A stretch of 64,000 bases of DNA, taken from assembly GCA_964487685.1 (NCBI GenBank), contig CAZASA010000001.1, positions 2,855-66,854 on the forward strand, in the 5' to 3' direction. The stretch is from an uncultured Planctomycetales bacterium. GTDB taxonomy: Bacteria > Omnitrophota > Gorgyraeia > Zapsychrales > Fredricksoniimonadaceae. Numbering within the stretch: position 1 is the first letter of the stretch; every line of letters begins with the position of its first letter. This document shows positions 1 through 64,000 of this stretch, piece by piece. The notes under the pieces were generated by a model. The model saw only the letters and a list, made by a program, of their open reading frames with translations. It did not search any database and was not told the origin of the DNA. The position numbers were made by a program, and so were the translations under genes.

Positions 1-1
1 T

Positions 2-592
2 GCAGGGATCCGGCGTATCGTGTTCTTGTTGGGGTATAAGGCCGATAGTGTGGTCGATCATTACAGGAAGAACAAGATCATAGGCCTGGAAGTTGACTAT
101 TCTATAGGCCAAGAGGAAGACCAGACCGGGCGGCGCCTGATCAATGCCTATGAAAAGTTAGAAGAGAAGTTTTTGCTTTTATATGGTGATAATTATTGGC
201 CGGTCCCGCTAGATAAGATGAGGAAAAATTATGAACGATTACAGGTTCCTTTGACGACAACGGTCTTTAGTAATAAGAACGGGACCGGAGAGTATGGTCT
301 TGGGAATAATGTGATCGTCGATCACGATGGCAGGGTGAAAGCATATGATAAAGGCCGCCGGATGCCCGGCTTAAATGGGGTGGACATAGGTTTCTTTTTG
401 GTCGACAAGAAGGTCATTGACCGTCATGAACCGGGTAATATCTCATTTGAAGAAGTTATATTATCAAAAATGGCAGCCCAGGGAAATTTGGGGGCATTCA
501 TCACGGATGAGCAGTATTACTATATTACGTCAATTGAAGATTTAAGGGGTTTTGAGAAGCTTGTCGGACAAAAGGCGATCGCAGCATTTTAA
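2..592 (+). CDS. Sugar-phosphate nucleotidyltransferase, HddC-like (heptose-1-phosphate guanylyltransferase family); 5' end cut by window edge
   Basis: Frame is open from base 2 (AGIRRIVFLLGYK...), so the GTG at 20 is internal. Nucleotidyltransferase-like body (LLYGDNYW, VDIGFF). Sits beside a SIS isomerase and a GHMP kinase. Confidence 0.65.
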   Translation, partial: AGIRRIVFLLGYKADSVVDHYRKNKIIGLEVDYSIGQEEDQTGRRLINAYEKLEEKFLLLYGDNYWPVPLDKMRKNYERLQVPLTTTVFSNKNGTGEYGLGNNVIVDHDGRVKAYDKGRRMPGLNGVDIGFFLVDKKVIDRHEPGNISFEEVILSKMAAQGNLGAFITDEQYYYITSIEDLRGFEKLVGQKAIAAF

Positions 593-609
593 CTAAGAAA
601 GGTCTTGAT

Positions 610-1149
610 ATGGATTATGGCGTTCGGTTGAAGGAATTGGCGGATCATATCAATGCGGTTGACCACCAATCCCTGGATAAAATAAAAGATTTGATCATCG
701 GGGCCTCGAAGCGCGGGGGAAAGGTCATCATTGCAGGTAACGGGGGAAGCGCTGCTATCGCAAGCCATGTGGCTGTTGATCTGACCAAGGCCGCGGGGAT
801 CAGGTCCATTAATTTCAATGAAGCGGACCTCATCACCTGTTTTGCCAATGATTATGGGTATGAGCATTGGGTTGAGAAGGCTTTAGAGTCTTACGCTGAT
901 AGTAAGGACCTTGTTATTTTGATCAGCAGCAGCGGCCAATCTCCCAATATGATCAATGCTGCCCAAAAAGCAAAAGCCATGGCGCTTGTGGTCGTCACCT
1001 TGACAGGCTTTCATGATGACAACAGTTTGAAAAAACTAGGGAATATCAATCTTTGGGTCAATAATTCACACTATAACACCGTTGAAGGAGCGCATCAGGC
1101 ATGGCTCCTGTCGATCGTCGATGAGATCGCGCTACAAAAGGGAAAATAA
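610..1149 (+). CDS. gmhA: Phosphoheptose (sedoheptulose-7-phosphate) isomerase, SIS domain
   Basis: 179 aa. Motifs GNGGSAAIASHVAVDL and ISSSGQSPN are typical of GmhA/SIS proteins. Confidence 0.75.
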   Translation: MDYGVRLKELADHINAVDHQSLDKIKDLIIGASKRGGKVIIAGNGGSAAIASHVAVDLTKAAGIRSINFNEADLITCFANDYGYEHWVEKALESYADSKDLVILISSSGQSPNMINAAQKAKAMALVVVTLTGFHDDNSLKKLGNINLWVNNSHYNTVEGAHQAWLLSIVDEIALQKGK

Positions 1150-1153
1150 TACT

Positions 1154-2185
1154 ATGAAGGTGCTTGTCACAGGCAATCAAGGGTATATCGGCAGTGTTTT
1201 AACAGATATGCTCTTGGAAAAAAAATACGAAGTGGTGGGTTACGATATCGGTTATTACGCGAATTGCCTGATGCACACCTATGACCCTAAGATCAAGCAG
1301 ATTACTAAAGATATCCGTGATATCAACGAAGGTGACATGAAGGGTATTGATGCGGTCATCCATCTGGCGGCCCTTTCCAATGATCCGCTGGGCGAACTGG
1401 CCCCGGGCTTGACGGAAGAGATCAATTTTGGCGGGACGATCAGCGCGGCAGTTGCCGCCAAGAAAGCAGGGGCCAAGAGGTTCATTTATTCCTCGTCACA
1501 GAGTATGTACGGTATTTCAAAATTAGATGCTGAGCTCGAGGAAGATAATAGCGAAAAACATCCTTTGACGGCCTATGCCCGTACCAAATGGGAAGCAGAG
1601 TGTGCCTTGGCCAAGATCGCGGACAAGGATTTTCATGTGATCGCATTTCGGCCTTCGACTGTATTTGGGGCCAGCCCGCGCTTGCGCTGTGATATTGTTT
1701 ATAATAATCTGGTCGCTTGCGCGTATACGACGGGCAAAATAGAGATCAAAAGTGACGGCACCCCTTGGCGGCCGGTGGTCCATGTGAAGGATGTGTCAAA
1801 CGCGTATATCGCCGGGCTCGAGGCGCCCTTGGAACTTGTTTCAGGGCAGGCCTTTAATGTGGGATTACCAAACGGCAATTTTACGGTCAGGGATTTGGCC
1901 CAAGCGGCCCAACGAGCTGTGTCAGGAAGTTCTTTGGTGTTCACCGGCGAGCATGGTAATGATTCCCGGACTTATCGGGTAGGATTTAAGAAAATTTTAT
2001 CGGTACTTAAGGATTATTTCAAACCGGAATGGGACTTGGACCGCGGCGGAAAGGAATTGGTGGATTTTTTTAAGAGGACCAATTTTAAGGAAGAGGATTT
2101 TCGAGGGGCCAGGTGTGTACGTTTAAAACAGATCAAGGCACTTCAGGAGGCCCATAAGATCAATGGAGAACTGCGTATTGTTTGA
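1154..2185 (+). CDS. NAD-dependent nucleotide-sugar epimerase/dehydratase (SDR)
   Basis: The ATG at 1154 gives MKVLVTGNQGYIGS (Rossmann motif). YARTK matches YxxxK. The track start at 1082 overlaps gmhA and looks like an artefactual extension. Confidence 0.8.
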   Translation: MKVLVTGNQGYIGSVLTDMLLEKKYEVVGYDIGYYANCLMHTYDPKIKQITKDIRDINEGDMKGIDAVIHLAALSNDPLGELAPGLTEEINFGGTISAAVAAKKAGAKRFIYSSSQSMYGISKLDAELEEDNSEKHPLTAYARTKWEAECALAKIADKDFHVIAFRPSTVFGASPRLRCDIVYNNLVACAYTTGKIEIKSDGTPWRPVVHVKDVSNAYIAGLEAPLELVSGQAFNVGLPNGNFTVRDLAQAAQRAVSGSSLVFTGEHGNDSRTYRVGFKKILSVLKDYFKPEWDLDRGGKELVDFFKRTNFKEEDFRGARCVRLKQIKALQEAHKINGELRIV

Positions 2186-3413
2186 AACTATTACAAATTG
2201 CCGGGCCTGCGGCCAGGAAGGCCTGGTTGATATCCTGCATTTAGGGGAACAACCGTTGGCCAACGCCTTGGTTCATCCTGGCAATGAAAAAATAAACAAG
2301 GTCCCTCTTTCGACGGCATTTTGCTCAAACTGTGCTCTTTTTCAACTTAAGGAAACAGTCAGTAAGGAAGTCCTTTTTGATCATTATGTTTGGGTGACCA
2401 AAACCGCCAAGGGCGCTCGTGAATATGCTGAAATTTTTACCGACCGGGTAGTCCAACGCGCAGGGCTTAAAGCCAAAGAACTTATCTTTGAAATAGCATC
2501 TAACGACGGCACGATATTAAAGCAGTTCATGGCCAAGGGGATATCCGTGGTCGGGGTTGAACCCGCGAAGAATATTGCCGCCATGGCCTCTCAAGATGGA
2601 GTGAGGACAGAATGCGCGTATTGGAATGTCGCAACAGCCAAACGTTTGGTCGGGCAATACGGCAAACCGAAAATTATTATCGCGCGTAATATAATTCCTC
2701 ACGTTAGCCAACTTCATGATGTGATCGAGGCCATCGCCCAGGCGCTTGGTGATGATGGAGTGGGGGTCATTGAATTTCATAGCGGCACTATCATTGCTGA
2801 GGAACTTCACTACGATTCGATCTATCATGAGCATTTATGTTATTTTACCGCCCATTCGTTGGGATGGTTATTAAAGGATCATGGGTTTTATCCTTTTGCT
2901 GTTGACATAAGTCCGATCAGCGGAGGATCACTGGTACTTTATTTTTCTAAGTCCAAGCGCGCCCCGGAACCCGGCTATCTTGATGTTCTTGAAAAAGAGA
3001 AGAGATCAGGCGTCAATGATCGGGCGGTTTGGGAGAATTTTGCCAAAGACGCCAATATCCATCGGGACAAGACCTTGGGTTTATTGAGCAGTTTAAAGGA
3101 AAAGGTGATCATTGGTTTTGGTTCTTCAGCCCGAAGTTCTACCTATATTAATTTTTGCGGGATAGGGAAGAATTTCTTAGAGGCGATCATAGATAATAAT
3201 CCTTTAAAGCAGGGACTTATGACACCGGCAGGTGATGTGCCTATCGTTTCTTTTGAACAGGGCATGGCCTTAAAACCGGATGTGATCTTTGTGTTGGCCT
3301 GGAATTTTGGACAGGAGATCATGGATGAATGCACGCAACACGGGTTTACAGGGCAATTCATCATGCCATTTCCTAAAGAACCGCGTTTGATCGCGCCATT
3401 AGTGAGGGTATAG
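2163..3413 (+). CDS. NDP-sugar C-methyltransferase (TylC3-type architecture)
   Basis: N-terminal Cys cluster (CRACG ... CSNC). Central class I methyltransferase fold (FEIASNDG). Long C-terminal domain. 416 aa, as in NDP-hexose C-methyltransferases. Confidence 0.7.
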   Translation: MENCVLFETITNCRACGQEGLVDILHLGEQPLANALVHPGNEKINKVPLSTAFCSNCALFQLKETVSKEVLFDHYVWVTKTAKGAREYAEIFTDRVVQRAGLKAKELIFEIASNDGTILKQFMAKGISVVGVEPAKNIAAMASQDGVRTECAYWNVATAKRLVGQYGKPKIIIARNIIPHVSQLHDVIEAIAQALGDDGVGVIEFHSGTIIAEELHYDSIYHEHLCYFTAHSLGWLLKDHGFYPFAVDISPISGGSLVLYFSKSKRAPEPGYLDVLEKEKRSGVNDRAVWENFAKDANIHRDKTLGLLSSLKEKVIIGFGSSARSSTYINFCGIGKNFLEAIIDNNPLKQGLMTPAGDVPIVSFEQGMALKPDVIFVLAWNFGQEIMDECTQHGFTGQFIMPFPKEPRLIAPLVRV

Positions 3414-3417
3414 TGTG

Positions 3418-3972
3418 ATGGAAATAGTGCCTCTAAAAATAGATGGAGCATTTCGGATCGTCTTGGAGGTGCATCGTGATGAACGTGGATTTTTTACCAG
3501 GACCTATGATCAGGCTGAAATGATGAAACGTGGGCTTGTGACGCAATGGGTCCAGGAAAGCCATTCATTCTCGGCGAAAAAAGGGACTATCCGCGGCCTT
3601 CATTTTCAGCTTCCGCCGCAAGCGGAAACAAAATTGGTCAGGGCTGGGCAAGGGAGTATCTTCATGGTTTTGTTGGATCTAAGGGCGGGATCAAAAACAT
3701 TTGGCTCTTGGGAAAGTGCCACTATTTGCATGGAACAGCCCGAACTTTTGTACGCGCCTAAAGGGATCGCCATGGGTATGTGCACCATGACCGATAATTG
3801 TTCATTGCTGTACAAAATGGACACATTTTATGAACCTAAAAATGCGAGGACCGTGCGTTGGAATGACCCGGTATTAGCCATTCCCTGGCCGGTGAAAGAC
3901 CCGGTCATTTCGGATAAAGATAAGGCAGCGCCATTATTAAAAGAATTTCTGGCACATGAAGGGGCCCTATGA
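3418..3972 (+). CDS. RmlC-family NDP-4-keto-sugar 3,5-epimerase (cupin)
   Basis: Motifs DERGFFTRTY and IRGLHFQ. About 184 aa. A GTG at 3415 or the ATG at 3418 are both possible starts. Confidence 0.8.
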   Translation: MEIVPLKIDGAFRIVLEVHRDERGFFTRTYDQAEMMKRGLVTQWVQESHSFSAKKGTIRGLHFQLPPQAETKLVRAGQGSIFMVLLDLRAGSKTFGSWESATICMEQPELLYAPKGIAMGMCTMTDNCSLLYKMDTFYEPKNARTVRWNDPVLAIPWPVKDPVISDKDKAAPLLKEFLAHEGAL

Positions 3973-4838
3973 AGGTCCTTATTACCGGCATCACAGGTTT
4001 TATTGGGCAACGATTGTTTAAGCAGTTGGGTGCCAAGGATGATATCTATGTGATTTGCCGCAAGCCGGTGATAGGCTTCCCTAAGAATGTTTCAGTGATG
4101 GTGGCTGATCTTAATGGGTCAGGGCAGTTATATGATAATTTAAAGATCATCCGGCCTGATGTATGTGTGCATTTGGCTTGGGAAGGGATCCCTGATTACG
4201 GATATATTACTTCCCGGCGGAATTTGGACCATGCATCAGCCCTGTGGCATCATCTGGTGGAAGAATGCGGGTGTTCCAAGATCATTGCGACGGGATCTTG
4301 CTGGGAGTACGGCAAGTCGTCAGGCGTATGCCGCGAAGAGGACCTGGTCACAACAGATTCATATTTTTCCTGGGCTAAGCATTCGCTGTACGATCTCGGT
4401 TCTCTGCTTGCAGTAAAATATGGGATAACTTTTAATTGGGCCAGGATATTTTATGCCTATGGTCCAGGGCAGCGGGGTGGCGCGCTCATCCCCATGATCA
4501 AGGATGCGCTAAAGAAAAATGAACAGCCGAAGATTAAGATGCCGTATAATGCCAATGATTTTGTCCATGTGGATGATATTGCCCAAGCGTTGAATTTGTT
4601 CGTGCATCAGAATATATCCAGCGGGATTTATAATCTTGGTTCAGGCAGATCAACACCGGTTTGGCAGGTCTGTGAATATCTTGAGAAGGCTTTAGGCAGG
4701 CCACCGTTATTTGCAAAGAAATTGCAGGAAGTAAAACAAAAGCCAGTGGTTGATTTTTGGGCGGATATGTCCAAGACATCAAAAGCTTTGGGTTGGAGCC
4801 CAAAAATTGGTATTGAGGAAGGGATAGGTCATCTATGA
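3969..4838 (+). CDS. NAD-dependent epimerase/dehydratase/reductase (SDR)
   Basis: MKVLITGITGFIGQ Rossmann motif. 289 aa. 4-nt overlap with the upstream gene. Confidence 0.75.
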   Translation: MKVLITGITGFIGQRLFKQLGAKDDIYVICRKPVIGFPKNVSVMVADLNGSGQLYDNLKIIRPDVCVHLAWEGIPDYGYITSRRNLDHASALWHHLVEECGCSKIIATGSCWEYGKSSGVCREEDLVTTDSYFSWAKHSLYDLGSLLAVKYGITFNWARIFYAYGPGQRGGALIPMIKDALKKNEQPKIKMPYNANDFVHVDDIAQALNLFVHQNISSGIYNLGSGRSTPVWQVCEYLEKALGRPPLFAKKLQEVKQKPVVDFWADMSKTSKALGWSPKIGIEEGIGHL

Positions 4839-5839
4839 TCATTTCAAGGACACCATTGCGGATGAGTTTTTCAGGAGGCGGTTCGGACATCCCGGATTAT
4901 TATAAAAACCGCCAGGGGGCTGTTGTGTCCACGGCGATTAATAAATATATCTACATCACGGTCAACCAGAAATTCGATGACCTGATCCGTGTCAGCTATT
5001 CGAAAACGGAAAATGTTAAATCACTCGATGAAGTTGAACATAATATTATCCGTGAAGCGTTGAAGCTCGTTGGTATCACTAAGGGCATCGAAGTGGTTTA
5101 TATGGGGGATATTCCTTTGGGGTCCGCGGGGATAGGGCTGGGTTCTTCAAGCAGTTTGGCTGTCGGTGTCCTCAATGCGCTTTATGCCTATCAGGGACGG
5201 CATGTCTCCGGTGATCGCCTGGCCCGTGAAGCCTGTGATATCGAACTGAATATCCTAAAGAACCCTATCGGAAAACAGGACCAGTACATCGCGGCTTACG
5301 GGGGTTTTCAGCATATTCAATTTAACAGCGATGAAAGCGTATTTGTGGACCCGGTCATTTTTCCGTCGGAATCTAAAAAAGCATTGAATGAGAAGCTCCT
5401 GTTGTTTTACACAGGGACCACTCGGATATCATCTTCGATCCTTAAAGAGCAGGGACAAAATACACCCAGGAATTTGGGATATCTAGATGAGATGGTAGCA
5501 CTTTCGCGTAAGCTTTTAAAGAAACTCCAGGCTAATGACTTATATGGTTTCGGGGAGATCCTGCATGAGGGTTGGGAGCTTAAGAAAAAACTTGCCAGCG
5601 GGGTGACCAACAATGAGATCGATCAGTATTACTCCAAAGCATTGAAAGCTGGTGCCGTGGGCGGAAAGCTTTTAGGGGCCGGAGGGGGAGGTTTCCTGCT
5701 TTTTTATTGTGAAGAAGACAAGCAGGCCGGGGTACGTAAAGCACTTGCTGATCTTAAAGAAACTCCTTTTAATTTTGAGCCTCAAGGAAGCAAGATCATC
5801 TATGTCAGTGATTGTGATAAAGAAAGGCCAATAAGATGA
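4835..5839 (+). CDS. GHMP sugar kinase, HddA-like (heptose-7-phosphate kinase family)
   Basis: N-terminus MIISRTPLRMSFSGGGSD. GHMP motif PLGSAGIGLGSSSS. C-terminal GAGGGGF. Confidence 0.75.
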   Translation: MIISRTPLRMSFSGGGSDIPDYYKNRQGAVVSTAINKYIYITVNQKFDDLIRVSYSKTENVKSLDEVEHNIIREALKLVGITKGIEVVYMGDIPLGSAGIGLGSSSSLAVGVLNALYAYQGRHVSGDRLAREACDIELNILKNPIGKQDQYIAAYGGFQHIQFNSDESVFVDPVIFPSESKKALNEKLLLFYTGTTRISSSILKEQGQNTPRNLGYLDEMVALSRKLLKKLQANDLYGFGEILHEGWELKKKLASGVTNNEIDQYYSKALKAGAVGGKLLGAGGGGFLLFYCEEDKQAGVRKALADLKETPFNFEPQGSKIIYVSDCDKERPIR

Positions 5840-6702
5840 AGGTTTTTGTGACCGGAGCCGAAGGATTTGTCGGTAAAAGGCTTGTCGCACGGCTGAAGGA
5901 AAAAAGTATCGAAGTCACGGCCGTTGATATCGTAACGTCACCGGGCTCATCCGTGAAGAGCGCGGATATCAAGTCCCGGAACATAGGTGAACTTATCCCC
6001 GAGGGGGTCGATGCCATTATCCATCTGGCGGGCTTGACCCGTACTCCGGATTGTCAGAATAAAGGCTATGCTTGCTTTGAGGCTAATGTGATGGCCACAT
6101 TAAACCTTATTGATGCGGCCGAGGCCCGTAAGGTTAAGCAATTTATTTTTGCTTCCAGCGAGTGGGTTTACGGTGAATGGAAGGACACGTCACTTATTAA
6201 GAATGAAGACACCCCTTTAGATGGGCATGCATTGAGTTCAGAGTATGCTTTTTCGAAGTTGGTCAGTGAAGTGAATTTGAAACAAAAATATCAATATGGT
6301 TTTTGTCCAACTACTATTTTGCGCTTCGGGATCATCTACGGGCCCCGTGAAAAGAACTGGTCAGCCATTGAGTCTGTTTTTAATGCCGTTAAGACCCAGC
6401 AGGAGGTCAAGGTGGGGTCATTAAAAACAGGAAGATGCTTTATTCACGTCGAAGATATTGTATCAGGTATTGTGGCTTCCTTAGGTCTGCAGGGATTTAA
6501 TATCATCGACCTGCAAGGAGAAAAGCTTATAACCCTCGGTGATATTATTGAAACTTCAAAGAAAATCTTAGGCAAGGACCCGAAGGTGGTAGAAACCTCA
6601 CCGGATAATTATAATTTGCGTAACATCACTAATACAAAAGCAAGGAAAATGCTTGGGTGGAAGCCTGCTTTTGGTCTTCAAGAGGGATTAAAAAGTTTAT
6701 GA
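5836..6702 (+). CDS. NAD-dependent epimerase/dehydratase (SDR)
   Basis: MKVFVTGAEGFVGK Rossmann motif. YAFSK matches YxxxK. Confidence 0.75.
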   Translation: MKVFVTGAEGFVGKRLVARLKEKSIEVTAVDIVTSPGSSVKSADIKSRNIGELIPEGVDAIIHLAGLTRTPDCQNKGYACFEANVMATLNLIDAAEARKVKQFIFASSEWVYGEWKDTSLIKNEDTPLDGHALSSEYAFSKLVSEVNLKQKYQYGFCPTTILRFGIIYGPREKNWSAIESVFNAVKTQQEVKVGSLKTGRCFIHVEDIVSGIVASLGLQGFNIIDLQGEKLITLGDIIETSKKILGKDPKVVETSPDNYNLRNITNTKARKMLGWKPAFGLQEGLKSL

Positions 6703-7625
6703 CCATGGAATTCAAAAAAGAAGTCTTGCATAAATTCCTGCGGCTAAGGATGGCCCAGCTCATCATCAATGAGATGTATAAAAAAGGAGCTTTCAAGGTC
6801 CCGATCCATTTGGCCTTGGGTCATGAAGCGATCGCCATTGCCATAAGTACAGTCATGGGGCCGCATGACCAGCTCGTCCTCAACCACCGTAACATCCATT
6901 ACAATTTGGCCAAGGTGCATTCGTTAAAGTCCGAGATCGATGAATATTTATTGAAAGAAGAGGGCCTGGCAGGCGGCCAGTTAGGTTCAATGAATCTCAT
7001 CAATGAAGGGCAAGGTATTGTTTATTCATCGAGCATTTTAGGGAACAATCTGTCGGTAGCTGCCGGATTTGCCATGGCCAAGAGCATTAAAAAAGATGAG
7101 GGCATTGTCATGGTTGTCACAGGGGACGGGGCTATGGAAGAAGGGACTTTTTACGAAAGTATGGTCTTTGAGAAAAGCAATGGTCTTCCCATCCTCATCA
7201 TTGTTGAGAATAATCAATGGTCGCTGGGGACAAAGATTGAGGAACGTCGTTGCCCCATTGATATCGGCAAATTGGTCGGGGCCCTTGGGATACCCTTTGA
7301 GCAACTGTCTTCCAATGATACCTATGAGTATATTGAAAAGCTAACGGCCTTAAAGGCCCAAGCTTTGAATGAAAAAACACCGGTGTGCATTGAGGTGCCG
7401 CTGACAACCTTGGGATGGTGGCGTCAGAAAACAGATGAATTTCCTGAAGGCAAATTTATCAATTACCATGCCGGCCCCTCACCTTCAGTCAATGAGCAGG
7501 AAGACCCTTACCTGGCGCGCTCTAGCGAAGACCCCTTGTTTGTGCTGGAGAAATATTTCGGTGAAGAGACTATCAGGAAGCTGGCCGGGAACACCCTGGC
7601 CCTTCTTAAAAAGGAATTGGCATGA
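6699..7625 (+). CDS. Thiamine-diphosphate-dependent dehydrogenase E1 component, alpha subunit-like
   Basis: TPP motif GDGAMEEGTFYESMVFEKSNGLPILIIVENN. The ATG at 6699 overlaps the upstream TGA (ATGA). Confidence 0.75.
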   Translation: MTMEFKKEVLHKFLRLRMAQLIINEMYKKGAFKVPIHLALGHEAIAIAISTVMGPHDQLVLNHRNIHYNLAKVHSLKSEIDEYLLKEEGLAGGQLGSMNLINEGQGIVYSSSILGNNLSVAAGFAMAKSIKKDEGIVMVVTGDGAMEEGTFYESMVFEKSNGLPILIIVENNQWSLGTKIEERRCPIDIGKLVGALGIPFEQLSSNDTYEYIEKLTALKAQALNEKTPVCIEVPLTTLGWWRQKTDEFPEGKFINYHAGPSPSVNEQEDPYLARSSEDPLFVLEKYFGEETIRKLAGNTLALLKKELA

Positions 7626-8590
7626 AATACGTTGAATTTATAAATGATATCCTCAAGAAAAAAATATTGGAGCCGGAGCATATCCTTCTTTTCGGGCAGA
7701 ATATCTCAGCGGGCTCATGCATTTCCGGTTTTACGCGGGGGCTCAAGGTCAAGCCTGGCGGACGCATCATCAATACGCCTAACTGCGAGAATACTTTATG
7801 CGGTATCGGCTTTGGCTCCATGATGAACGGTGTACCCGCTATATTTTTTATGAAACAGCAGGATTTTTTATTGCTGGGCATTGACCAATTGGTCAATACT
7901 TATAATATAATCCGGCGAACAACCCCCAAGGCCTCATTTACCATCATGCCGGTGATCGTGGACAGCGGCTATGAAGGGCCCCAGTCCGCGTTGAATAATT
8001 TAGCTGATTTTTGTTCCATTGCCCGTATTCCCGGCTACACCGTCACCAATAAGATCGACGCCCAGGAGATCATCAACAAATATTTGATCGCGCCTGGTTT
8101 TAGGATCATCGGGATCAGCCAGCGATTGTTCAAAACAGAGATCATTGATGTGCCATGTGTCCATATGAATGAGGAGCGCTCGATCTTTCAATATACCAAG
8201 GGAGGGGACGTTACCATCGTCTGTTTTAATTTGTCCCTGCCTCACGGCCTGGAGATCCATCGGCGGATGGTCCAAAAGGACGTGCAGGCCTCAGTTTTTT
8301 CCATTAACGCGGCCATGCCCATCCCATGGGATGAGATCGTTGCCAATGTCCAAAAGACCAAACAGGTGATCATCATTGACGATCTTAAAAGTATCAATGC
8401 TCCCTGGCAAAGTCTATTAAATGCCTTGTACTCCCAAACAAAGATGAAGAGTCCTATCGTTGTTCAGCGGTCTTTTGAGGGGTATTGGTGCCGTCCCCAT
8501 CATGACCAGCTGCAGATGGATTACGATCGTGTCATTTCAGACCTTGATCTACAGAAGGATTTTGTCAGCGGAAAGGGCGGCGCCGCATGA
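7622..8590 (+). CDS. E1 component beta subunit-like (transketolase-type pyrimidine-binding/C-terminal domains)
   Basis: 322 aa. Directly coupled to the alpha subunit. Contains NCENTLCGIGFGSMMNGVPAIFFMKQQDFLLLGIDQLVN, an E1-beta-like core. Confidence 0.65.
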   Translation: MKYVEFINDILKKKILEPEHILLFGQNISAGSCISGFTRGLKVKPGGRIINTPNCENTLCGIGFGSMMNGVPAIFFMKQQDFLLLGIDQLVNTYNIIRRTTPKASFTIMPVIVDSGYEGPQSALNNLADFCSIARIPGYTVTNKIDAQEIINKYLIAPGFRIIGISQRLFKTEIIDVPCVHMNEERSIFQYTKGGDVTIVCFNLSLPHGLEIHRRMVQKDVQASVFSINAAMPIPWDEIVANVQKTKQVIIIDDLKSINAPWQSLLNALYSQTKMKSPIVVQRSFEGYWCRPHHDQLQMDYDRVISDLDLQKDFVSGKGGAA

Positions 8591-9030
8591 TCACACAATT
8601 AAGGCATGTGGGGGTGGTGGTGAGCAATTTAGAAAAAAGCCTGCATTTTTACAAGGATTTATTAGGTTTTAAAATAAGAAAGGAAATGGAAGAAGAAGGC
8701 CCTTATATTGACGCTATTTTGGGATTGAAAAATGTCCGCTTAAAAACGGCCAAATTAATGCCTCCTCCGGGAGGGGGTGGTGTGGAGCTTCTCTATTATT
8801 ACTCACCCACATCCCCGCAAAGAGCCCCCTGTGCCATTCATGAGAGGGCGATCACCCATTTCGCCTTGACCATCGAGAACTTGGATCAGGAATATCACCG
8901 TCTCTTGGGCCAAGGGGTCAAATTCATTTCTTCTCCCCAAATTGCACCTGACGGGGGAGCCAAGGTCGTTTTTTGTCTTGACCCCGACGGGAATTACATT
9001 GAATTAACCGAAGAACTTCGTAAGAAATAA
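8587..9030 (+). CDS. VOC (glyoxalase/bleomycin-resistance/dioxygenase fold) family protein
   Basis: HVGVVVSNLEKSLHFYKDLLGF at the N-terminus and DPDGNYIEL near the C-terminus. Confidence 0.7.
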   Translation: MITQLRHVGVVVSNLEKSLHFYKDLLGFKIRKEMEEEGPYIDAILGLKNVRLKTAKLMPPPGGGGVELLYYYSPTSPQRAPCAIHERAITHFALTIENLDQEYHRLLGQGVKFISSPQIAPDGGAKVVFCLDPDGNYIELTEELRKK

Positions 9031-9039
9031 AGGAAACGG

Positions 9040-9981
9040 ATGGTCCAAGCCTCAAAAATCTGGTTAACAGGGTCACGGGGTTTCATCGGCAGGCCATTGG
9101 CCAAGGCATTGAGAGAGGCGGGTGTTGACCTGATCTGTTTTACTCCCAAGCCCAAAGGTGCCAGCGGTCATTCAACCCCAGCATCACCGGTGGAATTGGA
9201 TTTTTTGAGCCCGGAGGATATTAAGGATAAAGCGGCGCATTTAGGGCTGCCGGATATTTTTATCCACCTGGGCTGGGGCGACGTATCACGTCCGGAGCTT
9301 GATGTCCATTTGACGGAAGGTGTTGCGAGCGGGAAAAACTTAATTGAGACCTTATTTAAGCTGGGGGTGAAAAAATTCTTATTGACCGGATCGATCAGCC
9401 AGTATGGCGGCCGCGTCGGGATTCTTTCTGAGGGTATGGAACCTGGCCCTAGATTAACGAATTATGCCAAAGCAAAGAGTGAAGTTGAGCGATTCGGTTT
9501 ACAAGCCGCCAAAATTTATGGGGAAACATTCATTTGTGTGCGGATCCCCTGGGCTTTTGGGGCAGGCCAGCGGCAAGGGTCCCTGATCAATGATCTATTT
9601 GCGTCCTATATTAAAGGGACAGACGTCAGCTTGACCCCTTGTGAGCATTATAGAGACTTCATCCATATGATCGACGTTGTCGAAGGCTTAAAACGGATCT
9701 CTTATGTTGATGAATCTGGCATTATCAATTTGGGCAGCGGCAAGGTCGTTTTGATGAAAGATTATGTCAGCATGTTTTGGAAAAATCTGGGCGGCGGTAT
9801 GGACAGGTTGAAGTTCGGTGCCAGGCCTTTGCCTGCCAATGAGCCTGAACAGCCTAAAAGTTATTTTGATATTGCGCGTTTGATCAGGTTGACCCAATGG
9901 CAGCCGGCGCTCACTTTGGAAGAAGGCATTATAAAAACCATCGAGGATTTGAGATCACAAACGGAAAATATACATGCCTGA
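9040..9981 (+). CDS. NAD-dependent epimerase/dehydratase (SDR)
   Basis: IWLTGSRGFIGR Rossmann motif. YAKAK matches YxxxK. Confidence 0.75.
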   Translation: MVQASKIWLTGSRGFIGRPLAKALREAGVDLICFTPKPKGASGHSTPASPVELDFLSPEDIKDKAAHLGLPDIFIHLGWGDVSRPELDVHLTEGVASGKNLIETLFKLGVKKFLLTGSISQYGGRVGILSEGMEPGPRLTNYAKAKSEVERFGLQAAKIYGETFICVRIPWAFGAGQRQGSLINDLFASYIKGTDVSLTPCEHYRDFIHMIDVVEGLKRISYVDESGIINLGSGKVVLMKDYVSMFWKNLGGGMDRLKFGARPLPANEPEQPKSYFDIARLIRLTQWQPALTLEEGIIKTIEDLRSQTENIHA

Positions 9982-10930
9982 TGCGCCAGACCTGATCAGT
10001 GTCATTGTCACCAATTACAATCACGCGGCGTTTTTGGACCAGCGCATGCAAAGCCTTTTGGAGCAGACGTATCCTAACCTTGAGATCATTGTCATAGATA
10101 ATTGTTCTACGGATAATAGCAGGGAAGTCCTTGCCAAGTACAGGACTAAGGCCAATATCAAGATCGTGGAAATGCAGGAGAATATCGGGAATATCAATAC
10201 CTCGAATATGGGCGTGACAATGTCCAGGGGCGAATTCTTTATTTTTGCCGAAGCAGATGATTACAGCGCCCCTCAAGAGATCGAACTATTGCACCAGGCG
10301 ATGGCAGGCCATGAAGAGACCGGGGCCGCTTTTTGCCGCAGTTACATGGTTGACGGCCAAGGGAAAATATTTGATGAGGATTTTAATTACAGGGACAGGG
10401 CATTCAAGGAATTTTGTTCAAAAGATACCTTGATCCAAGGGGCCCAAGCCCAACGTTTCTTTTTGTTCTCGTGCATCATCCCTAATTTCAGCGCTGTACT
10501 CTTCAGGCGTAAATATTATGACTTGGTCCAAGGGATGTCGCATCGTTTTAAGACCTGCGCGGATTGGGATTTTTGGTTTAGGATGACAGAACATTGTGAC
10601 CTTTATTATCTGACGACACCGTTGAATTATTTCAGGAGGCATGCTAAAACTACTGGGAATCTTTACGGCATAGAATTGACATTAAAGGAGATCATGACCC
10701 TGTTGTACACACAGGCCCGTCAAACGCCATTGAACTTTTGGGAACAGTTACGCTTTAAAGTCAATTTGGGCGTTATTTGGGGACGTTACAGGAAACCGGC
10801 ACCCGCTATTTGGTGGAAGTGTTTCCCGGCAGTTTGGAGGGAGACCTTAAAATACGATAAATTGAGCGTATTATATTTAACCATTGCCTTCATTAAGAGA
10901 AGCGCTCAACGAAGGTTCAATAAGGCCTAA
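9974..10930 (+). CDS. Glycosyltransferase family 2
   Basis: Motifs ISVIVTNYNHAAFL, IDNCSTDNS and AEADD (DxD-type). Confidence 0.8.
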   Translation: MPDAPDLISVIVTNYNHAAFLDQRMQSLLEQTYPNLEIIVIDNCSTDNSREVLAKYRTKANIKIVEMQENIGNINTSNMGVTMSRGEFFIFAEADDYSAPQEIELLHQAMAGHEETGAAFCRSYMVDGQGKIFDEDFNYRDRAFKEFCSKDTLIQGAQAQRFFLFSCIIPNFSAVLFRRKYYDLVQGMSHRFKTCADWDFWFRMTEHCDLYYLTTPLNYFRRHAKTTGNLYGIELTLKEIMTLLYTQARQTPLNFWEQLRFKVNLGVIWGRYRKPAPAIWWKCFPAVWRETLKYDKLSVLYLTIAFIKRSAQRRFNKA

Positions 10931-10945
10931 AAAGGAGTATAGGTA

Positions 10946-11728
10946 ATGAAATTGTCAGATCCAATAATGAAGTTAGTCAGAAAGTATTTAGGGGTTGAAC
11001 AACGCCGCGCTTTAAGGATCATCCTCGCCAATATATTCCCCTGGGACCTTAACAAGCTTGCTTTGATCTACGGCTCGGACAAGTGGGGTGGCCATTATTA
11101 TACTTCTCATTACCATGAACATTTCCATAAATTAAGGAATAAAAAATTAAAGATCCTGGAGATCGGAGTTGGCGGCTATAAAGACCCGCATTATGGCGGG
11201 GCATCGCTCAGGATGTGGAAGAGGTATTTCCCCCAAAGCTTGATCTATTCCATTGATATCTATGATAAAAGCCCCTTGCAGGAAAAACGGATAAAGATTT
11301 ATCAAGGCAGTCAGGACGACGAGGTTTTCTTAAGGAAAGTGGCTGATGAGGCTGGTCCTTTTGATATTATTATTGACGATGGCAGCCACATTGTCAGCCA
11401 TATACTTAAGTCGTTTAGGACCCTGTTCCCATTGATGAACGATGGCGGGATATACGCCATCGAAGATACTCAGGAATTTTATTGGCCAAGTCTGGGAGGC
11501 AACAGTGAAAATCTGGATGACCCAATGTCTTCAATGGCTTTCTTCAAGAAATTGACCGATGGGTTGAATTATCAAGAATATGTATTGCCGGATTATGTTC
11601 CTACTTATTATGATAAAAATATCGTATCCATGCATTTCTATCACAATCTTTTAATTATGCATAAAGGCCACAATAATGAGCCGTTATTCCCAACTGACCA
11701 TCCAAGACTTGTTGCCCAACGCCAATAG
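10946..11728 (+). CDS. Class I SAM-dependent methyltransferase, TylE/MycE-like sugar O-methyltransferase type
   Basis: Motifs KILEIGVGG, GGASLRMWKRYFP, IIIDDGSH and GGIYAIED. Confidence 0.55.
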   Translation: MKLSDPIMKLVRKYLGVEQRRALRIILANIFPWDLNKLALIYGSDKWGGHYYTSHYHEHFHKLRNKKLKILEIGVGGYKDPHYGGASLRMWKRYFPQSLIYSIDIYDKSPLQEKRIKIYQGSQDDEVFLRKVADEAGPFDIIIDDGSHIVSHILKSFRTLFPLMNDGGIYAIEDTQEFYWPSLGGNSENLDDPMSSMAFFKKLTDGLNYQEYVLPDYVPTYYDKNIVSMHFYHNLLIMHKGHNNEPLFPTDHPRLVAQRQ

Positions 11729-11737
11729 GAGCTTTAT

Positions 11738-12577
11738 ATGTCAATGATCGAAGTTTTGCTGGATAAATTGGTCCTAAATTCTTGGCCATTACGGCGGGTT
11801 TTAGGCAAGAAACTTATTAAGAAATTCCAGATAGGCAGCTATGAATGGCGGTTAAGGATGGGCACCATCGATCGTCCCTATTATGGTTATTGTGTTTATA
11901 ATGCGGCCTTTTTAGCAAAAAAGTTAAAGCTTAAAAAAATAAGTGTCATCGAATTCGGCGTATTTAAGGGTAAGGGACTGCTTAATCTTGAATATCACGC
12001 CAATGAAATTACGAAATTACTGGGAGTGGAAATTGATATTTATGGTTTTGACACCGGAGAAGGCTTGCCGGATCCCCTGGATTATAGGGACCTTCCTTAT
12101 CATTGGGAAAAAGGTTTTTTTAAAATGGATGTGCCCTTACTCAAAAGCCAGTTAAAGAAATCCAAGCTTATCCTGGGGAACGTCAAGGACACTTCAAAAG
12201 AATTCTTTAAAAAATATGATCCTGCTCCCATAGGAGCTGTCCTCTATGATTTTGATTTTTATTCATCGACGGTGGAAGCGTTAAAAATGCTTGAAGCCGG
12301 GGATAAATATTATTTACCCCGGGTTTTTTGTTATTTTGACGATACCATGGGTAATGAACTGGAACTTTATAACGATTGCACTGGACAAAGATTGGCGATC
12401 AACGAGTTCAACCAAGCCCATCAAGATATCAAGTTAGGCATTCCGTATTATCTTTATGGGAAGAAATTCATCGAGAACTGGTATTATCAGATATGGATAG
12501 GCCATTTTTTCAAGCATAGCAGGTATAATGATTTTGTAAGCGGGCAGCAGGTCGATGCCCAAGAAAAACAGGGGTGA
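11738..12577 (+). CDS. TylF-like (macrocin O-methyltransferase fold) protein
   Basis: VIEFGVFKGKG (SAM loop-like). LYDFDFYSSTVEALKML resembles the D-x-D-x-Y-x-S-T block of the TylF family. Confidence 0.45.
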   Translation: MSMIEVLLDKLVLNSWPLRRVLGKKLIKKFQIGSYEWRLRMGTIDRPYYGYCVYNAAFLAKKLKLKKISVIEFGVFKGKGLLNLEYHANEITKLLGVEIDIYGFDTGEGLPDPLDYRDLPYHWEKGFFKMDVPLLKSQLKKSKLILGNVKDTSKEFFKKYDPAPIGAVLYDFDFYSSTVEALKMLEAGDKYYLPRVFCYFDDTMGNELELYNDCTGQRLAINEFNQAHQDIKLGIPYYLYGKKFIENWYYQIWIGHFFKHSRYNDFVSGQQVDAQEKQG

Positions 12578-12580
12578 TTG

Positions 12581-13465
12581 ATGAAAATACTTTTAACAGG
12601 GGCTGCCGGGATGCTGGCGGCGGATGTGGTGCCGCAATTAAAGAAAAATGGATTTGAGGTATTGGGTTTCGATATCAATCAGCGGCTGCCGGATATCGAA
12701 AAGCTCGATATTACTGATAAAGAAGCAGTGTTCAACATGGTCCAACGTGTAAAGCCGGATTATATTTTCCATCTGGCCGCGGAAACGGATGTTGATCGTT
12801 CTGAAAAAGACCCTGACCATGCCTTTAAGGTCAACACGATCGGCACAGAGAATATCGCCCTGGTTTGCCAGCAACTGCGCGTTAAACTTCTTTATATCAG
12901 TACCGCCGGTGTTTTTTTCGGGGACAAGCAAGAGCCGTATACTGAGTTCGATATACCAAACCCGGCCAATGTTTACGGTGTCAGCAAACTGCAAGGGGAG
13001 ATCATTGTCCGAAACCTGCTAAGCGAGTATTTTATTGTGCGGGCCGGCTGGATGGTGGGCGGATGGGAGATCGATAAGAAATTTGTTTATAAGATCGTGC
13101 AGCAAATAAAAGAGGGGAAGACAGAGCTTAAAGTGGTCGCAGATAAATTCGGGAGTCCTACCTTTACAAAAGATTTTGCCAAAAACCTCGTCGAATTGGT
13201 CAAGACCGGGCGTTTTGGAATTTACCATATGACCAATAAGGGATCAGGGTCCCGTTATGATATAGCTGTCAAGATCGTGGAATTCATGGGCCTTAAAGAT
13301 AAAGTCACTGTGACGGCCATTAATTCAGCTCAATTTCCTCTGCCAGCACCCAGGGCACGCTCTGAAATGATGCGCAATTATAAATTGGACCTGATTGGAT
13401 TAAACCTAATGCCTCATTGGGAGAGGTCTTTGGAGGAATATATACGATTGAACAAGGACAGATGA
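12581..13465 (+). CDS. RmlD-family NDP-4-keto-6-deoxyhexose reductase (SDR)
   Basis: MKILLTGAAGMLA, LDITDKEAV, NVYGVSKLQGE. The TTG at 12578 or the ATG at 12581 are both possible starts. Confidence 0.7.
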   Translation: MKILLTGAAGMLAADVVPQLKKNGFEVLGFDINQRLPDIEKLDITDKEAVFNMVQRVKPDYIFHLAAETDVDRSEKDPDHAFKVNTIGTENIALVCQQLRVKLLYISTAGVFFGDKQEPYTEFDIPNPANVYGVSKLQGEIIVRNLLSEYFIVRAGWMVGGWEIDKKFVYKIVQQIKEGKTELKVVADKFGSPTFTKDFAKNLVELVKTGRFGIYHMTNKGSGSRYDIAVKIVEFMGLKDKVTVTAINSAQFPLPAPRARSEMMRNYKLDLIGLNLMPHWERSLEEYIRLNKDR

Positions 13466-14370
13466 GCAAAGTCAGCGTCATCGTTCCGGCTTTCAATAAA
13501 GCGGAATATACCCGTCGGACCATCGAAAGTGTTTTGGCACAGACATATCCTGATATTGAGATCATCGTGGTTGATGACGGTTCAACGGATGGGACAGCTG
13601 CTCTTCTGGCTGGATATGGCAGGCGCATCAATTATATCTTAAAGGCCAATGGAGGTGCTTGTTCTGCCCGTAATGAAGGGATCCGAAGAGCCAGGGGTGA
13701 ATATGTGGCATTTCTTGATTGTGATGACCTTTATTGCACCGACAAGGTCCAACGCTGCGTCGATCATTTGGAAAGGAACCCGGGGTTCGGCTTCGTTTAT
13801 ACGGCAGTCTATTTCATTGATGAGGCTGATAAGACCGTCGGCCTTTATGATCATCCAAAGAGCCGTGAAGGCTGGATCGCTTCCCATCTGATCTTGGGGA
13901 ATTTTATTTGTAATTCAACGGTGCTCGTGAAAAGATCTGTTTTGCAAAAGGCAGGCTTTTTCGATGAAAAGATATTTACACCCGCTGATTGGGATATGTG
14001 GTTACGCTTGTCCGAGGTAGCACAAGCCGGATATTTACGTGAACCATTAACAAAATATCGCGTGACCGATAACTATACTTTTAACCGGTTAGACTTGGCC
14101 CGACCGGAAGAAGCCTATGTTTTGGAGAAATTCTTTGATGGCCATCCGTCACAGGGGTATTTAAAACAGCGGGCTTTTTCAAATTATCATTTACGTTTTT
14201 CTTACTGCGCGTATATAAAGAACGATCTTTCGGGGTTCTGGTCTGAATGCAGGATGTCGTTGAAATTGCTTCCTTGGAATATGAAAACGTTGGCTGTATC
14301 GCTACTTGCTGTTATCATGCCTCAATGGCTTAAAAGAATACTGGAAAAGAAAATCTTAAGGAAAGGATAA
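13462..14370 (+). CDS. Glycosyltransferase family 2
   Basis: The ATG at 13462 (ATGA overlap) gives MSKVSVIVPAFNKAEY. Also VDDGSTDGT and LDCDD. Confidence 0.8.
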   Translation: MSKVSVIVPAFNKAEYTRRTIESVLAQTYPDIEIIVVDDGSTDGTAALLAGYGRRINYILKANGGACSARNEGIRRARGEYVAFLDCDDLYCTDKVQRCVDHLERNPGFGFVYTAVYFIDEADKTVGLYDHPKSREGWIASHLILGNFICNSTVLVKRSVLQKAGFFDEKIFTPADWDMWLRLSEVAQAGYLREPLTKYRVTDNYTFNRLDLARPEEAYVLEKFFDGHPSQGYLKQRAFSNYHLRFSYCAYIKNDLSGFWSECRMSLKLLPWNMKTLAVSLLAVIMPQWLKRILEKKILRKG

Positions 14371-14372
14371 TT

Positions 14373-14822
14373 ATGATCCATGACGTTCAAGTCAAACCGT
14401 TAAAGATCATCCCTGATGACCGCGGTAAATTGATGGAGATGCTTCGCTGTGATGATCCCATGTTCGAGGTTTTTGGCCAGGTTTATTTTACAACAGCGCA
14501 TCCGGGTGTGATCAAAGCATGGCATCATCATATGAAGCAGTCGGACAATTTTGTCTGTGTCGCCGGCAGGGCCAAGGTCGCCTTATACGATGCCCGGCCG
14601 GATTCACCCACTTTTAAAGAGACTAATGAATTTTATATCAGCCTTGAAGAACCCAAATTGATTCATATCCCTATAGGCGTATATCATGGCTTTAAATGTG
14701 TCAGCAAGACGGAATGCATGATCATTAATGTGATTACCAGGGCGTATAACCATAAGGACCCGGATGAATATCGGGTGGATGCATTTGACCCTCAGGTTGG
14801 GTATGATTGGAACAAGGACTAA
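14373..14822 (+). CDS. Small RmlC-like cupin (sugar epimerase/isomerase type)
   Basis: 149 aa. IIPDDRGKLMEMLR and AWHHH cupin-type motifs. Confidence 0.6.
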   Translation: MIHDVQVKPLKIIPDDRGKLMEMLRCDDPMFEVFGQVYFTTAHPGVIKAWHHHMKQSDNFVCVAGRAKVALYDARPDSPTFKETNEFYISLEEPKLIHIPIGVYHGFKCVSKTECMIINVITRAYNHKDPDEYRVDAFDPQVGYDWNKD

Positions 14823-14837
14823 AAGGAAAGGTCGACT

Positions 14838-15569
14838 ATGAAAGGTGTTATTTTAGCGGGCGGTTTAGGCAAAAGGCTGGAGCCGTTAACGCGTATCACT
14901 AACAAGCATCTTTTGCCTGTTTATAATAAACCGATGATCTTTTATCCTTTACAGTCTTTGGTAGATGCGGGAATCAAAGAAGTCCTTATCGTCACAGGAG
15001 GCAACAGTGCCGGAGATTTTCTGCGCCTTTTGGGCAATGGTGAAGAGTTCGGCCTAAAGGACCTGCGCTATGCCTATCAAAAAGGAGAACGGGGCATTGC
15101 GGATGCCTTGCGTTTAGCGGAGAATTTTGTTGATGGAGGTAAATTTGTTGTCATGTTAGGGGACAATGTGACGGATGCATCCCTGAAGACGATGGTAGAA
15201 AAATTCAGGCGGCAACCATCAGGGGGAAGGGTTTTGATCAAAAAAGTCCCTGATCCCCAACGTTTTGGTGTGGCCGAGTTGAGTAACGGGAAGATCATTT
15301 CAATTGAAGAAAAACCCAAGCGTCCTAAGTCAGACCATATTGTCACCGGCATCTATATGTATGATGCCAAGGTTTTTGAGTTTATCAGGGGGCTTAAATT
15401 ATCCCAACGGGGGTAGCTCGAGATCACGGATGTTAATAATATGTATTTGAAGGAAGGCCAGTTATACTATGACATCCTCAAAGGGCAATGGACAGATTGC
15501 GGGACTTTCAGGTCATTGTTCCGTGCTAACCAGATCGTAGCCAAGCAATTTCCTTCAACGGCAGAATGA
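14838..15569 (+). pseudogene. RmlA-like sugar-1-phosphate nucleotidyltransferase interrupted by an in-frame TAG at 15414-15416
   Basis: N-terminal part reads ILAGGLGKRLEPLT..NKHLLPV...SQRG*. The same frame continues LEITDVNNMYLKEGQL...WTDCGTF to a TGA at 15567-15569. The paralog at 18018 reads SPRGEYEITDV at the same place. Confidence 0.8.
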
Positions 15570-15575
15570 GGTAAA

Positions 15576-16991
15576 ATGCGTAGTAACAATTGGGATATTT
15601 GGTTAAGCCGTTTCGGCCTGGGGCTGATTATTTGCTATTGCGTCATAGCCTCAGTTTTCTATTCTTATTTTGCCCAACTCCATCTTACATTGAAATTTGT
15701 TTCGGTCCCTATCTTTGTCAGCGAGATCATTTTATTTGTATGTCTCTTGATATTCATAAGCGTAGTTATAAAAGACCGATTCTTTTCCCGACGAACGATC
15801 TTTTTACTGTGTTTCTATTTTGCTTGGCTTTCGGTCAAGATATTGATCGATTATCATAACGATGGCAATTTGACTTTTCGTAATGCGGCACTCTTTTATT
15901 ATCCAATTTTCGCGGTCTTTACGTATTGTTTTTATCAAAAAGCCAGGATCCATTTCAAGGATTTAATGCCGCTGGCTTATCTCTCCGCTACTATCCTCTT
16001 CTTGAAGATCATGGTGGTTTGGTACTGGTGGACATACGCAACATTATTTGTCATTGCTGTGTTGAATACGAGTTCTGTTAAATTGCGCTGGCTCGGGTGT
16101 GGTTTTTTGGCGGGCATCTTATTATTAGGAAAAGAATATCTTTATGAAGGTCCACGGGCCCATTTTGTAAGCGTGTTTGGGGCGGTTCTTTTTATGGTAA
16201 TTTATTTTGTGTTTTTATTGGTTAAACGCCGGGAAATTATTCGAATGCGCATTTTACTTATAGGTTTTGTTTTTTTTATATTAGGGTGTTTATTTTTTGC
16301 GGAACACAATACAGTTTCTTCAGTATCATCCATAAGAACAATGATCAAAACCTTTAATTTCTTCGACGAGCGGTACCAGGCAAAACAAAAGGCTTTTGTG
16401 CCTGTAAAACTGGAGACGCATCTTTATAATCACAAAAGGTTCAAGGATATATTTGTGGCTAATAAAGAACTTAATGGAAATGGAATTTTACATAATATTG
16501 TCAATGATAAGGTCAAAGAAAGCCGGCCTCTGGATTTGGATGAAAACAATATTGTTTTTCGTTTATTTGTTTGGCGGGACATGGCCCGTGAACTTATTGA
16601 AAATAAAGCATGGTGGGGATTTAGTCTTGGGCATCCCCAACGTTCAAGAACATTGGAAGTATTGAATTGGGCATCAGGGGAATGGGGCAGGGATGGCTGG
16701 ATCGCTCCGCACAATTCTTTTTTTCATATCATTTATCGCTCGGGGATCTTGGGTGTTTTATTGATAGGGGTCTTTTTATATATGTTGATCAAGTTGATCA
16801 TGGATTTTTATAGAATGTGTTCTATCGAAGGGGGCTTATTAGTCGGGGCCTTGCTGTATTGGTTGGAGTTGTCGAATTTTTTCGTGATCCTGGAATTTCC
16901 GTATAACGCGATTCTTTTTTGGTCGTTGTTTGGCATAACAATGGCTTTTCGTGATGGGCTTAAAATGGAGAACTTAAGAAAGAAAGTTTGA
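15576..16991 (+). CDS. O-antigen ligase/polymerase (Wzy_C-type) polytopic membrane protein
   Basis: Many hydrophobic segments. Contains WIAPHNSFFHIIYRSGILGVLL, typical of the O-antigen ligase domain. Confidence 0.7.
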   Translation: MRSNNWDIWLSRFGLGLIICYCVIASVFYSYFAQLHLTLKFVSVPIFVSEIILFVCLLIFISVVIKDRFFSRRTIFLLCFYFAWLSVKILIDYHNDGNLTFRNAALFYYPIFAVFTYCFYQKARIHFKDLMPLAYLSATILFLKIMVVWYWWTYATLFVIAVLNTSSVKLRWLGCGFLAGILLLGKEYLYEGPRAHFVSVFGAVLFMVIYFVFLLVKRREIIRMRILLIGFVFFILGCLFFAEHNTVSSVSSIRTMIKTFNFFDERYQAKQKAFVPVKLETHLYNHKRFKDIFVANKELNGNGILHNIVNDKVKESRPLDLDENNIVFRLFVWRDMARELIENKAWWGFSLGHPQRSRTLEVLNWASGEWGRDGWIAPHNSFFHIIYRSGILGVLLIGVFLYMLIKLIMDFYRMCSIEGGLLVGALLYWLELSNFFVILEFPYNAILFWSLFGITMAFRDGLKMENLRKKV

Positions 16992-16994
16992 TCT

Positions 16995-18014
16995 ATGACC
17001 AAAGACACCTTGTATCTTGTCACCGGAGCCGCCGGTTTTATTGGGAGTAATTTTGTCAGGCATCTTTACAGCACGGGTGAAAATATTCGCGTGCGCGTCC
17101 TTGATAAATTGACCTATTCAGGGAATTTGGAGAATTTAAAGGATTTTGAAGGCCGTGCTGATTTTGAATTTATCAAAGGCGATATTTGTGATGCCAAGAT
17201 AGTGCAGTCGGCCATGCAGGGGGTGGAAGTGGTCGTCAATTTTGCTGCTGAATCTGCGGTAGACCGTTCGATCGATGACCCGCAGTCTTTTATCAAGACG
17301 GACATTTTTGGCGTTTATACGCTTTTGGAAGAGGCGCGTAAGCAATCCGGCTTGAAACGTTTTATCCAAATATCCACAGATGAGGTCTACGGGCATATTT
17401 TGGAAGGAAGCTTCAAAGAAACCTCCGAATTAAAACCCCGTAACCCTTATTCAGCTTCAAAATTGGGCGGAGAGCGTTTGGCCTATAGTTTTTTCGAAAC
17501 ATATCAACTGCCAGTCGTGATCACTAGAGCTTCAAACAATTACGGCCCCTATGCTTATCCGGAAAAGGTCATTCCTTTGTTTATCACCAATCTTGTCGAT
17601 GGGGCACAGGTCCCGCTTTTTGGCCAGGGCCGTCAGGTGCGTGATTGGTTATATGTTGATGACCATTGCCGTGCCATCAAGCTTTTGGCAGACCGCGGCG
17701 TTAACGGGGAAGTGTATAATGTGGGAGGCAGCCAGGAATGTGAAAATATTGAGCTCACCCGTAAACTCCTGAAGCTAATGGGCAAGGATGAACGTTCGAT
17801 CAAATTTGTCCAGGACCGTCCAGGGCATGATATGCGCTATAGTTTGGACTCTGCCAAATTACATCGATTAGGGTGGGCCCCTCAAATGGGCTTGGATGCC
17901 GGATTAAAAAGGACCGTGGATTGGTATCTTCAAAATGAAAATTGGTGGAGACCGCTTAAAGAAGGCCTTGACCCCCGTTACAGTAAAGGTTTTTGGGGCG
18001 CAACGAAAGGATAG
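16995..18014 (+). CDS. rfbB: dTDP-glucose 4,6-dehydratase
   Basis: Motifs VTGAAGFIGSNF, STDEVYG, YSASK and GHDMRY. 339 aa. Confidence 0.9.
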   Translation: MTKDTLYLVTGAAGFIGSNFVRHLYSTGENIRVRVLDKLTYSGNLENLKDFEGRADFEFIKGDICDAKIVQSAMQGVEVVVNFAAESAVDRSIDDPQSFIKTDIFGVYTLLEEARKQSGLKRFIQISTDEVYGHILEGSFKETSELKPRNPYSASKLGGERLAYSFFETYQLPVVITRASNNYGPYAYPEKVIPLFITNLVDGAQVPLFGQGRQVRDWLYVDDHCRAIKLLADRGVNGEVYNVGGSQECENIELTRKLLKLMGKDERSIKFVQDRPGHDMRYSLDSAKLHRLGWAPQMGLDAGLKRTVDWYLQNENWWRPLKEGLDPRYSKGFWGATKG

Positions 18015-18017
18015 AGG

Positions 18018-18755
18018 ATGCGTGGCGTATTGTTGGCAGGTGGGACAGGTTCAAGGCTTTTGCCGCTGACCAAGGTGACCAATAAACATCTTTTGCCTGT
18101 CTATAAAAAACCGATGATCTATTATCCCCTTGAGACCCTGATCAACGCCGGGATCAAGGAGATCCTTATTGTTACCGGAGGAGAGCATATCGGGGATTTT
18201 TTTCAGTTGTTAGGTTCAGGAAAAGAATGGGGAGCACATTTCAGTTATGAGATCCAGGAAGGCAACGGCGGCACCGGAGCGGCGTTGCTCTTGGCTGAGG
18301 ATTTTGTCCGGGATGAAGAATTCATGGTGATCCTGGGGGACAATGTGGTAAGCGAAGATGTTTCCTGTTTTGTGGAAGATTTCAAAAAGGAAAAAGAAAA
18401 ATTCAAGGCAAAGATCCTGATCGCTCAAGTGCCGGACCCGGAGCATTATGGGGTCGTGACCTTTAAGTCCAAGAAGATCGTTAGTATTGTCGAAAAACCC
18501 AAAAAACCTAAGTCCAATTACGTGAACACCGGTCTATGGATGTTTTTGCCTGATGTATTCGGACATTTAAAGCAGTTGAAAAAAAGCCCTCGGGGCGAAT
18601 ATGAGATCACGGATGTGCTTTCCTGGTATGTCTCGCAGGGCCTTTTGACATATTCTATCTTAAGGTCTGCCTGGACTGATGCAGGCTCCTTTGATTCTTT
18701 ATATAATGCAACGGTTTTAATGCGTCAGTTGGAATTAAAAAACACATTAAAATGA
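18018..18755 (+). CDS. Sugar-1-phosphate nucleotidyltransferase, short RmlA-like (intact paralog)
   Basis: Motifs LLAGGTGSRLLPLT..NKHLLPV and PRGEYEITDV. Confidence 0.8.
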   Translation: MRGVLLAGGTGSRLLPLTKVTNKHLLPVYKKPMIYYPLETLINAGIKEILIVTGGEHIGDFFQLLGSGKEWGAHFSYEIQEGNGGTGAALLLAEDFVRDEEFMVILGDNVVSEDVSCFVEDFKKEKEKFKAKILIAQVPDPEHYGVVTFKSKKIVSIVEKPKKPKSNYVNTGLWMFLPDVFGHLKQLKKSPRGEYEITDVLSWYVSQGLLTYSILRSAWTDAGSFDSLYNATVLMRQLELKNTLK

Positions 18756-19624
18756 ATATTTTAGTCACAGGCGCCAATGGCTTTATCGGGCGCAGGTTAT
18801 CTTCGCGCCTGATGGCCCAAGGTCATCAGGTTTTTGGTCTTTCCCTTAAAAGCCCCTCGAAGCCTTCCCTTGGGTTTAAGCAGTATTTTCAACAGGATAT
18901 TACCAAACCATTTTCTATAAAATATCCTTTTGACCTTGTTGTTCATTTGGCCGCGTATAATATAACCAATGTCGGCGCCAAAGATGAGGACAAATATAAG
19001 GCTGTTAATATAGATGGGACCAGGCATCTGCTGCAAGGCGTTGATGCGAAACGTCTCATTTATTTATCAACCGCCAAAGTTTACAAGAATGAAGGTTTGG
19101 GCTTGATCGAAGATTCTCCGGTATTCCCGCTTGGCGCTTATGAGCAAAGTAAATTTAGGGCAGAAGAAATTTGCCAAGCTTTTTTAAAAAAGGGCCCTTT
19201 GGTCATATTAAGGTCCGTGAACGTGGTAGGCGCAGGGCAGGCGCCTAAGGCGGTGATACCGGTATTTTTTAAAAAAGCGAAGGCTGGCCAGCCGTTAGAT
19301 ATTATGTACGGCGGCGAGGTCCCGATGCAGTTTGTGTATGTTGAAGACCTTGTTGATGCTTTTGAAGCGGTGATCAGGCATGAGAAGATAGAGGGTATTT
19401 ATAATATAGCTTATGAAAGAACAGTTATTTTAAAACAGTTGGCCCGGAAGATCATTAAAATGACGCATTCCATATCAGCACTGAATATATCAAAGAGCAC
19501 TGCGAAGGTTTTATTTTCACCGGTAGTGTGCAATAAGGCGTATAAGCAATTGGGATGGAAGGCTAAAACTAATCTCACCAGGGTCCTGGAATTGTATTGG
19601 GAAGAAAATGCAAAAAACTTCTAA
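18752..19624 (+). CDS. NAD-dependent epimerase/dehydratase (SDR)
   Basis: MNILVTGANGFIGRR. YEQSK matches YxxxK. Confidence 0.75.
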   Translation: MNILVTGANGFIGRRLSSRLMAQGHQVFGLSLKSPSKPSLGFKQYFQQDITKPFSIKYPFDLVVHLAAYNITNVGAKDEDKYKAVNIDGTRHLLQGVDAKRLIYLSTAKVYKNEGLGLIEDSPVFPLGAYEQSKFRAEEICQAFLKKGPLVILRSVNVVGAGQAPKAVIPVFFKKAKAGQPLDIMYGGEVPMQFVYVEDLVDAFEAVIRHEKIEGIYNIAYERTVILKQLARKIIKMTHSISALNISKSTAKVLFSPVVCNKAYKQLGWKAKTNLTRVLELYWEENAKNF

Positions 19625-20723
19625 AAAGATCAAGATCTTGATTTGCGGCATCCTGCCGCCGCCGTATTTCGGCCATAGCATGGTCTATAAGATGTTAATG
19701 ACGTCCTCCTTTCCCACTGCGTTCGATACTAAATTCCTCAATATGCAATTTTGGTCCTATGGCACGCATAAAAAAGTGACCTGTGAAAAACTTTTTAAGA
19801 TGGTTAAATACTATGCTGTTTATCTAGGGACCTTGGTGTTTTGGCGGCCCAAGTATGTCCTTTATAACAGCAGTTTTTACCGTATGCCTTTTCTTAAAGA
19901 TTTGTTATTCTGTTCGACGGCGATCGTTTTGGGAAGCAAGCTTGTCTTCCATGACCTGGGACAATATGTCGGTGAGCTAGACCAGTCCCTGACAGGTTTT
20001 AAGAAAACAGCCCTGCGCTGGATGCTAAAGCATATGGGCGGCAGTATCATCATGGGAGAGAAGGTACGCCAGGATTATGAAGGCTTGGCCGATCCCTCAA
20101 GGCTCTTTGTGGTGCCTGGTTGTGCGGAAGACTCAAAATTGATCGTGGCAGAATCTCCCAAGATGTCTGGGAAGATCAACGTATTATATTTTTCACACAT
20201 GAGCCGGTTAAAAGGCGTCTATACGGCTTTTGAGGCGGCGTCACGCATTCTTAAAGAACGTTCAGATATCGTCGTGACTTTCGGCGGGCCGCTTGAAGAC
20301 GGGGAAGTTAAAAAACAGCTGGGAGCACTCCAAACGGGTTTTCCGGGAAGGGTCTCTTATTTAGGTTATGTCGAGGACGCCATTGAACGTACCAAGATCT
20401 TTCGGCAGGCGGATATTTTTATTTTTCCCACACTTAGGGACGTTTTTGGGCTTGTACTTCTTCATGCGATGGCAGAAGGCTTGCCTATAGTGGCTTCCGT
20501 CGAGGGGACTGTTCCTGAAATTGTCCCGGATGGTACCAATGCTTTGCTCGTCGAAAAAGGGGATGCCAAAGCCCTGGCTGACAAGATCCTTATTTTGGCA
20601 GGGGACGGTCAATTACGTGAGAAAATGGGCCAAGCGAACCGCCGCAGATTTGAAGAGAAGTACACATTAGAAAAATACGGGGCGACTATGATCAATGCCT
20701 TCCAAGAGATGGAAGTTCTCTAA
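19608..20723 (+). CDS. GT-B glycosyltransferase (family 4/GT1-type)
   Basis: C-terminal FPTLRDVFGLVLLHAMAEGLPIVAS...PEIV motif. Confidence 0.8.
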   Translation: MQKTSKKIKILICGILPPPYFGHSMVYKMLMTSSFPTAFDTKFLNMQFWSYGTHKKVTCEKLFKMVKYYAVYLGTLVFWRPKYVLYNSSFYRMPFLKDLLFCSTAIVLGSKLVFHDLGQYVGELDQSLTGFKKTALRWMLKHMGGSIIMGEKVRQDYEGLADPSRLFVVPGCAEDSKLIVAESPKMSGKINVLYFSHMSRLKGVYTAFEAASRILKERSDIVVTFGGPLEDGEVKKQLGALQTGFPGRVSYLGYVEDAIERTKIFRQADIFIFPTLRDVFGLVLLHAMAEGLPIVASVEGTVPEIVPDGTNALLVEKGDAKALADKILILAGDGQLREKMGQANRRRFEEKYTLEKYGATMINAFQEMEVL

Positions 20724-20775
20724 GAAAATTTATCCCACACCTTTATTTTCTGATATATAATAACCCACTTGAATT

Positions 20776-21525
20776 ATGCTCAATTCCATTTCCCTATTAG
20801 GCGTAAATATCAGCCGGGTCGATCCTGCCTTAGCCGTTAAGCAGATCCTCGAATGGGTAAGGCAAGATCACAAAACCTATGTATGTGTGGCGCCGGTATC
20901 GACCCTGGTTGATGCCAAGCGCGATCCAAAATATTTGCAGGCAGTCAATAAAGCGGGGATGGTCACTCCTGATGGTATGCCTGTAGTGTGGCTGGCCCAG
21001 GCCCGCGGCTGTAAAGACATCAAAAGGACTTACGGACCTGATTTACTTTTAGAGGCGTGTGATCGCGGGCAGGACCTTGGCCTGCGTCATTTCTTTTACG
21101 GCGGGACTGACGCAACTTTATGGAAATTAAAACAGAAGCTTGAAGAAGTTTTTCCCCGGATGCTGGTGGTTGGGACCTATGCGCCTGCCTTTCATCCCGG
21201 CATTTGGCAGGAAAAAGCCCAAATCATTGACCGGATCAATAGCCTTGAAGCGGATATTGTTTGGGTGGGGCTTGGCAGCCCTAAGCAGGATTTTTGGATG
21301 CAGGTACATAGGCCTTTATTGAACGCTCCTGTGATCGTCGGAGCAGGGGCCGCTTTTGATTTTTGTTCGGGGGTCAAACCCCAGGCTCCCCGATGGATGC
21401 AGCGTTGCGGATTAGAATGGTTTTTTCGCCTTTGGTGTGAGCCTAAACGTTTATGGAAGCGGTACTTGATCGGCAATAGCTTGTTTATCTTTTATGTGAT
21501 CAAAGACCTGTTCAAAAAAACATGA
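20776..21525 (+). CDS. WecB/TagA/CpsF family glycosyltransferase (GT26)
   Basis: Contains VTPDGMPVVWLAQARG and GLGSPKQDFWM. Confidence 0.8.
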   Translation: MLNSISLLGVNISRVDPALAVKQILEWVRQDHKTYVCVAPVSTLVDAKRDPKYLQAVNKAGMVTPDGMPVVWLAQARGCKDIKRTYGPDLLLEACDRGQDLGLRHFFYGGTDATLWKLKQKLEEVFPRMLVVGTYAPAFHPGIWQEKAQIIDRINSLEADIVWVGLGSPKQDFWMQVHRPLLNAPVIVGAGAAFDFCSGVKPQAPRWMQRCGLEWFFRLWCEPKRLWKRYLIGNSLFIFYVIKDLFKKT

Positions 21526-22937
21526 AAAAACGGATCCAACCCATCCTTATTGTCATCATTTATTCAGCCATTGATGTGGCGTGTATCGTCCTGGCATTTT
21601 ATCTGGTATTGATCTTTAGGCCACAAACGGTCCCTTTCAGTGTTTCATTACAATCCTTTTTTTCCTCGTCCAATCCTTTTAAGTTACTTTTTTTAGCCTG
21701 GACACTATTGATCCTTTTTTTCCATCATACCCATGGCCTTTACCAAACCCGTCGGGAACAAATGGAAAGCCTGGAGATATGGGAAGTTGTCAAATCTATC
21801 GTGATTTCAACCCTGTCGATCATTGTCCTTGCTTTTTTATTCAGGATACAGGATTTTCCCCGAAGCGTCATGATCCTTAACGCGGTGGTGATCACAGGTT
21901 TTTGTTCCATATGGAGATTTTTAAAGAAATTGCTGGTCAATTATCTGGTGGCCAGCGGCTATAATAACTTTAATACGTTGATCATCGGTGCCGGGAAGAT
22001 CGGCACTTCACTTGCCGCGGAGATAAAATTACGGCCGGCATTAGGGGTAAAGATCAAAGGTTTCCTGGATGATAACAAGACCGGTAAATGCGGCCATTGG
22101 CCCATATTAGGGAAATTGGATAGTTTTCAAGAGATCATCCAGCGGGAATTCATCCAAAAGGTGTTCATCACGATCTACCCTGATCATCAGACTTTTATTA
22201 AAATACTGGAAATAGCCAAGGAAGAAGGTTTGGCCGTCAGAGTGGTACCGCAAGGGTATGAATATATGGCCAACGATTTCATCAGGTATAATATCGGTTT
22301 TATACCAATCCTGGAATATTCTGATATTGATATCAGTTACAGTCTAAGGTTCAAACGCGTGTTTGACCTGGTCGCATCCTTCCTCTTATTGGTACTTTTG
22401 CTGCCGGTCTTTGCAGTATTGTGTTTGCTCATCATATGCGACAGCCCAGGCCCGATTTTTTATCGTTCCAGCCGTTATGGCCGTTACGGTCAAAAGTTCA
22501 ACATGTACAAGTTTAGAAGCATGGTCACCAATGCCGATGATCTTTTGGGAAAGCTGAAAGAAAAAAATGAGGTCGACGGGCCTATATTCAAGATCAAGAA
22601 CGACCCGCGCATCACCCGAATGGGTGCTTTTTTACGCCGTTACAGTCTTGATGAATTGCCGCAGATATTAAATGTGCTTAAAGCCGATATGAGTTTGGTT
22701 GGTCCCAGGCCGTTTCCTATCAATCAGTTAGAAAAAGAAGACTTACGTCAGTTAAAACGTCTTGGGATACGCCCGGGCATCACGGGCCTTTGGCAGATCA
22801 AAGGCCGGAGTGACCTGACATTTGAAAAATTATTACATTGGGACATTTGGTACATTAAGAACTGGTCGTTTTGGCTGGACATCTATATATTGTTGCAGAC
22901 CATTCCGGTGGTTTTTAAAGGCAAAGGGGCATATTGA
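21522..22937 (+). CDS. Polyprenyl-phosphate sugar phosphotransferase (WcaJ/WbaP-type initiating enzyme)
   Basis: N-terminal TM bundle, then [10 protein letters not shown]...GPIFYRS...KFRSM...[21 protein letters not shown]. Confidence 0.85.
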
Positions 22938-23941
22938 TGAAAAAAGCATTGATCACTGGGATCACCGGTCAGGATGGCTCATATTTAGCCGAATTGTTGA
23001 TCCAAAAAGGATATACGGTTTATGGGATCATCCGCCGTTCAAGCAGTTTCAATACCCAACGCATAGACCATCTTTATCAAGACCCCCATGAGAAGGCGCG
23101 TAAACTGAACCTTGTTTATGGCGACTTAAACGATGCTAGTTCGTTGAACTCTTTGATCAAGAACATCCGTCCGGATGAGATCTACAATTTGGGGGCGCAG
23201 AGCCACGTTAAGGTGAGTTTCGAAGTGCCTGAATACACCGCGGAAGTGACAGGATTGGGAACGGCCCGACTGCTTGAAGCTATCAGGGACACCGGGGTCA
23301 GGACCAAATTCTACCAGGCTTCATCGTCGGAAATGTTTGGCAAGGTCTGTCAAACCCCTCAAAATGAGCTTACCCCGTTTTATCCTCGAAGCCCTTATGG
23401 AGCCGCGAAGGTCTATGCGTATTGGATGACGGTCAACTACCGCGAGGCGTACAAGATGTTCGCCTGCAATGGTATTTTATTCAACCATGAGTCTCCCCGC
23501 CGCGGGGAGACCTTTGTGACCCGCAAGATCACCATGGCGCTGGCACGCATCAAGCATGGGCTTCAAAAGAAATTATATTTAGGCAATCTAGATGCCAAGC
23601 GTGACTGGGGTTTTGCCGGGGATTATGTCGAAGCTATGTGGCTGATATTGCAGCAGCCCAAACCCGATGATTTTGTGATCGCCACCGGAGAGACCCATTC
23701 GGTCAAAGAATTCCTGGCAGCGGCTTTTGACTATGCCAAGCTTGACTGGAAGAAATATGTAGTCATCGATAAACGGTATCTGCGTCCGACCGAAGTCGAT
23801 CTTCTGCTCGGGGATAGTTCAAAGGCCCGTCGCGTCCTTAAATGGAAGCCGAAGGTCAATTTTGGACAATTGGTGCGTATGATGGTTGACAGTGATATGA
23901 AATTAGTGCGCCGGGGCATTTACGGATCAAAGGGAAAGTAA
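22937..23941 (+). CDS. gmd: GDP-mannose 4,6-dehydratase
   Basis: [31 protein letters not shown] and [17 protein letters not shown]. Confidence 0.9.
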
Positions 23942-24880
<939 letters not shown>

Positions 24881-24903
24881 GCCTAGCAAGAAACAGGGAA
24901 TCT

Positions 24904-24931
24904 TTGACAAAACAGCATCCTCGGTTATAAT
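24904..24931 (+). promoter_or_regulatory. Sigma-70-type promoter for pgk-tpiA-secG
   Basis: TTGACA (24904-24909), 16-nt spacer, TATAAT (24926-24931). AGGAG at 24965-24969 precedes the ATG at 24977. Confidence 0.6.
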
Positions 24932-24976
24932 ACTTTCTTTTTACATATATATTAAGGAATAGACAGGAGTTCGGTT

Positions 24977-26158
24977 ATGCAGAAAATGACTGTGCGGGAT
25001 ATCGATGTTAAGGGGAAAAAAGTCATTATCCGGGTAGATTTCAATGTACCCCTGGAGGGGGACAAGATCACGGATGACCGTCGTATTACTGCGGCCTTGC
25101 CTACGATCAAATATGTCCTGGACCATGGGGCTTCCAAGGTCATCCTGATGAGCCATTTAGGCCGTCCCAAGGGGACTGGCTTTGAGAAGGAATTCTCACT
25201 TTTACCTGCAGCCAAACATTTACAGGAATTACTTAAGGAAAAGGTATTGTTCCTTAATGATTGCATAGGACCTGCTGTCAAAGAAGCGATTGCCAAATCA
25301 ACCGAACGTGTTGTTTTGCTGGAGAATTTGCGTTTTCATAAAGCTGAAGAAAAGAATGATCCTGCCTTTGCCAAAGAATTGGCTTCCCTGGCAGATATCT
25401 ATGTGAACGATGCCTTTGGTACCGCGCACCGCGCCCATGCCTCAACAGCGGGGATTACAGCTTATTTACCGTCGGTAGCAGGGTTCCTGATAGAAAAGGA
25501 ATTGCAATTTTTAGGGAATGCGATCAATAACCCCAAACGCCCGTTGGTCATCATATTAGGAGGAGCCAAGGTCTCAGATAAGATCGAATTGATCAAGAAT
25601 CTGATCCCCAAGGCCAATAGTATTATCATCGGCGGCGGGATGGCGTATACATTTTTGAAAGCCCAGGGCATCAATGTCGGCAATTCCAAGTTGGAAAAAG
25701 ACAAGGTGGACATGGCCCGTGATCTGATGGAACAAGCCAAAAAGGCACGGGTGGAATTTTCTTTGACCACTGATTTCGTCATCACCCAAAGTTTTACCAG
25801 CGATGATTGTAAGGTTTCTGATGTGATCCCCGATGGTTGGGAAAGCCTGGATATCGGCCCCAAGACCATTAAACGTTATGAGGCCATCTTGTCAAAGGCT
25901 AAAACCGTGGTATGGAACGGGCCTTTAGGGGTTTTTGAACGTGATGCTTATGCCAAAGGGACCCGGGCGATCGCGGATTATTTGGCTTCATTAAAGGATG
26001 TGACCGTGATCATCGGCGGCGGAGATTCCGCGGCTGCAGTGGCCAAATTCGGCCTGGAAGATAAAATGACGCATATTTCGACCGGCGGCGGGGCGTCATT
26101 GGAATTTTTGGAAGGCAAAGAATTGCCCGGTATCGCGGCACTTAATGATAAAAAATGA
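24977..26158 (+). CDS. pgk: Phosphoglycerate kinase
   Basis: 393 aa. [15 protein letters not shown] and GGGDSAAAV motifs. Confidence 0.95.
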
Positions 26159-26176
26159 CACCGACGTAATGTTAGT

Positions 26177-26206
26177 GTCATCCCCGAATGTTTTTATCGG
26201 GGATCC
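26177..26206. repeat. Small palindromic repeat unit (GTC-ATCCCCGA-loop-TCGGGGAT-CC)
   Basis: 8-bp perfect stem (26180-26187 / 26197-26204) with a 9-nt loop. Same family as 26216-26240 and 27456-27485. Confidence 0.75.
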
Positions 26207-26215
26207 ATTTTAGAA

Positions 26216-26240
26216 GGATTCCCGCTTTCGCGGGAATGAC
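26216..26240. repeat. Small palindromic repeat unit, inverted orientation (GG-ATTCCCGC-TTTC-GCGGGAAT-GAC)
   Basis: 8-bp perfect stem (26218-26225 / 26230-26237) with a 4-nt loop. Its translation gives the repeat-derived IPAFAGMT peptide in the spurious extension of the tpiA ORF. Confidence 0.75.
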
Positions 26241-26247
26241 AAATCAT

Positions 26248-27015
26248 ATGAGAAAACCGATCATTGCTGGTAACTGGAAATTAAATAAGAATCCTCATGA
26301 GGCGCTGGTCCTGGCTGATGAATTAAAACGTGAATTGGTGGACATCACCGGCGTCGATGTGGTGGTCTGCCCGCCTTTTGTGGATTTGACCGACGTTTCC
26401 GATGCCCTGATCGACCATGACATTGCTTTGGGCGCACAGAATGTATTTTGGGAAGATGCCGGCGCTTTTACCGGAGAAGTATCTGCCCCTATGCTTAAGG
26501 ACCTGGGTGTGACTTACGTGATCATTGGGCATTCCGAGCGCCGCCTGTATTTCCATGAGACCAATGAAACAGTCAACAAACGCCTGCGCGCGGTATTAAA
26601 ACATGGGCTGACTCCAATCGTCTGCGTGGGGGAAAACCTTGCCCAGCGTGAAGCGAATTCGACCTTTGATGTTATTAAAGACCACTGCGAAGGATCTCTT
26701 AAGGGATTATCAGTGGACGAAATGAAAAGTGTCATCGTGGCTTACGAGCCCGTTTGGGCCATTGGAACGGGCAAGACCGCAACTCCTCAACAAGCCCAGG
26801 AAGTGCATGTTTTTATCCGTCAGTTATTGGGGAAAATGTTTGATGTCCAAATAGCTAATAGTGTGCGTATCCAATACGGCGGCAGTGTGACGCCCGATAA
26901 TATTGTTTCCTTGATGGCCCAGCCTGATATCGACGGGGCCTTGGTGGGAGGGGCAAGCTTGAAAGCGCCTTCTTTTGCCGCTATCGTCAAGGGTGCTAAA
27001 AAAACAGGAGTCTAA
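26248..27015 (+). CDS. tpiA: Triosephosphate isomerase
   Basis: The ATG at 26248 gives MRKPIIAGNWKLN. Also IIGHSERR and AYEPVWAIGTG. Confidence 0.95.
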   Translation: MRKPIIAGNWKLNKNPHEALVLADELKRELVDITGVDVVVCPPFVDLTDVSDALIDHDIALGAQNVFWEDAGAFTGEVSAPMLKDLGVTYVIIGHSERRLYFHETNETVNKRLRAVLKHGLTPIVCVGENLAQREANSTFDVIKDHCEGSLKGLSVDEMKSVIVAYEPVWAIGTGKTATPQQAQEVHVFIRQLLGKMFDVQIANSVRIQYGGSVTPDNIVSLMAQPDIDGALVGGASLKAPSFAAIVKGAKKTGV

Positions 27016-27019
27016 ATTT

Positions 27020-27427
27020 ATGGGTTTTATCCTCGTTATTCATGTCGTTGTTTGTGTGCTTTTGGTGATCGCCATCTTAATGCAGGCAGGCCGCGGCGGC
27101 GGTTTGACAGAGTCCTTCCAATCCGCTGAATCCATGTTCGGGACCCAGACCAATGTGTTCATGGTGCGATTTACGACGATTCTGGCAGTGATTTTTTTGA
27201 GCACGTCATTGTTCTTGGCTTTCAATTCCTCTAAGATGGATAAGTCGTTGATGGCCAATAAGAAACTTTTATCCACTGTCCCCATGCCAATGCCAGCGCC
27301 TAAATCCAAAGACGCAGAAGGGGACGTTCAAGTCAAGGTCGAGCCATATAAGCAAACGGCGCCGGCTCCAAGCGCGCCTTCAAGCAATAATGCTCCGGTT
27401 AATCCCATGACTAATGCAGAAAAATAA
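27020..27427 (+). CDS. secG: Preprotein translocase subunit SecG (with Pro/Ala-rich C-terminal tail)
   Basis: The ATG at 27020 follows AGGAG (27006-27010). LLVIAILMQAGRGGGL motif. Confidence 0.8.
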   Translation: MGFILVIHVVVCVLLVIAILMQAGRGGGLTESFQSAESMFGTQTNVFMVRFTTILAVIFLSTSLFLAFNSSKMDKSLMANKKLLSTVPMPMPAPKSKDAEGDVQVKVEPYKQTAPAPSAPSSNNAPVNPMTNAEK

Positions 27428-29186
27428 TGTCATTCTTGAATATAAATTCCAGCATGTCATTCCCGAATGCTTTAGTCGGGAATCCATAACAAAATTACTA
27501 ATTACTTTTTTCTTCATTTACTTTTGTATTGTGGCTTCAAACGTTCATGCCGCTTCTGGCCGCTACGGCGGCAGCCTAGTGGAAGCAACCCCTTCCGATC
27601 CAAAAACTTTCAATATGATCGTCTCAACAGATGTTTACAGCGATGCGGCGACAAGCTTTCTTTTTGAGGGCTTGACCACTGAGGACCATCTTACCTTAAA
27701 GGTCATCCCTAATTTAGCCAAATCCTGGGACATTTCACCCGACGGTCTTCAATGGACATTTCATTTAAGGGAACATGTCACCTGGTTTGACGGGCAACCT
27801 TTCGGTGCGGATGATGTGGTATTTACTTTCAATGACTTGATCTATAATCCGGATATCCCTTCGTCTTCAAAGGATGTGTTGACCATTAATGGGAGACCTT
27901 TTAAAGTTGAAAAGATCGATGAGCATACCGTACGGTTTACCTTGCCGGTCAAATTTGCGCCATTCTTGAGGGCCATGGAACAGCCTCTTTTGCCCAAGCA
28001 TTGCCTATCGCAGGCAGTAGCTCAAAAGAAATTTTCTTTTACCTGGGGCATTGATACGCCGCCTGCCCGGATCATAGGCACCGGCCCATTTATGTTAAGC
28101 GAATATCATCCCGGTGAGCGCCTCGTTTACAAGCGCAATCCCCATTATTGGAAAAAATCATCTCAAGGGGGTCCCTTGCCTTATCTGGACAAGGTCATTT
28201 ATTTGATCATTCCTGATCCTCAAGCCCAACTGTTGAAATTTATAGACGGAGAAACTGACGATACGGCTGTCAGCGGCAGTGATTATCCGTTACTTAAACC
28301 GATGGAGAGGCAAAAAGATTTTCATATTTATGACGAGGGGCCTGATTACGGTACGAGATTCATCACCTTCAACCAAAATCCGGGGCTTAACCCTAATACC
28401 CGCAAACCTTATGTTGATCCGGTTAAGCTGTCCTGGTTTACCGACCTGCAATTCCGTCAGGCCGTTGCGCACGCGATCGACAAAAAAAAGATCATTGAGA
28501 TCCTTAATAATGGTTTTGGGCAGCCTCAGAACGGTCCCATGAGCCCCAGCAGCGGATTTTTTTATACTCCTGACGTGACAATTTATGACTATGATCTAAA
28601 AAAGGCAAAGGCTATCCTGGAGCAAGCCGGCTATCACTATAGTCAGAGAGATGGAAAACTGGAAGATCCCAAGGGCCATCCCGTGGAATTTAATTTATTG
28701 ACCACGGCAACGGATGATCCTTTAGCACAGCAATTGGCTTTTATGATCAGGTCGGATTTAGAACAGTTAGGGATGAAGGTCAATTTAGTATCGTTGGAAT
28801 TCAACGCCCTAGTCAATAAATTGACCTCTTCTTATGATTGGGATGCGGTGATCATAGGTTTGACCGGCGGGGTGGAGCCTCATTTTGGGCAAAACGTATG
28901 GAAGTCTTCCGGGGGCTTGCATTTGTGGGACCCGCACCAGGCCAAGCCCGCGACCGCGTGGGAAAAGAGGATGGATGAAATTTATGATCAGGGCGTTGAA
29001 GAACTTGATGAGAACAAGCGCAAGGTCTTGTATGATGAATTCCAGCGTATTGCCGCCGATGAACTTCCGGTGATCTATACCATCTTGAATGTTGACATGA
29101 TCGCTGTGCGCAATAAATTCGGTAATCTTAAACCCACTGTCAACGGCGGGCCGTTTAATAATATTGAGGAAATATATGTTAAATGA
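27414..29186 (+). CDS. ABC transporter substrate-binding protein, family 5 (peptide/nickel/opine, OppA/DppA-like)
   Basis: 590 aa. Hydrophobic signal/anchor (LLITFFFIYFCIVASNVHAAS) followed by an SBP_bac_5-like body. Start is uncertain because the only in-frame ATG lies upstream of the repeat. Confidence 0.75.
   Translation: MQKNNVILEYKFQHVIPECFSRESITKLLITFFFIYFCIVASNVHAASGRYGGSLVEATPSDPKTFNMIVSTDVYSDAATSFLFEGLTTEDHLTLKVIPNLAKSWDISPDGLQWTFHLREHVTWFDGQPFGADDVVFTFNDLIYNPDIPSSSKDVLTINGRPFKVEKIDEHTVRFTLPVKFAPFLRAMEQPLLPKHCLSQAVAQKKFSFTWGIDTPPARIIGTGPFMLSEYHPGERLVYKRNPHYWKKSSQGGPLPYLDKVIYLIIPDPQAQLLKFIDGETDDTAVSGSDYPLLKPMERQKDFHIYDEGPDYGTRFITFNQNPGLNPNTRKPYVDPVKLSWFTDLQFRQAVAHAIDKKKIIEILNNGFGQPQNGPMSPSSGFFYTPDVTIYDYDLKKAKAILEQAGYHYSQRDGKLEDPKGHPVEFNLLTTATDDPLAQQLAFMIRSDLEQLGMKVNLVSLEFNALVNKLTSSYDWDAVIIGLTGGVEPHFGQNVWKSSGGLHLWDPHQAKPATAWEKRMDEIYDQGVEELDENKRKVLYDEFQRIAADELPVIYTILNVDMIAVRNKFGNLKPTVNGGPFNNIEEIYVK
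27456..27485. repeat. Small palindromic repeat unit (GTC-ATTCCCGA-loop-TCGGGAAT-CC)
   Basis: 8-bp perfect stem (27459-27466 / 27476-27483) with a 9-nt loop. Third member of the family. Lies inside the annotated 5' end of the next ORF. Confidence 0.75.
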
Positions 29187-30157
29187 TTAACCCTATTATC
29201 CAACGCCTTTGCTCGACGATCCTGCTGTTGCTTACGATCAGCTTCTTGACCTTCTGGTTGATGCATGCGACGCCGGGAAGTTTTTTTGACAGTTTGCGCC
29301 TTAATCCACAGATCTCACCGGAAACAATTTCACGTTACGAGAATTTATATCATCTTCATGACCCTTTGCTGGTGCAATACGGTCATTGGGTCATCAATAT
29401 CCTGCACGGGGAATGGGGGTATTCGTTTTATTATAATGTGCCGGTCACCTATGTCCTGGGCAGCCGGTTATTCAATACGTTTATCCTGGCCTTTACCAGT
29501 TTAATTTTGACCTGGAGCATCGCGATCCCATTTGGTATTTGGGCGGCGCTTAGGCGTAATCATTGGATAGACAGGGTGCTATCGGTATTTTCCTTTGCTG
29601 CTCTTTCAACACCGGGGTTCTTCTTAGCGGTGCTTGTTTTATATGCGGCCAGTAAATGGGGAGCTTTGCCTTTGGGAGGCATGCACAGCCCTAATTTTGA
29701 TGATATGACCTGCCTTGGAAAGATCTGGGACACGCTTTTGCATCTGGTGATACCAGCTTCTGTCCTTTCCTTGTCGTCTATTGCTTCCTTACAGCGGATC
29801 ATGCGCGGGAATATGCTGGGCGTTTTGCGCCAACAATATATTTTAGCGGCCCGCGCCAAAGGGCTACCTGAACAGATCGTGATCTACCGCCATGCCCTGC
29901 GCAACGCGTTTAATCCTTTGGTCACCCTTTTAGGATATGACTTTGCTTCCCTTTTAAGCGGGGCGGCATTGATCGAAATCGTTTGCTCTTGGCCGGGTTT
30001 AGGTTCTTTGCTGTTGACCGCGGTGCGCGCTAAGGATATTTATTTAGTGATGAGCAGTACACTATTGGCAGGTGTGCTTTTGGTCTTGGGTAATGTTTTG
30101 GCTGATATTTTATTGACCCTGGTCGATCCGCGTATCCGATATGAAAAATCTAATTGA
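29183..30157 (+). CDS. ABC transporter permease (OppB/DppB-like)
   Basis: 324 aa. Typical N-terminus (RLCSTILLLLTISFLTFWLMHATPG) and an EAA-like region (AARAKGLPE). Confidence 0.85.
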   Translation: MINPIIQRLCSTILLLLTISFLTFWLMHATPGSFFDSLRLNPQISPETISRYENLYHLHDPLLVQYGHWVINILHGEWGYSFYYNVPVTYVLGSRLFNTFILAFTSLILTWSIAIPFGIWAALRRNHWIDRVLSVFSFAALSTPGFFLAVLVLYAASKWGALPLGGMHSPNFDDMTCLGKIWDTLLHLVIPASVLSLSSIASLQRIMRGNMLGVLRQQYILAARAKGLPEQIVIYRHALRNAFNPLVTLLGYDFASLLSGAALIEIVCSWPGLGSLLLTAVRAKDIYLVMSSTLLAGVLLVLGNVLADILLTLVDPRIRYEKSN

Positions 30158-31193
30158 TCCCAACAGCCGTATCGGCTTAGCTATTGCGTCATTTCGCCGC
30201 AATAGGGTTAGCATGTTCTGTCTCTGGGTCTTGCTTGTCATTTACGGGATGGCGATAGGTGCTGATTTTATCTGCCCGTATTCCTATCACGACGAAGACC
30301 GCAATTATTCTTACTGTCCTCCAACAACTGTTCATTGGGCGGAGCATGGGCGATGGGCCTATCCATTTATCTACCAGCGCAAACTGACCTTCGATGTTTA
30401 TCATCGACGGGTCTATGTCGATGATCTGGCCCAAAAATGCCCGCTGCATTTTTTACGATCAGGTCGGCTTTTCGGGGTCAACACTCCAGGGCGTTTTTAT
30501 CTTTGGGGCGCGGATGCGCGTGGACGCGATCTGTTCTCACGTATCTGGTATGGGGCCAGGATATCGTTGTCCATCGGGCTTTTAGGTGTTGCCATTTCAT
30601 TTATGCTGGGACTGTTGATCGGCGGGATCGCCGGTTATTACGGCGGTTGGGTGGATGGCGTTTTGATGCGTCTTTGCGAGATGTTCATGATGGTGCCGGG
30701 ATTTTATCTGATGCTGGCCTTAAGGGCCGCTGTACCGGAGAATTTTAATTCGGTGCAGGTATATTTTAGTGTGGTGGTCATCCTGGCGTTCATCGGCTGG
30801 GCCTCTTTAGCGCGAATTATCCGCGGCATGACCCTTTCACTGCGCGAGCGGGACTATGTATTGGCAGCCAAGACCCTGGGGGTTTCTGATATAACCATTA
30901 TATTCAAACATATCCTGCCTCAGACGATCTCATTTTCCTGCGCAACATTGATGTTGACGATCTCTTCGTATATTTTGGCAGAAGCGGGTTTAAGTGTTGT
31001 GGGTTTAGGCATCCAGGACCCTGTTCCCAGCTGGGGAAATTTGCTTTCGGATGCCATGGCCATCGTGCCGGTGATATTCGCGCCGTGGATATTACTGCCT
31101 GGATTGTTTATATTTATTGCTGTGATATGTTTCAATGTCGTCGGAGACGGTCTTCGGGACGCTTTTGACCCGATGTTCAATAGTGAGGATTAA
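30141..31193 (+). CDS. ABC transporter permease (OppC/DppC-like, extended periplasmic loop)
   Basis: 350 aa. GADARGRDLFSRIWYGARISL and AAKTLGVSD motifs. Confidence 0.85.
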   Translation: MKNLIDPNSRIGLAIASFRRNRVSMFCLWVLLVIYGMAIGADFICPYSYHDEDRNYSYCPPTTVHWAEHGRWAYPFIYQRKLTFDVYHRRVYVDDLAQKCPLHFLRSGRLFGVNTPGRFYLWGADARGRDLFSRIWYGARISLSIGLLGVAISFMLGLLIGGIAGYYGGWVDGVLMRLCEMFMMVPGFYLMLALRAAVPENFNSVQVYFSVVVILAFIGWASLARIIRGMTLSLRERDYVLAAKTLGVSDITIIFKHILPQTISFSCATLMLTISSYILAEAGLSVVGLGIQDPVPSWGNLLSDAMAIVPVIFAPWILLPGLFIFIAVICFNVVGDGLRDAFDPMFNSED

Positions 31194-31199
31194 AATTTC

Positions 31200-32696
31200 A
31201 TGCAACGATTGATCATTGTGCTTATTTTGATTTGGCTCGGATGGCATGTAGCCATTCCTATTGACCTGACTGTTTCCGATCTTGGGCGGCATATTAAAAA
31301 TGGCGAACTTATTGCCCATGGTAATGGGGATGTTTTATATAAGAACTTCTATTCTTATACCAACCCTCAATATCCTTTTATCAATCACCATTGGCTGTTC
31401 GGAGTTTTTTGTTATGTGATATGGCATTTTGTCGGCATTACAGGACTGTATTTCATTTATGTGATGCTTGAGCTTCTGACTTTTTATGTCTTTTTTGATC
31501 TTGCAAGGCGTTCTTCTTCATTCATCACTGCCTGTGCTTTCGGTTTGTTGGCTTTCCCGTTGATTTCATTTCGATATGAGATCCGGCCGGAAGGGATCAG
31601 TTGTCTTTTCGGGGGGCTGTTTTGGTGGATGATCCTTGCCTTTCAAGAGAAACGCATTAAGCCGGTTCAATTGACCATCAGTCTTTGTGCCCTGCAAGTA
31701 CTATGGGTCAATATACACATATTTTTTATTTTAGGCCCGCTATTAATTTTCCTTTTTTGGTGCCAAGAACGCAGCAATGGCCGTAAGGAAGAAGCGGCTG
31801 TCTTGCAAAAGATTTTTTTCTGCTTGTTGGCCGCGTGCTTGATCAATCCTTCAGGTATAAACGGGGCATTGGTGCCGTTTCAATTAGGTAAGGCGTACTC
31901 TTATTTGATCATGGAGAATGCGTCGGTATTTTACTTATTAAGCACAAAAATGTTCTTCTTAAGACCCCTATTGCTTTATTTCTTGGCAGCACTTGGGGTT
32001 TTGCTCTTGGGATTATTATTTTTGGTTCAAAAGGAAGGGTTTAAGAAATATATTTTTATCACTTTATTGTCTTTGATCTTGTCCCTTGTGGCCCTGAAGG
32101 CTGCACGGATGATCGGGATCTTAGGGTTTTTCTGGATCCCCTTGATGGCGTTGGTTTATACCAAATGGACCCAGTCTAAAACAGCTCATGTTCAGAAATT
32201 AATAGAAGCACTTATCGTGTTAGCGGCGATCATTGTTTCAGCTTATGTCAATTGTGATTGGAAGCAGAGGCATTCACTGGGGGTGGTTGCTGGTTGTAAT
32301 GATGCGGCTTATTTTTTTAAACATGAAAGAATATCAGGGGTTATTTTCAATAATTACGATATCGGGGGATATTTGATCTTTCATTTAAGCCCTCAGCATC
32401 AAATGTTTGTTGATGACCGGATGGAGGCTTACCCTGAGGATTTCTTGAAAAAGACCTATATCCCTATGCAGATGGACAATGATCTATGGCAGAAAATGGA
32501 GATTAAATATCACTTCAATGTTATTTTTTATACGCTGGATGCGACGCCTTGGGGGTATGCATTCCTCAAGGAGCGTTTCAAAGATCATTCCTGGGCAGTC
32601 GTATATTTACGCAATAATGCGGTGATATTTTTAAAACGTAATGCGCAAAATGCGTCGATCATCAAAGGCCATGAATTGCATGTGCAGGTGTCATAA
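31200..32696 (+). CDS. Uncharacterised polytopic membrane protein with C-terminal extracytoplasmic domain (paralog family member 1; no TPR)
   Basis: Shares motifs with 34168 and 36011: DLGRH, FINHHWLF, RYEIRPE, LWVNIHIFF, FNNYDIGGYL, AVIFLKRN. Wedged between the permease and ATPase genes. Confidence 0.6.
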   Translation: MQRLIIVLILIWLGWHVAIPIDLTVSDLGRHIKNGELIAHGNGDVLYKNFYSYTNPQYPFINHHWLFGVFCYVIWHFVGITGLYFIYVMLELLTFYVFFDLARRSSSFITACAFGLLAFPLISFRYEIRPEGISCLFGGLFWWMILAFQEKRIKPVQLTISLCALQVLWVNIHIFFILGPLLIFLFWCQERSNGRKEEAAVLQKIFFCLLAACLINPSGINGALVPFQLGKAYSYLIMENASVFYLLSTKMFFLRPLLLYFLAALGVLLLGLLFLVQKEGFKKYIFITLLSLILSLVALKAARMIGILGFFWIPLMALVYTKWTQSKTAHVQKLIEALIVLAAIIVSAYVNCDWKQRHSLGVVAGCNDAAYFFKHERISGVIFNNYDIGGYLIFHLSPQHQMFVDDRMEAYPEDFLKKTYIPMQMDNDLWQKMEIKYHFNVIFYTLDATPWGYAFLKERFKDHSWAVVYLRNNAVIFLKRNAQNASIIKGHELHVQVS

Positions 32697-33464
32697 ATGA
32701 TGGAACCATTATTATCGATCAGAGATTTGACCGTTGCTGTCGGTCCTCAAAAGATCGTTGATCACGTATCATTCAACGTGCCTCGTGGAAAGATCGTGGC
32801 TGTTGCCGGGGGTTCCGGAAGCGGTAAGACAACGATCGGTCTGGCCATTTTGCGATTATTATCTCCAGCGTTAAGTATAAAGCAGGGAAGTATCATTTTT
32901 GAAGGCAAGGACCTCTTGTCATTACATGTTAACCAGATGCAGCAATACAGGGGAGCAGGTATAGGCATGGTCTTTCAGGAGCCTTTAAGCGCGCTGGACC
33001 CATTGTTCACCATCGGAGACCAGATCGAGGAAGTGCTAAGCGTACACACGGCATTATCAAAACATGAACGGTATGATAAGGCCATTGAGTCCTTGGCCGA
33101 AGTTGAATTGCCTGACCCTATGCGTGTTTATAAAAGCTATCCGCATCAACTCAGCGGCGGCATGCGTCAGCGCGCCATGATCGCTCAGGCCTTGGTCTGC
33201 GGGCCTTCCTTGATCATTGCTGATGAGCCTACCAGCAGTTTGGATGTTACCTTGCAGGTTAAGATCATGGGTATATTTAATCGTCTGAAAGCAAAGGGTA
33301 TTTCCATTTTACTCATTGCCCATGACCTGGGAATGATCGCCCATGTTGCTGATGAGATCATCATCCTTCGTCAAGGAATAATGGTGGAGCAGGGATTGGT
33401 TGCGAGTGTGATCGGTCAGCCTCAACATGAATATACCAAGGCACTCGTGGAGGCTTTTCAATGA
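32697..33464 (+). CDS. ABC transporter ATP-binding protein (OppD/DppD-like, short form)
   Basis: Walker A GGSGSGKTT, signature LSGGMRQR, Walker B LIIADEPTSSLD. The ATG abuts the TAA of the preceding gene. Confidence 0.85.
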   Translation: MMEPLLSIRDLTVAVGPQKIVDHVSFNVPRGKIVAVAGGSGSGKTTIGLAILRLLSPALSIKQGSIIFEGKDLLSLHVNQMQQYRGAGIGMVFQEPLSALDPLFTIGDQIEEVLSVHTALSKHERYDKAIESLAEVELPDPMRVYKSYPHQLSGGMRQRAMIAQALVCGPSLIIADEPTSSLDVTLQVKIMGIFNRLKAKGISILLIAHDLGMIAHVADEIIILRQGIMVEQGLVASVIGQPQHEYTKALVEAFQ

Positions 33465-34171
33465 GCGTTTTAGAAGTCCAACATCTTGTTAAATCTTTCG
33501 GAGCCCTTCGCGCTGTCGATGATGTCAGCATTTCATTGCAACAAGGGGATAATCTGGCTATTATCGGCGAGTCTGGATGCGGCAAGACAACATTCGCCAA
33601 GATGATCATGGGTCTGATAGCGCCTGATGCAGGGTCCATCAAGGCAGAAGCCATGAGCGTACAGATGGTTTTTCAGGACCCCAACCAATCCCTTGATCCG
33701 CTTTGGAATGTGCGAAGTATTTTAAAGGAAGCCTTTTGGCGCAATCGTTCCTTAACGGAGCATAAAATCGAAGAGCAAATGGAGCAGATCTTGTCGGCGG
33801 TAGGTCTTTCGCCGCTTATTTTACAGCGTTTCCCCCACGAATTTAGCGGCGGAGAGCGCCAACGCATTGCCATTGCCCGGGCCTTGCTGGCGTCGCCCAA
33901 GGTGCTGGTTTTGGATGAAGCTGTTTCAGCACTGGACACCCTGGTGCAAAAGCAGATCATGGACCTATTAAGGAAATTAAAACAGGATTTTGATCTCACC
34001 TATATTTTTATTTCTCACAATTTACGATTGGTCAGGAATTTCAGTGATCATTTAGTGGTCATGGACCGTGGGAAAATCGTCGAAACAGGCCCCGTGCAGA
34101 CCATCCTGCAATCCCCGGCGCATCCTTATACGCAGCAGCTATTGCAAGCAGCGCTTTATACAAATTTATGA
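33461..34171 (+). CDS. ABC transporter ATP-binding protein (OppF/DppF-like, short form)
   Basis: Walker A GESGCGKTT, signature FSGGERQR, Walker B VLVLDEAVSALD. Confidence 0.85.
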   Translation: MSVLEVQHLVKSFGALRAVDDVSISLQQGDNLAIIGESGCGKTTFAKMIMGLIAPDAGSIKAEAMSVQMVFQDPNQSLDPLWNVRSILKEAFWRNRSLTEHKIEEQMEQILSAVGLSPLILQRFPHEFSGGERQRIAIARALLASPKVLVLDEAVSALDTLVQKQIMDLLRKLKQDFDLTYIFISHNLRLVRNFSDHLVVMDRGKIVETGPVQTILQSPAHPYTQQLLQAALYTNL

Positions 34172-35958
34172 GCGAACGGTTTTGGAGAAATTTTAGCACC
34201 TTGTTGGGTCGGCTATCCATCGGTCTGCTTTTTGTCCTGGTCATTTTTTGTTCTTGCAACGCAATAACGGACCTGGACTTATGGATGCATTGGCGCATGG
34301 GATGGTGGATCTGCCATCATGGATTTGTCCCTGATCATGACATCCTGTCATTCCCTAATTTCGGCAAACCCTGGATCAATCATGAGTGGTTATTTCAGGT
34401 ACTGGTTTACCAGGTCCAACATCATTTTGGATTCAATGGATTGATTTTGATGCAGGCCTTGGTGGTAGTATCAAGCTTCACGGTGCTGCTATTACTGGGC
34501 TATAAACGCGAGCGTCAATGGGTATCGGTGTTTGGTTTGTTCCTGGTCTTAATGGTTTTTCAACCCCGCTTTACTATCCGTCCTGAGATCTTCAGTTTTT
34601 TATTCTTGGCGAGCTTCATTTATATTCTGTCAAGGCATCTCAATAAACCCTGGGCGATCTATGCGCTGGTGTTCATGCAAATACTATGGTCCAATATGCA
34701 TTTCTTTTTCTTTTTTGGCCCGATGCTGGTTTGTATTTTTAATAAAGAATATAGTACGTTTAAAAGGACCTTGCCGCTTTTGATCTTGGCGTGCTTGGCT
34801 AATCCCATGACTTTTAAGGGCGCTTTAGACCCGGTGAATGTTTTTTTTCATTTAGGGGACCATCACCTATTTTTCGCCAATAATCTCGAATTTCAAAAGC
34901 CTTTGTTGCCGCATACATTTTTTAACGGCGATTACTTATGGTATAAGGCCATGATCGTGATTTCAGCGTTAAGTTTTGTTCTTAACTACCGCAGGATCGA
35001 TGTCAGGGTCCTTATTCTATGGGCCATTTTTTTAGGCTTTTCTATGATGGCTGTCCGTAATTTGGCTTTTTTTGCGGTAGCAGCCTATATGGTGATCATG
35101 ATCAATACGATGGCGATCTCTTCAAAGAATCCGGTCGTGGATTCGATTGTTAAGATCGCGCTATTGACCTGGATGATCTATGTTGGAATGGGAATAAAAG
35201 CCCATGAAAATTTTTTGGGTATATCCAAAAGCCTTTATCCGCAAAAGGCCGTGGATTTCCTGGTACAAAACAAGATCAAGGGGAATTTTTTTAATGATTT
35301 TAATTCCGGTGCTTATCTGACAGGCCGAGCGTATCCCAACATCAAGGTCTTTATCTTTGGCCATATGGAGGATGGGGACAAGTTTCTCATGGATTACCAG
35401 AAAATATATAACTACGGTGATGCTACAGTCTTTAAGGAATTCGAGGGGAAATATAATATCACCGGGGCTTTCTTGAACAATGCGAACCAAAATATCTCCC
35501 ACCCGGCACTATTGATGTTTCATTCTTTCCCAAACTGGTCCATTGTTTATCTGGACCATGACGCGGTGATCTTTTTAAAACAGACACCTGACAATAAAAT
35601 TTTCATAGACCGGTTTTCTGTTGACCTCAATCATTGGAAGACGAATCAATCCAAGTCGGATGATTATCTGAGACGGGCCTATATCCTGGAAATACTGGGG
35701 GCTGATGAAGGGGCCATCAACGAATTAAAAGAAGCCGTACGGCAAGCTCCTGATTTCGGCCCGGGCTACAATATGCTTGGTAAGATCTATAATAAGATCG
35801 GCCAATACCCCCAGGCGCTGGAGAATTATAGATTAGGATATAAATTAACAGGGGACATTAAGGCTGAATATTGGTTATCACAATATCATATTGTCAAAGA
35901 TCGATTATCTATATTAACGGCGTATTTACTGCAACGGGGCCCAATTTCAGTAAAATAG
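34168..35958 (+). CDS. Uncharacterised polytopic membrane protein with periplasmic domain and C-terminal TPR (paralog family member 2)
   Basis: Motifs MSERFWRN, DLDLWMHWRMG, WINHEWLF, RFTIRPE, LWSNMHFFFFFGP, FNDFNSGAYL, AVIFLKQT. TPR-like tail (GYNMLGKIYNKIGQYPQALENY). ATGA overlap with the ATPase gene. Confidence 0.6.
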   Translation: MSERFWRNFSTLLGRLSIGLLFVLVIFCSCNAITDLDLWMHWRMGWWICHHGFVPDHDILSFPNFGKPWINHEWLFQVLVYQVQHHFGFNGLILMQALVVVSSFTVLLLLGYKRERQWVSVFGLFLVLMVFQPRFTIRPEIFSFLFLASFIYILSRHLNKPWAIYALVFMQILWSNMHFFFFFGPMLVCIFNKEYSTFKRTLPLLILACLANPMTFKGALDPVNVFFHLGDHHLFFANNLEFQKPLLPHTFFNGDYLWYKAMIVISALSFVLNYRRIDVRVLILWAIFLGFSMMAVRNLAFFAVAAYMVIMINTMAISSKNPVVDSIVKIALLTWMIYVGMGIKAHENFLGISKSLYPQKAVDFLVQNKIKGNFFNDFNSGAYLTGRAYPNIKVFIFGHMEDGDKFLMDYQKIYNYGDATVFKEFEGKYNITGAFLNNANQNISHPALLMFHSFPNWSIVYLDHDAVIFLKQTPDNKIFIDRFSVDLNHWKTNQSKSDDYLRRAYILEILGADEGAINELKEAVRQAPDFGPGYNMLGKIYNKIGQYPQALENYRLGYKLTGDIKAEYWLSQYHIVKDRLSILTAYLLQRGPISVK

Positions 35959-36010
35959 AAAATAAGATACTATAGAGCTAAGATTTTTAATGATAAAATG
36001 ATAGTAAATT

Positions 36011-38167
36011 ATGAGTGAACGTTTTTGGCGAAATCTTAGCACCACCATTGGCTGGATGTCCATCGGCATGCTTTTTGCCCTGGTCACTTTTTGTTCCAGC
36101 CTTGAGATCAAGGACCTGGACCTCTGGCTCCATCTGCGGATGGGTTGGTGGATCTGCCAGCACGGTTATGTTCCCAATTTTGATGTTCTTTCCGGCAGTA
36201 TCGCGGGAAGACCTTGGATCAATCATGAATGGTTGTTCCAGGTTTTGGTCTACCAGGTGCAAAGGATCTACGGTTTTAACGGGTTGATCACCATGCAGTC
36301 CATGGTCGTGGCCATGACCTTCATGGTGCTTTTGTTCCTTGGCTATAGCCGTGAGCGTCAACTGCTTTCGGTCTATACCCTTTTATTGGTCCTGATGGTC
36401 TATCAAACCCGCTTCACGGTCCGTCCGGACATTTTCAGCTTATTATTTTTCGTTATTTTTATCTATATCCTTGCCTTGCAGATCAACAAGCGCTGGTCAG
36501 TGTACGCGCTGGTGGTCCTGCAGATCTTATGGACAAATATGCACGGGTTTTTCTTTTTCGGGCCCTTATTGGTGCTCGTGGGTATTTTTTCAGAATTTAT
36601 CAAACGCCGTGTACCGCTGCCTTACGAGTGGAATACCGTCGGCCGCCTTAATGATGAAGAATATGGCTGGCTTAAAAAAGTCCTGCCTTTGCTGATCATG
36701 GCCTGTTGTGTCAATCCATCGACTTTCCAAGGCGCCTGGTATCCGTTAAGCGTTTTCTTTGGTTTGGCGGGGGATAACAAGATATTTTTCGACCATATCA
36801 TGGAATTACAAAGGCCGTTTACCACGTCTAATATTTTCAGCGATAACTACATTTATTATAAGATACTGATCTTGATCTCTGCTTTCAGTTTTATTTTTAA
36901 CCGCCGCAAGGTTGATATCAGCAGTTTTTTGGTTTGGGTCATCTTTTTAGGTTTCTCTTTAGCGGCTGTCCGCAATTTGATCTATTTCGCCGCAGCGGCG
37001 TATATGGTGCTCATGGTCAATGTCATTTCTATCTTTTGGGAAAACCTGGTGCCGCTGCGCTTTTCTTCCCCCAAATTCAAGCATATTACCGTGATCGTCG
37101 GTAAAATAGGGCTCATGGTATGGATGCTCAATTTCGGCGTGTCCATGACGGGCGACGGCTATTTTGATTTTGACACCTACATGCGTAAAAGCGAGTTTTT
37201 TGGCGTGTCCAAACGCGCCTATCCTTACAAGGCCGTGAATTTCCTGGCACAAAAACAGATCAAGGGGACTTTTTTCAATGATTTTAATTCCGGCGCGTAT
37301 TTAGTCGGCAGGGTCTACCCTAACATTAAAGTCTTTATCGACGGGCGTACCGAGCTCTATGGGGCTGATTTCTTTGAGAATTACGAAAAGATCTGGAGAG
37401 ACGGTAATGCGCATGTATTTACCTATTATGAGCACAAGGATAATATTACCGGGGCTTTTTTGAACAATATCAAGCAGAGCATCCCCCGGGACGTGCTGCG
37501 GATGTTCCATTCTTTTAAGAATTGGACCATTGTCTATCTGGATGACGATGCGGTCATATTTTTAAAACAGACGCCTTATAATAAGCCTTTTATTGATCGT
37601 TATGCGGTTGATCTGAATAAATGGAAGCCCAAGCCGATGGATATTTTAAAATTAGGTACTCGTCGGATCGATCCTTTTCCTTATGAGAACAGGGCGTATA
37701 TTCTGGAGGTGCTCGGGGCTGATGAAGCAGCGATCGAGGAATCGAGGGAAGCCATTCGGGTGGAACCGGGTTTTGCCCCTGCTTACAATATGCTGGGCAA
37801 GATCTATGCGAAACATAAGGAATATCGTAAAGCCTTTGAGAATTACCGGCTGGGGGTCATGTATTCGGGGGACAAACAGGCCCGACTAGGCCTTGCCCAA
37901 ACTTATGAAAATTTAAAATATTACAATGAGGCGACCATCCAGTTCCAGAAGGTGGCGGATGATTATCCTAAGGATTATCAAGGCTTCTATGGGTTGGCCC
38001 AAACGTATGCCGAAGAAGGCCAAGCTAAAAGGTCCCAGGAAATGCTCATTCAGGCCCAAAAATTGGGATTGCAAGATAAGGTTGCCGTTCAAAAAATCCG
38101 TGATATTATAAATGCTAAAAATAGGAAGCAGGTTGTAGTTAAAAAACCTATTAAAAATAGAAAGTAG
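36011..38167 (+). CDS. Uncharacterised polytopic membrane protein with periplasmic domain and extended C-terminal TPR array (paralog family member 3)
   Basis: Same N-terminus MSERFWRN and the same motif set as 34168. About 120 aa longer, through a loop insertion and extra TPR units. Confidence 0.6.
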   Translation: MSERFWRNLSTTIGWMSIGMLFALVTFCSSLEIKDLDLWLHLRMGWWICQHGYVPNFDVLSGSIAGRPWINHEWLFQVLVYQVQRIYGFNGLITMQSMVVAMTFMVLLFLGYSRERQLLSVYTLLLVLMVYQTRFTVRPDIFSLLFFVIFIYILALQINKRWSVYALVVLQILWTNMHGFFFFGPLLVLVGIFSEFIKRRVPLPYEWNTVGRLNDEEYGWLKKVLPLLIMACCVNPSTFQGAWYPLSVFFGLAGDNKIFFDHIMELQRPFTTSNIFSDNYIYYKILILISAFSFIFNRRKVDISSFLVWVIFLGFSLAAVRNLIYFAAAAYMVLMVNVISIFWENLVPLRFSSPKFKHITVIVGKIGLMVWMLNFGVSMTGDGYFDFDTYMRKSEFFGVSKRAYPYKAVNFLAQKQIKGTFFNDFNSGAYLVGRVYPNIKVFIDGRTELYGADFFENYEKIWRDGNAHVFTYYEHKDNITGAFLNNIKQSIPRDVLRMFHSFKNWTIVYLDDDAVIFLKQTPYNKPFIDRYAVDLNKWKPKPMDILKLGTRRIDPFPYENRAYILEVLGADEAAIEESREAIRVEPGFAPAYNMLGKIYAKHKEYRKAFENYRLGVMYSGDKQARLGLAQTYENLKYYNEATIQFQKVADDYPKDYQGFYGLAQTYAEEGQAKRSQEMLIQAQKLGLQDKVAVQKIRDIINAKNRKQVVVKKPIKNRK

Positions 38168-38176
38168 TTTGATCCT

Positions 38177-39382
38177 ATGCGTGATGTGTTGACCTTTATC
38201 CTTGCCGGCGGCAAAGGCGAACGGCTTGATCCCTTGACCCGTGACAGGGCCAAACCGGCAGTGCCATTCGGCGGCATTTACCGTATCGTTGATTTTTCGC
38301 TTTCCAACTGTGTGAACTCCGGCCTGCGGCGTATCTTCCTTTTGACCCAGTACAAATCATTCTCCCTGCAGCGCCATATTTTAGAAGGATGGAACATTTA
38401 TTCCAATCAATTAGGTGAATTTATAGACGTGGTCCCGGCCCAGCAGCGTATTTCCAGCGACTGGTACCGCGGCACCGCGGATGCCATTTATCAGAATTTG
38501 AACATGGTCAGTGATTATGATCCTGAATTGGTATTGATCCTGGCAGGGGACCATGTGTATAAAATGGATTACCGCCAATTGGTGGAGTACCATCGCAGCA
38601 AAGGGGCGGACATGACGGTGGCCTGTATCACGATGCCTAAACATGATTCGGTCCATTTCGGGGTCGTTGAGGTCAATAAGCAGAATATGGTCACTGGTTT
38701 TCAGGAAAAACCGGAAAAACCTAAAACCATTCCTTCCAGCCCTGATGAGATCTTTGGGTCCATGGGGATCTATTTGTTCAATGCCGATATCCTTAAAAAG
38801 GAGCTGGTCGCAGACGCGGCCAAAACTGATTCCGGTCATGATTTCGGCAAGAATATCATCCCGCAGATGGTGGCCAAAAAATTGAAAGTGTATGCCTACG
38901 ATTTTGCCCGGGAGAATCTTACTTCATCCTACTGGCGCGACATCGGGACCCGTGATTCCTATTATCAGGCCAACATGGACCTTTGCGGGCCAAAACCAAA
39001 ATTCACGTTATATGACAAGGCATGGCCTTTGCGTACCTACCATCACCACTATCCGCCGCTGAGATTTTATACGACGGGAAAGATGCCGGGCACCATCGTT
39101 GATTCATTGGTCGCCGGAGGTTGTGTTTTGGAAAGCTGCCAGATCGAACACTCCGTGGTGTCCAACAATGTCATGATCAGGGACGGTGTTCTGGTCAAGA
39201 ATTCCGTGATCATGGACAGCGTCACTATCGGCAAAGGGGCCCAGATCCAGGGGGCCATCATTGATAAAGATGTGGATATTCCCGCAGGGACCAAGATCGG
39301 TTTTGACCCCGCCTTGGACCGCCAGCGATTTGTGCTGACCACATCGGGCATAGTCATAGTTGCAAAAAAGACTTCTTTATGA
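38177..39382 (+). CDS. glgC: Glucose-1-phosphate adenylyltransferase
   Basis: ILAGGKGERLDPLTRDRAKPAVPFGGIYRIVDFSLSNCVNSG and a C-terminal left-handed beta-helix region. Confidence 0.9.
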   Translation: MRDVLTFILAGGKGERLDPLTRDRAKPAVPFGGIYRIVDFSLSNCVNSGLRRIFLLTQYKSFSLQRHILEGWNIYSNQLGEFIDVVPAQQRISSDWYRGTADAIYQNLNMVSDYDPELVLILAGDHVYKMDYRQLVEYHRSKGADMTVACITMPKHDSVHFGVVEVNKQNMVTGFQEKPEKPKTIPSSPDEIFGSMGIYLFNADILKKELVADAAKTDSGHDFGKNIIPQMVAKKLKVYAYDFARENLTSSYWRDIGTRDSYYQANMDLCGPKPKFTLYDKAWPLRTYHHHYPPLRFYTTGKMPGTIVDSLVAGGCVLESCQIEHSVVSNNVMIRDGVLVKNSVIMDSVTIGKGAQIQGAIIDKDVDIPAGTKIGFDPALDRQRFVLTTSGIVIVAKKTSL

Positions 39383-39432
39383 TACTCTTATCGGACTTCT
39401 GAAACCTTAAAATTGTGAAGGGATGAGTTACT

Positions 39433-40635
39433 TTGATCGTTAAGCCAAGAATACGTGGCTATATCTGTACAACTGCGCATCCGGCTGGATGTGCTGCCCA
39501 CGTTGCCCAACAGATTGAACATGTTGTCTCACAAGGCCCCATCTCCAATGGCCCCAAGAAAGTTTTAGTGATCGGGGCGTCTACCGGATACGGCTTGGCC
39601 TCGCGCATCACCGCGGCCTTTGCCTGTGGGGCAGCGACTATCGGTGTATTTTTTGAAAAGTCCGCGGAAGTCGATCGCACGGCTACCGCCGGCTGGTATA
39701 ATACCGCGGCTTTTGAAACTGCCGCCCGTAAAGCACGGCTTTACGCCAAAAGTTTTAATGGGGACGCCTTTTCTGATGATATGCGCCGGGCTGTTTGTAC
39801 AGCTATCAAGAAAGATTTAGGCCAAGTCGATTGCGTGATTTATTCCCTGGCATCTCCCAGACGGGTCGATCCTAAAACAGGTGAAGTTTATAAGTCGATC
39901 CTTAAACCCAAGGGCAAGTCCTATACTAATAAAACCATCGATTTTGAGATCAATAAAGTTTTCGAGGTGACCCTTGAACCGGCCCAGGAAGAAGAGATCC
40001 GCCAGACCATCAAGGTCATGGGCGGCGAAGATTGGCAGCTTTGGATAGACGCACTGATGAAGGACGATCTCCTTGCTCCGGGCGCGCTTACTGTTGCGTA
40101 TTCTTACATCGGTCCTGAGGTGACAACGGCGGTTTACCGTAACGGCACCATCGGTGCTGCCAAGGACCATCTGGAAGCCACGGCCCATCAGTTAGACGAG
40201 CGTTTCAAAAAGTTCGGCGGGAGGGCAATGATTTCAGTTAATAAAGCATTGGTCACGCAAAGCTCATCAGCCATTCCGTATATGCCGCTGTATTTTGTGT
40301 TGCTGATGAAGGTGATGAAAGCCAAAGGCGTGCATGAAGATTGCATCCATCAAATGTACCGTCTTTTTGATTCACGCCTCTTCAACGGGATATCGTTAGA
40401 CCAGATCGTTACAGACAACAAGGGCCGCATACGTATTGATGATTGTGAAATGTGCTGGGATATCCAGCGTCAGGTCGCCAAACTTTGGGAGACCGTATCC
40501 AGTGAAAATATCCTACAAATTGGCGATGTAAAAGGTTATAATAATGACTTCTTAAAGCTTTTCGGTTTTGGTTTACATGGTGTTGATTACGAAGCAGATG
40601 TCCCCACTGTTGTTCCTATCGACGGCCTCTCGTAG
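39433..40635 (+). CDS. fabV: Trans-2-enoyl-CoA/ACP reductase (NADH), FabV/Ter family
   Basis: TTG start. RGYICTTAHPAGC and VLVIGASTGYGLASRI. 400 aa. Confidence 0.85.
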   Translation: MIVKPRIRGYICTTAHPAGCAAHVAQQIEHVVSQGPISNGPKKVLVIGASTGYGLASRITAAFACGAATIGVFFEKSAEVDRTATAGWYNTAAFETAARKARLYAKSFNGDAFSDDMRRAVCTAIKKDLGQVDCVIYSLASPRRVDPKTGEVYKSILKPKGKSYTNKTIDFEINKVFEVTLEPAQEEEIRQTIKVMGGEDWQLWIDALMKDDLLAPGALTVAYSYIGPEVTTAVYRNGTIGAAKDHLEATAHQLDERFKKFGGRAMISVNKALVTQSSSAIPYMPLYFVLLMKVMKAKGVHEDCIHQMYRLFDSRLFNGISLDQIVTDNKGRIRIDDCEMCWDIQRQVAKLWETVSSENILQIGDVKGYNNDFLKLFGFGLHGVDYEADVPTVVPIDGLS

Positions 40636-40780
40636 TGAAAGTGTCGGGACTTTTTTATGGATTTCAATGCTTTAGCTCATCTGAGATCCAATATCTAAAA
40701 TTAAAATTTATACGTATTACCTACTGTGATATGACGGAATAGTATTTATTTTTCCAGAATATCCGATCAATGGAGGAGTA

Positions 40781-41935
40781 ATGATAGACTATTTGCTGAC
40801 TGAAGAACAGATCATGGTCCGCGACATGGCCCGCCAGATCACCGATGAGAAGATCCGTCCTGTTTCGGCTGAATATGACCGGTCAGAAAAATTTCCCTGG
40901 GATATCATGAAGGATATCGCCAAATCAGACCTTTTTGGTGTCTATATAGAAGAGAAGTATGGCGGAATGGGTGGGGGCATTTTGGAATTATGCCTGGTGA
41001 CAGAAGAGTTCTCCAAAGGGTGTGCAGGGATCGCGATCTGTTATTCCGCATCAGCATTGGGGACCTATCCTATTATTTTGGCCGGCAACGACCAACAGAA
41101 GCAAAAGTATCTTCCGGCCATAGCCAAGGGAGAGAAATTGGCCGCCTTCGGCCTCACTGAACCTGCGGCAGGTTCGGACGCCAGTGCTCTTCAAACAACG
41201 GCGGTTAAAAACGGCGATCATTATGTCCTTAACGGGCTTAAACATTTTATCACTAACGGCGGCGATGCGGACATCTATACGGTCGTTGCGATGACCGATA
41301 AATCCAGAGGGGCGAGAGGGGCGAGCATTTTTGTCGTTGAAAAAGGCACGCCGGGCTTCACTTTTGGTAAGAAGGAAGACAAGATGGGGATCCGCGCCTC
41401 TTCCACCAGTGAATTGATCTTTAATGATTGTAAGGTCCCGGTAGAAAATCTTATCGGCAGGGAAGGGATGGGTTTTATCAATGCGATGAGGACCTTTGAT
41501 ATGTCCCGGCCCGGAATTGGCGCTCAAGCCGTTGGTATTGCGCAGGGCGCCTTGGATGAAGCTCTCAAGTATGCCAAACAAAGAAAACAATTTGATAAAC
41601 CCATTTCCAGTTTTCAGGGTATTCAATGGATGCTGGCGGATATGGCCACCGAAACAGAAGCAGCCCGGGCCCTGGTTTATGCCTCAGCAAGGGAAGTGGC
41701 TGCCGGAGTGAAAGATGTCGGTGTGCATTCGGCCATGGCTAAGATGTATGCCTCGGATGTGGCGATGAAGGTCACGACCAACGCGGTGCAGATCTGCGGC
41801 GGCTATGGCTATATGAAAGAATATCCTGTTGAGAAATATATGCGTGATGCCAAGATAACCCAGATCTATGAAGGGACTAATCAGATCCAGCGTAATATCA
41901 TCGGCATGGGTTTGATCAGAGAAAGCTCTAAATGA
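40781..41935 (+). CDS. Short-chain acyl-CoA dehydrogenase (butyryl-CoA dehydrogenase-like)
   Basis: 384 aa. FGLTEPAAGSDA and YEGTNQIQR motifs. GGAGG RBS at 40772-40776. Confidence 0.85.
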   Translation: MIDYLLTEEQIMVRDMARQITDEKIRPVSAEYDRSEKFPWDIMKDIAKSDLFGVYIEEKYGGMGGGILELCLVTEEFSKGCAGIAICYSASALGTYPIILAGNDQQKQKYLPAIAKGEKLAAFGLTEPAAGSDASALQTTAVKNGDHYVLNGLKHFITNGGDADIYTVVAMTDKSRGARGASIFVVEKGTPGFTFGKKEDKMGIRASSTSELIFNDCKVPVENLIGREGMGFINAMRTFDMSRPGIGAQAVGIAQGALDEALKYAKQRKQFDKPISSFQGIQWMLADMATETEAARALVYASAREVAAGVKDVGVHSAMAKMYASDVAMKVTTNAVQICGGYGYMKEYPVEKYMRDAKITQIYEGTNQIQRNIIGMGLIRESSK

Positions 41936-42708
41936 ACATCATTGTCTGCATAAAACAAGTTCCTGATACTAATGATATCAAGATCGATCCTGCCGCCAAG
42001 AGGCTCGTTCGTGAAGGGGTCAAGACCATGATCAACCCCTTTGATATGTATGCTATAGAAGAGGCTTTGCGCCTTAAAGAGAAGCTCGGCGGGAAAGTGA
42101 TAGCCATGACGATGGGGCCAGCTCAGGCAGAATCAGCTTTAAGAGAAGCTATTTCTTTGGGCTGCGATGAAGCCATTCTTTTGAGCGATCTTGCATTTGC
42201 AGGGTCTGATGCCTTGGCCACCAGTTATGCCTTATCCCAAGCGATCAGAAAGATCGGGCAATTTGATATGATCTTTGCCGGGAAACAGTCCCTGGACGGG
42301 GACACAGCCCAAGTGGGCCCTGGGATCGCCGCTATTTTAGATATTCCTCAAATCATTAACGTTAGAAAGATACAAGAGATCAAGGAAGGCCAGATCATTG
42401 CTGAACGCATGACTGAATATGGATATGAAGTTTTGCAAGCACCGCTTCCATGTCTTATGACCGTTGTCAAGGACATCAATATGCCGCGCCTTCCGTCTTT
42501 AAAAGGTAAGATGAAAGCCAAGAGTACTCAGGTCACTGTTTGGAAAGCTGCTGATATTGGCGCTGAGGAGGCCCGCATTGGGTCTAAGGGTTCTGGCACA
42601 GACGTCTGGAAGATCGTGATACCACCGGCCAGACCACAAGGAAAGATTTTTGAAGGTGAAGGAGCTGTTGATCAACTTGTTGATACTCTTAAAGGATTGA
42701 TCAAATGA
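41932..42708 (+). CDS. etfB: Electron transfer flavoprotein beta subunit
   Basis: MNIIVCIKQVPD and GKQSLDGDTAQVGPGIAA. Confidence 0.9.
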   Translation: MNIIVCIKQVPDTNDIKIDPAAKRLVREGVKTMINPFDMYAIEEALRLKEKLGGKVIAMTMGPAQAESALREAISLGCDEAILLSDLAFAGSDALATSYALSQAIRKIGQFDMIFAGKQSLDGDTAQVGPGIAAILDIPQIINVRKIQEIKEGQIIAERMTEYGYEVLQAPLPCLMTVVKDINMPRLPSLKGKMKAKSTQVTVWKAADIGAEEARIGSKGSGTDVWKIVIPPARPQGKIFEGEGAVDQLVDTLKGLIK

Positions 42709-43709
42709 GTGAAATTCTTGAATATAAAGGCGTTTGGGTTTTGGTTGAGCAACGGCGCGGTGTCATCCAACCTGTCACTTACGAATTATTAGGGAAAGCC
42801 AGGGAATTGGCGGATTCGCTTGGGGTCGAGGTGTCTTGCCTGTTGATGGGATTTAAAGTCAAAGACAAAGCCCAGGAATTGATCCATCGCCAAGCGGATA
42901 AAGTTTATGTTGTTGACGATTCCAGGATTGAATATTTGCTCGAAGAGCCCTATACGCGTATAGCCGCTGATTTGATCAACAAGTATCGCCCGGAGATCCT
43001 GCTTTGTCCGGCGACAACGCTCAGCAGATCCTTAGCCGCAAGGCTCGCGGCCAACTTAAATGTAGGCCTTACATCTGATTGCACTGGCCTTGATATTAAT
43101 CCTGAAGACCGCTGCCTCCTGCAGACGAAACCGGCTTTCGGCGGAACTGTCATGACGACGATCATTTCAAAAAACCATCGGCCGCAGATGGCCACGGTCA
43201 GGCAAAAAGCCATGAAAGAGGCTGTTGCTGACCCGCAGTACCAAGGGGAGGTTGAGGTCTTGGAATTGGATGCGTCATTTTTTGCATCAAGGGCCAAGGT
43301 TTTGGAAGTTGTTGATGAGGCTGCGACCAGCATCAATATTTCGGATGCCAATGTGATCGTTTCCGGCGGACGGGGAATGGTAAAGGCCGAGAATTTTAAA
43401 ATGCTTGAAGAACTGGCCAAGATGCTAAATGGTGCGGTTGGCGCCTCTCGAGCCGCGGTTGACGAGCAATGGATCCCTTATTCCCATCAGGTGGGCCAGA
43501 CAGGCAAAACAGTTTGCCCTAAACTTTATATTGCCTGTGGTATTTCCGGCCAGATCCAGCATCTGGTGGGGATGCAGACTTCGGATATTATTATCGCGAT
43601 CAATAAAGACCCGTCCGCTCCGATCTTTAAGATCGCCAATTATGGGATTGTCGGTGATCTTTTTGAAATAGTACCTCAATTGACAAAACGATTGGGGGAC
43701 AAGAGCTGA
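42705..43709 (+). CDS. etfA: Electron transfer flavoprotein alpha subunit
   Basis: VWVLVEQRRG, VSGGRG and GASRAAVDEQW...QVGQTGKTVCPKLYIACGISGQIQH. Confidence 0.9.
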   Translation: MSEILEYKGVWVLVEQRRGVIQPVTYELLGKARELADSLGVEVSCLLMGFKVKDKAQELIHRQADKVYVVDDSRIEYLLEEPYTRIAADLINKYRPEILLCPATTLSRSLAARLAANLNVGLTSDCTGLDINPEDRCLLQTKPAFGGTVMTTIISKNHRPQMATVRQKAMKEAVADPQYQGEVEVLELDASFFASRAKVLEVVDEAATSINISDANVIVSGGRGMVKAENFKMLEELAKMLNGAVGASRAAVDEQWIPYSHQVGQTGKTVCPKLYIACGISGQIQHLVGMQTSDIIIAINKDPSAPIFKIANYGIVGDLFEIVPQLTKRLGDKS

Positions 43710-45352
43710 TGAGTAATGACAATTTGATCGAGACAGATGTTCTGGTTATTGGCGGCGGACCTTCGGGTCTTGCCTTTGCCATTCATTACGCCGACCTAAT
43801 TAAAAAACAAAATCTTCCTTTAAAAGTCATGGTCCTTGAAAAGGGCGCATCAGTGGGCAATCATACCCTTTCAGGGGCTGTGATGAATTTAAAGAATATC
43901 GGAGAGCTTCTGCCGGGCGTTGATCTAAAGACTATCCCATCGTCCACGGAGGTCAAAGAAGAAGATATCCTGTTTTTAACAAAGAAGAATGCTTTTGCCC
44001 TGCCTTTTCATCCCAAGGAAATGTCCAATAAAGGCAATCATATCCTATCATTGGGGGCCTTGGTCCGTTGGCTTGGAGGTATTGCCGAACAAAAGGGTGT
44101 TGAAATATTCGCCGGAGTTGCAGGGCATGAACTGATCTTTGAGAAAGGCAATCTAGTCGGTGTGTTTACAGGGGCCTCCGGGCTCGACCATGAGGGAAAG
44201 CCCAAGTCCAATTACCAGCCTCCCACTGAGGTCAGGGCCAAGATCATTGTCCTGGCTGAAGGCGCCCGCGGCCATTTAACGAAAAAATTGATCGAAGAAT
44301 ATGATCTGGCCAAGGATAAAAATCCACAGGTTTATTCATTGGGGATCAAAGAACTTTGGCAGGTTCCCGAAGGCGCTTTTGGTGAAGGACAAATTATCCA
44401 TACCCTTGGCTATCCTCTAGGTGCCGACCAATTTGGAGGCGGGTTTGTTTATGGTTTAAGCAAGACAGAGGTAGTCATCGGTTTTTGTTCCGGCCTTGAT
44501 TATTCAGATCCCGGCTTTGATCCTCATCGTGCCCTTCAACTATACAAGACACATCCCAGCATTGCCAAGATCATCACTAACGGCAAACTGCTCAAGTATG
44601 GGGCAAAGAACATTCCTGAGGGCGGATTGTATTCTCTGCCACAGCTGTTTGGTAATAATTTTATGATCGTCGGGGATTCTGCGGGTTTTGTTGCCATGCC
44701 CAGTTTAAAAGGGATACATATTGGTATCAAGGCGGCTATGACTGCGGCCCAGGCGGCTGTTGAAGCCATCAAAAAACACGATACATCAAAAGATTCATTG
44801 CGCCTTTATGAAGAATTATTCAAGGAAACACCTGAGTATCGTGAGTTGTACGCTTCCCGGAATTTCCGTCAATGTTTCACTTCTAATTTATATTTCGGTT
44901 TCATCAAGTTCGGTATCAATCAATTGACCGCGGGGCGGGGGATTTCATTAAGCGGTAGATCACCGCTCAAGGCTGATCACCAGCATTGCCGTCCGGCATT
45001 AAAGGGCAATCGTATATTGCCATTTGTTTTTGACAACAAGATAACTTTTGATAAAGAAGCGGATGTGTTTTATTCCGGGACCAAACACGACGAGGAACAA
45101 CCTTGCCATATCCTCATATCAAGTCCAGAAACCTGTGCTATTTGTATCGAGCAATTTGAAGCGCCATGCCAGCATTTTTGTCCTGCCAAGGTTTTTGAAT
45201 TAAGCCAGGACTTTCAAAGCCATAAACGCAAGATCGTTTTACATCCCTCGAATTGCATTCACTGCAAAACATGCGACATCAAAGACCCTTTCCAAAACGT
45301 GACGTGGGTGCCGCCCTATGGTGCCGACGGCCCGCAGTATGACAATATGTAA
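43709..45352 (+). CDS. Electron transfer flavoprotein:quinone oxidoreductase (ETF-QO)
   Basis: VLVIGGGPSGLA FAD motif. C-terminal 4Fe-4S region CPAKVFEL...NCIHCKTCDIKDP...PPYGADGPQY. Confidence 0.85.
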   Translation: MSNDNLIETDVLVIGGGPSGLAFAIHYADLIKKQNLPLKVMVLEKGASVGNHTLSGAVMNLKNIGELLPGVDLKTIPSSTEVKEEDILFLTKKNAFALPFHPKEMSNKGNHILSLGALVRWLGGIAEQKGVEIFAGVAGHELIFEKGNLVGVFTGASGLDHEGKPKSNYQPPTEVRAKIIVLAEGARGHLTKKLIEEYDLAKDKNPQVYSLGIKELWQVPEGAFGEGQIIHTLGYPLGADQFGGGFVYGLSKTEVVIGFCSGLDYSDPGFDPHRALQLYKTHPSIAKIITNGKLLKYGAKNIPEGGLYSLPQLFGNNFMIVGDSAGFVAMPSLKGIHIGIKAAMTAAQAAVEAIKKHDTSKDSLRLYEELFKETPEYRELYASRNFRQCFTSNLYFGFIKFGINQLTAGRGISLSGRSPLKADHQHCRPALKGNRILPFVFDNKITFDKEADVFYSGTKHDEEQPCHILISSPETCAICIEQFEAPCQHFCPAKVFELSQDFQSHKRKIVLHPSNCIHCKTCDIKDPFQNVTWVPPYGADGPQYDNM

Positions 45353-45357
45353 GTTCG

Positions 45358-45481
45358 ACGAGTATTCGGTCCTCAAATATTTAATTCAATGTGCCACGTT
45401 CTTTTAAGGAGCGGGGAGAGGGTTCAAGCACACGGTGCTAACATTTGATGGACAAGTGCCACCGTTCATCGGTTGGCAGCA
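45358..45481 (+). repeat. 124-bp direct repeat, copy A (contains a duplicated fragment of the pilin-like gene 3' end at 45404-45481)
   Basis: Aligned by eye to 46383-46506 at offset 1025. Identical except 45367 C versus 46392 T. Confidence 0.9.
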
Positions 45482-45485
45482 CTAA

Positions 45486-46178
45486 CTAAAGTCGTGACAG
45501 GCACGACTTTTTTGGTCTTCCAATGATCTGAGGAGTAAGAGTACAGCCATATTTTTTTTCAAGACTGGTAATATATTCATTTGAACCAAAAACATATCCT
45601 TTGTTTGTTGCTTGTCGGATGATATCAATTTCTTGGGCGGATTGTTTTTGATTTAAGAATTCTTTCCAATTATCTGCAGTAACATAGGGTCTAATATTTG
45701 ATAAATGGATAATATTATATTCTTTACCCAAGTGAAAATTAGCGCTGGACCAAGGGTAATCCCAGGCATATTTTACTAAATTGGCTCTTACAGGATTGCA
45801 TTCAACATATTTGATAGCTGCAGGAATATGACTACCTTCAAGCAAGCATGAATAGAACCGTTCTTGCCATAAGTGACCATGGATTCCATTTTTCTTATGG
45901 TAATATAAGGAATATTGCTGATGGGCCCGGCAAAAAATTTGCGCTAGTGATTCTTGTCGCTGGGGCTTGATAATAAAGTGAATATGGTTGGTCATCAAAC
46001 AAAATGCATACAGGTCATTGTAATATTTTTTAGCATAATGATCGATAAGTTTTAGATAATAGGCTCGATCTTGTTGATCTTGGAAGACGTTTTGGCGGTA
46101 GTTACCGCGTTGGGTAACATGGTGTAAATGTCCAGGCAGGACAAAACGGGCTTGTCTAGGCATAGTAGTCTCAGTCAA
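45486..46178 (-). CDS. REP-associated tyrosine transposase (IS200-like Y1/HUH family)
   Basis: LPGHLHHVTQRGN, the HUH motif in LMTNHIHFII, and YVECNPVRANLV (catalytic Tyr region). 230 aa. Confidence 0.8.
   Translation of the reverse strand: MTETTMPRQARFVLPGHLHHVTQRGNYRQNVFQDQQDRAYYLKLIDHYAKKYYNDLYAFCLMTNHIHFIIKPQRQESLAQIFCRAHQQYSLYYHKKNGIHGHLWQERFYSCLLEGSHIPAAIKYVECNPVRANLVKYAWDYPWSSANFHLGKEYNIIHLSNIRPYVTADNWKEFLNQKQSAQEIDIIRQATNKGYVFGSNEYITSLEKKYGCTLTPQIIGRPKKSCLSRL
45488..45510. repeat. REP-like hairpin (AAAGTCGTG-ACAGG-CACGACTTT), left copy
   Basis: 9-bp perfect stem. Exact reverse complement of the units at 46297-46319 and 46357-46379. Overlaps the last codons of the transposase. Confidence 0.85.
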
Positions 46179-46274
46179 TTATTTGGGGGAAGTATAAAGA
46201 TATACTACAAACATTGTATTATGAAACTATAGGGGCGAATAAAATTATAAAACAGACTATTTAAATGTCAATCA

Positions 46275-46380
46275 CTGATTTAATGTTGAGAAGCAAAAAG
46301 TCGTGCCTGTCACGACTTTCTTCACGACTTTCTTCTGATTTAATGTTGAGAAGCAAAAAGTCGTGCCTGTCACGACTTTC
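46275..46380 (+). repeat. Two identical 46-bp direct repeats (46275-46320, 46335-46380), each ending in a REP-like hairpin (46297-46319, 46357-46379)
   Basis: CTGATTTAATGTTGAGAAGCAAAAAGTCGTGCCTGTCACGACTTTC occurs twice, separated by TTCACGACTTTCTT, which repeats the hairpin's right arm. Confidence 0.9.
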
Positions 46381-46382
46381 TA

Positions 46383-46506
46383 ACGAGTATTTGGTCCTCA
46401 AATATTTAATTCAATGTGCCACGTTCTTTTAAGGAGCGGGGAGAGGGTTCAAGCACACGGTGCTAACATTTGATGGACAAGTGCCACCGTTCATCGGTTG
46501 GCAGCA
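46383..46506 (+). repeat. 124-bp direct repeat, copy B (overlaps the real 3' end of the pilin-like gene)
   Basis: See copy A. 123 of 124 positions are identical. Confidence 0.9.
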
Positions 46507-46953
46507 AGGGTTGGTCGAAATTCCGTTAATGGAGGTTTCCGTGGGCAGAGAAGTATTTAAAAGCAATAAATAGTGATAGGGAGGGCCATTTCTATACGCT
46601 AAAAGGACCAAATAAGGGATTGGATGCTGGGGGGTAGAGGACATCATCCCAAACTGATAAAAAAAGTCGTTTTCATTTAAATTTAAAGACAGGGTTTTAT
46701 TGATATTAGCAATGCTTTGGTCATCGATGCTACAGGGAGGAGTGTCTGGCTGATATACTGCGAAACTGCAGCCCGTTTTGAAATAGTAATTCTTCTCCGC
46801 AGCGTATATGTTTAATAAACTATTAACGCCTTCCGTGGCTCTTGCCTGTTCAAGGTAATTATAATAATTGGGAAGGAAGATTGTCGCCAAGACCCCTATG
46901 ATGATCATGACAACAAGGACCTCTACCAAGGTAAAACCTTTTTTATTGGACAT
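46429..46953 (-). CDS. Prepilin-type N-terminal cleavage/methylation domain protein (type IV pilin/pseudopilin-like)
   Basis: The ATG at 46953 gives MSNKKGFTLVEVLVVMIIIGVLA. An AAGGGG RBS lies upstream. Cys-rich C-terminus. Confidence 0.8.
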   Translation of the reverse strand: MSNKKGFTLVEVLVVMIIIGVLATIFLPNYYNYLEQARATEGVNSLLNIYAAEKNYYFKTGCSFAVYQPDTPPCSIDDQSIANINKTLSLNLNENDFFYQFGMMSSTPQHPIPYLVLLAYRNGPPYHYLLLLNTSLPTETSINGISTNPCCQPMNGGTCPSNVSTVCLNPLPAP

Positions 46954-47029
46954 ACAGCATTCCCCTTTATTAAGATATAGCACGTTAGTCAGTGGAAATC
47001 AATTCCTAACATAACCAGGAAGGGATAAC

Positions 47030-47356
47030 ATGGTTGAAAAATTTTTTACGCCTAAAGAAGCTAATGAGAGTTTACCCCTTGTAAAGAAAATAGTGGATGA
47101 GATCTTGCTTAATGCCAGGCAGGCTCCCGGGAATGTGGAGCGCATCAAGTTCTTAATGAACCAGCTTGAGGATATGGGTTGTTTTTATAAGGATTGGAAT
47201 TTTGAGATTGGGTTGGTCGATTTTCCGGCCATTATTCACGGACAGCAAGCCCTGCTTTGCTGGCGATCGGATGAACCACAGGTGGAATGGTTCCACGGGT
47301 ATGAAGACGGCTACGCCGGCCGGCGGCGGGTGACGCGGGAGCTCATCTTTTCATGA
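47030..47356 (+). CDS. DUF2203-like small protein
   Basis: FTPKEANESLPLVKKIV ... GLVDFPAIIHGQQALLCWRSDEPQVEWFHGYEDGYAGRR matches my memory of the DUF2203 pattern. Confidence 0.55.
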   Translation: MVEKFFTPKEANESLPLVKKIVDEILLNARQAPGNVERIKFLMNQLEDMGCFYKDWNFEIGLVDFPAIIHGQQALLCWRSDEPQVEWFHGYEDGYAGRRRVTRELIFS

Positions 47357-47913
47357 ACAAAAAACGCTGCAGCTGGTGCACCGAAGATCTTCTTTACATT
47401 GAATATCATGACAAAGAATGGGGCAGGCCTGTCCATGATGACCGTTTATTGTTCGAATTCTTGATCCTGGAAGGCGCGCAGGCCGGTTTAAGCTGGCTTA
47501 CGGTATTAAGAAAAAGAGAGAACTACAGGAAAGCTTTTGACCATTTTGACCCGGCCAAGATCGCCCGTTATAATGATAAAAAAGTCAAAGAGCTTTTAAG
47601 CAATGAAGGCATTATCCGCAACCGCCTGAAGATCGCTTCGGCCGTCAGGAATGCTAAAGCTTTTTTAGACGTGCAGAAAGAGTTCGGCAGTTTTGACAAA
47701 TACATATGGCAATTTGTCGATGGTAAACCTCAGAAGAACCGTATCGCTGACATCAAAGAGCTGCCTGCCACTTCCCCCAGGTCTGATGCTATGAGCCAGG
47801 ACCTTAAAAAAAGGGGATTTAATTTTGTAGGATCCACGATTTGTTACGCCTTCATGCAAGCAGTAGGAATGGTGAACGACCATTTGATCGATTGTCATTC
47901 CTATAAAAGATAA
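47353..47913 (+). CDS. tag: DNA-3-methyladenine glycosylase I
   Basis: CSWC...YHDKEWGRPVHDDRLLFEFLILEGAQAGLSW. Confidence 0.9.
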   Translation: MNKKRCSWCTEDLLYIEYHDKEWGRPVHDDRLLFEFLILEGAQAGLSWLTVLRKRENYRKAFDHFDPAKIARYNDKKVKELLSNEGIIRNRLKIASAVRNAKAFLDVQKEFGSFDKYIWQFVDGKPQKNRIADIKELPATSPRSDAMSQDLKKRGFNFVGSTICYAFMQAVGMVNDHLIDCHSYKR

Positions 47914-47915
47914 CT

Positions 47916-48857
47916 ATGACCAAAGACCATTTACCGGCGGATTTCAAGACCAGATTCAATGAAATTCACCCTGAAAGCCCGGAAAGTATTTTTCAACCCA
48001 GGCAATTCCAGTACTTTCGTATTAACACGCTTAAGATCAGTGTTGATGAGGCCTATCGGGTGTTATCCGAGAGGAACATTGATTTTCAAAAATCTGATTT
48101 TTGTCCTTATGCTGTTAGTGTCACTAAAACAGCAGCCCAGGAACTTTTAAGATCAGACCTTGTCAACGACGGACGTTTGTATGCCCAAGGCTTGGAAAGC
48201 ATGTTACCGGTGATTATCCTGGACCCTCATCCAGACCAGCGTGTATTGGACCTGTGCGCGGCACCCGGGAGTAAAACTTCCCAGATAGCCATGCATATGA
48301 ACAATCAGGGATTTCTCAAAGCCAATGAACCTGTCCGCCAAAGGCTTTATAGGTTAAAGTCAGTACTGCAATTGACCGGTGCTAAAGCCCAAATATCATC
48401 AATGGATGGTCGCCGCTTAAAAGAACATGAAGCCCTTTATGATCGCATTTTAGTGGATGCCCCGTGCAGTTGTGAAGGCCGGTTTGATATAAGTCAGCCC
48501 AAAAGCTTTGCGTATTGGAGTGTACGCAAGGTCAAAGAAATGTCCCATAAACAAAAAGGCCTTTTACTTAATGCCAGCAGATTATTAGCCCCTGGCGGCA
48601 TCCTGGTTTATGCAACCTGCACCTATTCGCCGGAAGAAAATGAAGAAGTGATCGACTGGTTCTTGCGCAAAACCAACGGAAGTTTTGAACTTGGGCCGAT
48701 ACCCTTGAAGGAAATGGGGGTCAAAACCTACCCGACATTGACATCCTGGCATGAACGGACGTATGATACAAGGTTAAGTGCCGCGGTACGTATTTTGCCG
48801 GATGAGCGTATGGAAGGTTTTTTTATTGCTAAATTGATGAATGTCGTCTATAAATGA
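47916..48857 (+). CDS. RsmB/RsmF/NOP2-family RNA m5C methyltransferase
   Basis: DLCAAPGSKT, DAPCSCEG and YATCTYSPEENE motifs. Confidence 0.8.
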   Translation: MTKDHLPADFKTRFNEIHPESPESIFQPRQFQYFRINTLKISVDEAYRVLSERNIDFQKSDFCPYAVSVTKTAAQELLRSDLVNDGRLYAQGLESMLPVIILDPHPDQRVLDLCAAPGSKTSQIAMHMNNQGFLKANEPVRQRLYRLKSVLQLTGAKAQISSMDGRRLKEHEALYDRILVDAPCSCEGRFDISQPKSFAYWSVRKVKEMSHKQKGLLLNASRLLAPGGILVYATCTYSPEENEEVIDWFLRKTNGSFELGPIPLKEMGVKTYPTLTSWHERTYDTRLSAAVRILPDERMEGFFIAKLMNVVYK

Positions 48858-49692
48858 TTGTATGTATATAAGAACAATACTTATATTTTCTTTTATCTTA
48901 GCTTTTGGCCCCAGGGCTTGGGCTCAGGTCCCGCCTGTGGCGGGGCAGGCCGCCGCTTCGAAAGCAGCGGGACAAGCCGCCAAGCCGGATGAAATTACAC
49001 TGGAATTGAATGTCGTTCAAATCATCCTTAACGACGAGCATCGCGGTGGCGTTGATTGGGGGGCCATTGTTTCAGATTTCCATACAGTACCTTTGAAAAA
49101 AGAAAACGACCCCGTCTGGAACGATCAAAAGCACCGTTTGAGTTTCGGCACGGTTTCTGAAGATGATTATACCGTCCTTTTGGATGCGCTGGATATGGCA
49201 GGGGAAATGAGCCAGTTTCCCCATGATCCTGTTAAGGTCATTGCAGGGACGCCTGTCAGCATTAGTTTCCCTAAACAAGATATCCATGTAGAAATTGCTC
49301 TTACCCGTTTAAAATCAGGGGACCTTTCATTACGGGTTGAGCCTAAGATCGCTGTCGTAGCAACAGAAATATGGAACGGTGAGAAAATCCCTGCCTCAGT
49401 GACATTAGTAGCCGGGACCGATACCGCCATTACTAATGATATGACGATTATTATCGGCGGGCTGATGAAAGAAGAGGAGATCAGCCGCAAGCATAAATTC
49501 CCTTTGTTGGGGCAAATCCCTTCACTTGGCGATCTTCCTATGCTGGGGAATTTTCCGATGCTGGGCAAGATACCTATTGTCGGTCTGGTTTTTCGTCATA
49601 ATGGCCGACTGATGAAGAAAACTGAAATTGTCATATTTTTGACCGTACGTGCCAAGGCAGTTGAGGTGCCTGAGGAAGATAGTTCAACATGA
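48841..49692 (+). CDS. Minimal secretin-domain outer-membrane protein (no N0-N3 domains)
   Basis: Signal peptide (ILAFGPRAWAQ). The secretin C-domain starts at ITLELNVVQI...GGVDWG and ends at IIIGGLMKEEE...KFPLLGQIPSLGDLPMLGNFPMLGKIPIVGLVF...EIVIFLTVR. An alternative start is at 48862. Confidence 0.65.
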   Translation: MSSINDCMYIRTILIFSFILAFGPRAWAQVPPVAGQAAASKAAGQAAKPDEITLELNVVQIILNDEHRGGVDWGAIVSDFHTVPLKKENDPVWNDQKHRLSFGTVSEDDYTVLLDALDMAGEMSQFPHDPVKVIAGTPVSISFPKQDIHVEIALTRLKSGDLSLRVEPKIAVVATEIWNGEKIPASVTLVAGTDTAITNDMTIIIGGLMKEEEISRKHKFPLLGQIPSLGDLPMLGNFPMLGKIPIVGLVFRHNGRLMKKTEIVIFLTVRAKAVEVPEEDSST

Positions 49693-50723
49693 TATTCAGG
49701 ATATTGATCTATTTTTTAATGATCTTGGCCCTTCACGGCTGTGCTGGAAGGCCGGTGGTGCCTTCCAACCCCCCGGAGGGAATTCCGCTGGCGGACATTT
49801 GTCAGCGATACCATGTTGCCTGGCAGTGGGATGGTGTCACCCAAGTTGTCTTGATGGAATATAAGGGCAATATATCCAAGGCATTAGTGGGATCTTCGGT
49901 AGTCTTGATCGGCCAGCATCAAATAAATTTAAGCGCGCCCCTGCGCCGTGAGAGCAGCACGATCTATGTCCCGGAAGATTTTGAATCCAAGGTCCTGGCC
50001 CCGTTCGGAATACCTATCGTCGGTCTTTCACCGATCGGGTCTTCCGCACGCGTGCATACGATCGTCCTTGATGCAGGTCATGGCGGCAAGGACCGCGGCA
50101 CCATGTCCCCATACGGGGGAATGGATGAGAAAGAGATCGTCCTGGATGTGGCCAAACGTCTAAGACAACTTTTAGAGAATGCCGGGATCAAGGTCATCAT
50201 GACCCGTGACACGGATGATTTTATCTCCTTACCTGAGCGTACCATTATTGCTTCCCGCAGTAATGCGGACTTGTTTGTGAGTATCCATGTCAATTCCAAC
50301 CAGGACCATGCGGTAAGCGGGTTTCTGGTCTATTATCTCGATGCCATCACCAAAAGAGGTTTGAATGAAGAGCAGCGAAAGGCCAATGAACATATATTCC
50401 TGGAGTCTTTGAGCGCTCAAGATACTAACGCCTTGCTTGGCATTGTCGCCGATATGATGGATTCCAACAAGACCGCGGAGTCGCAAAGGCTGGCAAGGAC
50501 GATCGTCAGGGAAGCGCGAGAGGCCCCGGGGATCAAGGTACGCGGCGATGGCATGCGCCTTTGCAGGTTCTTTGTGGTGCGCAATACCTTGATACCAGCC
50601 GTACTTGTCGAGACTGGGTTTTTGTCCAACCGGCCGGAGCATAACAAATTGGTATCGTCGATATACCGTCAGAAATTAGCCGAGACCATTGCCCGGGGAA
50701 TCCTGGATTATGCCAATGAATGA
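49689..50723 (+). CDS. N-acetylmuramoyl-L-alanine amidase (Amidase_3, AmiC-like) lipoprotein
   Basis: Lipobox LALHGC. Catalytic domain IVLDAGHGGKDRG...VSIHVNS...VLVETGFLSN. Confidence 0.85.
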   Translation: MIFRILIYFLMILALHGCAGRPVVPSNPPEGIPLADICQRYHVAWQWDGVTQVVLMEYKGNISKALVGSSVVLIGQHQINLSAPLRRESSTIYVPEDFESKVLAPFGIPIVGLSPIGSSARVHTIVLDAGHGGKDRGTMSPYGGMDEKEIVLDVAKRLRQLLENAGIKVIMTRDTDDFISLPERTIIASRSNADLFVSIHVNSNQDHAVSGFLVYYLDAITKRGLNEEQRKANEHIFLESLSAQDTNALLGIVADMMDSNKTAESQRLARTIVREAREAPGIKVRGDGMRLCRFFVVRNTLIPAVLVETGFLSNRPEHNKLVSSIYRQKLAETIARGILDYANE

Positions 50724-51525
50724 TCGTTCCCAAGAGCCAATTGGTGTTTTTGATTCCGGTTTAGGCGGTTTGACGGTTGTCAAAGAGCTCATTCATCATC
50801 TGCCCAACGAACGGATCGTATATTTCGGTGACACGGCGCGTGTGCCCTACGGCACCAAATCCGCGGAAACGATCATCCGGTACTCACGGGAGATCGTGCG
50901 GGCTTTATTGAAATATAAGATCAAGCTGCTGGTCGTGGCGTGCAACACCGCTTCTTCGCTGGCATTGGATGTTTTGAAAAAAGAATTTAGATTGCCGATC
51001 TTAGGCGTGATCGAGCCGGGGGCCAGAAAAGCCGCTGCGATCACCCGCAATAAGAAGGTCGGCATCATCGCCACCTCATCGACGGTAAAAAGCGGCAAAT
51101 ATGCCAGGAAACTGGTCCAATGGGACAAAAATATCAAGGTCACCAGCCAGTCTTGCCCTTTATTTGTGCCTTTGGTCGAGGAAGGATGGTTCGATCATAC
51201 GGTGACCTATCAGGTGGCCCAACACTATTTGAAGGACATGAAAAAAAATAAGGTGGACACCTTAATATTAGGGTGCACGCATTATCCGCTGCTCAAAGAA
51301 GTCCTGCATAATGTCATGGGTCCCAAGGTCCAGTTGGTGGATTCAGCTCAGGAAGTGGCTTTGCAAGTCAAAGACCTTCTGGCCAAGGAAAGGTTATTAA
51401 GGACGCGTTTTAGGCCAGGCCAACATATGTTCATTGTCACGGATGAACCGAAACAGTTTCAGCGGATGGCCTCCAGGTTTTTAGGCGGGGGAGTTAAACA
51501 AGTAAGGAGATATACCTATGTTTGA
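50716..51525 (+). CDS. murI: Glutamate racemase
   Basis: IGVFDSGLGGLTV, VVACNTAS and LGCTHYP. Start is 50710 or 50716. Confidence 0.9.
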   Translation: MNDRSQEPIGVFDSGLGGLTVVKELIHHLPNERIVYFGDTARVPYGTKSAETIIRYSREIVRALLKYKIKLLVVACNTASSLALDVLKKEFRLPILGVIEPGARKAAAITRNKKVGIIATSSTVKSGKYARKLVQWDKNIKVTSQSCPLFVPLVEEGWFDHTVTYQVAQHYLKDMKKNKVDTLILGCTHYPLLKEVLHNVMGPKVQLVDSAQEVALQVKDLLAKERLLRTRFRPGQHMFIVTDEPKQFQRMASRFLGGGVKQVRRYTYV

Positions 51526-51880
51526 GGTCACGGTGCGTGATGCCTTTGCCTCTGCCCATCAGTTGCACGGCTACGACGGCCCATGCAAGGACATGCATGG
51601 GCATACCTGGAAGGTAGAAGTGACCGTTAGCGGCAACAATTTGGATGAGGTAGGGTTATTGGCAGATTTCAAAGTCCTAAAGAACAAACTTAAGGAAGTC
51701 CTATCGCCCCTGGACCATGTGGTGCTCAATGACCTTCCGGCTTTTAAAGGGGCCAATCCCACGACTGAAAATATAGCCCGATATCTTTATCATGCCCTGG
51801 GCGGCCAATGCGCGCCGTTGATGGTCAAGCAAGTGCAGGTCTGGGAATCTGAAACAGCGAGTGTCATTTATTATGAATAA
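51518..51880 (+). CDS. queD: 6-carboxy-5,6,7,8-tetrahydropterin synthase
   Basis: 120 aa. FASAHQLHGYDGPCKDMHGHTW. Confidence 0.9.
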   Translation: MFEVTVRDAFASAHQLHGYDGPCKDMHGHTWKVEVTVSGNNLDEVGLLADFKVLKNKLKEVLSPLDHVVLNDLPAFKGANPTTENIARYLYHALGGQCAPLMVKQVQVWESETASVIYYE

Positions 51881-52544
51881 GAAAGCCGTGATCCTTCTTT
51901 CCGGAGGATTGGATTCCTCGACAACACTTTATTATGCAGCTGCTCAAGGGTATGAATGCCATTGTTTGGTATTCGATTATGGCCAGAAACATAAGAAAGA
52001 GATCATCCAGGCCAGGGCTGTCGCCCGCAAGGCCGGCTGCCAGATCTATAGCGTCAAGATCTCCTTACCCTGGAAAGGCTCAGCCCTTTTAGATAACAAG
52101 ATTGGCATCCCACGAAACAGGTCATTGAAGACACTAGGGATCCCGGTCACCTATGTTCCAGGACGGAATATCATTTTTTTGAGCTTTGCGGCATCATTCG
52201 CCGAGGCTATCGGTGCCAAGACGATCTTTATTGGCGCCAATGCCGTGGATTATTCCGGCTATCCTGACTGCCGGCCTGAATTTATCCGGTCCTATCAAGC
52301 CATGCTGGCACAGGGCCTTAAGACTTCCGTCGAAGGCAAGAAGATCAAGGTAATGACCCCGCTGATCCATTTGAGTAAGGCCAAGATCGTGGCATTGGCG
52401 GTCAAATTAAAAGTGCCCTTGCATTTGACCTGGTCGTGTTATAACGGGCAATCAAAGCCTTGCGGCGTTTGTGATAGCTGCCGCCTGAGGGCACAAGGTT
52501 TTGCCCAAGCTAAAATCAAGGACTTGGCCATCGATGAAAGCTAA
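51873..52544 (+). CDS. queC: 7-cyano-7-deazaguanine synthase
   Basis: AVILLSGGLDSST. C-terminal CYNG...CGVCDSC zinc motif. Confidence 0.9.
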   Translation: MNKKAVILLSGGLDSSTTLYYAAAQGYECHCLVFDYGQKHKKEIIQARAVARKAGCQIYSVKISLPWKGSALLDNKIGIPRNRSLKTLGIPVTYVPGRNIIFLSFAASFAEAIGAKTIFIGANAVDYSGYPDCRPEFIRSYQAMLAQGLKTSVEGKKIKVMTPLIHLSKAKIVALAVKLKVPLHLTWSCYNGQSKPCGVCDSCRLRAQGFAQAKIKDLAIDES

Positions 52545-53223
52545 AATTTTAGAAATATTCCCCTCCATCCAGGGCGAGGGCAAGTATGTCGGTGCGCCTC
52601 AGGTCTTTGTCCGATTTTTTGAGTGCAATATGCATTGTGTCTGGTGTGATACGCCGGCTTCCATTGGTGACGGCAAGCGCGTCTACCAGGAGCTTGGCCT
52701 GAAGGAAGTCCTGGCCCAAGTCAATGAATTGTATGGCAATGCGCATTCTGTCAGTATTACCGGCGGAGAACCGTTATTGCAGAAGGATTTCTTGAAAAGT
52801 TTTTGCCATTCTCTGCGACGGGAAGGCAAGAAGGTCTATCTAGACACCAATGGCACCTTGCCGTTGGCTTTAAAAGAATTGATCAAGGACATTGATATAA
52901 TCGCCATGGACATCAAATTGCCTTCGTCCACCCGGCAAAAAGCATTTTGGCTGGAACATCAGCAATTTTTAAAGATCGCTTTGCGTAAGGAAGTTTTTGT
53001 CAAAGTGGTAATCTCCCTTAACACGCATTTGGGGGAGGTCCTTAAAGCGGCCAAATTGGTGGCGGACATTGATCCTGCTGTCCCCTTTATCCTCCAGCCT
53101 AATTATCTGGATATGAAAAAGGGGATCATCGAGGAATGTTTGCGTTATCAAAAATCATGTGCAAAAATCCTTAAAGACGTTAGAATACTGCCTCAAGTCC
53201 ACAAGTTTATGAAGTTGCGCTGA
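52534..53223 (+). CDS. queE: 7-carboxy-7-deazaguanine synthase (radical SAM)
   Basis: IFPSIQGEGKYVG and CNMHCVWCDT (CxxxCxxC). Confidence 0.85.
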   Translation: MKAKILEIFPSIQGEGKYVGAPQVFVRFFECNMHCVWCDTPASIGDGKRVYQELGLKEVLAQVNELYGNAHSVSITGGEPLLQKDFLKSFCHSLRREGKKVYLDTNGTLPLALKELIKDIDIIAMDIKLPSSTRQKAFWLEHQQFLKIALRKEVFVKVVISLNTHLGEVLKAAKLVADIDPAVPFILQPNYLDMKKGIIEECLRYQKSCAKILKDVRILPQVHKFMKLR

Positions 53224-53230
53224 AAAAAAT

Positions 53231-53635
53231 ATGAAAAAAACAAGCACCTACGAAGGCCGTCAAAAAAATATCCGCTCCCTTAAGATGCCGGATATCGAAG
53301 TGTGGGAAAATCAATATTCCGATCGCAATTACGTCGTGGATTTGACTATCCCTGAATTCACCTGCATCTGTCCCAAAACAGCATTGCCGGATTTTGCCTT
53401 GATCAAGGTCAGCTACACGCCAGCCAAGCGGTGCCTGGAATTAAAATCGTTAAAATTGTATCTCGTGGAATACCGGAATGTCGGTATTTTTCATGAGCAT
53501 CTTGTTAATAAATTATTGGATGACCTGGTCAAAGCCTGCCATCCCCGCTGGATGCGCATTGAGGTGACGATGAACCCGCGCGGCGGCATTGGTACAATTG
53601 TTACAGTGGAATATCCAAGGAAAAGGAAATCATGA
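53231..53635 (+). CDS. queF: NADPH-dependent 7-cyano-7-deazaguanine reductase (unimodular type)
   Basis: [15 protein letters not shown] and ELKSLKLYL (QueF motif). Confidence 0.85.
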
Positions 53636-54354
53636 AAAGACCGGACGGACGTAGACCTGACCAATTGCGCAAGATCAGGGTCACCAAGAATTATATGAAG
53701 AATGCGGAAGGTTCCTGTTTGATCGAATTTGGTGAAACCAAGGTTATTTGTACCGCATCAGTGGAAGAGGGTGTGCCGCCATTCCTTAAAGGTTCCGGCA
53801 AAGGTTGGGTGACCGCGGAATACGGGATGCTGCCGCGTTCCTGCACCAGCCGTATCCGGCGTGAGAAGACCTCCGGACGTACCGAGGAGATCCAGCGTTT
53901 GGTGGGGCGCAGTTTGCGTTCTGTCGTTAACATGGATAAATTGGGCGAACGCACCATCCGCATTGATTGCGATGTGCTTCAAGGTGATGGGGGGACACGG
54001 ACAGCTTCCATTACCGGCGGCTTCATTGCCCTGGCCGATGCTATACTTTGGATGAACCAACAAAAGATGATCGATGAAGTCCCGATCAAGGATTTCGTTG
54101 CTGCTATCAGCGTTGGTATTTATCAAGGCGTTAATGTCCTGGACTTGAATTATATTGAGGACTCAAAAGCTGATGTGGACATGAATGTGGTGATGATAGG
54201 CGCTGGTCAATTTGTCGAGGTACAGGGCACCGGTGAAGGCGGCACTTTTTCTGAGGCCCAAATGAAGGGTTTGCTGGGGCTGGCCCGCCGCGGTATAAAA
54301 GAACTTTTAAACATCCAAAAAAAGAACCTGCCTAAGTTAAGGATCAAGCCGTGA
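53632..54354 (+). CDS. rph: Ribonuclease PH
   Basis: [20 protein letters not shown] and [14 protein letters not shown]. Confidence 0.9.
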
Positions 54355-54947
54355 AGGAGTTGATCGTTGCTTCCCGCAATAAGGGCAAGGTCAAAGAGAT
54401 CATTGCCTTATTGGAAGGCCTGCCTTTCAAGGTCACCTCACTTTTAGAGCATCCTCATATTCCTGATATTATTGAAGACGGAAAAACATATCGTGCCAAT
54501 GCCTTGAAAAAAGCTATGGCCGTTGCCTTGGCAACGGGTAAGATGACCATGTCCGATGATTCAGGCATTGAAGTCAAATACCTTAACAATGCCCCAGGCA
54601 TTTATTCTGCCCGTTTTGCCGGCGAAGGGGCCAGCGAGAAAGCCCGGAACAAGAAACTATTCGCGATGCTCAAAGGGGTGCCAATGCACAAGCGCCAGGC
54701 ACGTTACCGTTGTGTCATCGCCCTGGTCAATGGCAAGGGGCAAGAATTAGGGGTGGTCCAGGGCACTTGCAGCGGTTATGTCACGACCAAGGACTTGGGC
54801 GAAAATGGGTTTGGTTTTGATCCGCTCTTCCTTCTTAAGCGCTATAATAAGACTTTTGGCCAATTACCGTCTGAATTGAAGGCCAAGATCTCCCATCGGG
54901 CCCGTGCCCTGAAGAAATTCCGCAAACTGTTAGACCGTATTATTTAA
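54351..54947 (+). CDS. rdgB: Non-canonical purine NTP pyrophosphatase (dITP/XTP)
   Basis: GTG start overlapping the rph stop. [18 protein letters not shown] and ISHRARAL. Confidence 0.85.
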
Positions 54948-54959
54948 TGCCGGGTTTGA

Positions 54960-57900
54960 TCATTCCAAGAGATTCTTAAACAGGGTGTTGATGACCTGAG
55001 GGACGGATATTTTCCGTTTAAATTTGGGATCTGAGATCTTATCGTAAATGCGGATGTTTAAGGAGCTGAGCACATCATGGGCAACTTCCGGGACAACGCC
55101 GGAGCTTAGGTCCACGGACATGTTCAGATCGCAGACCTGGTCAAAATTGACCCACCCTTTTCCTAAGAGCACGATGGTGGGGCCTTTGAGCCTTAAATTA
55201 TCAGTCATGATCTTTTGGTTCTCGATCCTAAAATTACTTTCCACATCGGTGATCTGCACCTGCCCCAGGCGCAGGGCATCATTAAGGACGCTCAATAAAC
55301 CTTTGAACAGGTTGAATTCCGCTAAAAATCCGTCCCGGATCGCCAGAGAACCGGAAGCGTGCAGATTATTCTTAAAATCAGCGATGGTTCCATGGGCCAA
55401 GGTCGTCAGAAAGAATTTCCCGTCGATCTCTTCCATTTTAAGGGGGGAATCCATTTTTAATTGGTGCATATCGGTATTTTCAATGTTAAAGGCCACATCA
55501 TAGGGCATGCCCTTGGCCGACAGGTCAAGGGAACCCACGGCATGCATGATGCCGTCGTAAAATTTCCCGTCAAGGCTAAAACTTTTGACCCTGCCCTCAT
55601 CCTGATGGATACGGATTATCATATCTGTCAGTTTATAACCCTTAATAGCCACGATCGGGCTGGTCAGCTGGGCATTTAATCGATAATTTTTCCAATCCAG
55701 GGCAGTGCCTTTAAGATCAGCAGACAAACTCAGGATCCCGGTGGGAGCCAAATATTGAAAACTAGCCTTTTGTTGGGAGGGGAGGGCCTTTATTAAATCT
55801 TCTAAAAGCATCGAAATCTTGCTGTTGATAATAAACACAGGTCCTATATCCGGTATCAAGGTGATGGTCCCGGTACTGTTAAAGGCTGCGTTTAAATAAG
55901 TGCCTGTTAATGCATTGATCGTGATCAGGTCATGGTCTTTGACAAGATCAGCTTTAAGCTGCAGGTGGGGCCCCATTAGGGTGGTCATTATCTTGGGATT
56001 TTTAAAATTATGTAAATTCCCGGATAAAGAGTAATTTTTGCCTTGGTAGTCAGCAGTAAAGTCATGCCATTTGAGCGAATCAGGAGTGGCTTCAATAATG
56101 CCGCTGATATTCCTGACCCTTTGATGGAGTTTGCTGCTGGCAACATTCATTGCTTTGACAGAAGCGACAGCCAGGATTTGACCTGCAAGAGGGTCAGAAG
56201 CCAACCCTTCAAATTTGACCTTGACGGAACTTGACCCATCGATGCTTAGGCCGTATTGACGGACTAATTGAGGAGCAAAGTCCTTGATCTTAGAAAGGTC
56301 CAACTCATCGGCCTCTACGACGATATTCAGAAGGGGGGCCTTGAAATTCTTCACGGTACCGTTGATACGCACAGCAGTATCAAGAACGTCGGCGGACAGG
56401 GCGTTAATGGTGGCTTCGTCATTTTGGAAATCAGCATCTAATTCGACATTATCAAGGGAGTGGAAAGGAGCAAACCCCCTGATCTGGCCATTGGAAAGGG
56501 TAATGGACCCTTTATAGGTCAACTTGGAAGGGTCATCTAAAGGCAATTGCAGGCTCAATTCCAACTGCGGGTCAGCTTCGATGGCCTTATCATCATTTAA
56601 AACAAGTTTTGTCTTTAAGAAATCAAAGATACCGGATACTTTGATGACATTCTCGTCCAAGTTGAAGGACAATTTATTCGCCTTGGCCGACGTAGCGATC
56701 AGGTCGTTTTTACCAAGATGCATGGAGGCCTCCTCAAGAGACAGCTTGGTTTCCAAGGAGACGTTTTTTTGGTCAACGATGTTCAATTGGATATTTTCCA
56801 GAAGGATATGTTGACTGTTGAATTTATTGTCTTTGAGACTGGTAGTAAAATTATCAGCCTGAAGTTCCCCTTGAAGCCAGATATTATTATCATCTTTCAT
56901 TTGCATGCGCACTGATCTAAGTGAGATGTCCCCCTGGAGTTTTTGATCAGGCCATTGAACAAAAAGCCCCTTGGTCATAATATTACCGATGGACTGGACG
57001 CCTGTTTTGTCCTTCGTTATCCTTATATTATCCAGGGCGATCTCGTCAAGCTGGACCTGACGGTCGTCTTGCCGTACAAAAATATTTTGCGCATGAAGGG
57101 ACCCATTGAAGGCGACCCCGTCCTTGGTCAATTCAAAATCATTCACCCCCGCCTGGACACTACCGCCGGCAGAAAGCCCTGGGACCCTGGTCTGGACATG
57201 GCTTAAATCCATTTGGCCGCGGGCTATGATGTTCCCATTTAGATATTGTGCGTCCAAACCATGGATATCGATATTGCCTTTAAAATTTTGGCCTTGACTG
57301 GTGATATTCAGGTCCTGCATGAGCACATTTCCCTGAGCAGTGGTTTTATCTTGAGCGTAAGTTATGTTCAGGTCGATCGCTGTAATAACTCCGCTTTCCA
57401 TATGAACATCGGGAATATTGATCAAGGACAGATAGGAGGCGGTATCAATATTCTTCAGATGGATCTGAGCCTGAGTATTCTTGGTGAAAGGCTGATAATA
57501 AACCGTGGCTCCCACAAAACCTTTTTTCCGGGGTATGTCCGCGGTAAAATCATAGCTGATCCATTTATAGGAAAGTGACAGTTTTAGGTTGATATTATCA
57601 AAGTATTCGCTCCATAGCTGCGGGCTGGACGCATCATCCACCAGCAGCTTCCCATCACTAATAGAGATCCCTCCCCAGGCAACCACTACGGAAGGAGAGC
57701 CGGGGGATTGGCCAAGGACCGGTGTAGAGGCAGCAGATGTGCCAGCCGCTGATGAGGGCAATATATCGCTGAAATTCCAGGTATCTTGGGACGTGCGTAT
57801 CAAATGCACCGAGGGGGAACGTACATTGATATAAGGGATAGTGATCCTATATTGTTTAATGCCCGGGAAAATAATAATGCCGAAAGACACTTGTTGGGCC

Positions 57901-58142
57901 TGGGCGAAGACAGTACTATCGGGGCCATTGTCATAGACCTTGATCTTATCAATGATAAATCCCCGGACCCAGTTAAAGTGGATAGAGCCTATCTCTACTT
58001 TACGCTTAAGGATCTCTTCAATACGCTCAACGGCTATCTTTTTGATCAACCGGGGGAATATGACGCGGTTTATGTAAGAAGTCAGGGCCGAAATAAAAAA
58101 TATGACGCTAAAGGCGATAATTAATACTTTCTTATACTTCAT
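54960..58142 (-). CDS. AsmA/TamB-like giant envelope protein (N-terminal anchor plus long beta-rich periplasmic region)
   Basis: 1060 aa. A single N-terminal TM segment (VLIIAFSVIFFISALTS) is followed by a repetitive beta-strand-like sequence. Confidence 0.55.
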   Translation of the reverse strand: MKYKKVLIIAFSVIFFISALTSYINRVIFPRLIKKIAVERIEEILKRKVEIGSIHFNWVRGFIIDKIKVYDNGPDSTVFAQAQQVSFGIIIFPGIKQYRITIPYINVRSPSVHLIRTSQDTWNFSDILPSSAAGTSAASTPVLGQSPGSPSVVVAWGGISISDGKLLVDDASSPQLWSEYFDNINLKLSLSYKWISYDFTADIPRKKGFVGATVYYQPFTKNTQAQIHLKNIDTASYLSLINIPDVHMESGVITAIDLNITYAQDKTTAQGNVLMQDLNITSQGQNFKGNIDIHGLDAQYLNGNIIARGQMDLSHVQTRVPGLSAGGSVQAGVNDFELTKDGVAFNGSLHAQNIFVRQDDRQVQLDEIALDNIRITKDKTGVQSIGNIMTKGLFVQWPDQKLQGDISLRSVRMQMKDDNNIWLQGELQADNFTTSLKDNKFNSQHILLENIQLNIVDQKNVSLETKLSLEEASMHLGKNDLIATSAKANKLSFNLDENVIKVSGIFDFLKTKLVLNDDKAIEADPQLELSLQLPLDDPSKLTYKGSITLSNGQIRGFAPFHSLDNVELDADFQNDEATINALSADVLDTAVRINGTVKNFKAPLLNIVVEADELDLSKIKDFAPQLVRQYGLSIDGSSSVKVKFEGLASDPLAGQILAVASVKAMNVASSKLHQRVRNISGIIEATPDSLKWHDFTADYQGKNYSLSGNLHNFKNPKIMTTLMGPHLQLKADLVKDHDLITINALTGTYLNAAFNSTGTITLIPDIGPVFIINSKISMLLEDLIKALPSQQKASFQYLAPTGILSLSADLKGTALDWKNYRLNAQLTSPIVAIKGYKLTDMIIRIHQDEGRVKSFSLDGKFYDGIMHAVGSLDLSAKGMPYDVAFNIENTDMHQLKMDSPLKMEEIDGKFFLTTLAHGTIADFKNNLHASGSLAIRDGFLAEFNLFKGLLSVLNDALRLGQVQITDVESNFRIENQKIMTDNLRLKGPTIVLLGKGWVNFDQVCDLNMSVDLSSGVVPEVAHDVLSSLNIRIYDKISDPKFKRKISVPQVINTLFKNLLE

Positions 58143-58170
58143 ATAGATGTATATTATACACGGGTTATTT

Positions 58171-58199
58171 TTGATTTCAATGGTAAGGCATGTTATACT
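58171..58199 (+). promoter_or_regulatory. Candidate sigma-70-type promoter for the YfhO-like/TPR pair
   Basis: TTGATT (58171-58176), 17-nt spacer, TATACT (58194-58199). AGGAG at 58251-58255 lies 7 nt before the TTG start at 58263. Confidence 0.45.
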
Positions 58200-58262
58200 G
58201 AAATTTTCTTCACATAATTTTGATCAGCGACGATAAATGTCCTAACAATAAGGAGAAAAAGT

Positions 58263-60437
58263 TTGTTCTCGCACAAGGCGGTAAAATATTGGCTGATGGC
58301 ACTGGCAGTCCCTGTCCTGGCCTGGGCGTATTTAAATAAGGTCTGGGTGGGAAATTATTTCTTGGGCGGGGACAATAACGATTTTTTTTATCTATTGATC
58401 TATTATTTTAAAAACCTTATTAATTTAGTTTATCCTCTATGGAACCCATACCAATCCTGGGGTTCGTTGGATTTTCTTTATACACAGGATATAGGCGCAT
58501 CTAATCCATTTAGCGCGGTCATTCCTTTTCTTTTGATGATGGGGGTCAAGGCCTATTGGGCTTATGCGACTTATTTGGTGATATTTTGGATCCTAGGGTT
58601 CATCGGGTATTATTTTCTGCTTCACCGGCTTTATCAAGATCCCCGTATTGCCTGGGCCGGTACTAGTTTACTGATGTTTTCCGCAGGGTTGGCTGTTTTT
58701 TTCTCCTGGGACATCCTGGGCCTTTATATCTTTGTGCCTTTAGGGTGGTTTTTCGGGTTTTTGATCGGTTTTGTTCAAGCCACTGATGATCAGACAATCA
58801 AAAGGAACATGTTCGGCCTTACCTTTTCCATCATGTTCATCGCCCACCTGTATGTTCCTTTCTATTTCTTGACCATGTTTTTAGCCTTTATCATCAGTGC
58901 TTTGTTGTTTGCCAGTGAAGGGATCATTGGGTTTTTCAAGGTTAATTTAAGGGCGATCATGCGCATGCCGCTAGCCGTCATATTTTGCCTTTTGAGCATC
59001 CTTTTTTCTTTATGGCCGACCTTTGACTGCTATTTAAAAATGAAAGACCCTCAAAATATTTCTGAATTTTATAGAGGGGAAAATGAGGACAAGGTCGGCA
59101 ATGCCATTGTTGTTTCCCAGCAAATGATCGATATCGGAGGACTCCCTTCCAGAGCCACCTTCAGTGAACTTTTTTCATCATATGAAACAGGGGAGCAGTA
59201 TCTCTCCTATGTCCCGTTAATGCTTTTTATCCTGGCGTTATTGACCTTGTTCAACCGGTCCAGTAAGCCCCAACGGGTCATTTTTATGACTGGTTTCTTG
59301 CTGATGTTAGTCGCCATGACCAACGCTGCTCCTATACAGCATTTTTTATATAAATATGTATATTTTTTCAGGCTCTTTCGTAATTATTTTTTCTTTTGGA
59401 TACTATTTTGGTCTTGTTTTGTGGTGTACGTCATGGGAGAGACCAAGCAGTTTATGGAATGGGATTTTGTTGCGCCCTCAAGGAAGGGGGTTTATGCGCT
59501 ATGGGTTATCATGGTTCACGCGGGGATTGCAGGTTATTTAATGACTTTGGAAAATGTACCGATGATCTCCTATGTAACACTGTTCGCTAGTTGCTGTTGG
59601 TTTTTGGCGCGTTTATGGGAGGGCTTGCGCCTTAGACAGGGTATTTTTATCATAGGCCTTGTATTTATTGGTCTTTGGCAGCCGTTTTATGTTTTACCTC
59701 TGATCCGGGGAGTGGGACACGGACATGCTGATTTTATGACCAGCCAAGGGGATTTCTCATATCTCAGGCCTTCTTTCGGCACCGGGTATAATGAAAAGAA
59801 TCCATCCTTGCATCGATTGAAATATTTCCAGGATGAATCTGGTTTTGGTGAAGTAGGTTATATCGGCCAAAAAGGATCATATGAACTGCTTCAGAATTTA
59901 CCTCAAACATCATTAGCTCAGTACGTCCGATATAAATTTATTCTTTATGACAGGACAAGTCTGATCGCCCAAAAGAATATAGATTGGGAAATGGTCCTAC
60001 GGGTCATTACATTTAAAGACCCTTCAGCACTTATTGAGGAACCTTCAGGGCTTGTCACACCCGATGGGAAAGACGCCCTTGCTCCTGTTATTATTAAAGA
60101 GCCGGGCCCTCATTTTAAGATCGTTCATTTTGATGTTAATTCTATTTCGCTCAGTATGGCCCTGGAGCGGCGGAAATTTCTAGTTTATAACGACAGCTAC
60201 CATACCGGATGGCATGTGCTCATCGACGGGAAACCGGCTAAATTGTATCTGGCAAATATAGCCTTTAAAGGCGTATGGGTCGATAAAGGAAGCCATTTGG
60301 TCAGATTTTATTTTGGTTCTTGGTTTGATGGCCTTAGAGGATGGGGCGTTTCATTGTTATTTTTATTCTGGCTATATTTAGTCCTAAAAGTTTTTTTACC
60401 GGTCAGGAAGGGAAAAGATGATCCTTCAAATGTTTAA
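58263..60437 (+). CDS. YfhO-family polytopic membrane protein (GT-C-type glycosyltransferase-like)
   Basis: 724 aa with many TM segments. The C-terminal block YHTGWHVLIDGKPAKLYLANIAFKGVWVDKGSHLVRFYF is typical of YfhO. Confidence 0.65.
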   Translation: MFSHKAVKYWLMALAVPVLAWAYLNKVWVGNYFLGGDNNDFFYLLIYYFKNLINLVYPLWNPYQSWGSLDFLYTQDIGASNPFSAVIPFLLMMGVKAYWAYATYLVIFWILGFIGYYFLLHRLYQDPRIAWAGTSLLMFSAGLAVFFSWDILGLYIFVPLGWFFGFLIGFVQATDDQTIKRNMFGLTFSIMFIAHLYVPFYFLTMFLAFIISALLFASEGIIGFFKVNLRAIMRMPLAVIFCLLSILFSLWPTFDCYLKMKDPQNISEFYRGENEDKVGNAIVVSQQMIDIGGLPSRATFSELFSSYETGEQYLSYVPLMLFILALLTLFNRSSKPQRVIFMTGFLLMLVAMTNAAPIQHFLYKYVYFFRLFRNYFFFWILFWSCFVVYVMGETKQFMEWDFVAPSRKGVYALWVIMVHAGIAGYLMTLENVPMISYVTLFASCCWFLARLWEGLRLRQGIFIIGLVFIGLWQPFYVLPLIRGVGHGHADFMTSQGDFSYLRPSFGTGYNEKNPSLHRLKYFQDESGFGEVGYIGQKGSYELLQNLPQTSLAQYVRYKFILYDRTSLIAQKNIDWEMVLRVITFKDPSALIEEPSGLVTPDGKDALAPVIIKEPGPHFKIVHFDVNSISLSMALERRKFLVYNDSYHTGWHVLIDGKPAKLYLANIAFKGVWVDKGSHLVRFYFGSWFDGLRGWGVSLLFLFWLYLVLKVFLPVRKGKDDPSNV

Positions 60438-61197
60438 CCGAACGATCTTTCTATGGGCTGCGGCTATTGCCGTGGCTGTAGTGATCATCAATCCCCGTGC
60501 AGCCCTTTTGCAAAGAGTAAATGCCATGAGCCTTTCTTCCGTAGAATGCCTTAGCACGGGGAATTGTGACAATACAAAAGCGCTCAACGAAGTTCGGGAA
60601 TATTATAAAATCCTGGCGGCGCTTTATCCTGATTATGGCCGAGGGGCTGAAATGCAGGGTATATGTTATTTGGCATTGAAGAAAGATGATTCAGCCATCA
60701 AAAAATTCCAGGAAGCCATCGCGCATAATCCCAATTTGTTTTGGGTTTCTTTTGAATTAGGCAAGGCGTATTATCGAAAGGGAAATTATATCCAAGCCTT
60801 GAAATGTTTTCAATCCATCATCAGCCAGGACAACAACGAGCTATTTAAAAAGGCGGCATTGTCTTCCCTTCGGGGCATTTCGGACAACATCAGGGAAGCT
60901 TTGATGCTGCAATTGGTTGATTTTGTTTCCCAGGTTAAACTTTGGAGCTATCAATTGGCCATTGGCTGCCTTGTCCATCGGGGGGAGTTGGCTCAAGCAA
61001 AAGATATTATCAATTTGGGAGCAAATGATCAACGAATAACCCAACATGAATTCTTTATTTTAGCCCAAAAATCCCTAGATGAGGATCCTTCCAGGAAAGA
61101 CATGTTGGGGTATATCGATACTAAGGCGTACAGCAAGCCGATTTTACATCCGTGGGCGCGCTTCATCGAGCCCTTAAAGGAAATGCTGTATCAATAA
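60418..61197 (+). CDS. TPR-repeat protein with N-terminal membrane anchor
   Basis: Anchor IFLWAAAIAVAVVII. TPR units (AIKKFQEAIAHNPN, ELGKAYYRKGNYIQALKCFQ). An alternative start is at 60430. Confidence 0.65.
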   Translation: MILQMFNRTIFLWAAAIAVAVVIINPRAALLQRVNAMSLSSVECLSTGNCDNTKALNEVREYYKILAALYPDYGRGAEMQGICYLALKKDDSAIKKFQEAIAHNPNLFWVSFELGKAYYRKGNYIQALKCFQSIISQDNNELFKKAALSSLRGISDNIREALMLQLVDFVSQVKLWSYQLAIGCLVHRGELAQAKDIINLGANDQRITQHEFFILAQKSLDEDPSRKDMLGYIDTKAYSKPILHPWARFIEPLKEMLYQ

Positions 61198-61227
61198 TTC
61201 CTCTTCGACCGTGAGTTGTAAAGTTGG

Positions 61228-62322
61228 CTAGCGCGCTTGCTTGGGGAAAATAGCGGAAGATGAAAAGATTTTCTTTAATTCTTTATCATCCCTTAAGTGG
61301 ACCGAGTCGAAGAAGCACGATTCCGGGATAGACAAAAGATGCGGGTTGTACGATCCTACTAACGTCAATCCATAGATTTTTGCGATGTTTCTTACGTAGA
61401 TCTCCACATCTTCAATGATCTTGAAATTGCGTGAATAGACAAACCAATCATAGGCGATGGGATGATAAGGGGGCAGGTATAGGATAACCCTCACTCCGTC
61501 ATTTTTCATGGCTTGGATAAGCTTGATAAATTCCTGTTTATAATCCTCATCCAATTGAGAGAACCCGGTGATATTGTAGGGGCGAAGATTGTCTTCTTCG
61601 ACGATCTTCCTGACATTAAGTACGGACGCGTCCCTGCTTTGCCTGTCCCATGTCCATGACCCATCAGGGAAATAGGTCATTTTTTCATTATATTTCTGAT
61701 CGGCCACAGAAAATAAATTGTGACGGGCATGATGCAAGATATATTGGATGCTGGTCAGGGTATAAAAATGGTTGAACAATAATTGATATTTATAAGGGAG
61801 TAGGTTTTCTTTCCACATCTTCAGGTCGAAAATATTGATCGGGCCACTATTATTGAATCTTGCATAATATTGGCCGAATTCCTTCCAGGTGTAGTGGTCA
61901 GTATTTTTATTAAAGATCCATGGGTCAACACCGATGATGATGTTTGAAGGTAAGGTCCCCTTTTCCCGGTACATTTCATAAAGGATTACGTCATCCTGCA
62001 AGGAGTTGGCGGAAAGTTCAGTGTTCAATAGTGTCTTGCCCGGAAACATATCGGAGGAGATCGTTGCGACCCGGCTTGAGCCTAAAACACCGATGTCTAT
62101 CTTATGCTTCAGGGATTGGATCATAAGTTTCTGCTCAACCCTGCAGTCAAAATTATCATCTTTTAAGTTCGTCACAGTTTTCCCGGACAACAAAGCATCG
62201 ACGATTTTTTTAACGTCCTCGTCATTTTTAAATTGCGACCAGGGGTCGATGATAAAGTTAAAACCGGCAATGAGGAGCAAAAGCGGCAAAAAGTACAATA
62301 GTTTGATCATGAATTTTTTCAT
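61228..62322 (-). CDS. DltD/AlgJ-like SGNH-type partner of the MBOAT acyltransferase
   Basis: N-terminal anchor. GVLGSSRV (GSS nucleophile block) and a C-terminal FFDSVHL (DxxH block). Lies directly downstream of the MBOAT gene. Confidence 0.5.
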   Translation of the reverse strand: MKKFMIKLLYFLPLLLLIAGFNFIIDPWSQFKNDEDVKKIVDALLSGKTVTNLKDDNFDCRVEQKLMIQSLKHKIDIGVLGSSRVATISSDMFPGKTLLNTELSANSLQDDVILYEMYREKGTLPSNIIIGVDPWIFNKNTDHYTWKEFGQYYARFNNSGPINIFDLKMWKENLLPYKYQLLFNHFYTLTSIQYILHHARHNLFSVADQKYNEKMTYFPDGSWTWDRQSRDASVLNVRKIVEEDNLRPYNITGFSQLDEDYKQEFIKLIQAMKNDGVRVILYLPPYHPIAYDWFVYSRNFKIIEDVEIYVRNIAKIYGLTLVGSYNPHLLSIPESCFFDSVHLRDDKELKKIFSSSAIFPKQAR

Positions 62323-62372
62323 AGTGATTCTCTTCTTAGGGGGTATGATTTTTCAGTTTTGATTTAAATACT

Positions 62373-63830
62373 TTAAAATTGGAAATAAATAAATGGGTTC
62401 TCGCCAAAATTACCCCCTAAAAATATCGTCAACAATAACAGATAATAAAGGCCCCATCGGACCCAGACAGGTTTGCTTGCCACTATTTGTCGGATTGATC
62501 CATAACCTTGTATGATCTGAACGGTTACCAGAATGCCGATAAGGCTTAATGAATACACGAAAAAACTCCTTTTGACGCCGAAGGCAGCAATAAAGGGTTC
62601 TTCGTGAAAGCTAAGATGCTTCCAACCATGGGGCAGTTGAGCAAGGATGACCAGGGCATCGTGTAAATTTTGGGCCCGGAAGAATATCCAGGCGAAACAG
62701 ATCAAACTGAAGGTTATTAGGATCTGCCAGATCTCGAGCATTCTTGTATGCTTGGCGATACTAAGTCTTTCGCGGATCGCGGCCCTTAGATCGTTGGTCC
62801 AAACAGCAAAGAGATAATAGAAACCGTTCAATGCTCCCCATATGACAAATGTCCAGTTAGCTCCGTGCCAAAGCCCGCTGACTAAAAAAGTTATAAACAA
62901 ATTAAAATACCACCGGGGCTTGGAGCATCGATTACCGCCTAATGAAATAAAGAGATAATCCCTAAACCAGGTCGAAAGGGAGATATGCCAGCGATGCCAA
63001 AACTCCGCGATCGATCTTGCAAAATACGGCCGATTGAAATTGTTCATCAATTTAAAGCCCATGACCTGGGCCGCACCAATGGCCATATCGGAGTAGCCTG
63101 AAAAATCACAATAAATTTGGATGGCAAAATAGATCGTAGCCAGGACCAGCGCAGGACCGTGGAAATTTCTCGGATCGCCGTAAGCCTCGTTGACCTTAGG
63201 GGCCAGCCTGTCGGCGATAACAACCTTTTTGAAAAGCCCCCAAGCCATCAATTTAAGCCCATCCGTGACCCTTTTATAATCAAAATCATGTGTCTCATAG
63301 AATTGATGGATAAGGTGATAGGGCCGTTCAATCGGGCCGGCGACCAACTGTGGGTAGAACATGACGTACAAGGCATAGATCCAATAATTTCTTTCAGCTT
63401 TTTGTTTGCCCCGGTACACCTCAATGATATAGGCCAAGCTCTGGAAGGTATGGAAAGAAAGGCCTAAAGGCAAGATGAGCTGTAGATAAAATACGGGCAA
63501 GTTCCATCCGATAAAATGAGCGATGCCCTGAACGCTTCCGGTGAAAAAATTGAAATATTTGAAAACAAATAGAGTAAGACATGTGGCCAGGATACTGACG
63601 ATCAAATAATGTTTCTTGCGGTTGGGAGGGGAATTTTCGATACAGATCCCCATAAAATAATCGATGGTGATGAGGCCGAATAAAATGAAGATATAGGCCG
63701 GTATAAAAGCCATATAAAAGATACAGCTGGCGAAAAGAAGTAAGGCGCAACGGAATTTTGGAGGAAAAAGAAAATATAAGGTCGTTACGATGGGGAAGAA
63801 TATGAAGAATTTTAAAGAGCTAAATAACAT
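62373..63830 (-). CDS. MBOAT-family membrane O-acyltransferase (AlgI/DltB/PatA-like)
   Basis: 485 aa, polytopic. RSIAEFWHRWHISLSTWFRDYLF contains the conserved MBOAT histidine region. Confidence 0.85.
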   Translation of the reverse strand: MLFSSLKFFIFFPIVTTLYFLFPPKFRCALLLFASCIFYMAFIPAYIFILFGLITIDYFMGICIENSPPNRKKHYLIVSILATCLTLFVFKYFNFFTGSVQGIAHFIGWNLPVFYLQLILPLGLSFHTFQSLAYIIEVYRGKQKAERNYWIYALYVMFYPQLVAGPIERPYHLIHQFYETHDFDYKRVTDGLKLMAWGLFKKVVIADRLAPKVNEAYGDPRNFHGPALVLATIYFAIQIYCDFSGYSDMAIGAAQVMGFKLMNNFNRPYFARSIAEFWHRWHISLSTWFRDYLFISLGGNRCSKPRWYFNLFITFLVSGLWHGANWTFVIWGALNGFYYLFAVWTNDLRAAIRERLSIAKHTRMLEIWQILITFSLICFAWIFFRAQNLHDALVILAQLPHGWKHLSFHEEPFIAAFGVKRSFFVYSLSLIGILVTVQIIQGYGSIRQIVASKPVWVRWGLYYLLLLTIFLGGNFGENPFIYFQF

Positions 63831-64000
63831 ATCGTTCTATCCAAGGGAACAAAAGATTTCCATGCCGCCGGAAGGCTGCGCGGAGTGATGATTAATCATA
63901 TATATCAATTCTTAAGTTTAAAACAAATTATAAGGTAAATTTAGGTTACATCAAGAATTTCTTTAAGTTCTTCTTTTTAAGGTATTTGATAGATCTGAAA

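Follow-up and report, generated by a model that had tools for sequence, protein, structure and literature searches.

The window, by which we mean the whole 64-kb stretch of DNA analysed, carries an operon of sugar-modifying genes in which two genes resembling the alpha and beta subunits of ThDP-dependent E1 enzymes are embedded, flanked by enzymes that form and use keto sugars (Table 1). The open reading frames and 4-nt overlaps linking SDR3, E1 alpha, E1 beta and the VOC gene in the original prediction were confirmed at each ATGA junction: the SDR3 stop codon (TGA, 6700-6702) overlaps the E1 alpha ATG at 6699, the alpha/beta junction reads gcATGAaa (overlap at 7622-7625), and the beta/VOC junction reads gcATGAtc (8587-8590).

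Table 1 Genes of the operon carrying the E1-like pair, in window coordinates.
Feature	Position	Strand	Remarks
Sugar-1-phosphate nucleotidyltransferase, 5' end lost at window start	20..592	+	Probably HddC-like guanylyltransferase
SIS-domain isomerase, GmhA-like (sedoheptulose-7-phosphate isomerase)	610..1149	+	NCBIfam TIGR00441 gmhA 5.5e-23
SDR1, extended SDR, probable nucleotide-heptose C4-dehydrogenase giving a 4-keto intermediate	1154..2185	+	PDB relative 6vo6/6vo8
NDP-sugar C-methyltransferase	2163..3413	+	Pfam Methyltransf_13 2e-16, Methyltransf_14 3.9e-36
RmlC-type cupin 3,5-epimerase	3415..3972	+	Pfam dTDP_sugar_isom 2e-56
SDR2, extended SDR, probable keto-reductase	3969..4838	+	Pfam Epimerase and GDP_Man_Dehyd
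GHMP kinase, HddA-like (heptose-7-phosphate kinase)	4835..5839	+	NCBIfam HddA 1.6e-42
SDR3, extended SDR, with the tightest linkage to the E1 pair	5836..6702	+	Ortholog precedes E1 alpha in most loci
E1-alpha-like ThDP-binding subunit, 308 aa, divergent clade	6699..7625	+	
E1-beta-like subunit, 322 aa; Glu56 and Phe82 kept, E1 histidine replaced by Gln121-Ser122	7622..8590	+	
VOC (glyoxalase-fold) metalloenzyme, accessory, probably a keto-sugar epimerase	8587..9030	+	
SDR4, extended SDR	9040..9981	+	Pfam Epimerase 1.5e-22

The GmhA-, HddA- and HddC-like genes and the probable C4-dehydrogenase suggest that the operon encodes a nucleotide-heptose pathway, probably for GDP-heptose, with all top NCBIfam matches behind this assignment falling below the curated cut-offs. 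The GmhA-like isomerase scores 81.7 bits against TIGR00441 (cut-off 209), and the top match of the kinase is HddA at 146 bits (cut-off 600). The full-length nucleotidyltransferase on the same contig (L001, 242 aa) has mannose-1-phosphate guanylyltransferase as its top match (101.9 bits) and reaches 94.8 bits for HddC, both sub-cut-off; in two related loci (L004 and L005) the nucleotidyltransferase is fused to a GmhB-like HAD domain. The RmlC-type epimerase, which also matches PDB entries, scores 153.7 bits for NCBIfam rmlC (cut-off 155.75), the PDB relatives of SDR2 include a GDP-6-deoxy-4-hexulose reductase, and the predicted C-methyltransferase is real, as both of its Pfam matches attest. 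The closest solved structure to SDR1 is 6vo6/6vo8 (1.3e-33), which we take to be the entries for the heptose C4-dehydrogenase Cj1427. This arrangement resembles the GDP-heptose pathway of C. jejuni, in which GmhA, HddA, GmhB and HddC are followed by the Cj1427 C4-dehydrogenase (PMC10680097), the Cj1430 epimerase and the Cj1428 reductase: SIS isomerase, GHMP kinase, nucleotidyltransferase, C4-oxidising SDR, cupin epimerase and reducing SDR occur in the same logical order. In contrast, the C. jejuni pathway contains no ThDP enzyme, C-methyltransferase or VOC protein, the window proteins all stay below the curated equivalog cut-offs, and the window epimerase is closer to dTDP-type RmlC than to the C. 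jejuni heptose epimerases. The original prediction of an acetyl- or hydroxyethyl-branched sugar in a surface-glycan locus is partly supported, with the substrate corrected from that of a generic NDP-4-keto-6-deoxyhexose pathway to a heptose.

The E1-alpha-like protein contains the ThDP motif originally described, GDGAMEEG at residues 142-149 and IVENN at 168-172, and matches Pfam E1_dh (2.1e-27, 96 bits); on the same profile the sugar-branching comparison pair from Streptomyces reaches 209 bits. Among NCBIfam models the protein scores highest with PDH E1 alpha (132.6 bits, cut-off 393.85). The family shows no variation in the GDGAMEEG...ENN motif, and the form GDG-x-x-E-E-G is found in all family members with a detectable motif, in 115 of 121 TxnB3/AviB-type proteins and in none of seven E2-linked E1 alphas, a small sample taken entirely from proteobacterial plasmids. 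Alignment also reveals a family-specific insertion of 13-16 aa before His257, adjoining the active-site loop.

The E1-beta-like protein is far more divergent, with a sub-threshold Pfam match to Transketolase_C and no Pfam match to the pyrimidine-binding domain Transket_pyr. It matches NCBIfam PDH E1 beta (4e-15, 55.5 bits against a cut-off of 321) and PDB chain 1um9_B (3.7e-13), and the family profile aligns with standard E1 beta over 306 columns (probability 99.8%, E = 1.7e-27). Residues E59, F85 and H128 have described roles in the beta subunit of G. stearothermophilus E1 (PMC2663715); the equivalents of the first two, Glu56 and Phe82, are conserved in the family, and the third position, a histidine in E1 beta universally, is occupied by Gln-Ser in 53 of 55 members. 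The pair has thus kept its ThDP machinery and lost the histidine that donates a proton in lipoate acetylation and is "conserved in all known E1s" (PMC2663715). In G. stearothermophilus, the H128Q variant was as active as the wild type when assayed with DCPIP, which is taken to read out enamine formation, and had less than 5% complex activity (PMC2663715). Since H128 also contacts pyruvate in that enzyme (PMC2663715), the donor of the window pair could differ. TxnB3-type and Azospirillum-type pairs retain the beta histidine, so its loss is not a general mark of carboligases.

We searched six-frame translations of the window and related loci with phmmer, using E. coli AceF, E. coli Lpd and two rhizobial E2s as queries, and found no E2 or E3 at E <= 1e-3 in either, while the search recovered its positive controls, L065 and L067. 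This bears out the predicted lack of an E2/E3 partner in the window; E2/E3 genes in orthologous loci, set beforehand as evidence against the prediction, occurred in none of the related loci. Across the family, beta follows alpha wherever the contig extends past alpha. In the 32 well-flanked loci (8 kb or more of sequence upstream and 5 kb or more downstream), E2 never adjoins the pair. The pair co-occurs there with GHMP kinase and SDR3 (29 loci each), nucleotidyltransferase (25), RmlC-type epimerase (24), SDR2 (23), a CmcI O-methyltransferase (22), C-methyltransferase (21) and SDR1 (19). Linkage to sugar genes, the absence of which would have counted against the original prediction, is therefore conserved, with the same heptose genes recurring across these loci. 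These loci represent roughly a dozen lineages of bacteria and archaea, including Planctomycetes, Omnitrophota, Patescibacteria, Nitrospirae, Chloroflexi, Acidobacteria, Proteobacteria, Cyanobacteria and Thaumarchaeota; many carriers are uncultured, and cultivated ones include Jiella sp. LLJ827 and Magnetospirillum sp. SS-4. In most loci an SDR3 ortholog (200-380 bits) immediately precedes E1 alpha. VOC and SDR4 occur together again in L006, L019 and L029, and SDR4 directly follows E1 beta in L022 and L028. The window holds four SDRs and most loci two to four, a surplus over one round of "oxidise, branch, reduce" that suggests a further oxidation step and perhaps a different acceptor position.

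Judged by sequence, the pair is a deep, distinct and previously uncharacterised clade of its own within the E1 (alpha2beta2) fold. Identity to E2-dependent E1 is 22-28% for alpha and 15-20% for beta, and to TxnB3/AviB-type pairs 24-27% and 17-20%; the family, which itself diverges down to 33-41% identity, is about equally distant from every characterised E1 type. Grouping with the TxnB3/AviB-type branching clade received a bootstrap of 6/100 (NJ). The phylogenetic placement put forward as a check of the prediction thus yielded neither a catabolic-E1 grouping nor membership of the AviB/TxnB3 clade, so that context and one motif, rather than orthology, carry the functional analogy.

The precedent invoked for the pair, two-carbon branching by AviB1/AviB2, is documented in the literature. 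AlphaKADH2-type pairs include AviB1/AviB2 (avilamycin), TxnB3/TxnB4 (trioxacarcin), Pau11/12, also called Plm8/9 (paulomycin), KstD7/D8 (kosinostatin) and KbDH-alpha/beta (kibdelomycin). The Avi, Txn, Plm and KbDH pairs place a pyruvate-derived C2 branch on C3 or C4 of keto sugars, as shown in vitro for KbDH-alpha/beta and supported genetically for TxnB4, AviB1 and the aldgamycin enzyme, and the branch ketone is subsequently reduced or transaminated. Like these, the window pair is a two-gene E1 alpha/beta without E2/E3 inside a nucleotide-sugar pathway, has the GDGAxEEG form of the ThDP motif, and is surrounded by enzymes that form keto sugars, epimerise, C-methylate and reduce, with downstream reductases or aminotransferases that could process a branch ketone. 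Unlike them, it carries Gln-Ser for the beta histidine and the extra alpha loop, forms a separate clade, and would act on a heptose in surface-polysaccharide loci of uncultured bacteria and archaea rather than, as in the antibiotic clusters of actinomycetes, on a deoxyhexose. YerE and ErwE (yersiniose, erwiniose) transfer the acyl anion equivalent of a 2-oxo acid onto an NDP-4-keto sugar, after which an NAD(P)H reductase reduces the branch; the net reaction proposed here is of the same type, and theirs likewise serves Gram-negative surface glycans. However, YerE is a single-chain flavoprotein of the decarboxylase superfamily with an acetolactate-synthase-like fold, whereas the E1-type enzyme of the window is split into two chains and has no such domains. 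With E2-dependent E1 enzymes (G. stearothermophilus E1p, T. thermophilus 1um9) the pair shares fold, ThDP/Mg motif, activating Glu and stacking Phe, but it lacks E2/E3 and the H128-beta equivalent and scores far below the family cut-offs.

The VOC protein (Pfam Glyoxalase, 5.3e-20) has a complete metal tetrad in the alignment, H7/E67/H91/E139. Present in 8 of 60 family loci, its gene is accessory, and close relatives also occur in NeuB/CMP-type glycan loci that lack the E1-like family; the protein is therefore probably a keto-sugar epimerase rather than an enzyme that processes the branch. The action on a keto/enol intermediate originally envisaged for it would then be keto-sugar epimerisation. 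SepA of septacidin biosynthesis, a VOC-family C3 epimerase of 4'-keto-L-heptose (PMC9978623), is likewise a small VOC protein with a full His/Glu/His/Glu metal site in a pathway with a 4-keto-heptose; its substrate, however, is a nucleoside-linked heptose, and the window VOC subfamily also extends to NeuB/CMP-type loci.

It is very improbable that the pair is a normal catabolic E1, whether of pyruvate, branched-chain or acetoin dehydrogenase, with E2/E3 encoded elsewhere and its place in a glycan operon due to chance. Although the top profile matches are the PDH E1 alpha and beta families, this reading is already strongly disfavoured by scores far below the equivalog cut-offs, the absence of E2/E3 from 64 kb and related loci, heptose-gene linkage kept across phyla and both domains, translational coupling to sugar genes on either side, and loss of the histidine that all E1s need for lipoate acylation. 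That lost histidine, the divergence of beta and its missing Pfam pyrimidine-binding domain would fit a catalytically dead pair acting as a scaffold or regulator of sugar enzymes; we find this scarcely credible, as the ThDP diphosphate/Mg motif, Glu56, which activates the cofactor, and Phe82, which stacks on the pyrimidine, vary little or not at all at 33-41% identity, a pattern that points to purifying selection on catalysis.

Other ThDP chemistry, namely decarboxylation of a 2-oxo acid, free or carried on the sugar, without ligation, cleavage of an alpha-hydroxyketone or diketone, as modelled by acetoin-cleaving E1 and transketolase, or a donor longer than pyruvate, is unlikely. The equal distance to all characterised E1 types, the replaced pyruvate-contacting histidine, the insertion beside the alpha active-site loop, the C4 to C8 donors of YerE-type enzymes and a split transketolase-like pair in a related heptose/NeuB cluster (L078) would all fit it; however, no aldolase or 2-oxo-acid-forming genes lie near the pair, such as the erwiniose cluster has in ErwI/ErwJ, a plain decarboxylase would have no obvious substrate in a nucleotide-sugar operon, and the common GDGAxEEG motif points towards branching enzymes. 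A rather improbable variant retains the carboligase class and pyruvate as donor but changes the acceptor: after SDR2 reduces C4, SDR3 would oxidise the side chain of the heptose at C6 or C7, or another ring position, and the pair would attach the C2 unit at that site, leading to a 9-deoxy-nonose-type chain-extended or differently branched sugar. No gene is linked to the pair more tightly than SDR3, SDR1, RmlC and SDR2 already form a complete oxidise/epimerise/reduce set comparable to Cj1427/Cj1430/Cj1428, the four SDRs of the window fit two oxidations and two reductions, and ThDP carboligases generally take aldehydes more readily than ketones (PMC12247030). Against this, sugar-chain extension by E1-type pairs is without precedent, known alphaKADH2 cases all branch at ring C3 or C4, and the direction in which SDR3 works is not readable from its sequence.

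We propose that the E1-like pair forms a ThDP-dependent heterotetramer in a nucleotide-heptose modification pathway, and give about an even chance to its being an E2-independent carboligase that adds a pyruvate-derived C2 unit to a keto-heptose. For this reading we infer the reaction chemistry, donor, acceptor carbon and product as follows. GmhA-, HddA- and HddC-like enzymes would supply an activated heptose, which SDR1 would oxidise to a keto-heptose; this enolisable keto sugar would then be open to the C-methyltransferase, the RmlC-type epimerase and, in loci that have it, the VOC protein. The E1-like pair would decarboxylate pyruvate to hydroxyethylidene-ThDP and transfer the C2 unit to the sugar carbonyl, likeliest at C4, yielding a tertiary alcohol with an acetyl branch, in formal terms a C9 sugar. 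A neighbouring SDR may reduce the branch ketone, or in other loci an aminotransferase may transaminate it, and the product would enter a Wzy-dependent surface polysaccharide.

The E1-alpha-like and E1-beta-like genes of the window (the pair) belong to a tightly packed plus-strand operon of 12 genes, in which most junctions are 4-nt overlaps or gaps of a few bases. The three junctions described in the original prediction are borne out: the ATG of the alpha gene at 6699 overlaps the TGA of SDR3 at 6700-6702, and an ATGA joins alpha to beta at 7622-7625 and beta to a VOC gene at 8587-8590. Upstream of the pair, the operon encodes a nucleotidyltransferase, a SIS isomerase, SDR1, a C-methyltransferase (Methyltransf_13/14), an RmlC-type epimerase, SDR2, a GHMP kinase and SDR3. 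The top NCBIfam match of the SIS isomerase is GmhA (81.7 bits, cut-off 209) and that of the GHMP kinase is the heptose-7-phosphate kinase HddA (146 bits, cut-off 600), and the nucleotidyltransferase matches mannose-1-P guanylyltransferase first, with HddC a close second (94.8 bits, cut-off 300); since all of these best matches lie under the NCBI curated cut-offs, the heptose-gene assignments are probable, not certain. No HAD phosphatase (GmhB) was seen among the window genes scanned. The related loci L004 and L005 encode a nucleotidyltransferase fused to a GmhB-like HAD/PNK3P domain, with which the four-enzyme GDP-heptose route would be complete. Judged from its genes, the window operon probably specifies a nucleotide-heptose pathway. 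The closest solved relative of SDR1, by a wide margin over others (1.3e-33), is 6VO6/6VO8, which we take to be structures of Cj1427, the GDP-heptose C4-dehydrogenase of C. jejuni. The product of Cj1427, a 4-keto-heptose, is the substrate of C. jejuni epimerases and reductases (PMC10680097).

The remaining locus, to ~24.9 kb, contains glycosyltransferases, dTDP-rhamnose genes, a Wzy-type polymerase, an initiating phosphotransferase and a GDP-mannose 4,6-dehydratase, and is followed by pgk, tpi and a peptide ABC transporter. The window locus is a Wzy-dependent surface-polysaccharide locus with at least three activated sugars in use. It carries two RmlA-type thymidylyltransferase genes, one of which is full length by Pfam and one of which looks C-terminally truncated. 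Two adjacent ORFs inside the glycan operon lack a Pfam match, as do two large ORFs interspersed among the permease and ATPase genes in the Opp-type peptide ABC transporter operon.

Coordinates of features in the window and in related or comparison loci
Locus	Coordinates	Strand	Feature	Remarks
Window	20-9981	+	12-gene operon
Window	1154-2185	+	SDR1	Extended SDR
Window	3969-4838	+	SDR2	Extended SDR
Window	5836-6702	+	SDR3	Extended SDR
Window	6699-7625	+	E1-alpha-like gene	308 aa
Window	7622-8590	+	E1-beta-like gene	322 aa
Window	8587-9030	+	VOC gene	147 aa
Window	9040-9981	+	SDR4	Extended SDR
Window	10946-11728	+	ORF in glycan operon	260 aa; SAM-methyltransferase-like pattern EIGVGGY...IIDDGSH
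Window	11738-12577	+	ORF in glycan operon	279 aa; homologues in L043 and L047
Window	14838-15416	+	RmlA-type gene, apparently truncated	192 aa, ~290 expected; covers rmlA profile 1-192 of 286
Window	18018-18755	+	RmlA-type gene, full length	245 aa; NTP_transferase profile 2-240 of 245
Window	31200-32696	+	ORF in transporter operon	498 aa
Window	34168-35958	+	ORF in transporter operon	596 aa
L004	11886-14139		Radical-SAM region
L047	9899-20100		Separated E1 alpha and E1 beta
L064	9001-12339		TxnB3/AviB-type alpha/beta	Azospirillum plasmid
L071	8962-13159		TxnB3/AviB-type alpha/beta	Azospirillum plasmid
L078	1-4990		Split transketolase-like pair

The alpha product matches Pfam E1_dh at 2.1e-27, covering only profile positions 8-222 of 300, and scores 132.6 bits where the NCBIfam curated cut-off demands 393.85; its Pfam matches are limited to E1_dh, DXP_synthase_N and one TPP_enzyme_C match. 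The motif GDGAMEEG...IVENN reported in the original prediction is present, and the ThDP/Mg-binding residues within it (G142-D143-G144...E170-N171-N172) are invariant across the family, the clade formed by the alpha and beta relatives of the pair. A 13-16 aa insertion in the family alpha adjoins the loop that bears H271 alpha in standard E1s, the equivalent of which differs by method (His257 with MAFFT, Lys244 with hhalign). The split E1-type architecture rules out a single-chain ThDP/FAD enzyme of the decarboxylase superfamily such as YerE. For the beta product, Pfam gives only a sub-threshold Transketolase_C match, NCBIfam a match to PDH E1 beta (4e-15; 55.5 bits, curated cut-off 321), and PDB chain 1um9_B aligns across residues 3-255 at 3.7e-13. 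The fold is settled by profile-profile alignment: a 55-member family profile aligns with standard E1 beta in hhalign over 306 columns (99.8% probability, E = 1.7e-27), by which the protein is a divergent E1 beta.

In the E1p of G. stearothermophilus, cofactor activation falls to E59 beta and pyrimidine-ring stacking to F85 beta, and H128 beta, described as 'conserved in all known E1s', touches pyruvate and is the proton donor in reductive acetylation of lipoate; the H128Q variant equals the wild type in the DCPIP assay, with complex activity <5% (PMC2663715). The equivalent of E59 in the window beta, Glu56, varies neither within the family nor in any outgroup, and that of F85, Phe82, is conserved. 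In 53 of 55 family members, the sequence at beta positions 119-125 is G-x-Q-S-x-x-N, and a histidine occupies position 121 only in loci L041 and L043 (G-P-H-S). This minority variant points to Gln121 as the true counterpart of the E1 histidine; hhalign sets Ser122 opposite that histidine. Whichever of the two residues aligns, the sequences indicate that the H128 beta equivalent is gone in the window family (53/55). Should the counterpart be Gln121, family members bear by nature the substitution through which enamine formation is uncoupled from acylation of lipoate.

The absence of E2 and E3 genes from the window, claimed in the original prediction, is upheld by a phmmer search (E <= 1e-3) with E. 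coli AceF and Lpd and two rhizobial E2s against six-frame translations of the whole window and of related loci, the search covering contigs rather than whole genomes. It found no match in either, and recovered the E2 genes of two control loci, L065 and L067. E2 or E3 genes beside the orthologues had been named as evidence for a catabolic pair; none of the orthologous loci has an E2.

To place the pair among E1 enzymes, we drew on plasmid sequences, where tblastn found no close family member; all 356 matches were <35% identical and served only as outgroups and to find the Azospirillum and Streptomyces pairs. The catabolic pairs among them lie beside E2 genes (L065, L067, L072-L076), and further outgroups are a Thermus pair (alpha annotated acoA, E1 beta adjacent) and a Haladaptatus pair. 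L066 is a Streptomyces albogriseolus pair adjoining a DrrAB-type transporter, the alpha of which, in a protein database search, matched TxnB3 of S. bottropensis at 66%, a Kibdelosporangium protein at 65% and an S. rochei protein at 73%. Deletion of txnB4 removes the sugar of the TxnB4 pathway (PMC5659172). On the Azospirillum plasmids (L064, L071), glycosyltransferase genes adjoin an E1 pair that is accompanied by a DegT aminotransferase and an NAD(P) oxidoreductase. These alpha/beta proteins are 42-47% identical to the actinomycete enzymes and have no E2, and the A. lipoferum locus has GT41 and HAD genes nearby. L064 and L071 are candidates for amino-branched sugar synthesis in a Gram-negative plant associate that is in culture.

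Distance-based NJ trees with 100 bootstraps, in which TxnB3-type proteins stood for the branching enzymes, recovered the window family, the TxnB3-type clade, and the latter together with the Azospirillum pairs in 100/100 replicates each. The original prediction had asked on which side of this divide the pair would fall, and it falls on neither: the window family joined the TxnB3-type clade in 6/100 replicates and catabolic E1 in 27/100. The window alpha is 24-27% identical to TxnB3-type proteins (TxnB3, Kibdelosporangium, S. rochei) and 27-28% identical to E2-linked E1s, and the beta is 15-20% identical to everything outside its own family. These low identities and bootstrap values imply that the pair belongs neither with the catabolic E1s nor in the AviB/TxnB3 clade; on sequence evidence, it is a separate deep branch of E1s. 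TxnB3-type and Azospirillum betas retain the active-site histidine, so its loss is specific to the window clade. A signature that we derived in this analysis rather than took from a published criterion, GDG-x-x-E-E-G, is found in 49/49 and 115/115 family sequences with a detectable motif, in 115/121 TxnB3-type proteins and in both Azospirillum pairs. It is absent from the Thermus and Haladaptatus alphas and from the small comparison set of E2-linked alphas (0/7), and human PDHA1 has GDGAANQG in its place.

More than 120 relatives of the alpha, at 54-100% identity, occur in MAGs labelled Pirellulaceae, Omnitrophota, Chloroflexota, Dehalococcoidia or archaeon. A scan of one genome per species gave 58 loci, from Planctomycetes, Omnitrophota, Saccharibacteria and other Patescibacteria, Nitrospirae, Chloroflexi, Acidobacteria, Lentisphaerae, several proteobacterial classes, Magnetococcales and a cyanobacterium, and also from a Prochlorococcus single-cell genome and Thaumarchaeota including Nitrosopumilus; two carriers, Magnetospirillum sp. 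SS-4 and Jiella sp. LLJ827, are without a MAG label. The nearest locus, L006 from an uncultured Planctomycetales bacterium, has an alpha 80% identical to that of the window and the same gene order up to the first glycosyltransferase, where its contig ends. For the beta, 98 representatives of 50% identity clusters were found at E <= 1e-30 among 1.84 billion, which together with the broad taxonomy indicates that the family is rare but very widely dispersed.

Conserved neighbours were counted in the 32 loci whose sequence extends at least 8 kb upstream and at least 5 kb downstream, using searches with window proteins and clustering of all ORFs. Heptose genes recur in these loci, where a lack of conserved linkage to sugar genes would have spoken against the original prediction.

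Genes accompanying the pair in family loci
Gene	Loci
E1 alpha and E1 beta	32/32
GHMP kinase	29/32
SDR3	29/32
Nucleotidyltransferase	25/32
RmlC-type epimerase	24/32
SDR2	23/32
CmcI-type O-methyltransferase (absent from window)	22/32
C-methyltransferase	21/32
SDR1	19/32
SIS isomerase	15/32
Small cupin	14/32
B12-radical-SAM	12/32
Classical SDR	11/32
DegT aminotransferase	7/32
VOC	3/32

Genes for B12-binding and SPASM (8/32) radical-SAM proteins, both missing from the window, recur immediately 3' of E1 beta (L004, L013, L017, L025, L026, L037, L042, L051 and others) and hint that the same sugar may undergo more C-methylation or some other radical chemistry. The complete E1-like and heptose cassette is present in L030 and L039 from Thaumarchaeota/Nitrosopumilus, abundant marine archaea, both of which carry the VOC gene as well, and in L062 from the single-cell genome of Prochlorococcus sp. 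AG-424-E18, which suggests a surface-glycan module spread horizontally across domains. Unlike at every other locus, E1 alpha and beta are ~4 kb apart in L047, with two extra short E1-beta-like fragments ~5 kb further downstream.

The VOC product has a VOC/glyoxalase fold (5.3e-20), and its H7, E67, H91 and E139 align with the ligands of glyoxalase I, giving a complete His/Glu/His/Glu tetrad. A dedicated partnership with the E1 pair is out, as homologues occur in only 8/60 family loci (Planctomycetes, Proteobacteria and Thaumarchaeota, at varying gene positions) and relatives sit in NeuB/CMP-type loci. The subfamily is small, with 82 proteins at E <= 1e-5. Members 44-54% identical to the window VOC (L077-L079) belong to glycan loci of another kind, where the VOC gene has an aminotransferase or SDR gene on one side and a methyltransferase gene on the other, with NeuB, CMP-sugar synthetase, SIS and nucleotidyltransferase-HAD genes nearby; those at 37-39% identity are in unrelated, non-glycan contexts. 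An RmlC-type gene adjoins E1 alpha in 0/8 loci with VOC versus 16/52 without, so that substitution of the VOC for the second cupin epimerase often found directly 5' of E1 alpha is not significant (Fisher p = 0.095), and cupins per locus do not differ between the two groups. SepA, a VOC enzyme, is a Mn2+-dependent C3 epimerase of 4'-keto-L-heptose whose acid and base are its two Glu ligands (PMC9978623), and the window VOC has the same fold and the same metal and acid-base tetrad. By this analogy, the most economical reading is that the VOC is an optional module that would epimerise or isomerise a keto-sugar intermediate.

One of these VOC-bearing loci, L078, encodes not only NeuB, a CMP-sugar synthetase and the close VOC relative but also a split transketolase-like pair between an RmlC-like gene and SIS and nucleotidyltransferase-HAD genes. 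This pair, consisting of a Transketolase_N/E1_dh protein (279 aa) and a Transket_pyr plus Transketolase_C protein (315 aa), is a second ThDP alpha/beta pair, unrelated to that of the window, that has been recruited to a heptose-like pathway.

As to function, the best-supported reading, for which the odds seem to us even, is that the window pair is an E2-independent carboligase, adding a pyruvate-derived two-carbon unit to a carbonyl of the nucleotide-heptose, with donor, acceptor and product as we infer them. Pyruvate would form hydroxyethylidene-ThDP on the pair, the hydroxyethylidene unit would then be joined to the heptose carbonyl, and the branch ketone would afterwards be reduced or transaminated. 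The same reaction has been demonstrated in vitro for KbDH-alpha/beta (PMC12247030) and has genetic support for TxnB4, AviB1 and the aldgamycin enzyme. These sugar-branching alphaKADH2 pairs are likewise E1 alpha/beta pairs without E2 in nucleotide-sugar clusters with keto-sugar enzymes. The 4-keto group that SDR1 probably introduces makes C4 the obvious acceptor; however, the cassette already has a complete set to oxidise, epimerise and reduce, no gene is linked to the pair more tightly than SDR3, and four SDRs are encoded in the window, which makes a second oxidation followed by ligation at another carbon a serious alternative, albeit an unlikely one.

The altered active site also leaves room for other ThDP chemistry or another donor, which we regard as improbable. 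With E2-dependent E1s, the window family shares the GDG...NN motif, the activating Glu and the stacking Phe, but it differs from them in the lost H128 and in having no E2 or E3; a canonical catabolic role strikes us as highly improbable, and we would say the same of a catalytically dead scaffold.

That a ThDP E1-type pair can act on a nucleotide-sugar is, as a general idea, already known. KbDH and approximately 120 alphaKADH2 clusters were reportedly described by Krug et al. in 2024 through genome mining. In the searchable literature, to which that survey did not belong, neither a heptose plus E1 cassette nor a heptose-linked E1-like clade turned up. What appears to be new is the clade itself, its active-site changes, its heptose context and its spread across uncultured bacteria and archaea.

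Family genes are currently annotated as 'pyruvate/acetoin dehydrogenase E1' or 'hypothetical', so central-metabolism predictions are inflated in reduced-genome MAGs such as those of Patescibacteria. Biocatalysts for chiral tertiary alcohols on polar substrates are in demand (PMC12247030). With its loss of the lipoate-protonating His and its EEG motif, the family is a natural test of how an E2-dependent dehydrogenase becomes a free-standing carboligase.

Tentatively, and with more doubt than confidence, we propose that the cassette makes an undescribed class of C9 sugars, carried on the cell surface of many uncultured bacteria and archaea, and that its enzyme is a third independent recruitment of ThDP chemistry to sugar branching. 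If so, the sugars would consist of a heptose and a pyruvate-derived C2 unit, further C- and O-methylated, and their carriers would include Nitrosopumilus-type Thaumarchaeota, Patescibacteria and a Prochlorococcus. More speculatively, a second C-C bond from the new carbonyl to C7 could yield carbocyclic nonoses resembling caryose, whose presumed structure serves as our model. The recruitment would follow those of the YerE and AviB/TxnB3 types, with an E1 descendant that naturally bears an H128Q-like uncoupling substitution. To our knowledge, sugar branching by ThDP enzymes is limited to two families, nearly all from antibiotic producers, with a few from enterobacterial or mycobacterial O-antigens; the clade would extend it to heptoses and to a very broad range of environmental bacteria and archaea.

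Follow-up and report, generated by a model that had tools for sequence, protein, structure and literature searches.

To our knowledge, Y1/HUH transposases of the RAYT-type family do not make target duplications, and for the IS200/IS605-type Y1 enzymes precise excision is standard. RAYTs are described as single-copy, vertically inherited genes, which move REPINs but not themselves (PMC5581495). TnpA_REP cleaves between C and T, or between C and A, beside REPs, as well as at distant sites (PMC8266576), and in E. coli circular DNA of the RAYT gene was not found (bioRxiv 10.1101/2024.07.17.603846). The locus described here contrasts with this view, in that the RAYT unit is present or absent in near-identical strains and occupies several loci among relatives, twice lying between the orphan and intact ends of a gene and once forming a closed cycle. 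The presence of the unit in one strain and its absence from a close relative imply that a kind of gene supposed to be immobile has relocated. The features of the locus, within the analysed 64-kb stretch of DNA from an uncultured Omnitrophota bacterium (the window), are as follows.

43709-45352, plus strand: ETF-ubiquinone oxidoreductase (ETF-QO) gene, left flank (Pfam Fer4_ETF_QO, ETFQO_UQ-bd).
45358-45481: repeat copy A, the orphan copy, with a 46-nt intergenic spacer and a promoterless pilin-like gene fragment.
45404-45481, minus strand: orphan pilin-like fragment in copy A, 25 codons and stop.
45457-45478: hairpin TGCCACCG-TTCAT-CGGTTGGCA in copy A, from folding energy.
45482-46382, minus strand: inserted RAYT unit, 901 bp (REP, RAYT gene, promoter, REPs), missing from the sister-strain metagenome contig L001.
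45486-46163, minus strand: RAYT-like Y1/HUH transposase gene, 225 aa (Pfam Y1_Tnp, NCBIfam REP_Tyr_transpos).
45488-45510: terminal REP hairpin at the 3' end of the RAYT gene, 9-bp stem and 5-nt loop.
46244-46271, minus strand: unit promoter, TTGACA-16-TATAAT, matching 12 of 12 sigma-70 consensus positions.
46275-46381: two 47-nt copies of a REP plus 22 nt of adjoining sequence, at 60-nt spacing.
46383-46506: repeat copy B, comprising the 3' end of the intact pilin-like gene and the adjoining flank.
46429-46953, minus strand: pilin-like gene, 174 aa, with an N_methyl prepilin motif and a Cys-rich C-terminus.

The sequence-only reading of this DNA had proposed a near-perfect 124-bp direct repeat, one copy of which is an orphan piece of the pilin-like gene, around a RAYT-like Y1 transposase gene with REP hairpins; each of these proposals holds. 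The two copies are identical at 123 of 124 nt, start 1025 nt apart and leave 901 bp between them, the single mismatch being C at 45367 in copy A versus T at 46392 in copy B, of which the T is common to L001. The repeat is exactly 124 nt long, as the adjacent outer bases are unlike on either side, and is not a multi-copy sequence, its 60-nt core occurring twice in the 64 kb and in none of 100 shuffles. Copy B holds the final 25 codons and stop of the pilin-like gene (46429-46506) plus 46 nt of 3' flank, and keeps that gene intact; translation of the copy A fragment gives the same peptide, CCQPMNGGTCPSNVSTVCLNPLPAP followed by the stop. A role for the orphan as a pilS-like silent pilin cassette was considered and rejected, since its coding part is identical to the expressed copy and so stores no variation. 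Among 5.8 billion proteins the pilin-like protein has no homologue past its N-terminal motif. The ETF-QO gene, whose homologs among 'Candidatus Omnitrophica' MAG proteins are 80% identical, ends 5 nt ahead of copy A.

The RAYT-like ORF is intact, with a Pfam Y1_Tnp match at E 5.7e-14. Its protein scores 69.3 bits against NCBIfam REP_Tyr_transpos (NF047646), below the curated cutoff of 80, and 21 bits against IS200 (cutoff 55), and is thus closer to RAYT than to IS200. The HxH (H60, H62) and Y119 are invariant in nine relatives, as are the surrounding motifs N59-H60-x-H62 and K118-Y119-V-E-x-N-P; the closest mates in the RAYT clustering are P0003 and P0122. Y1_Tnp is the only ORF family match in 45482-46382, where no tyrosine or serine recombinase was found. 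With the Y1 transposase as the sole gene in the 901 bp, a dedicated att system or integrase is not supported.

The REP hairpin AAAGTCGTGCCTGTCACGACTTT is present three times, at 45488-45510 (inverted), 46297-46319 and 46357-46379 (z -5.5), with no further copies in the 64-kb window, and Rfam gave no match in the window. The first of these hairpins encodes the final eight codons of the RAYT-like gene (KKSCLSRL and stop) and is followed by a plus-strand T run, giving it a terminator-like appearance. The 25-nt arms 45488-45512 and 46295-46319 are 100% complementary, such that inverted cognate REPs flank the RAYT gene, a layout that is the same in all relatives. At the other end of the unit a half-REP (46322-46334) separates the REPs at 46297-46319 and 46357-46379, the corresponding end in relatives having a half-REP and one REP; the REP at the copy B junction terminates in its own CTTTCTA arm. 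L004, L002 and L009 have, by eye, the same TTGACA-16-TATAAT motif ahead of their RAYT genes. The GC content of the unit, 36.3%, is the lowest of any 900-bp stretch of the window (mean 45.4%, sd 3.0); as proof that the unit came recently from a foreign source it was rejected, since relatives' contigs made up mainly of the unit (L009-L012) also have 36-40% GC.

With regard to the edges of the repeat, the 3' foot of the copy A hairpin, which is duplicated in copy B at 46482-46503, lies 3 nt short of the right edge. This hairpin may be relevant to the junction: its folding energy as DNA, -7.3 kcal/mol, places it in the top 0.27% of window 28-mers, and in a hairpin scan of the window a comparable hairpin lies 2-4 nt upstream at about 1% of positions. 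At the left edge there is neither a hairpin nor a site for cleavage between C and T or C and A, and no motif is common to both edges. CTAAC is present at both unit junctions (45482-45486 and 46380-46384), but was dropped as a candidate Y1 cleavage motif or 5-bp target duplication, because an unnatural pre-insertion sequence would be implied and relatives have no such repeat.

The empty site that the sequence-only reading had envisaged was found in L001, in which the ETF-QO stop codon is followed by GTTCG, a single 124-bp copy and the pilin-like gene, the unit being absent. The unit is present in the window and missing in L001, so that it is, as judged by alignment of the two alleles, an insertion polymorphism. 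Left of the unit there are 22 mismatches to L001 over 1217 bp, the last being the C/T difference inside copy A; 21 lie in the ETF-QO stretch that L001 covers (window 44265-45352), a flank divergence of 1.9%. Right of the unit, by contrast, copy B and the next 766 bp have 0 mismatches over 890 bp. Under a uniform rate, and with L001 as the one comparison contig, the chance that all 22 mismatches fall left of the unit is 6e-6. This asymmetry, from one SNP and 22 versus 0 mismatches to L001 only, is suggestive of flank haplotypes that differ in parentage, although it could stem from unrelated recombination tracts inside ETF-QO, and the lone C/T difference is also compatible with mutation after duplication in situ.

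Two parental haplotypes, one on each side, would also be expected if two strains had independently received the unit at points 124 bp apart and a homologous crossover had then occurred inside it. That history calls for two rare events, no more than 124 bp apart and with the unit in one orientation both times, of which one would disrupt the pilin gene; the targets have no common motif, and neither single-insertion allele was seen; we consider it extremely improbable.

The same two insertions, if carried by different strains and merged by the assembler, or an empty chromosome merged with a free circle or another locus that carries unit and repeat, could instead make the arrangement an assembly artefact. 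A circle plus an empty site yields the same low-k graph, the empty-site haplotype co-occurs, the independent contig L018 stops right before the C/T site, as it should if the ETF-QO context is followed by both variants, and L012 (below) shows that such closed cycles exist. Owing to the SNP, however, the copies match exactly over no more than 114 nt, and in the contig C is tied to the unit and T to the pilin gene, a link which a k-mer-faithful assembler with k above ~116 would presumably not invent. An independent k=31 assembly has its breaks precisely at the SNP (L018) and at the edge of the repeat (L017); L017 begins within the repeat, exactly 30 nt (k-1) from its right end, such that both continuations are in the reads. 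In L011 the order of orphan, unit and gene recurs with non-identical copies, where no collapse is possible. Because the SNP labels the copies and the k=31 assembly breaks at the SNP and the repeat edge, an artefact is unlikely, and overall we assign it little probability.

The unit is 77-86% identical in nucleotide sequence to eight other RAYT loci, the nearest DNA relative being at 86%. This similarity is limited to 45487-46319/46334, i.e. to the REP edges, with short REP-only matches reaching 46386. The RAYT relatives, at 74-89% amino acid identity, are at a TP_methylase locus, a pilus-cluster locus and a PhdYeFM/PIN locus. In L002-L009 and L019 the unit is adjacent to TP_methylase, and in L013 and L014 it lies at the stop codon of a coiled-coil gene belonging to a type IV pilus cluster, in both settings without long repeats; the relatives' occupation of other loci without such repeats implies that the window site is derived. 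Relatives have extra REPs within 5 kb, including a REPIN doublet in L002 at 10319-10378. The exact window RAYT protein was found in one contig only, and a JGI metagenome scan gave three loci, two of them already known. Neither RAYT peptide patterns nor a DNA pattern for the RAYT 3' end and REP found anything in species-representative genomes; viral contigs contained no related RAYT loci, and in plasmids RAYT relatives were no closer than 34% identity. Vertical inheritance at a fixed locus does not describe these data, given the polymorphism relative to L001 and the several loci in relatives. The best reading of the 901-bp segment is as a self-contained, REP-bounded RAYT unit that arrived secondarily at the ETF-QO/pilin boundary.

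Two contigs from relatives bear on how such a unit arrives. In L011 the unit lies between orphan and intact 3' ends of the coiled-coil gene; the contig start cuts the repeat, so that the orphan is visible for 53 nt and the repeat is at least that long. The L011 copies differ at 8 of 53 nt, with seven differences synonymous and one non-synonymous (P = 4e-4 under neutrality), and at seven of the eight differing sites the orphan shares the state of the L013 ortholog. By this pattern of substitution the orphan is a piece that recently belonged to another functional allele, from which it follows that no target-site duplication occurred at L011. Old duplication in situ followed by decay was ruled out for L011 by the 7:1 ratio of synonymous to non-synonymous changes and the near absence of orphan-specific changes. 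The visible L011 copies are 85% identical, too low for a RecA crossover, making a plain Campbell crossover unlikely there. The second contig, L012, is a closed 973-bp cycle of an 828-nt unit plus about 149 nt of flank, which could be a circle or a tandem array. In L011 and L012 two different points of the gene are joined to the same nucleotide at the unit edge, and its reuse points to a sequence-defined end. The flank segment is not of constant length: it measures 124 nt in the window and about 149 nt in L012, and in L011 it spans 53 nt or more. The hairpin beside the window junction, though strong there, has no counterpart where the unit is joined in L011 and L012; the idea that a surrogate hairpin generally governs the non-homologous joint was therefore dropped, and the hairpin stands as a local feature of the window.

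These parallels weigh on three further explanations, the first being a replicative template switch in situ (MMBIR-like), whereby the nascent strand copies the unit at its home locus between stalling REP hairpins and returns 124 nt behind its departure. A single event in one genome would then give both the insertion and the flanking duplication; the unit boundaries are at hairpins able to stall polymerases, a strong hairpin adjoins the return or departure point, the copies are identical at 123 of 124 positions, and CTAAC at 45482-45486 and 46380-46384 is a possible microhomology. We nevertheless regard this explanation as rather unlikely. The donor copy of the unit is not visible (nearest DNA relative, 86%), the asymmetry of the flank haplotypes is not predicted, and an orphan from a different functional allele, as in L011, is impossible for an in-situ event. 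L011 likewise argues against duplication-mediated capture in situ, which may nonetheless have occurred at the window itself.

The second explanation is a tandem duplication of unit (U) and flank (R) between the ETF-QO gene (E) and the pilin gene (P), after which the Y1 enzyme would precisely excise the first unit, i.e. E-U-R-P to E-U-R-U-R-P to E-R-U-R-P. The L012 cycle could equally be a tandem array or a circle, the excision would be of the precise kind that is standard for IS200/IS605-type Y1 enzymes, and a local duplication of REP plus flank is present at the upstream end of the unit (46275-46381). Three steps are required, however, and neither the foreign L011 allele nor the flank asymmetry is explained; for the window locus the tandem form and the E-U junction were not seen, the independent contig L018 passing through GTTCG to ACGAG with no branch. 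We consider this series of events distinctly unlikely.

Third, the repeat could be a true long target duplication, the RAYT joining inverted REP ends to nicks staggered by 124 nt on opposite strands, with gap repair duplicating the interval. In keeping with this, the same REP is at the 5' end of each strand, a REPIN-like symmetry, and one nick would lie 3 nt from a hairpin foot, in a geometry like that at the other junction, where the REP is followed by CTA and the cut. That the Y1/HUH family makes no target duplications is, however, established knowledge (background in PMC8266576). Moreover, the repeat lengths vary (124; at least 53 in L011; about 149 in L012), the L011 copies are different alleles, the adjacency of REP and stop codon at the coiled-coil gene recurs in L013 and L014, both without an orphan, and at the left edge of the repeat a hairpin and a cleavable dinucleotide are both lacking. 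A long target duplication is thus very unlikely, and the earlier view that the repeat is not a canonical transposon footprint was borne out by the varying lengths and by the different functional alleles in L011.

Rather than a transposon footprint, the 124-bp repeat looks like the scar of homology-assisted recombination, through which the unit and its flank would have entered an empty allele, an explanation that we prefer tentatively, at somewhat less than an even chance. In this scheme a donor DNA molecule would carry the unit beside its own copy of the 124-bp segment, either as a circle of unit plus flank or as linear DNA of a strain in which the unit had simply been inserted straight after the ETF-QO stop codon. 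The predicted signature of the latter donor allele is GTTCG followed directly by CTAACTAAAGTCG (which begins CTAACT), and that of an insertion inside the pilin gene is CTTTCTA followed directly by AGGGTTGG. The donor would recombine with a chromosome lacking the unit, with one side resolved via homology in or beyond the 124 bp; at the other junction (45481/45482) the far REP edge would be joined to a point that lies 124 bp into the region of homology and 3 nt beyond the strong hairpin, a joint probably made when the RAYT cleaved at the REP foot and transferred the strand. The product would have the observed order of orphan fragment, unit and intact pilin gene. The proposal in the sequence-only reading of recombination between element-borne and chromosomal copies is the best fit to the L011 alleles, the L012 cycle and the flank asymmetry in the window, although its term att-type stands only as an analogy of outcome. 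It is possible, but unlikely, that the RAYT gene is the cargo of a still-active REP-bounded module, which leaves as a circle with a variable piece of neighbouring gene, the captured piece serving as a homology 'address' for the same site in other strains and species; the element would then be made by a transposase, delivered by recombination, and would restore its target gene.

If confirmed, homology-assisted entry would reveal how a RAYT gene can change its place and pass from one lineage to another, and would provide a concrete substrate for tests of RAYT cleavage and joining, i.e. a REP edge joined to a hairpin-adjacent site. With respect to metagenome assemblies, long repeats that flank Y1 elements need not be artefacts or target duplications, but can be scars of recombination.

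Comparison with REPtrons of the E. coli yafM type (Nunvar 2010, Bertels & Rainey 2011, Ton-Hoang 2012, PMC8266576, PMC5581495) reveals several shared features: the enzyme is of the Y1/HUH kind and has both the HUH motif and the catalytic Tyr, the gene is enclosed by one REP hairpin in inverted copies, and relatives have REPIN doublets nearby and a conserved locus for the unit. The window protein differs in being longer (225 aa) and under the NCBIfam RAYT cutoff (69 vs 80 bits), and the window gene in having its own 3' end encoded by a REP, with no dispersed REPs in the 64 kb, and in being present or absent between near-identical strains and at no fewer than four loci among relatives. The IS200/IS605 elements that move by 'peel and paste' (IS608, ISDra2) share with the unit the transposase superfamily, hairpin-defined ends, the lack of a short target duplication and an expected circular intermediate. 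Their two subterminal hairpins, however, are unlike, and they insert without leaving a repeat, on the 3' side of a fixed tetra- or pentanucleotide. The window unit, present in one copy in the 64-kb window, instead has the same hairpin in inverted orientation at its two ends and is flanked by target DNA repeated over 124 bp. Insertion of the IS200/IS605 type, without duplication at a fixed short target, is thus not what the window unit displays; nor do the varied lengths and the L011 alleles agree with the fixed-length, single-target origin of a transposon target-site duplication.

Campbell-type integration of phages and islands, via attP/attB identity segments in tRNA or protein genes, has the same outcome, the repeat being the shared segment. 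As there, an orphan 3' fragment is on one side and the restored gene on the other, the repeats correspond to the 3' end of the target gene, the empty site has one copy, and a one-copy circle is possible. The window differs in lacking a tyrosine or serine integrase and a conserved att core, in a repeat length that varies between loci, and in that recombination is presumably general (homologous), combined with one REP-edge joint. In this regard, homology-facilitated illegitimate recombination in natural transformation reportedly combines a homologous anchor with a nearby non-homologous joint, and it can leave short target duplications or deletions. Its likeness to the present case lies in two sides with different parents, as in L011; we know of no description of it with a transposase-defined DNA end, and the exact REP edge is here reused in independent events. 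The transduction of flanks by HUH rolling-circle elements (one-ended transposition of IS91/ISCR, Helitrons) likewise involves an HUH enzyme, a fixed end and a variable end in neighbouring DNA, such that the element takes part of a neighbouring gene along with it. Those elements employ Y2 or Rep-helicase enzymes and have a defined ori/ter polarity, whereas with the RAYT unit either end can be fixed and the captured piece lands beside its cognate copy.

The direct repeat at the window locus (45358-45481 and 46383-46506) is exactly 124 nt long with a single mismatch (45367 C versus 46392 T), and the adjoining bases differ on both sides, so that the 123/124 identity proposed in the sequence-only reading is borne out, as is the description of the intervening 901 bp as a segment with a Y1/HUH transposase gene and hairpins, of which there are three REP copies. 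Translation of both copies yields the same peptide, consistent with the earlier view that copy B (right) comprises the end of the pilin gene plus its 46-bp flank and that copy A (left) is an orphan, i.e. a 3'-end fragment lacking the rest of the gene. A multi-copy repeat, which had been raised as a concern, is not what was found; the 60-nt core occurs at these two positions only in the 64 kb, and in none of 100 shuffles. The features of the locus, the ETF-QO gene on its left ending at 45352, are as follows.

45358-45481, no strand: repeat copy A, with C at 45367; encodes the pilin-end peptide without the rest of the gene
45482-46382, minus strand: inserted unit, 901 bp, one real gene
45486-46163, minus strand: transposase gene, 225 aa (Pfam Y1_Tnp, E 5.7e-14)
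45488-45510, no strand: REP copy, encoding the last eight transposase residues (KKSCLSRL*)
46271-46244, minus strand: predicted promoter of the transposase gene, perfect TTGACA-16-TATAAT (motif match)
46275-46381, no strand: two copies of a 47-nt block (REP plus 22 adjoining nt) at 60-nt spacing, with a half-REP (46322-46334) between them
46297-46319 and 46357-46379, no strand: two REP copies, inverted relative to 45488-45510 (hairpin match)
46383-46506, no strand: repeat copy B, with T at 46392; last 25 codons and stop of the prepilin-type gene plus 46 nt of its 3' flank
46429-46953, minus strand: prepilin-type (pilin-like) gene, its 3' end inside copy B

Among 5.8 billion proteins, no homolog of the pilin-like protein was found beyond its N-terminal methylation motif; a DUF2203 protein (47030-47356) and a secretin-like protein (48841-49692) are encoded nearby. 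Nearly all ORFs of at least 150 aa in 20-45352, from the window start to the end of ETF-QO, lie on the plus strand, and the pilin-like and RAYT genes are the first clear minus-strand genes of the window, which places the insertion at a point of convergent transcription.

The HxH motif of the transposase and the tyrosine of KYVExNP are invariant in nine relatives. The hairpins bounding the unit belong to one family, AAAGTCGTG-N5-CACGACTTT, in which a stem of 9 bp carries a loop of 5 nt (z -5.5 when folded as DNA); no further copies occur in the window even with three mismatches allowed. By its sequence, the REP at 45488-45510 resembles a terminator that would act on transcription entering on the plus strand. 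At the opposite edge, relatives at L009 and L019 have only a half-REP and one REP, and 46275-46381 is a small-scale duplication of REP plus flank. At 36.3%, the GC content of the unit is below that of any other 900-bp stretch of the window (mean 45.4%, sd 3.0). The KKSCLSRL* terminus is encoded by the hairpin (45486-45512 in the window) in all the relatives L002, L004, L009, L011, L013, L014 and L019, and the relatives' REP arms also supply or abut stop codons of neighbouring genes (TAA within the AAA/TTT arms). A second perfect palindrome, GGATTCCCGC-TTTC-GCGGGAATGAC, is present as a single copy in the window (26216-26241, just upstream of ATG 26238) and is identical at 26/26 positions in L019 (3245-3270), where it is intergenic, by the TP_methylase gene (GCA_041643115.1); it may represent a second REP-like family common to these Omnitrophota.

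The empty site sought on the basis of the sequence-only reading was found in a 1,983-bp metagenome contig (L001; ENA ERZ27245399), which encodes the exact pilin protein and runs from the ETF-QO stop through GTTCG and one 124-bp copy into the pilin gene. The left 1,217 bp of the comparison with the window contain 22 mismatches, the last being the C/T site in copy A, whereas the 890 bp from copy B rightwards contain none; with this one alternative haplotype, a uniform rate would place every difference on the left with a probability of 6e-6. Judged by these differences, L001 is from a strain other than that of the window. It carries T at the polymorphic site in ETF-QO context, a combination never seen in the window, and so is not a collapsed window allele. 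The SNPs cluster inside ETF-QO, with 10 within 76 bp (44776-44851) and 7 within 76 bp (45184-45259), as is usual for tracts imported by recombination and not for divergence at a clock-like pace.

In an independent assembly (Logan, SRR8464963, k=31) the window strain is present as two contigs, one (L018) matching 39709-45366 with no mismatch and stopping one base short of the C/T site, the other (L017) corresponding to 46477-50234 and beginning within the repeat, exactly 30 nt (k-1) from its right end. Such breaks are expected if the C and T variants both follow ETF-QO and if the pilin body and the unit both follow the repeat end. That the filled allele is an assembly artefact appears improbable, because the SNP shortens the exact repeat to 114 nt and the contig ties C to the unit and T to the pilin gene, a linkage which, we infer, a circle together with an empty chromosome would not give a large-k assembler.

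The window transposase (P0121) occurs on one 70.8-kb contig, present in NCBI, JGI and ENA; its closest relatives share 74-89% protein identity and the same REP core. In one group, L002-L009 and L019, the unit is flanked by a Cys-rich gene and a TP_methylase gene, with glmS and L27 close by; L013 and L014 have it within a type IV pilus cluster, where a REP directly borders a coiled-coil gene's stop codon; and in two more contigs it adjoins a PhdYeFM/PIN pair. BLAST similarity between the window and all these loci is limited to 45487-46319/46334, besides short REP-only matches, and since it ends at the REPs, the inherited or moved unit is exactly REP to REP. No long flanking repeat was found at the loci checked (L002, L004, L009, L013 and L014). 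Close to the gene, the relatives have further REPs as well as a REPIN doublet, which identifies the system as a RAYT/REP one, belonging to a divergent Omnitrophota group; the ETF-QO protein is 80% identical to 'Candidatus Omnitrophica' MAG proteins.

At L011, whose transposase (P0002) is 87% identical to that of the window, an orphan 3' fragment, the unit and an intact coiled-coil gene follow one another, with a repeat of at least 53 nt at 85% identity (1-53 versus 902-954). The orphan differs from the resident gene at eight sites, seven synonymous and one a conservative Val/Ile change, in gene frame (P 4e-4 under neutrality), and at 7/8 of these shares the state of the L013 ortholog. It has almost no random changes of its own, as against the many expected of a pseudogene copy made in place, which implies that it was recently part of another functional allele. 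On this comparison, the orphan is a piece of a functional allele from another lineage, with DNA of two lineages joined and the unit between them; both target-site duplication and in-situ duplication with decay are thereby ruled out at L011. On the intact side, REP and stop codon adjoin as they do in L013 and L014, so this arrangement predates the orphan. For the window site, a true staggered cut of 124 nt is about as improbable as an artefact, given that repeat lengths vary, that the L011 orphan is foreign and that the adjacency at the coiled-coil gene is old. An in-situ template switch, with the unit copied between its two hairpins and a return 124 nt back, would account for the hairpins and the near-identity of the repeat copies, but is unlikely in view of L011, the flank asymmetry and the lack of a visible donor copy.

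The L012 unit is that of L011 but for three SNPs, and another point of the coiled-coil gene, 149 nt from the REP, is joined there to the same unit-edge nucleotide as in L011. The two ends of L012 (1-1003; Logan ERR14884522) share exactly 30 nt (k-1), so that the contig closes into a 973-bp cycle in which the 828-nt RAYT unit is accompanied by 149 nt from the 3' end of the neighbouring gene; this self-closure indicates either a circle or a tandem array in which unit and flank alternate. A route in which unit and flank were first duplicated in tandem and the first unit was then precisely excised accords with L012 and employs known Y1 reactions only, but requires three steps, and we consider it less likely still than a template switch; two insertions plus a crossover would be the most improbable route.

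Because of the L011 analogy and the flank asymmetry relative to L001, we tentatively favour homology-assisted entry, a family of models with circular or linear delivery, at somewhat below an even chance. The earlier proposal, recombination of an element-borne with the chromosomal copy in an att-type manner, is thus retained as to entry, as the best-fitting reading, but not as to an att system, the unit being without a recombinase and hence not an integrase/att element. In homology-assisted entry, a donor molecule carrying the unit beside its own 124-bp segment would have met a chromosome without the unit; one side would have been resolved via homology in or beyond that segment, and the other would be a non-homologous joint at 45481/45482, where the unit's far REP edge meets the homologous region 124 bp in. 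Either a circle or a linear molecule may have served as donor, the former integrating as in the Campbell model, the latter through one homologous join and one illegitimate one. At copy B the junction coincides exactly with the CTTTCTA edge that belongs to the REP itself, as it would in a simple insertion right after the ETF-QO stop. The joint at 45481/45482 lies 3 nt beyond the foot of a hairpin of -7.3 kcal/mol (5-nt loop; top 0.27% of window 28-mers), the same geometry as at the REP-CTA edge of the other junction. TnpA_REP enzymes cleave between C and T or C and A by REPs and at some distant sites, and catalyse strand transfer (PMC8266576), making a RAYT-made joint plausible.

The insertion polymorphism, the second locus (L011) and the L012 cycle offer genuine clues to the way in which RAYT genes relocate, drawn from metagenome contigs and, as to mechanism, inferred. 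IS200/IS605-style insertions leave no repeat and use a fixed target, and the window unit is thus not one of them; the outcome at the window site mimics that of integrase/att elements. The window transposase scores 69 bits against NCBIfam REP_Tyr_transpos, below the curated RAYT cutoff of 80, and only 21 bits against IS200. In enzyme and hairpins the unit resembles a REPtron, but it fails the description of RAYTs as single-copy, fixed-locus and vertically inherited (PMC5581495). In mechanism it comes closest to Campbell integration, to homology-facilitated illegitimate recombination and to the transduction of flanking DNA by other HUH elements.
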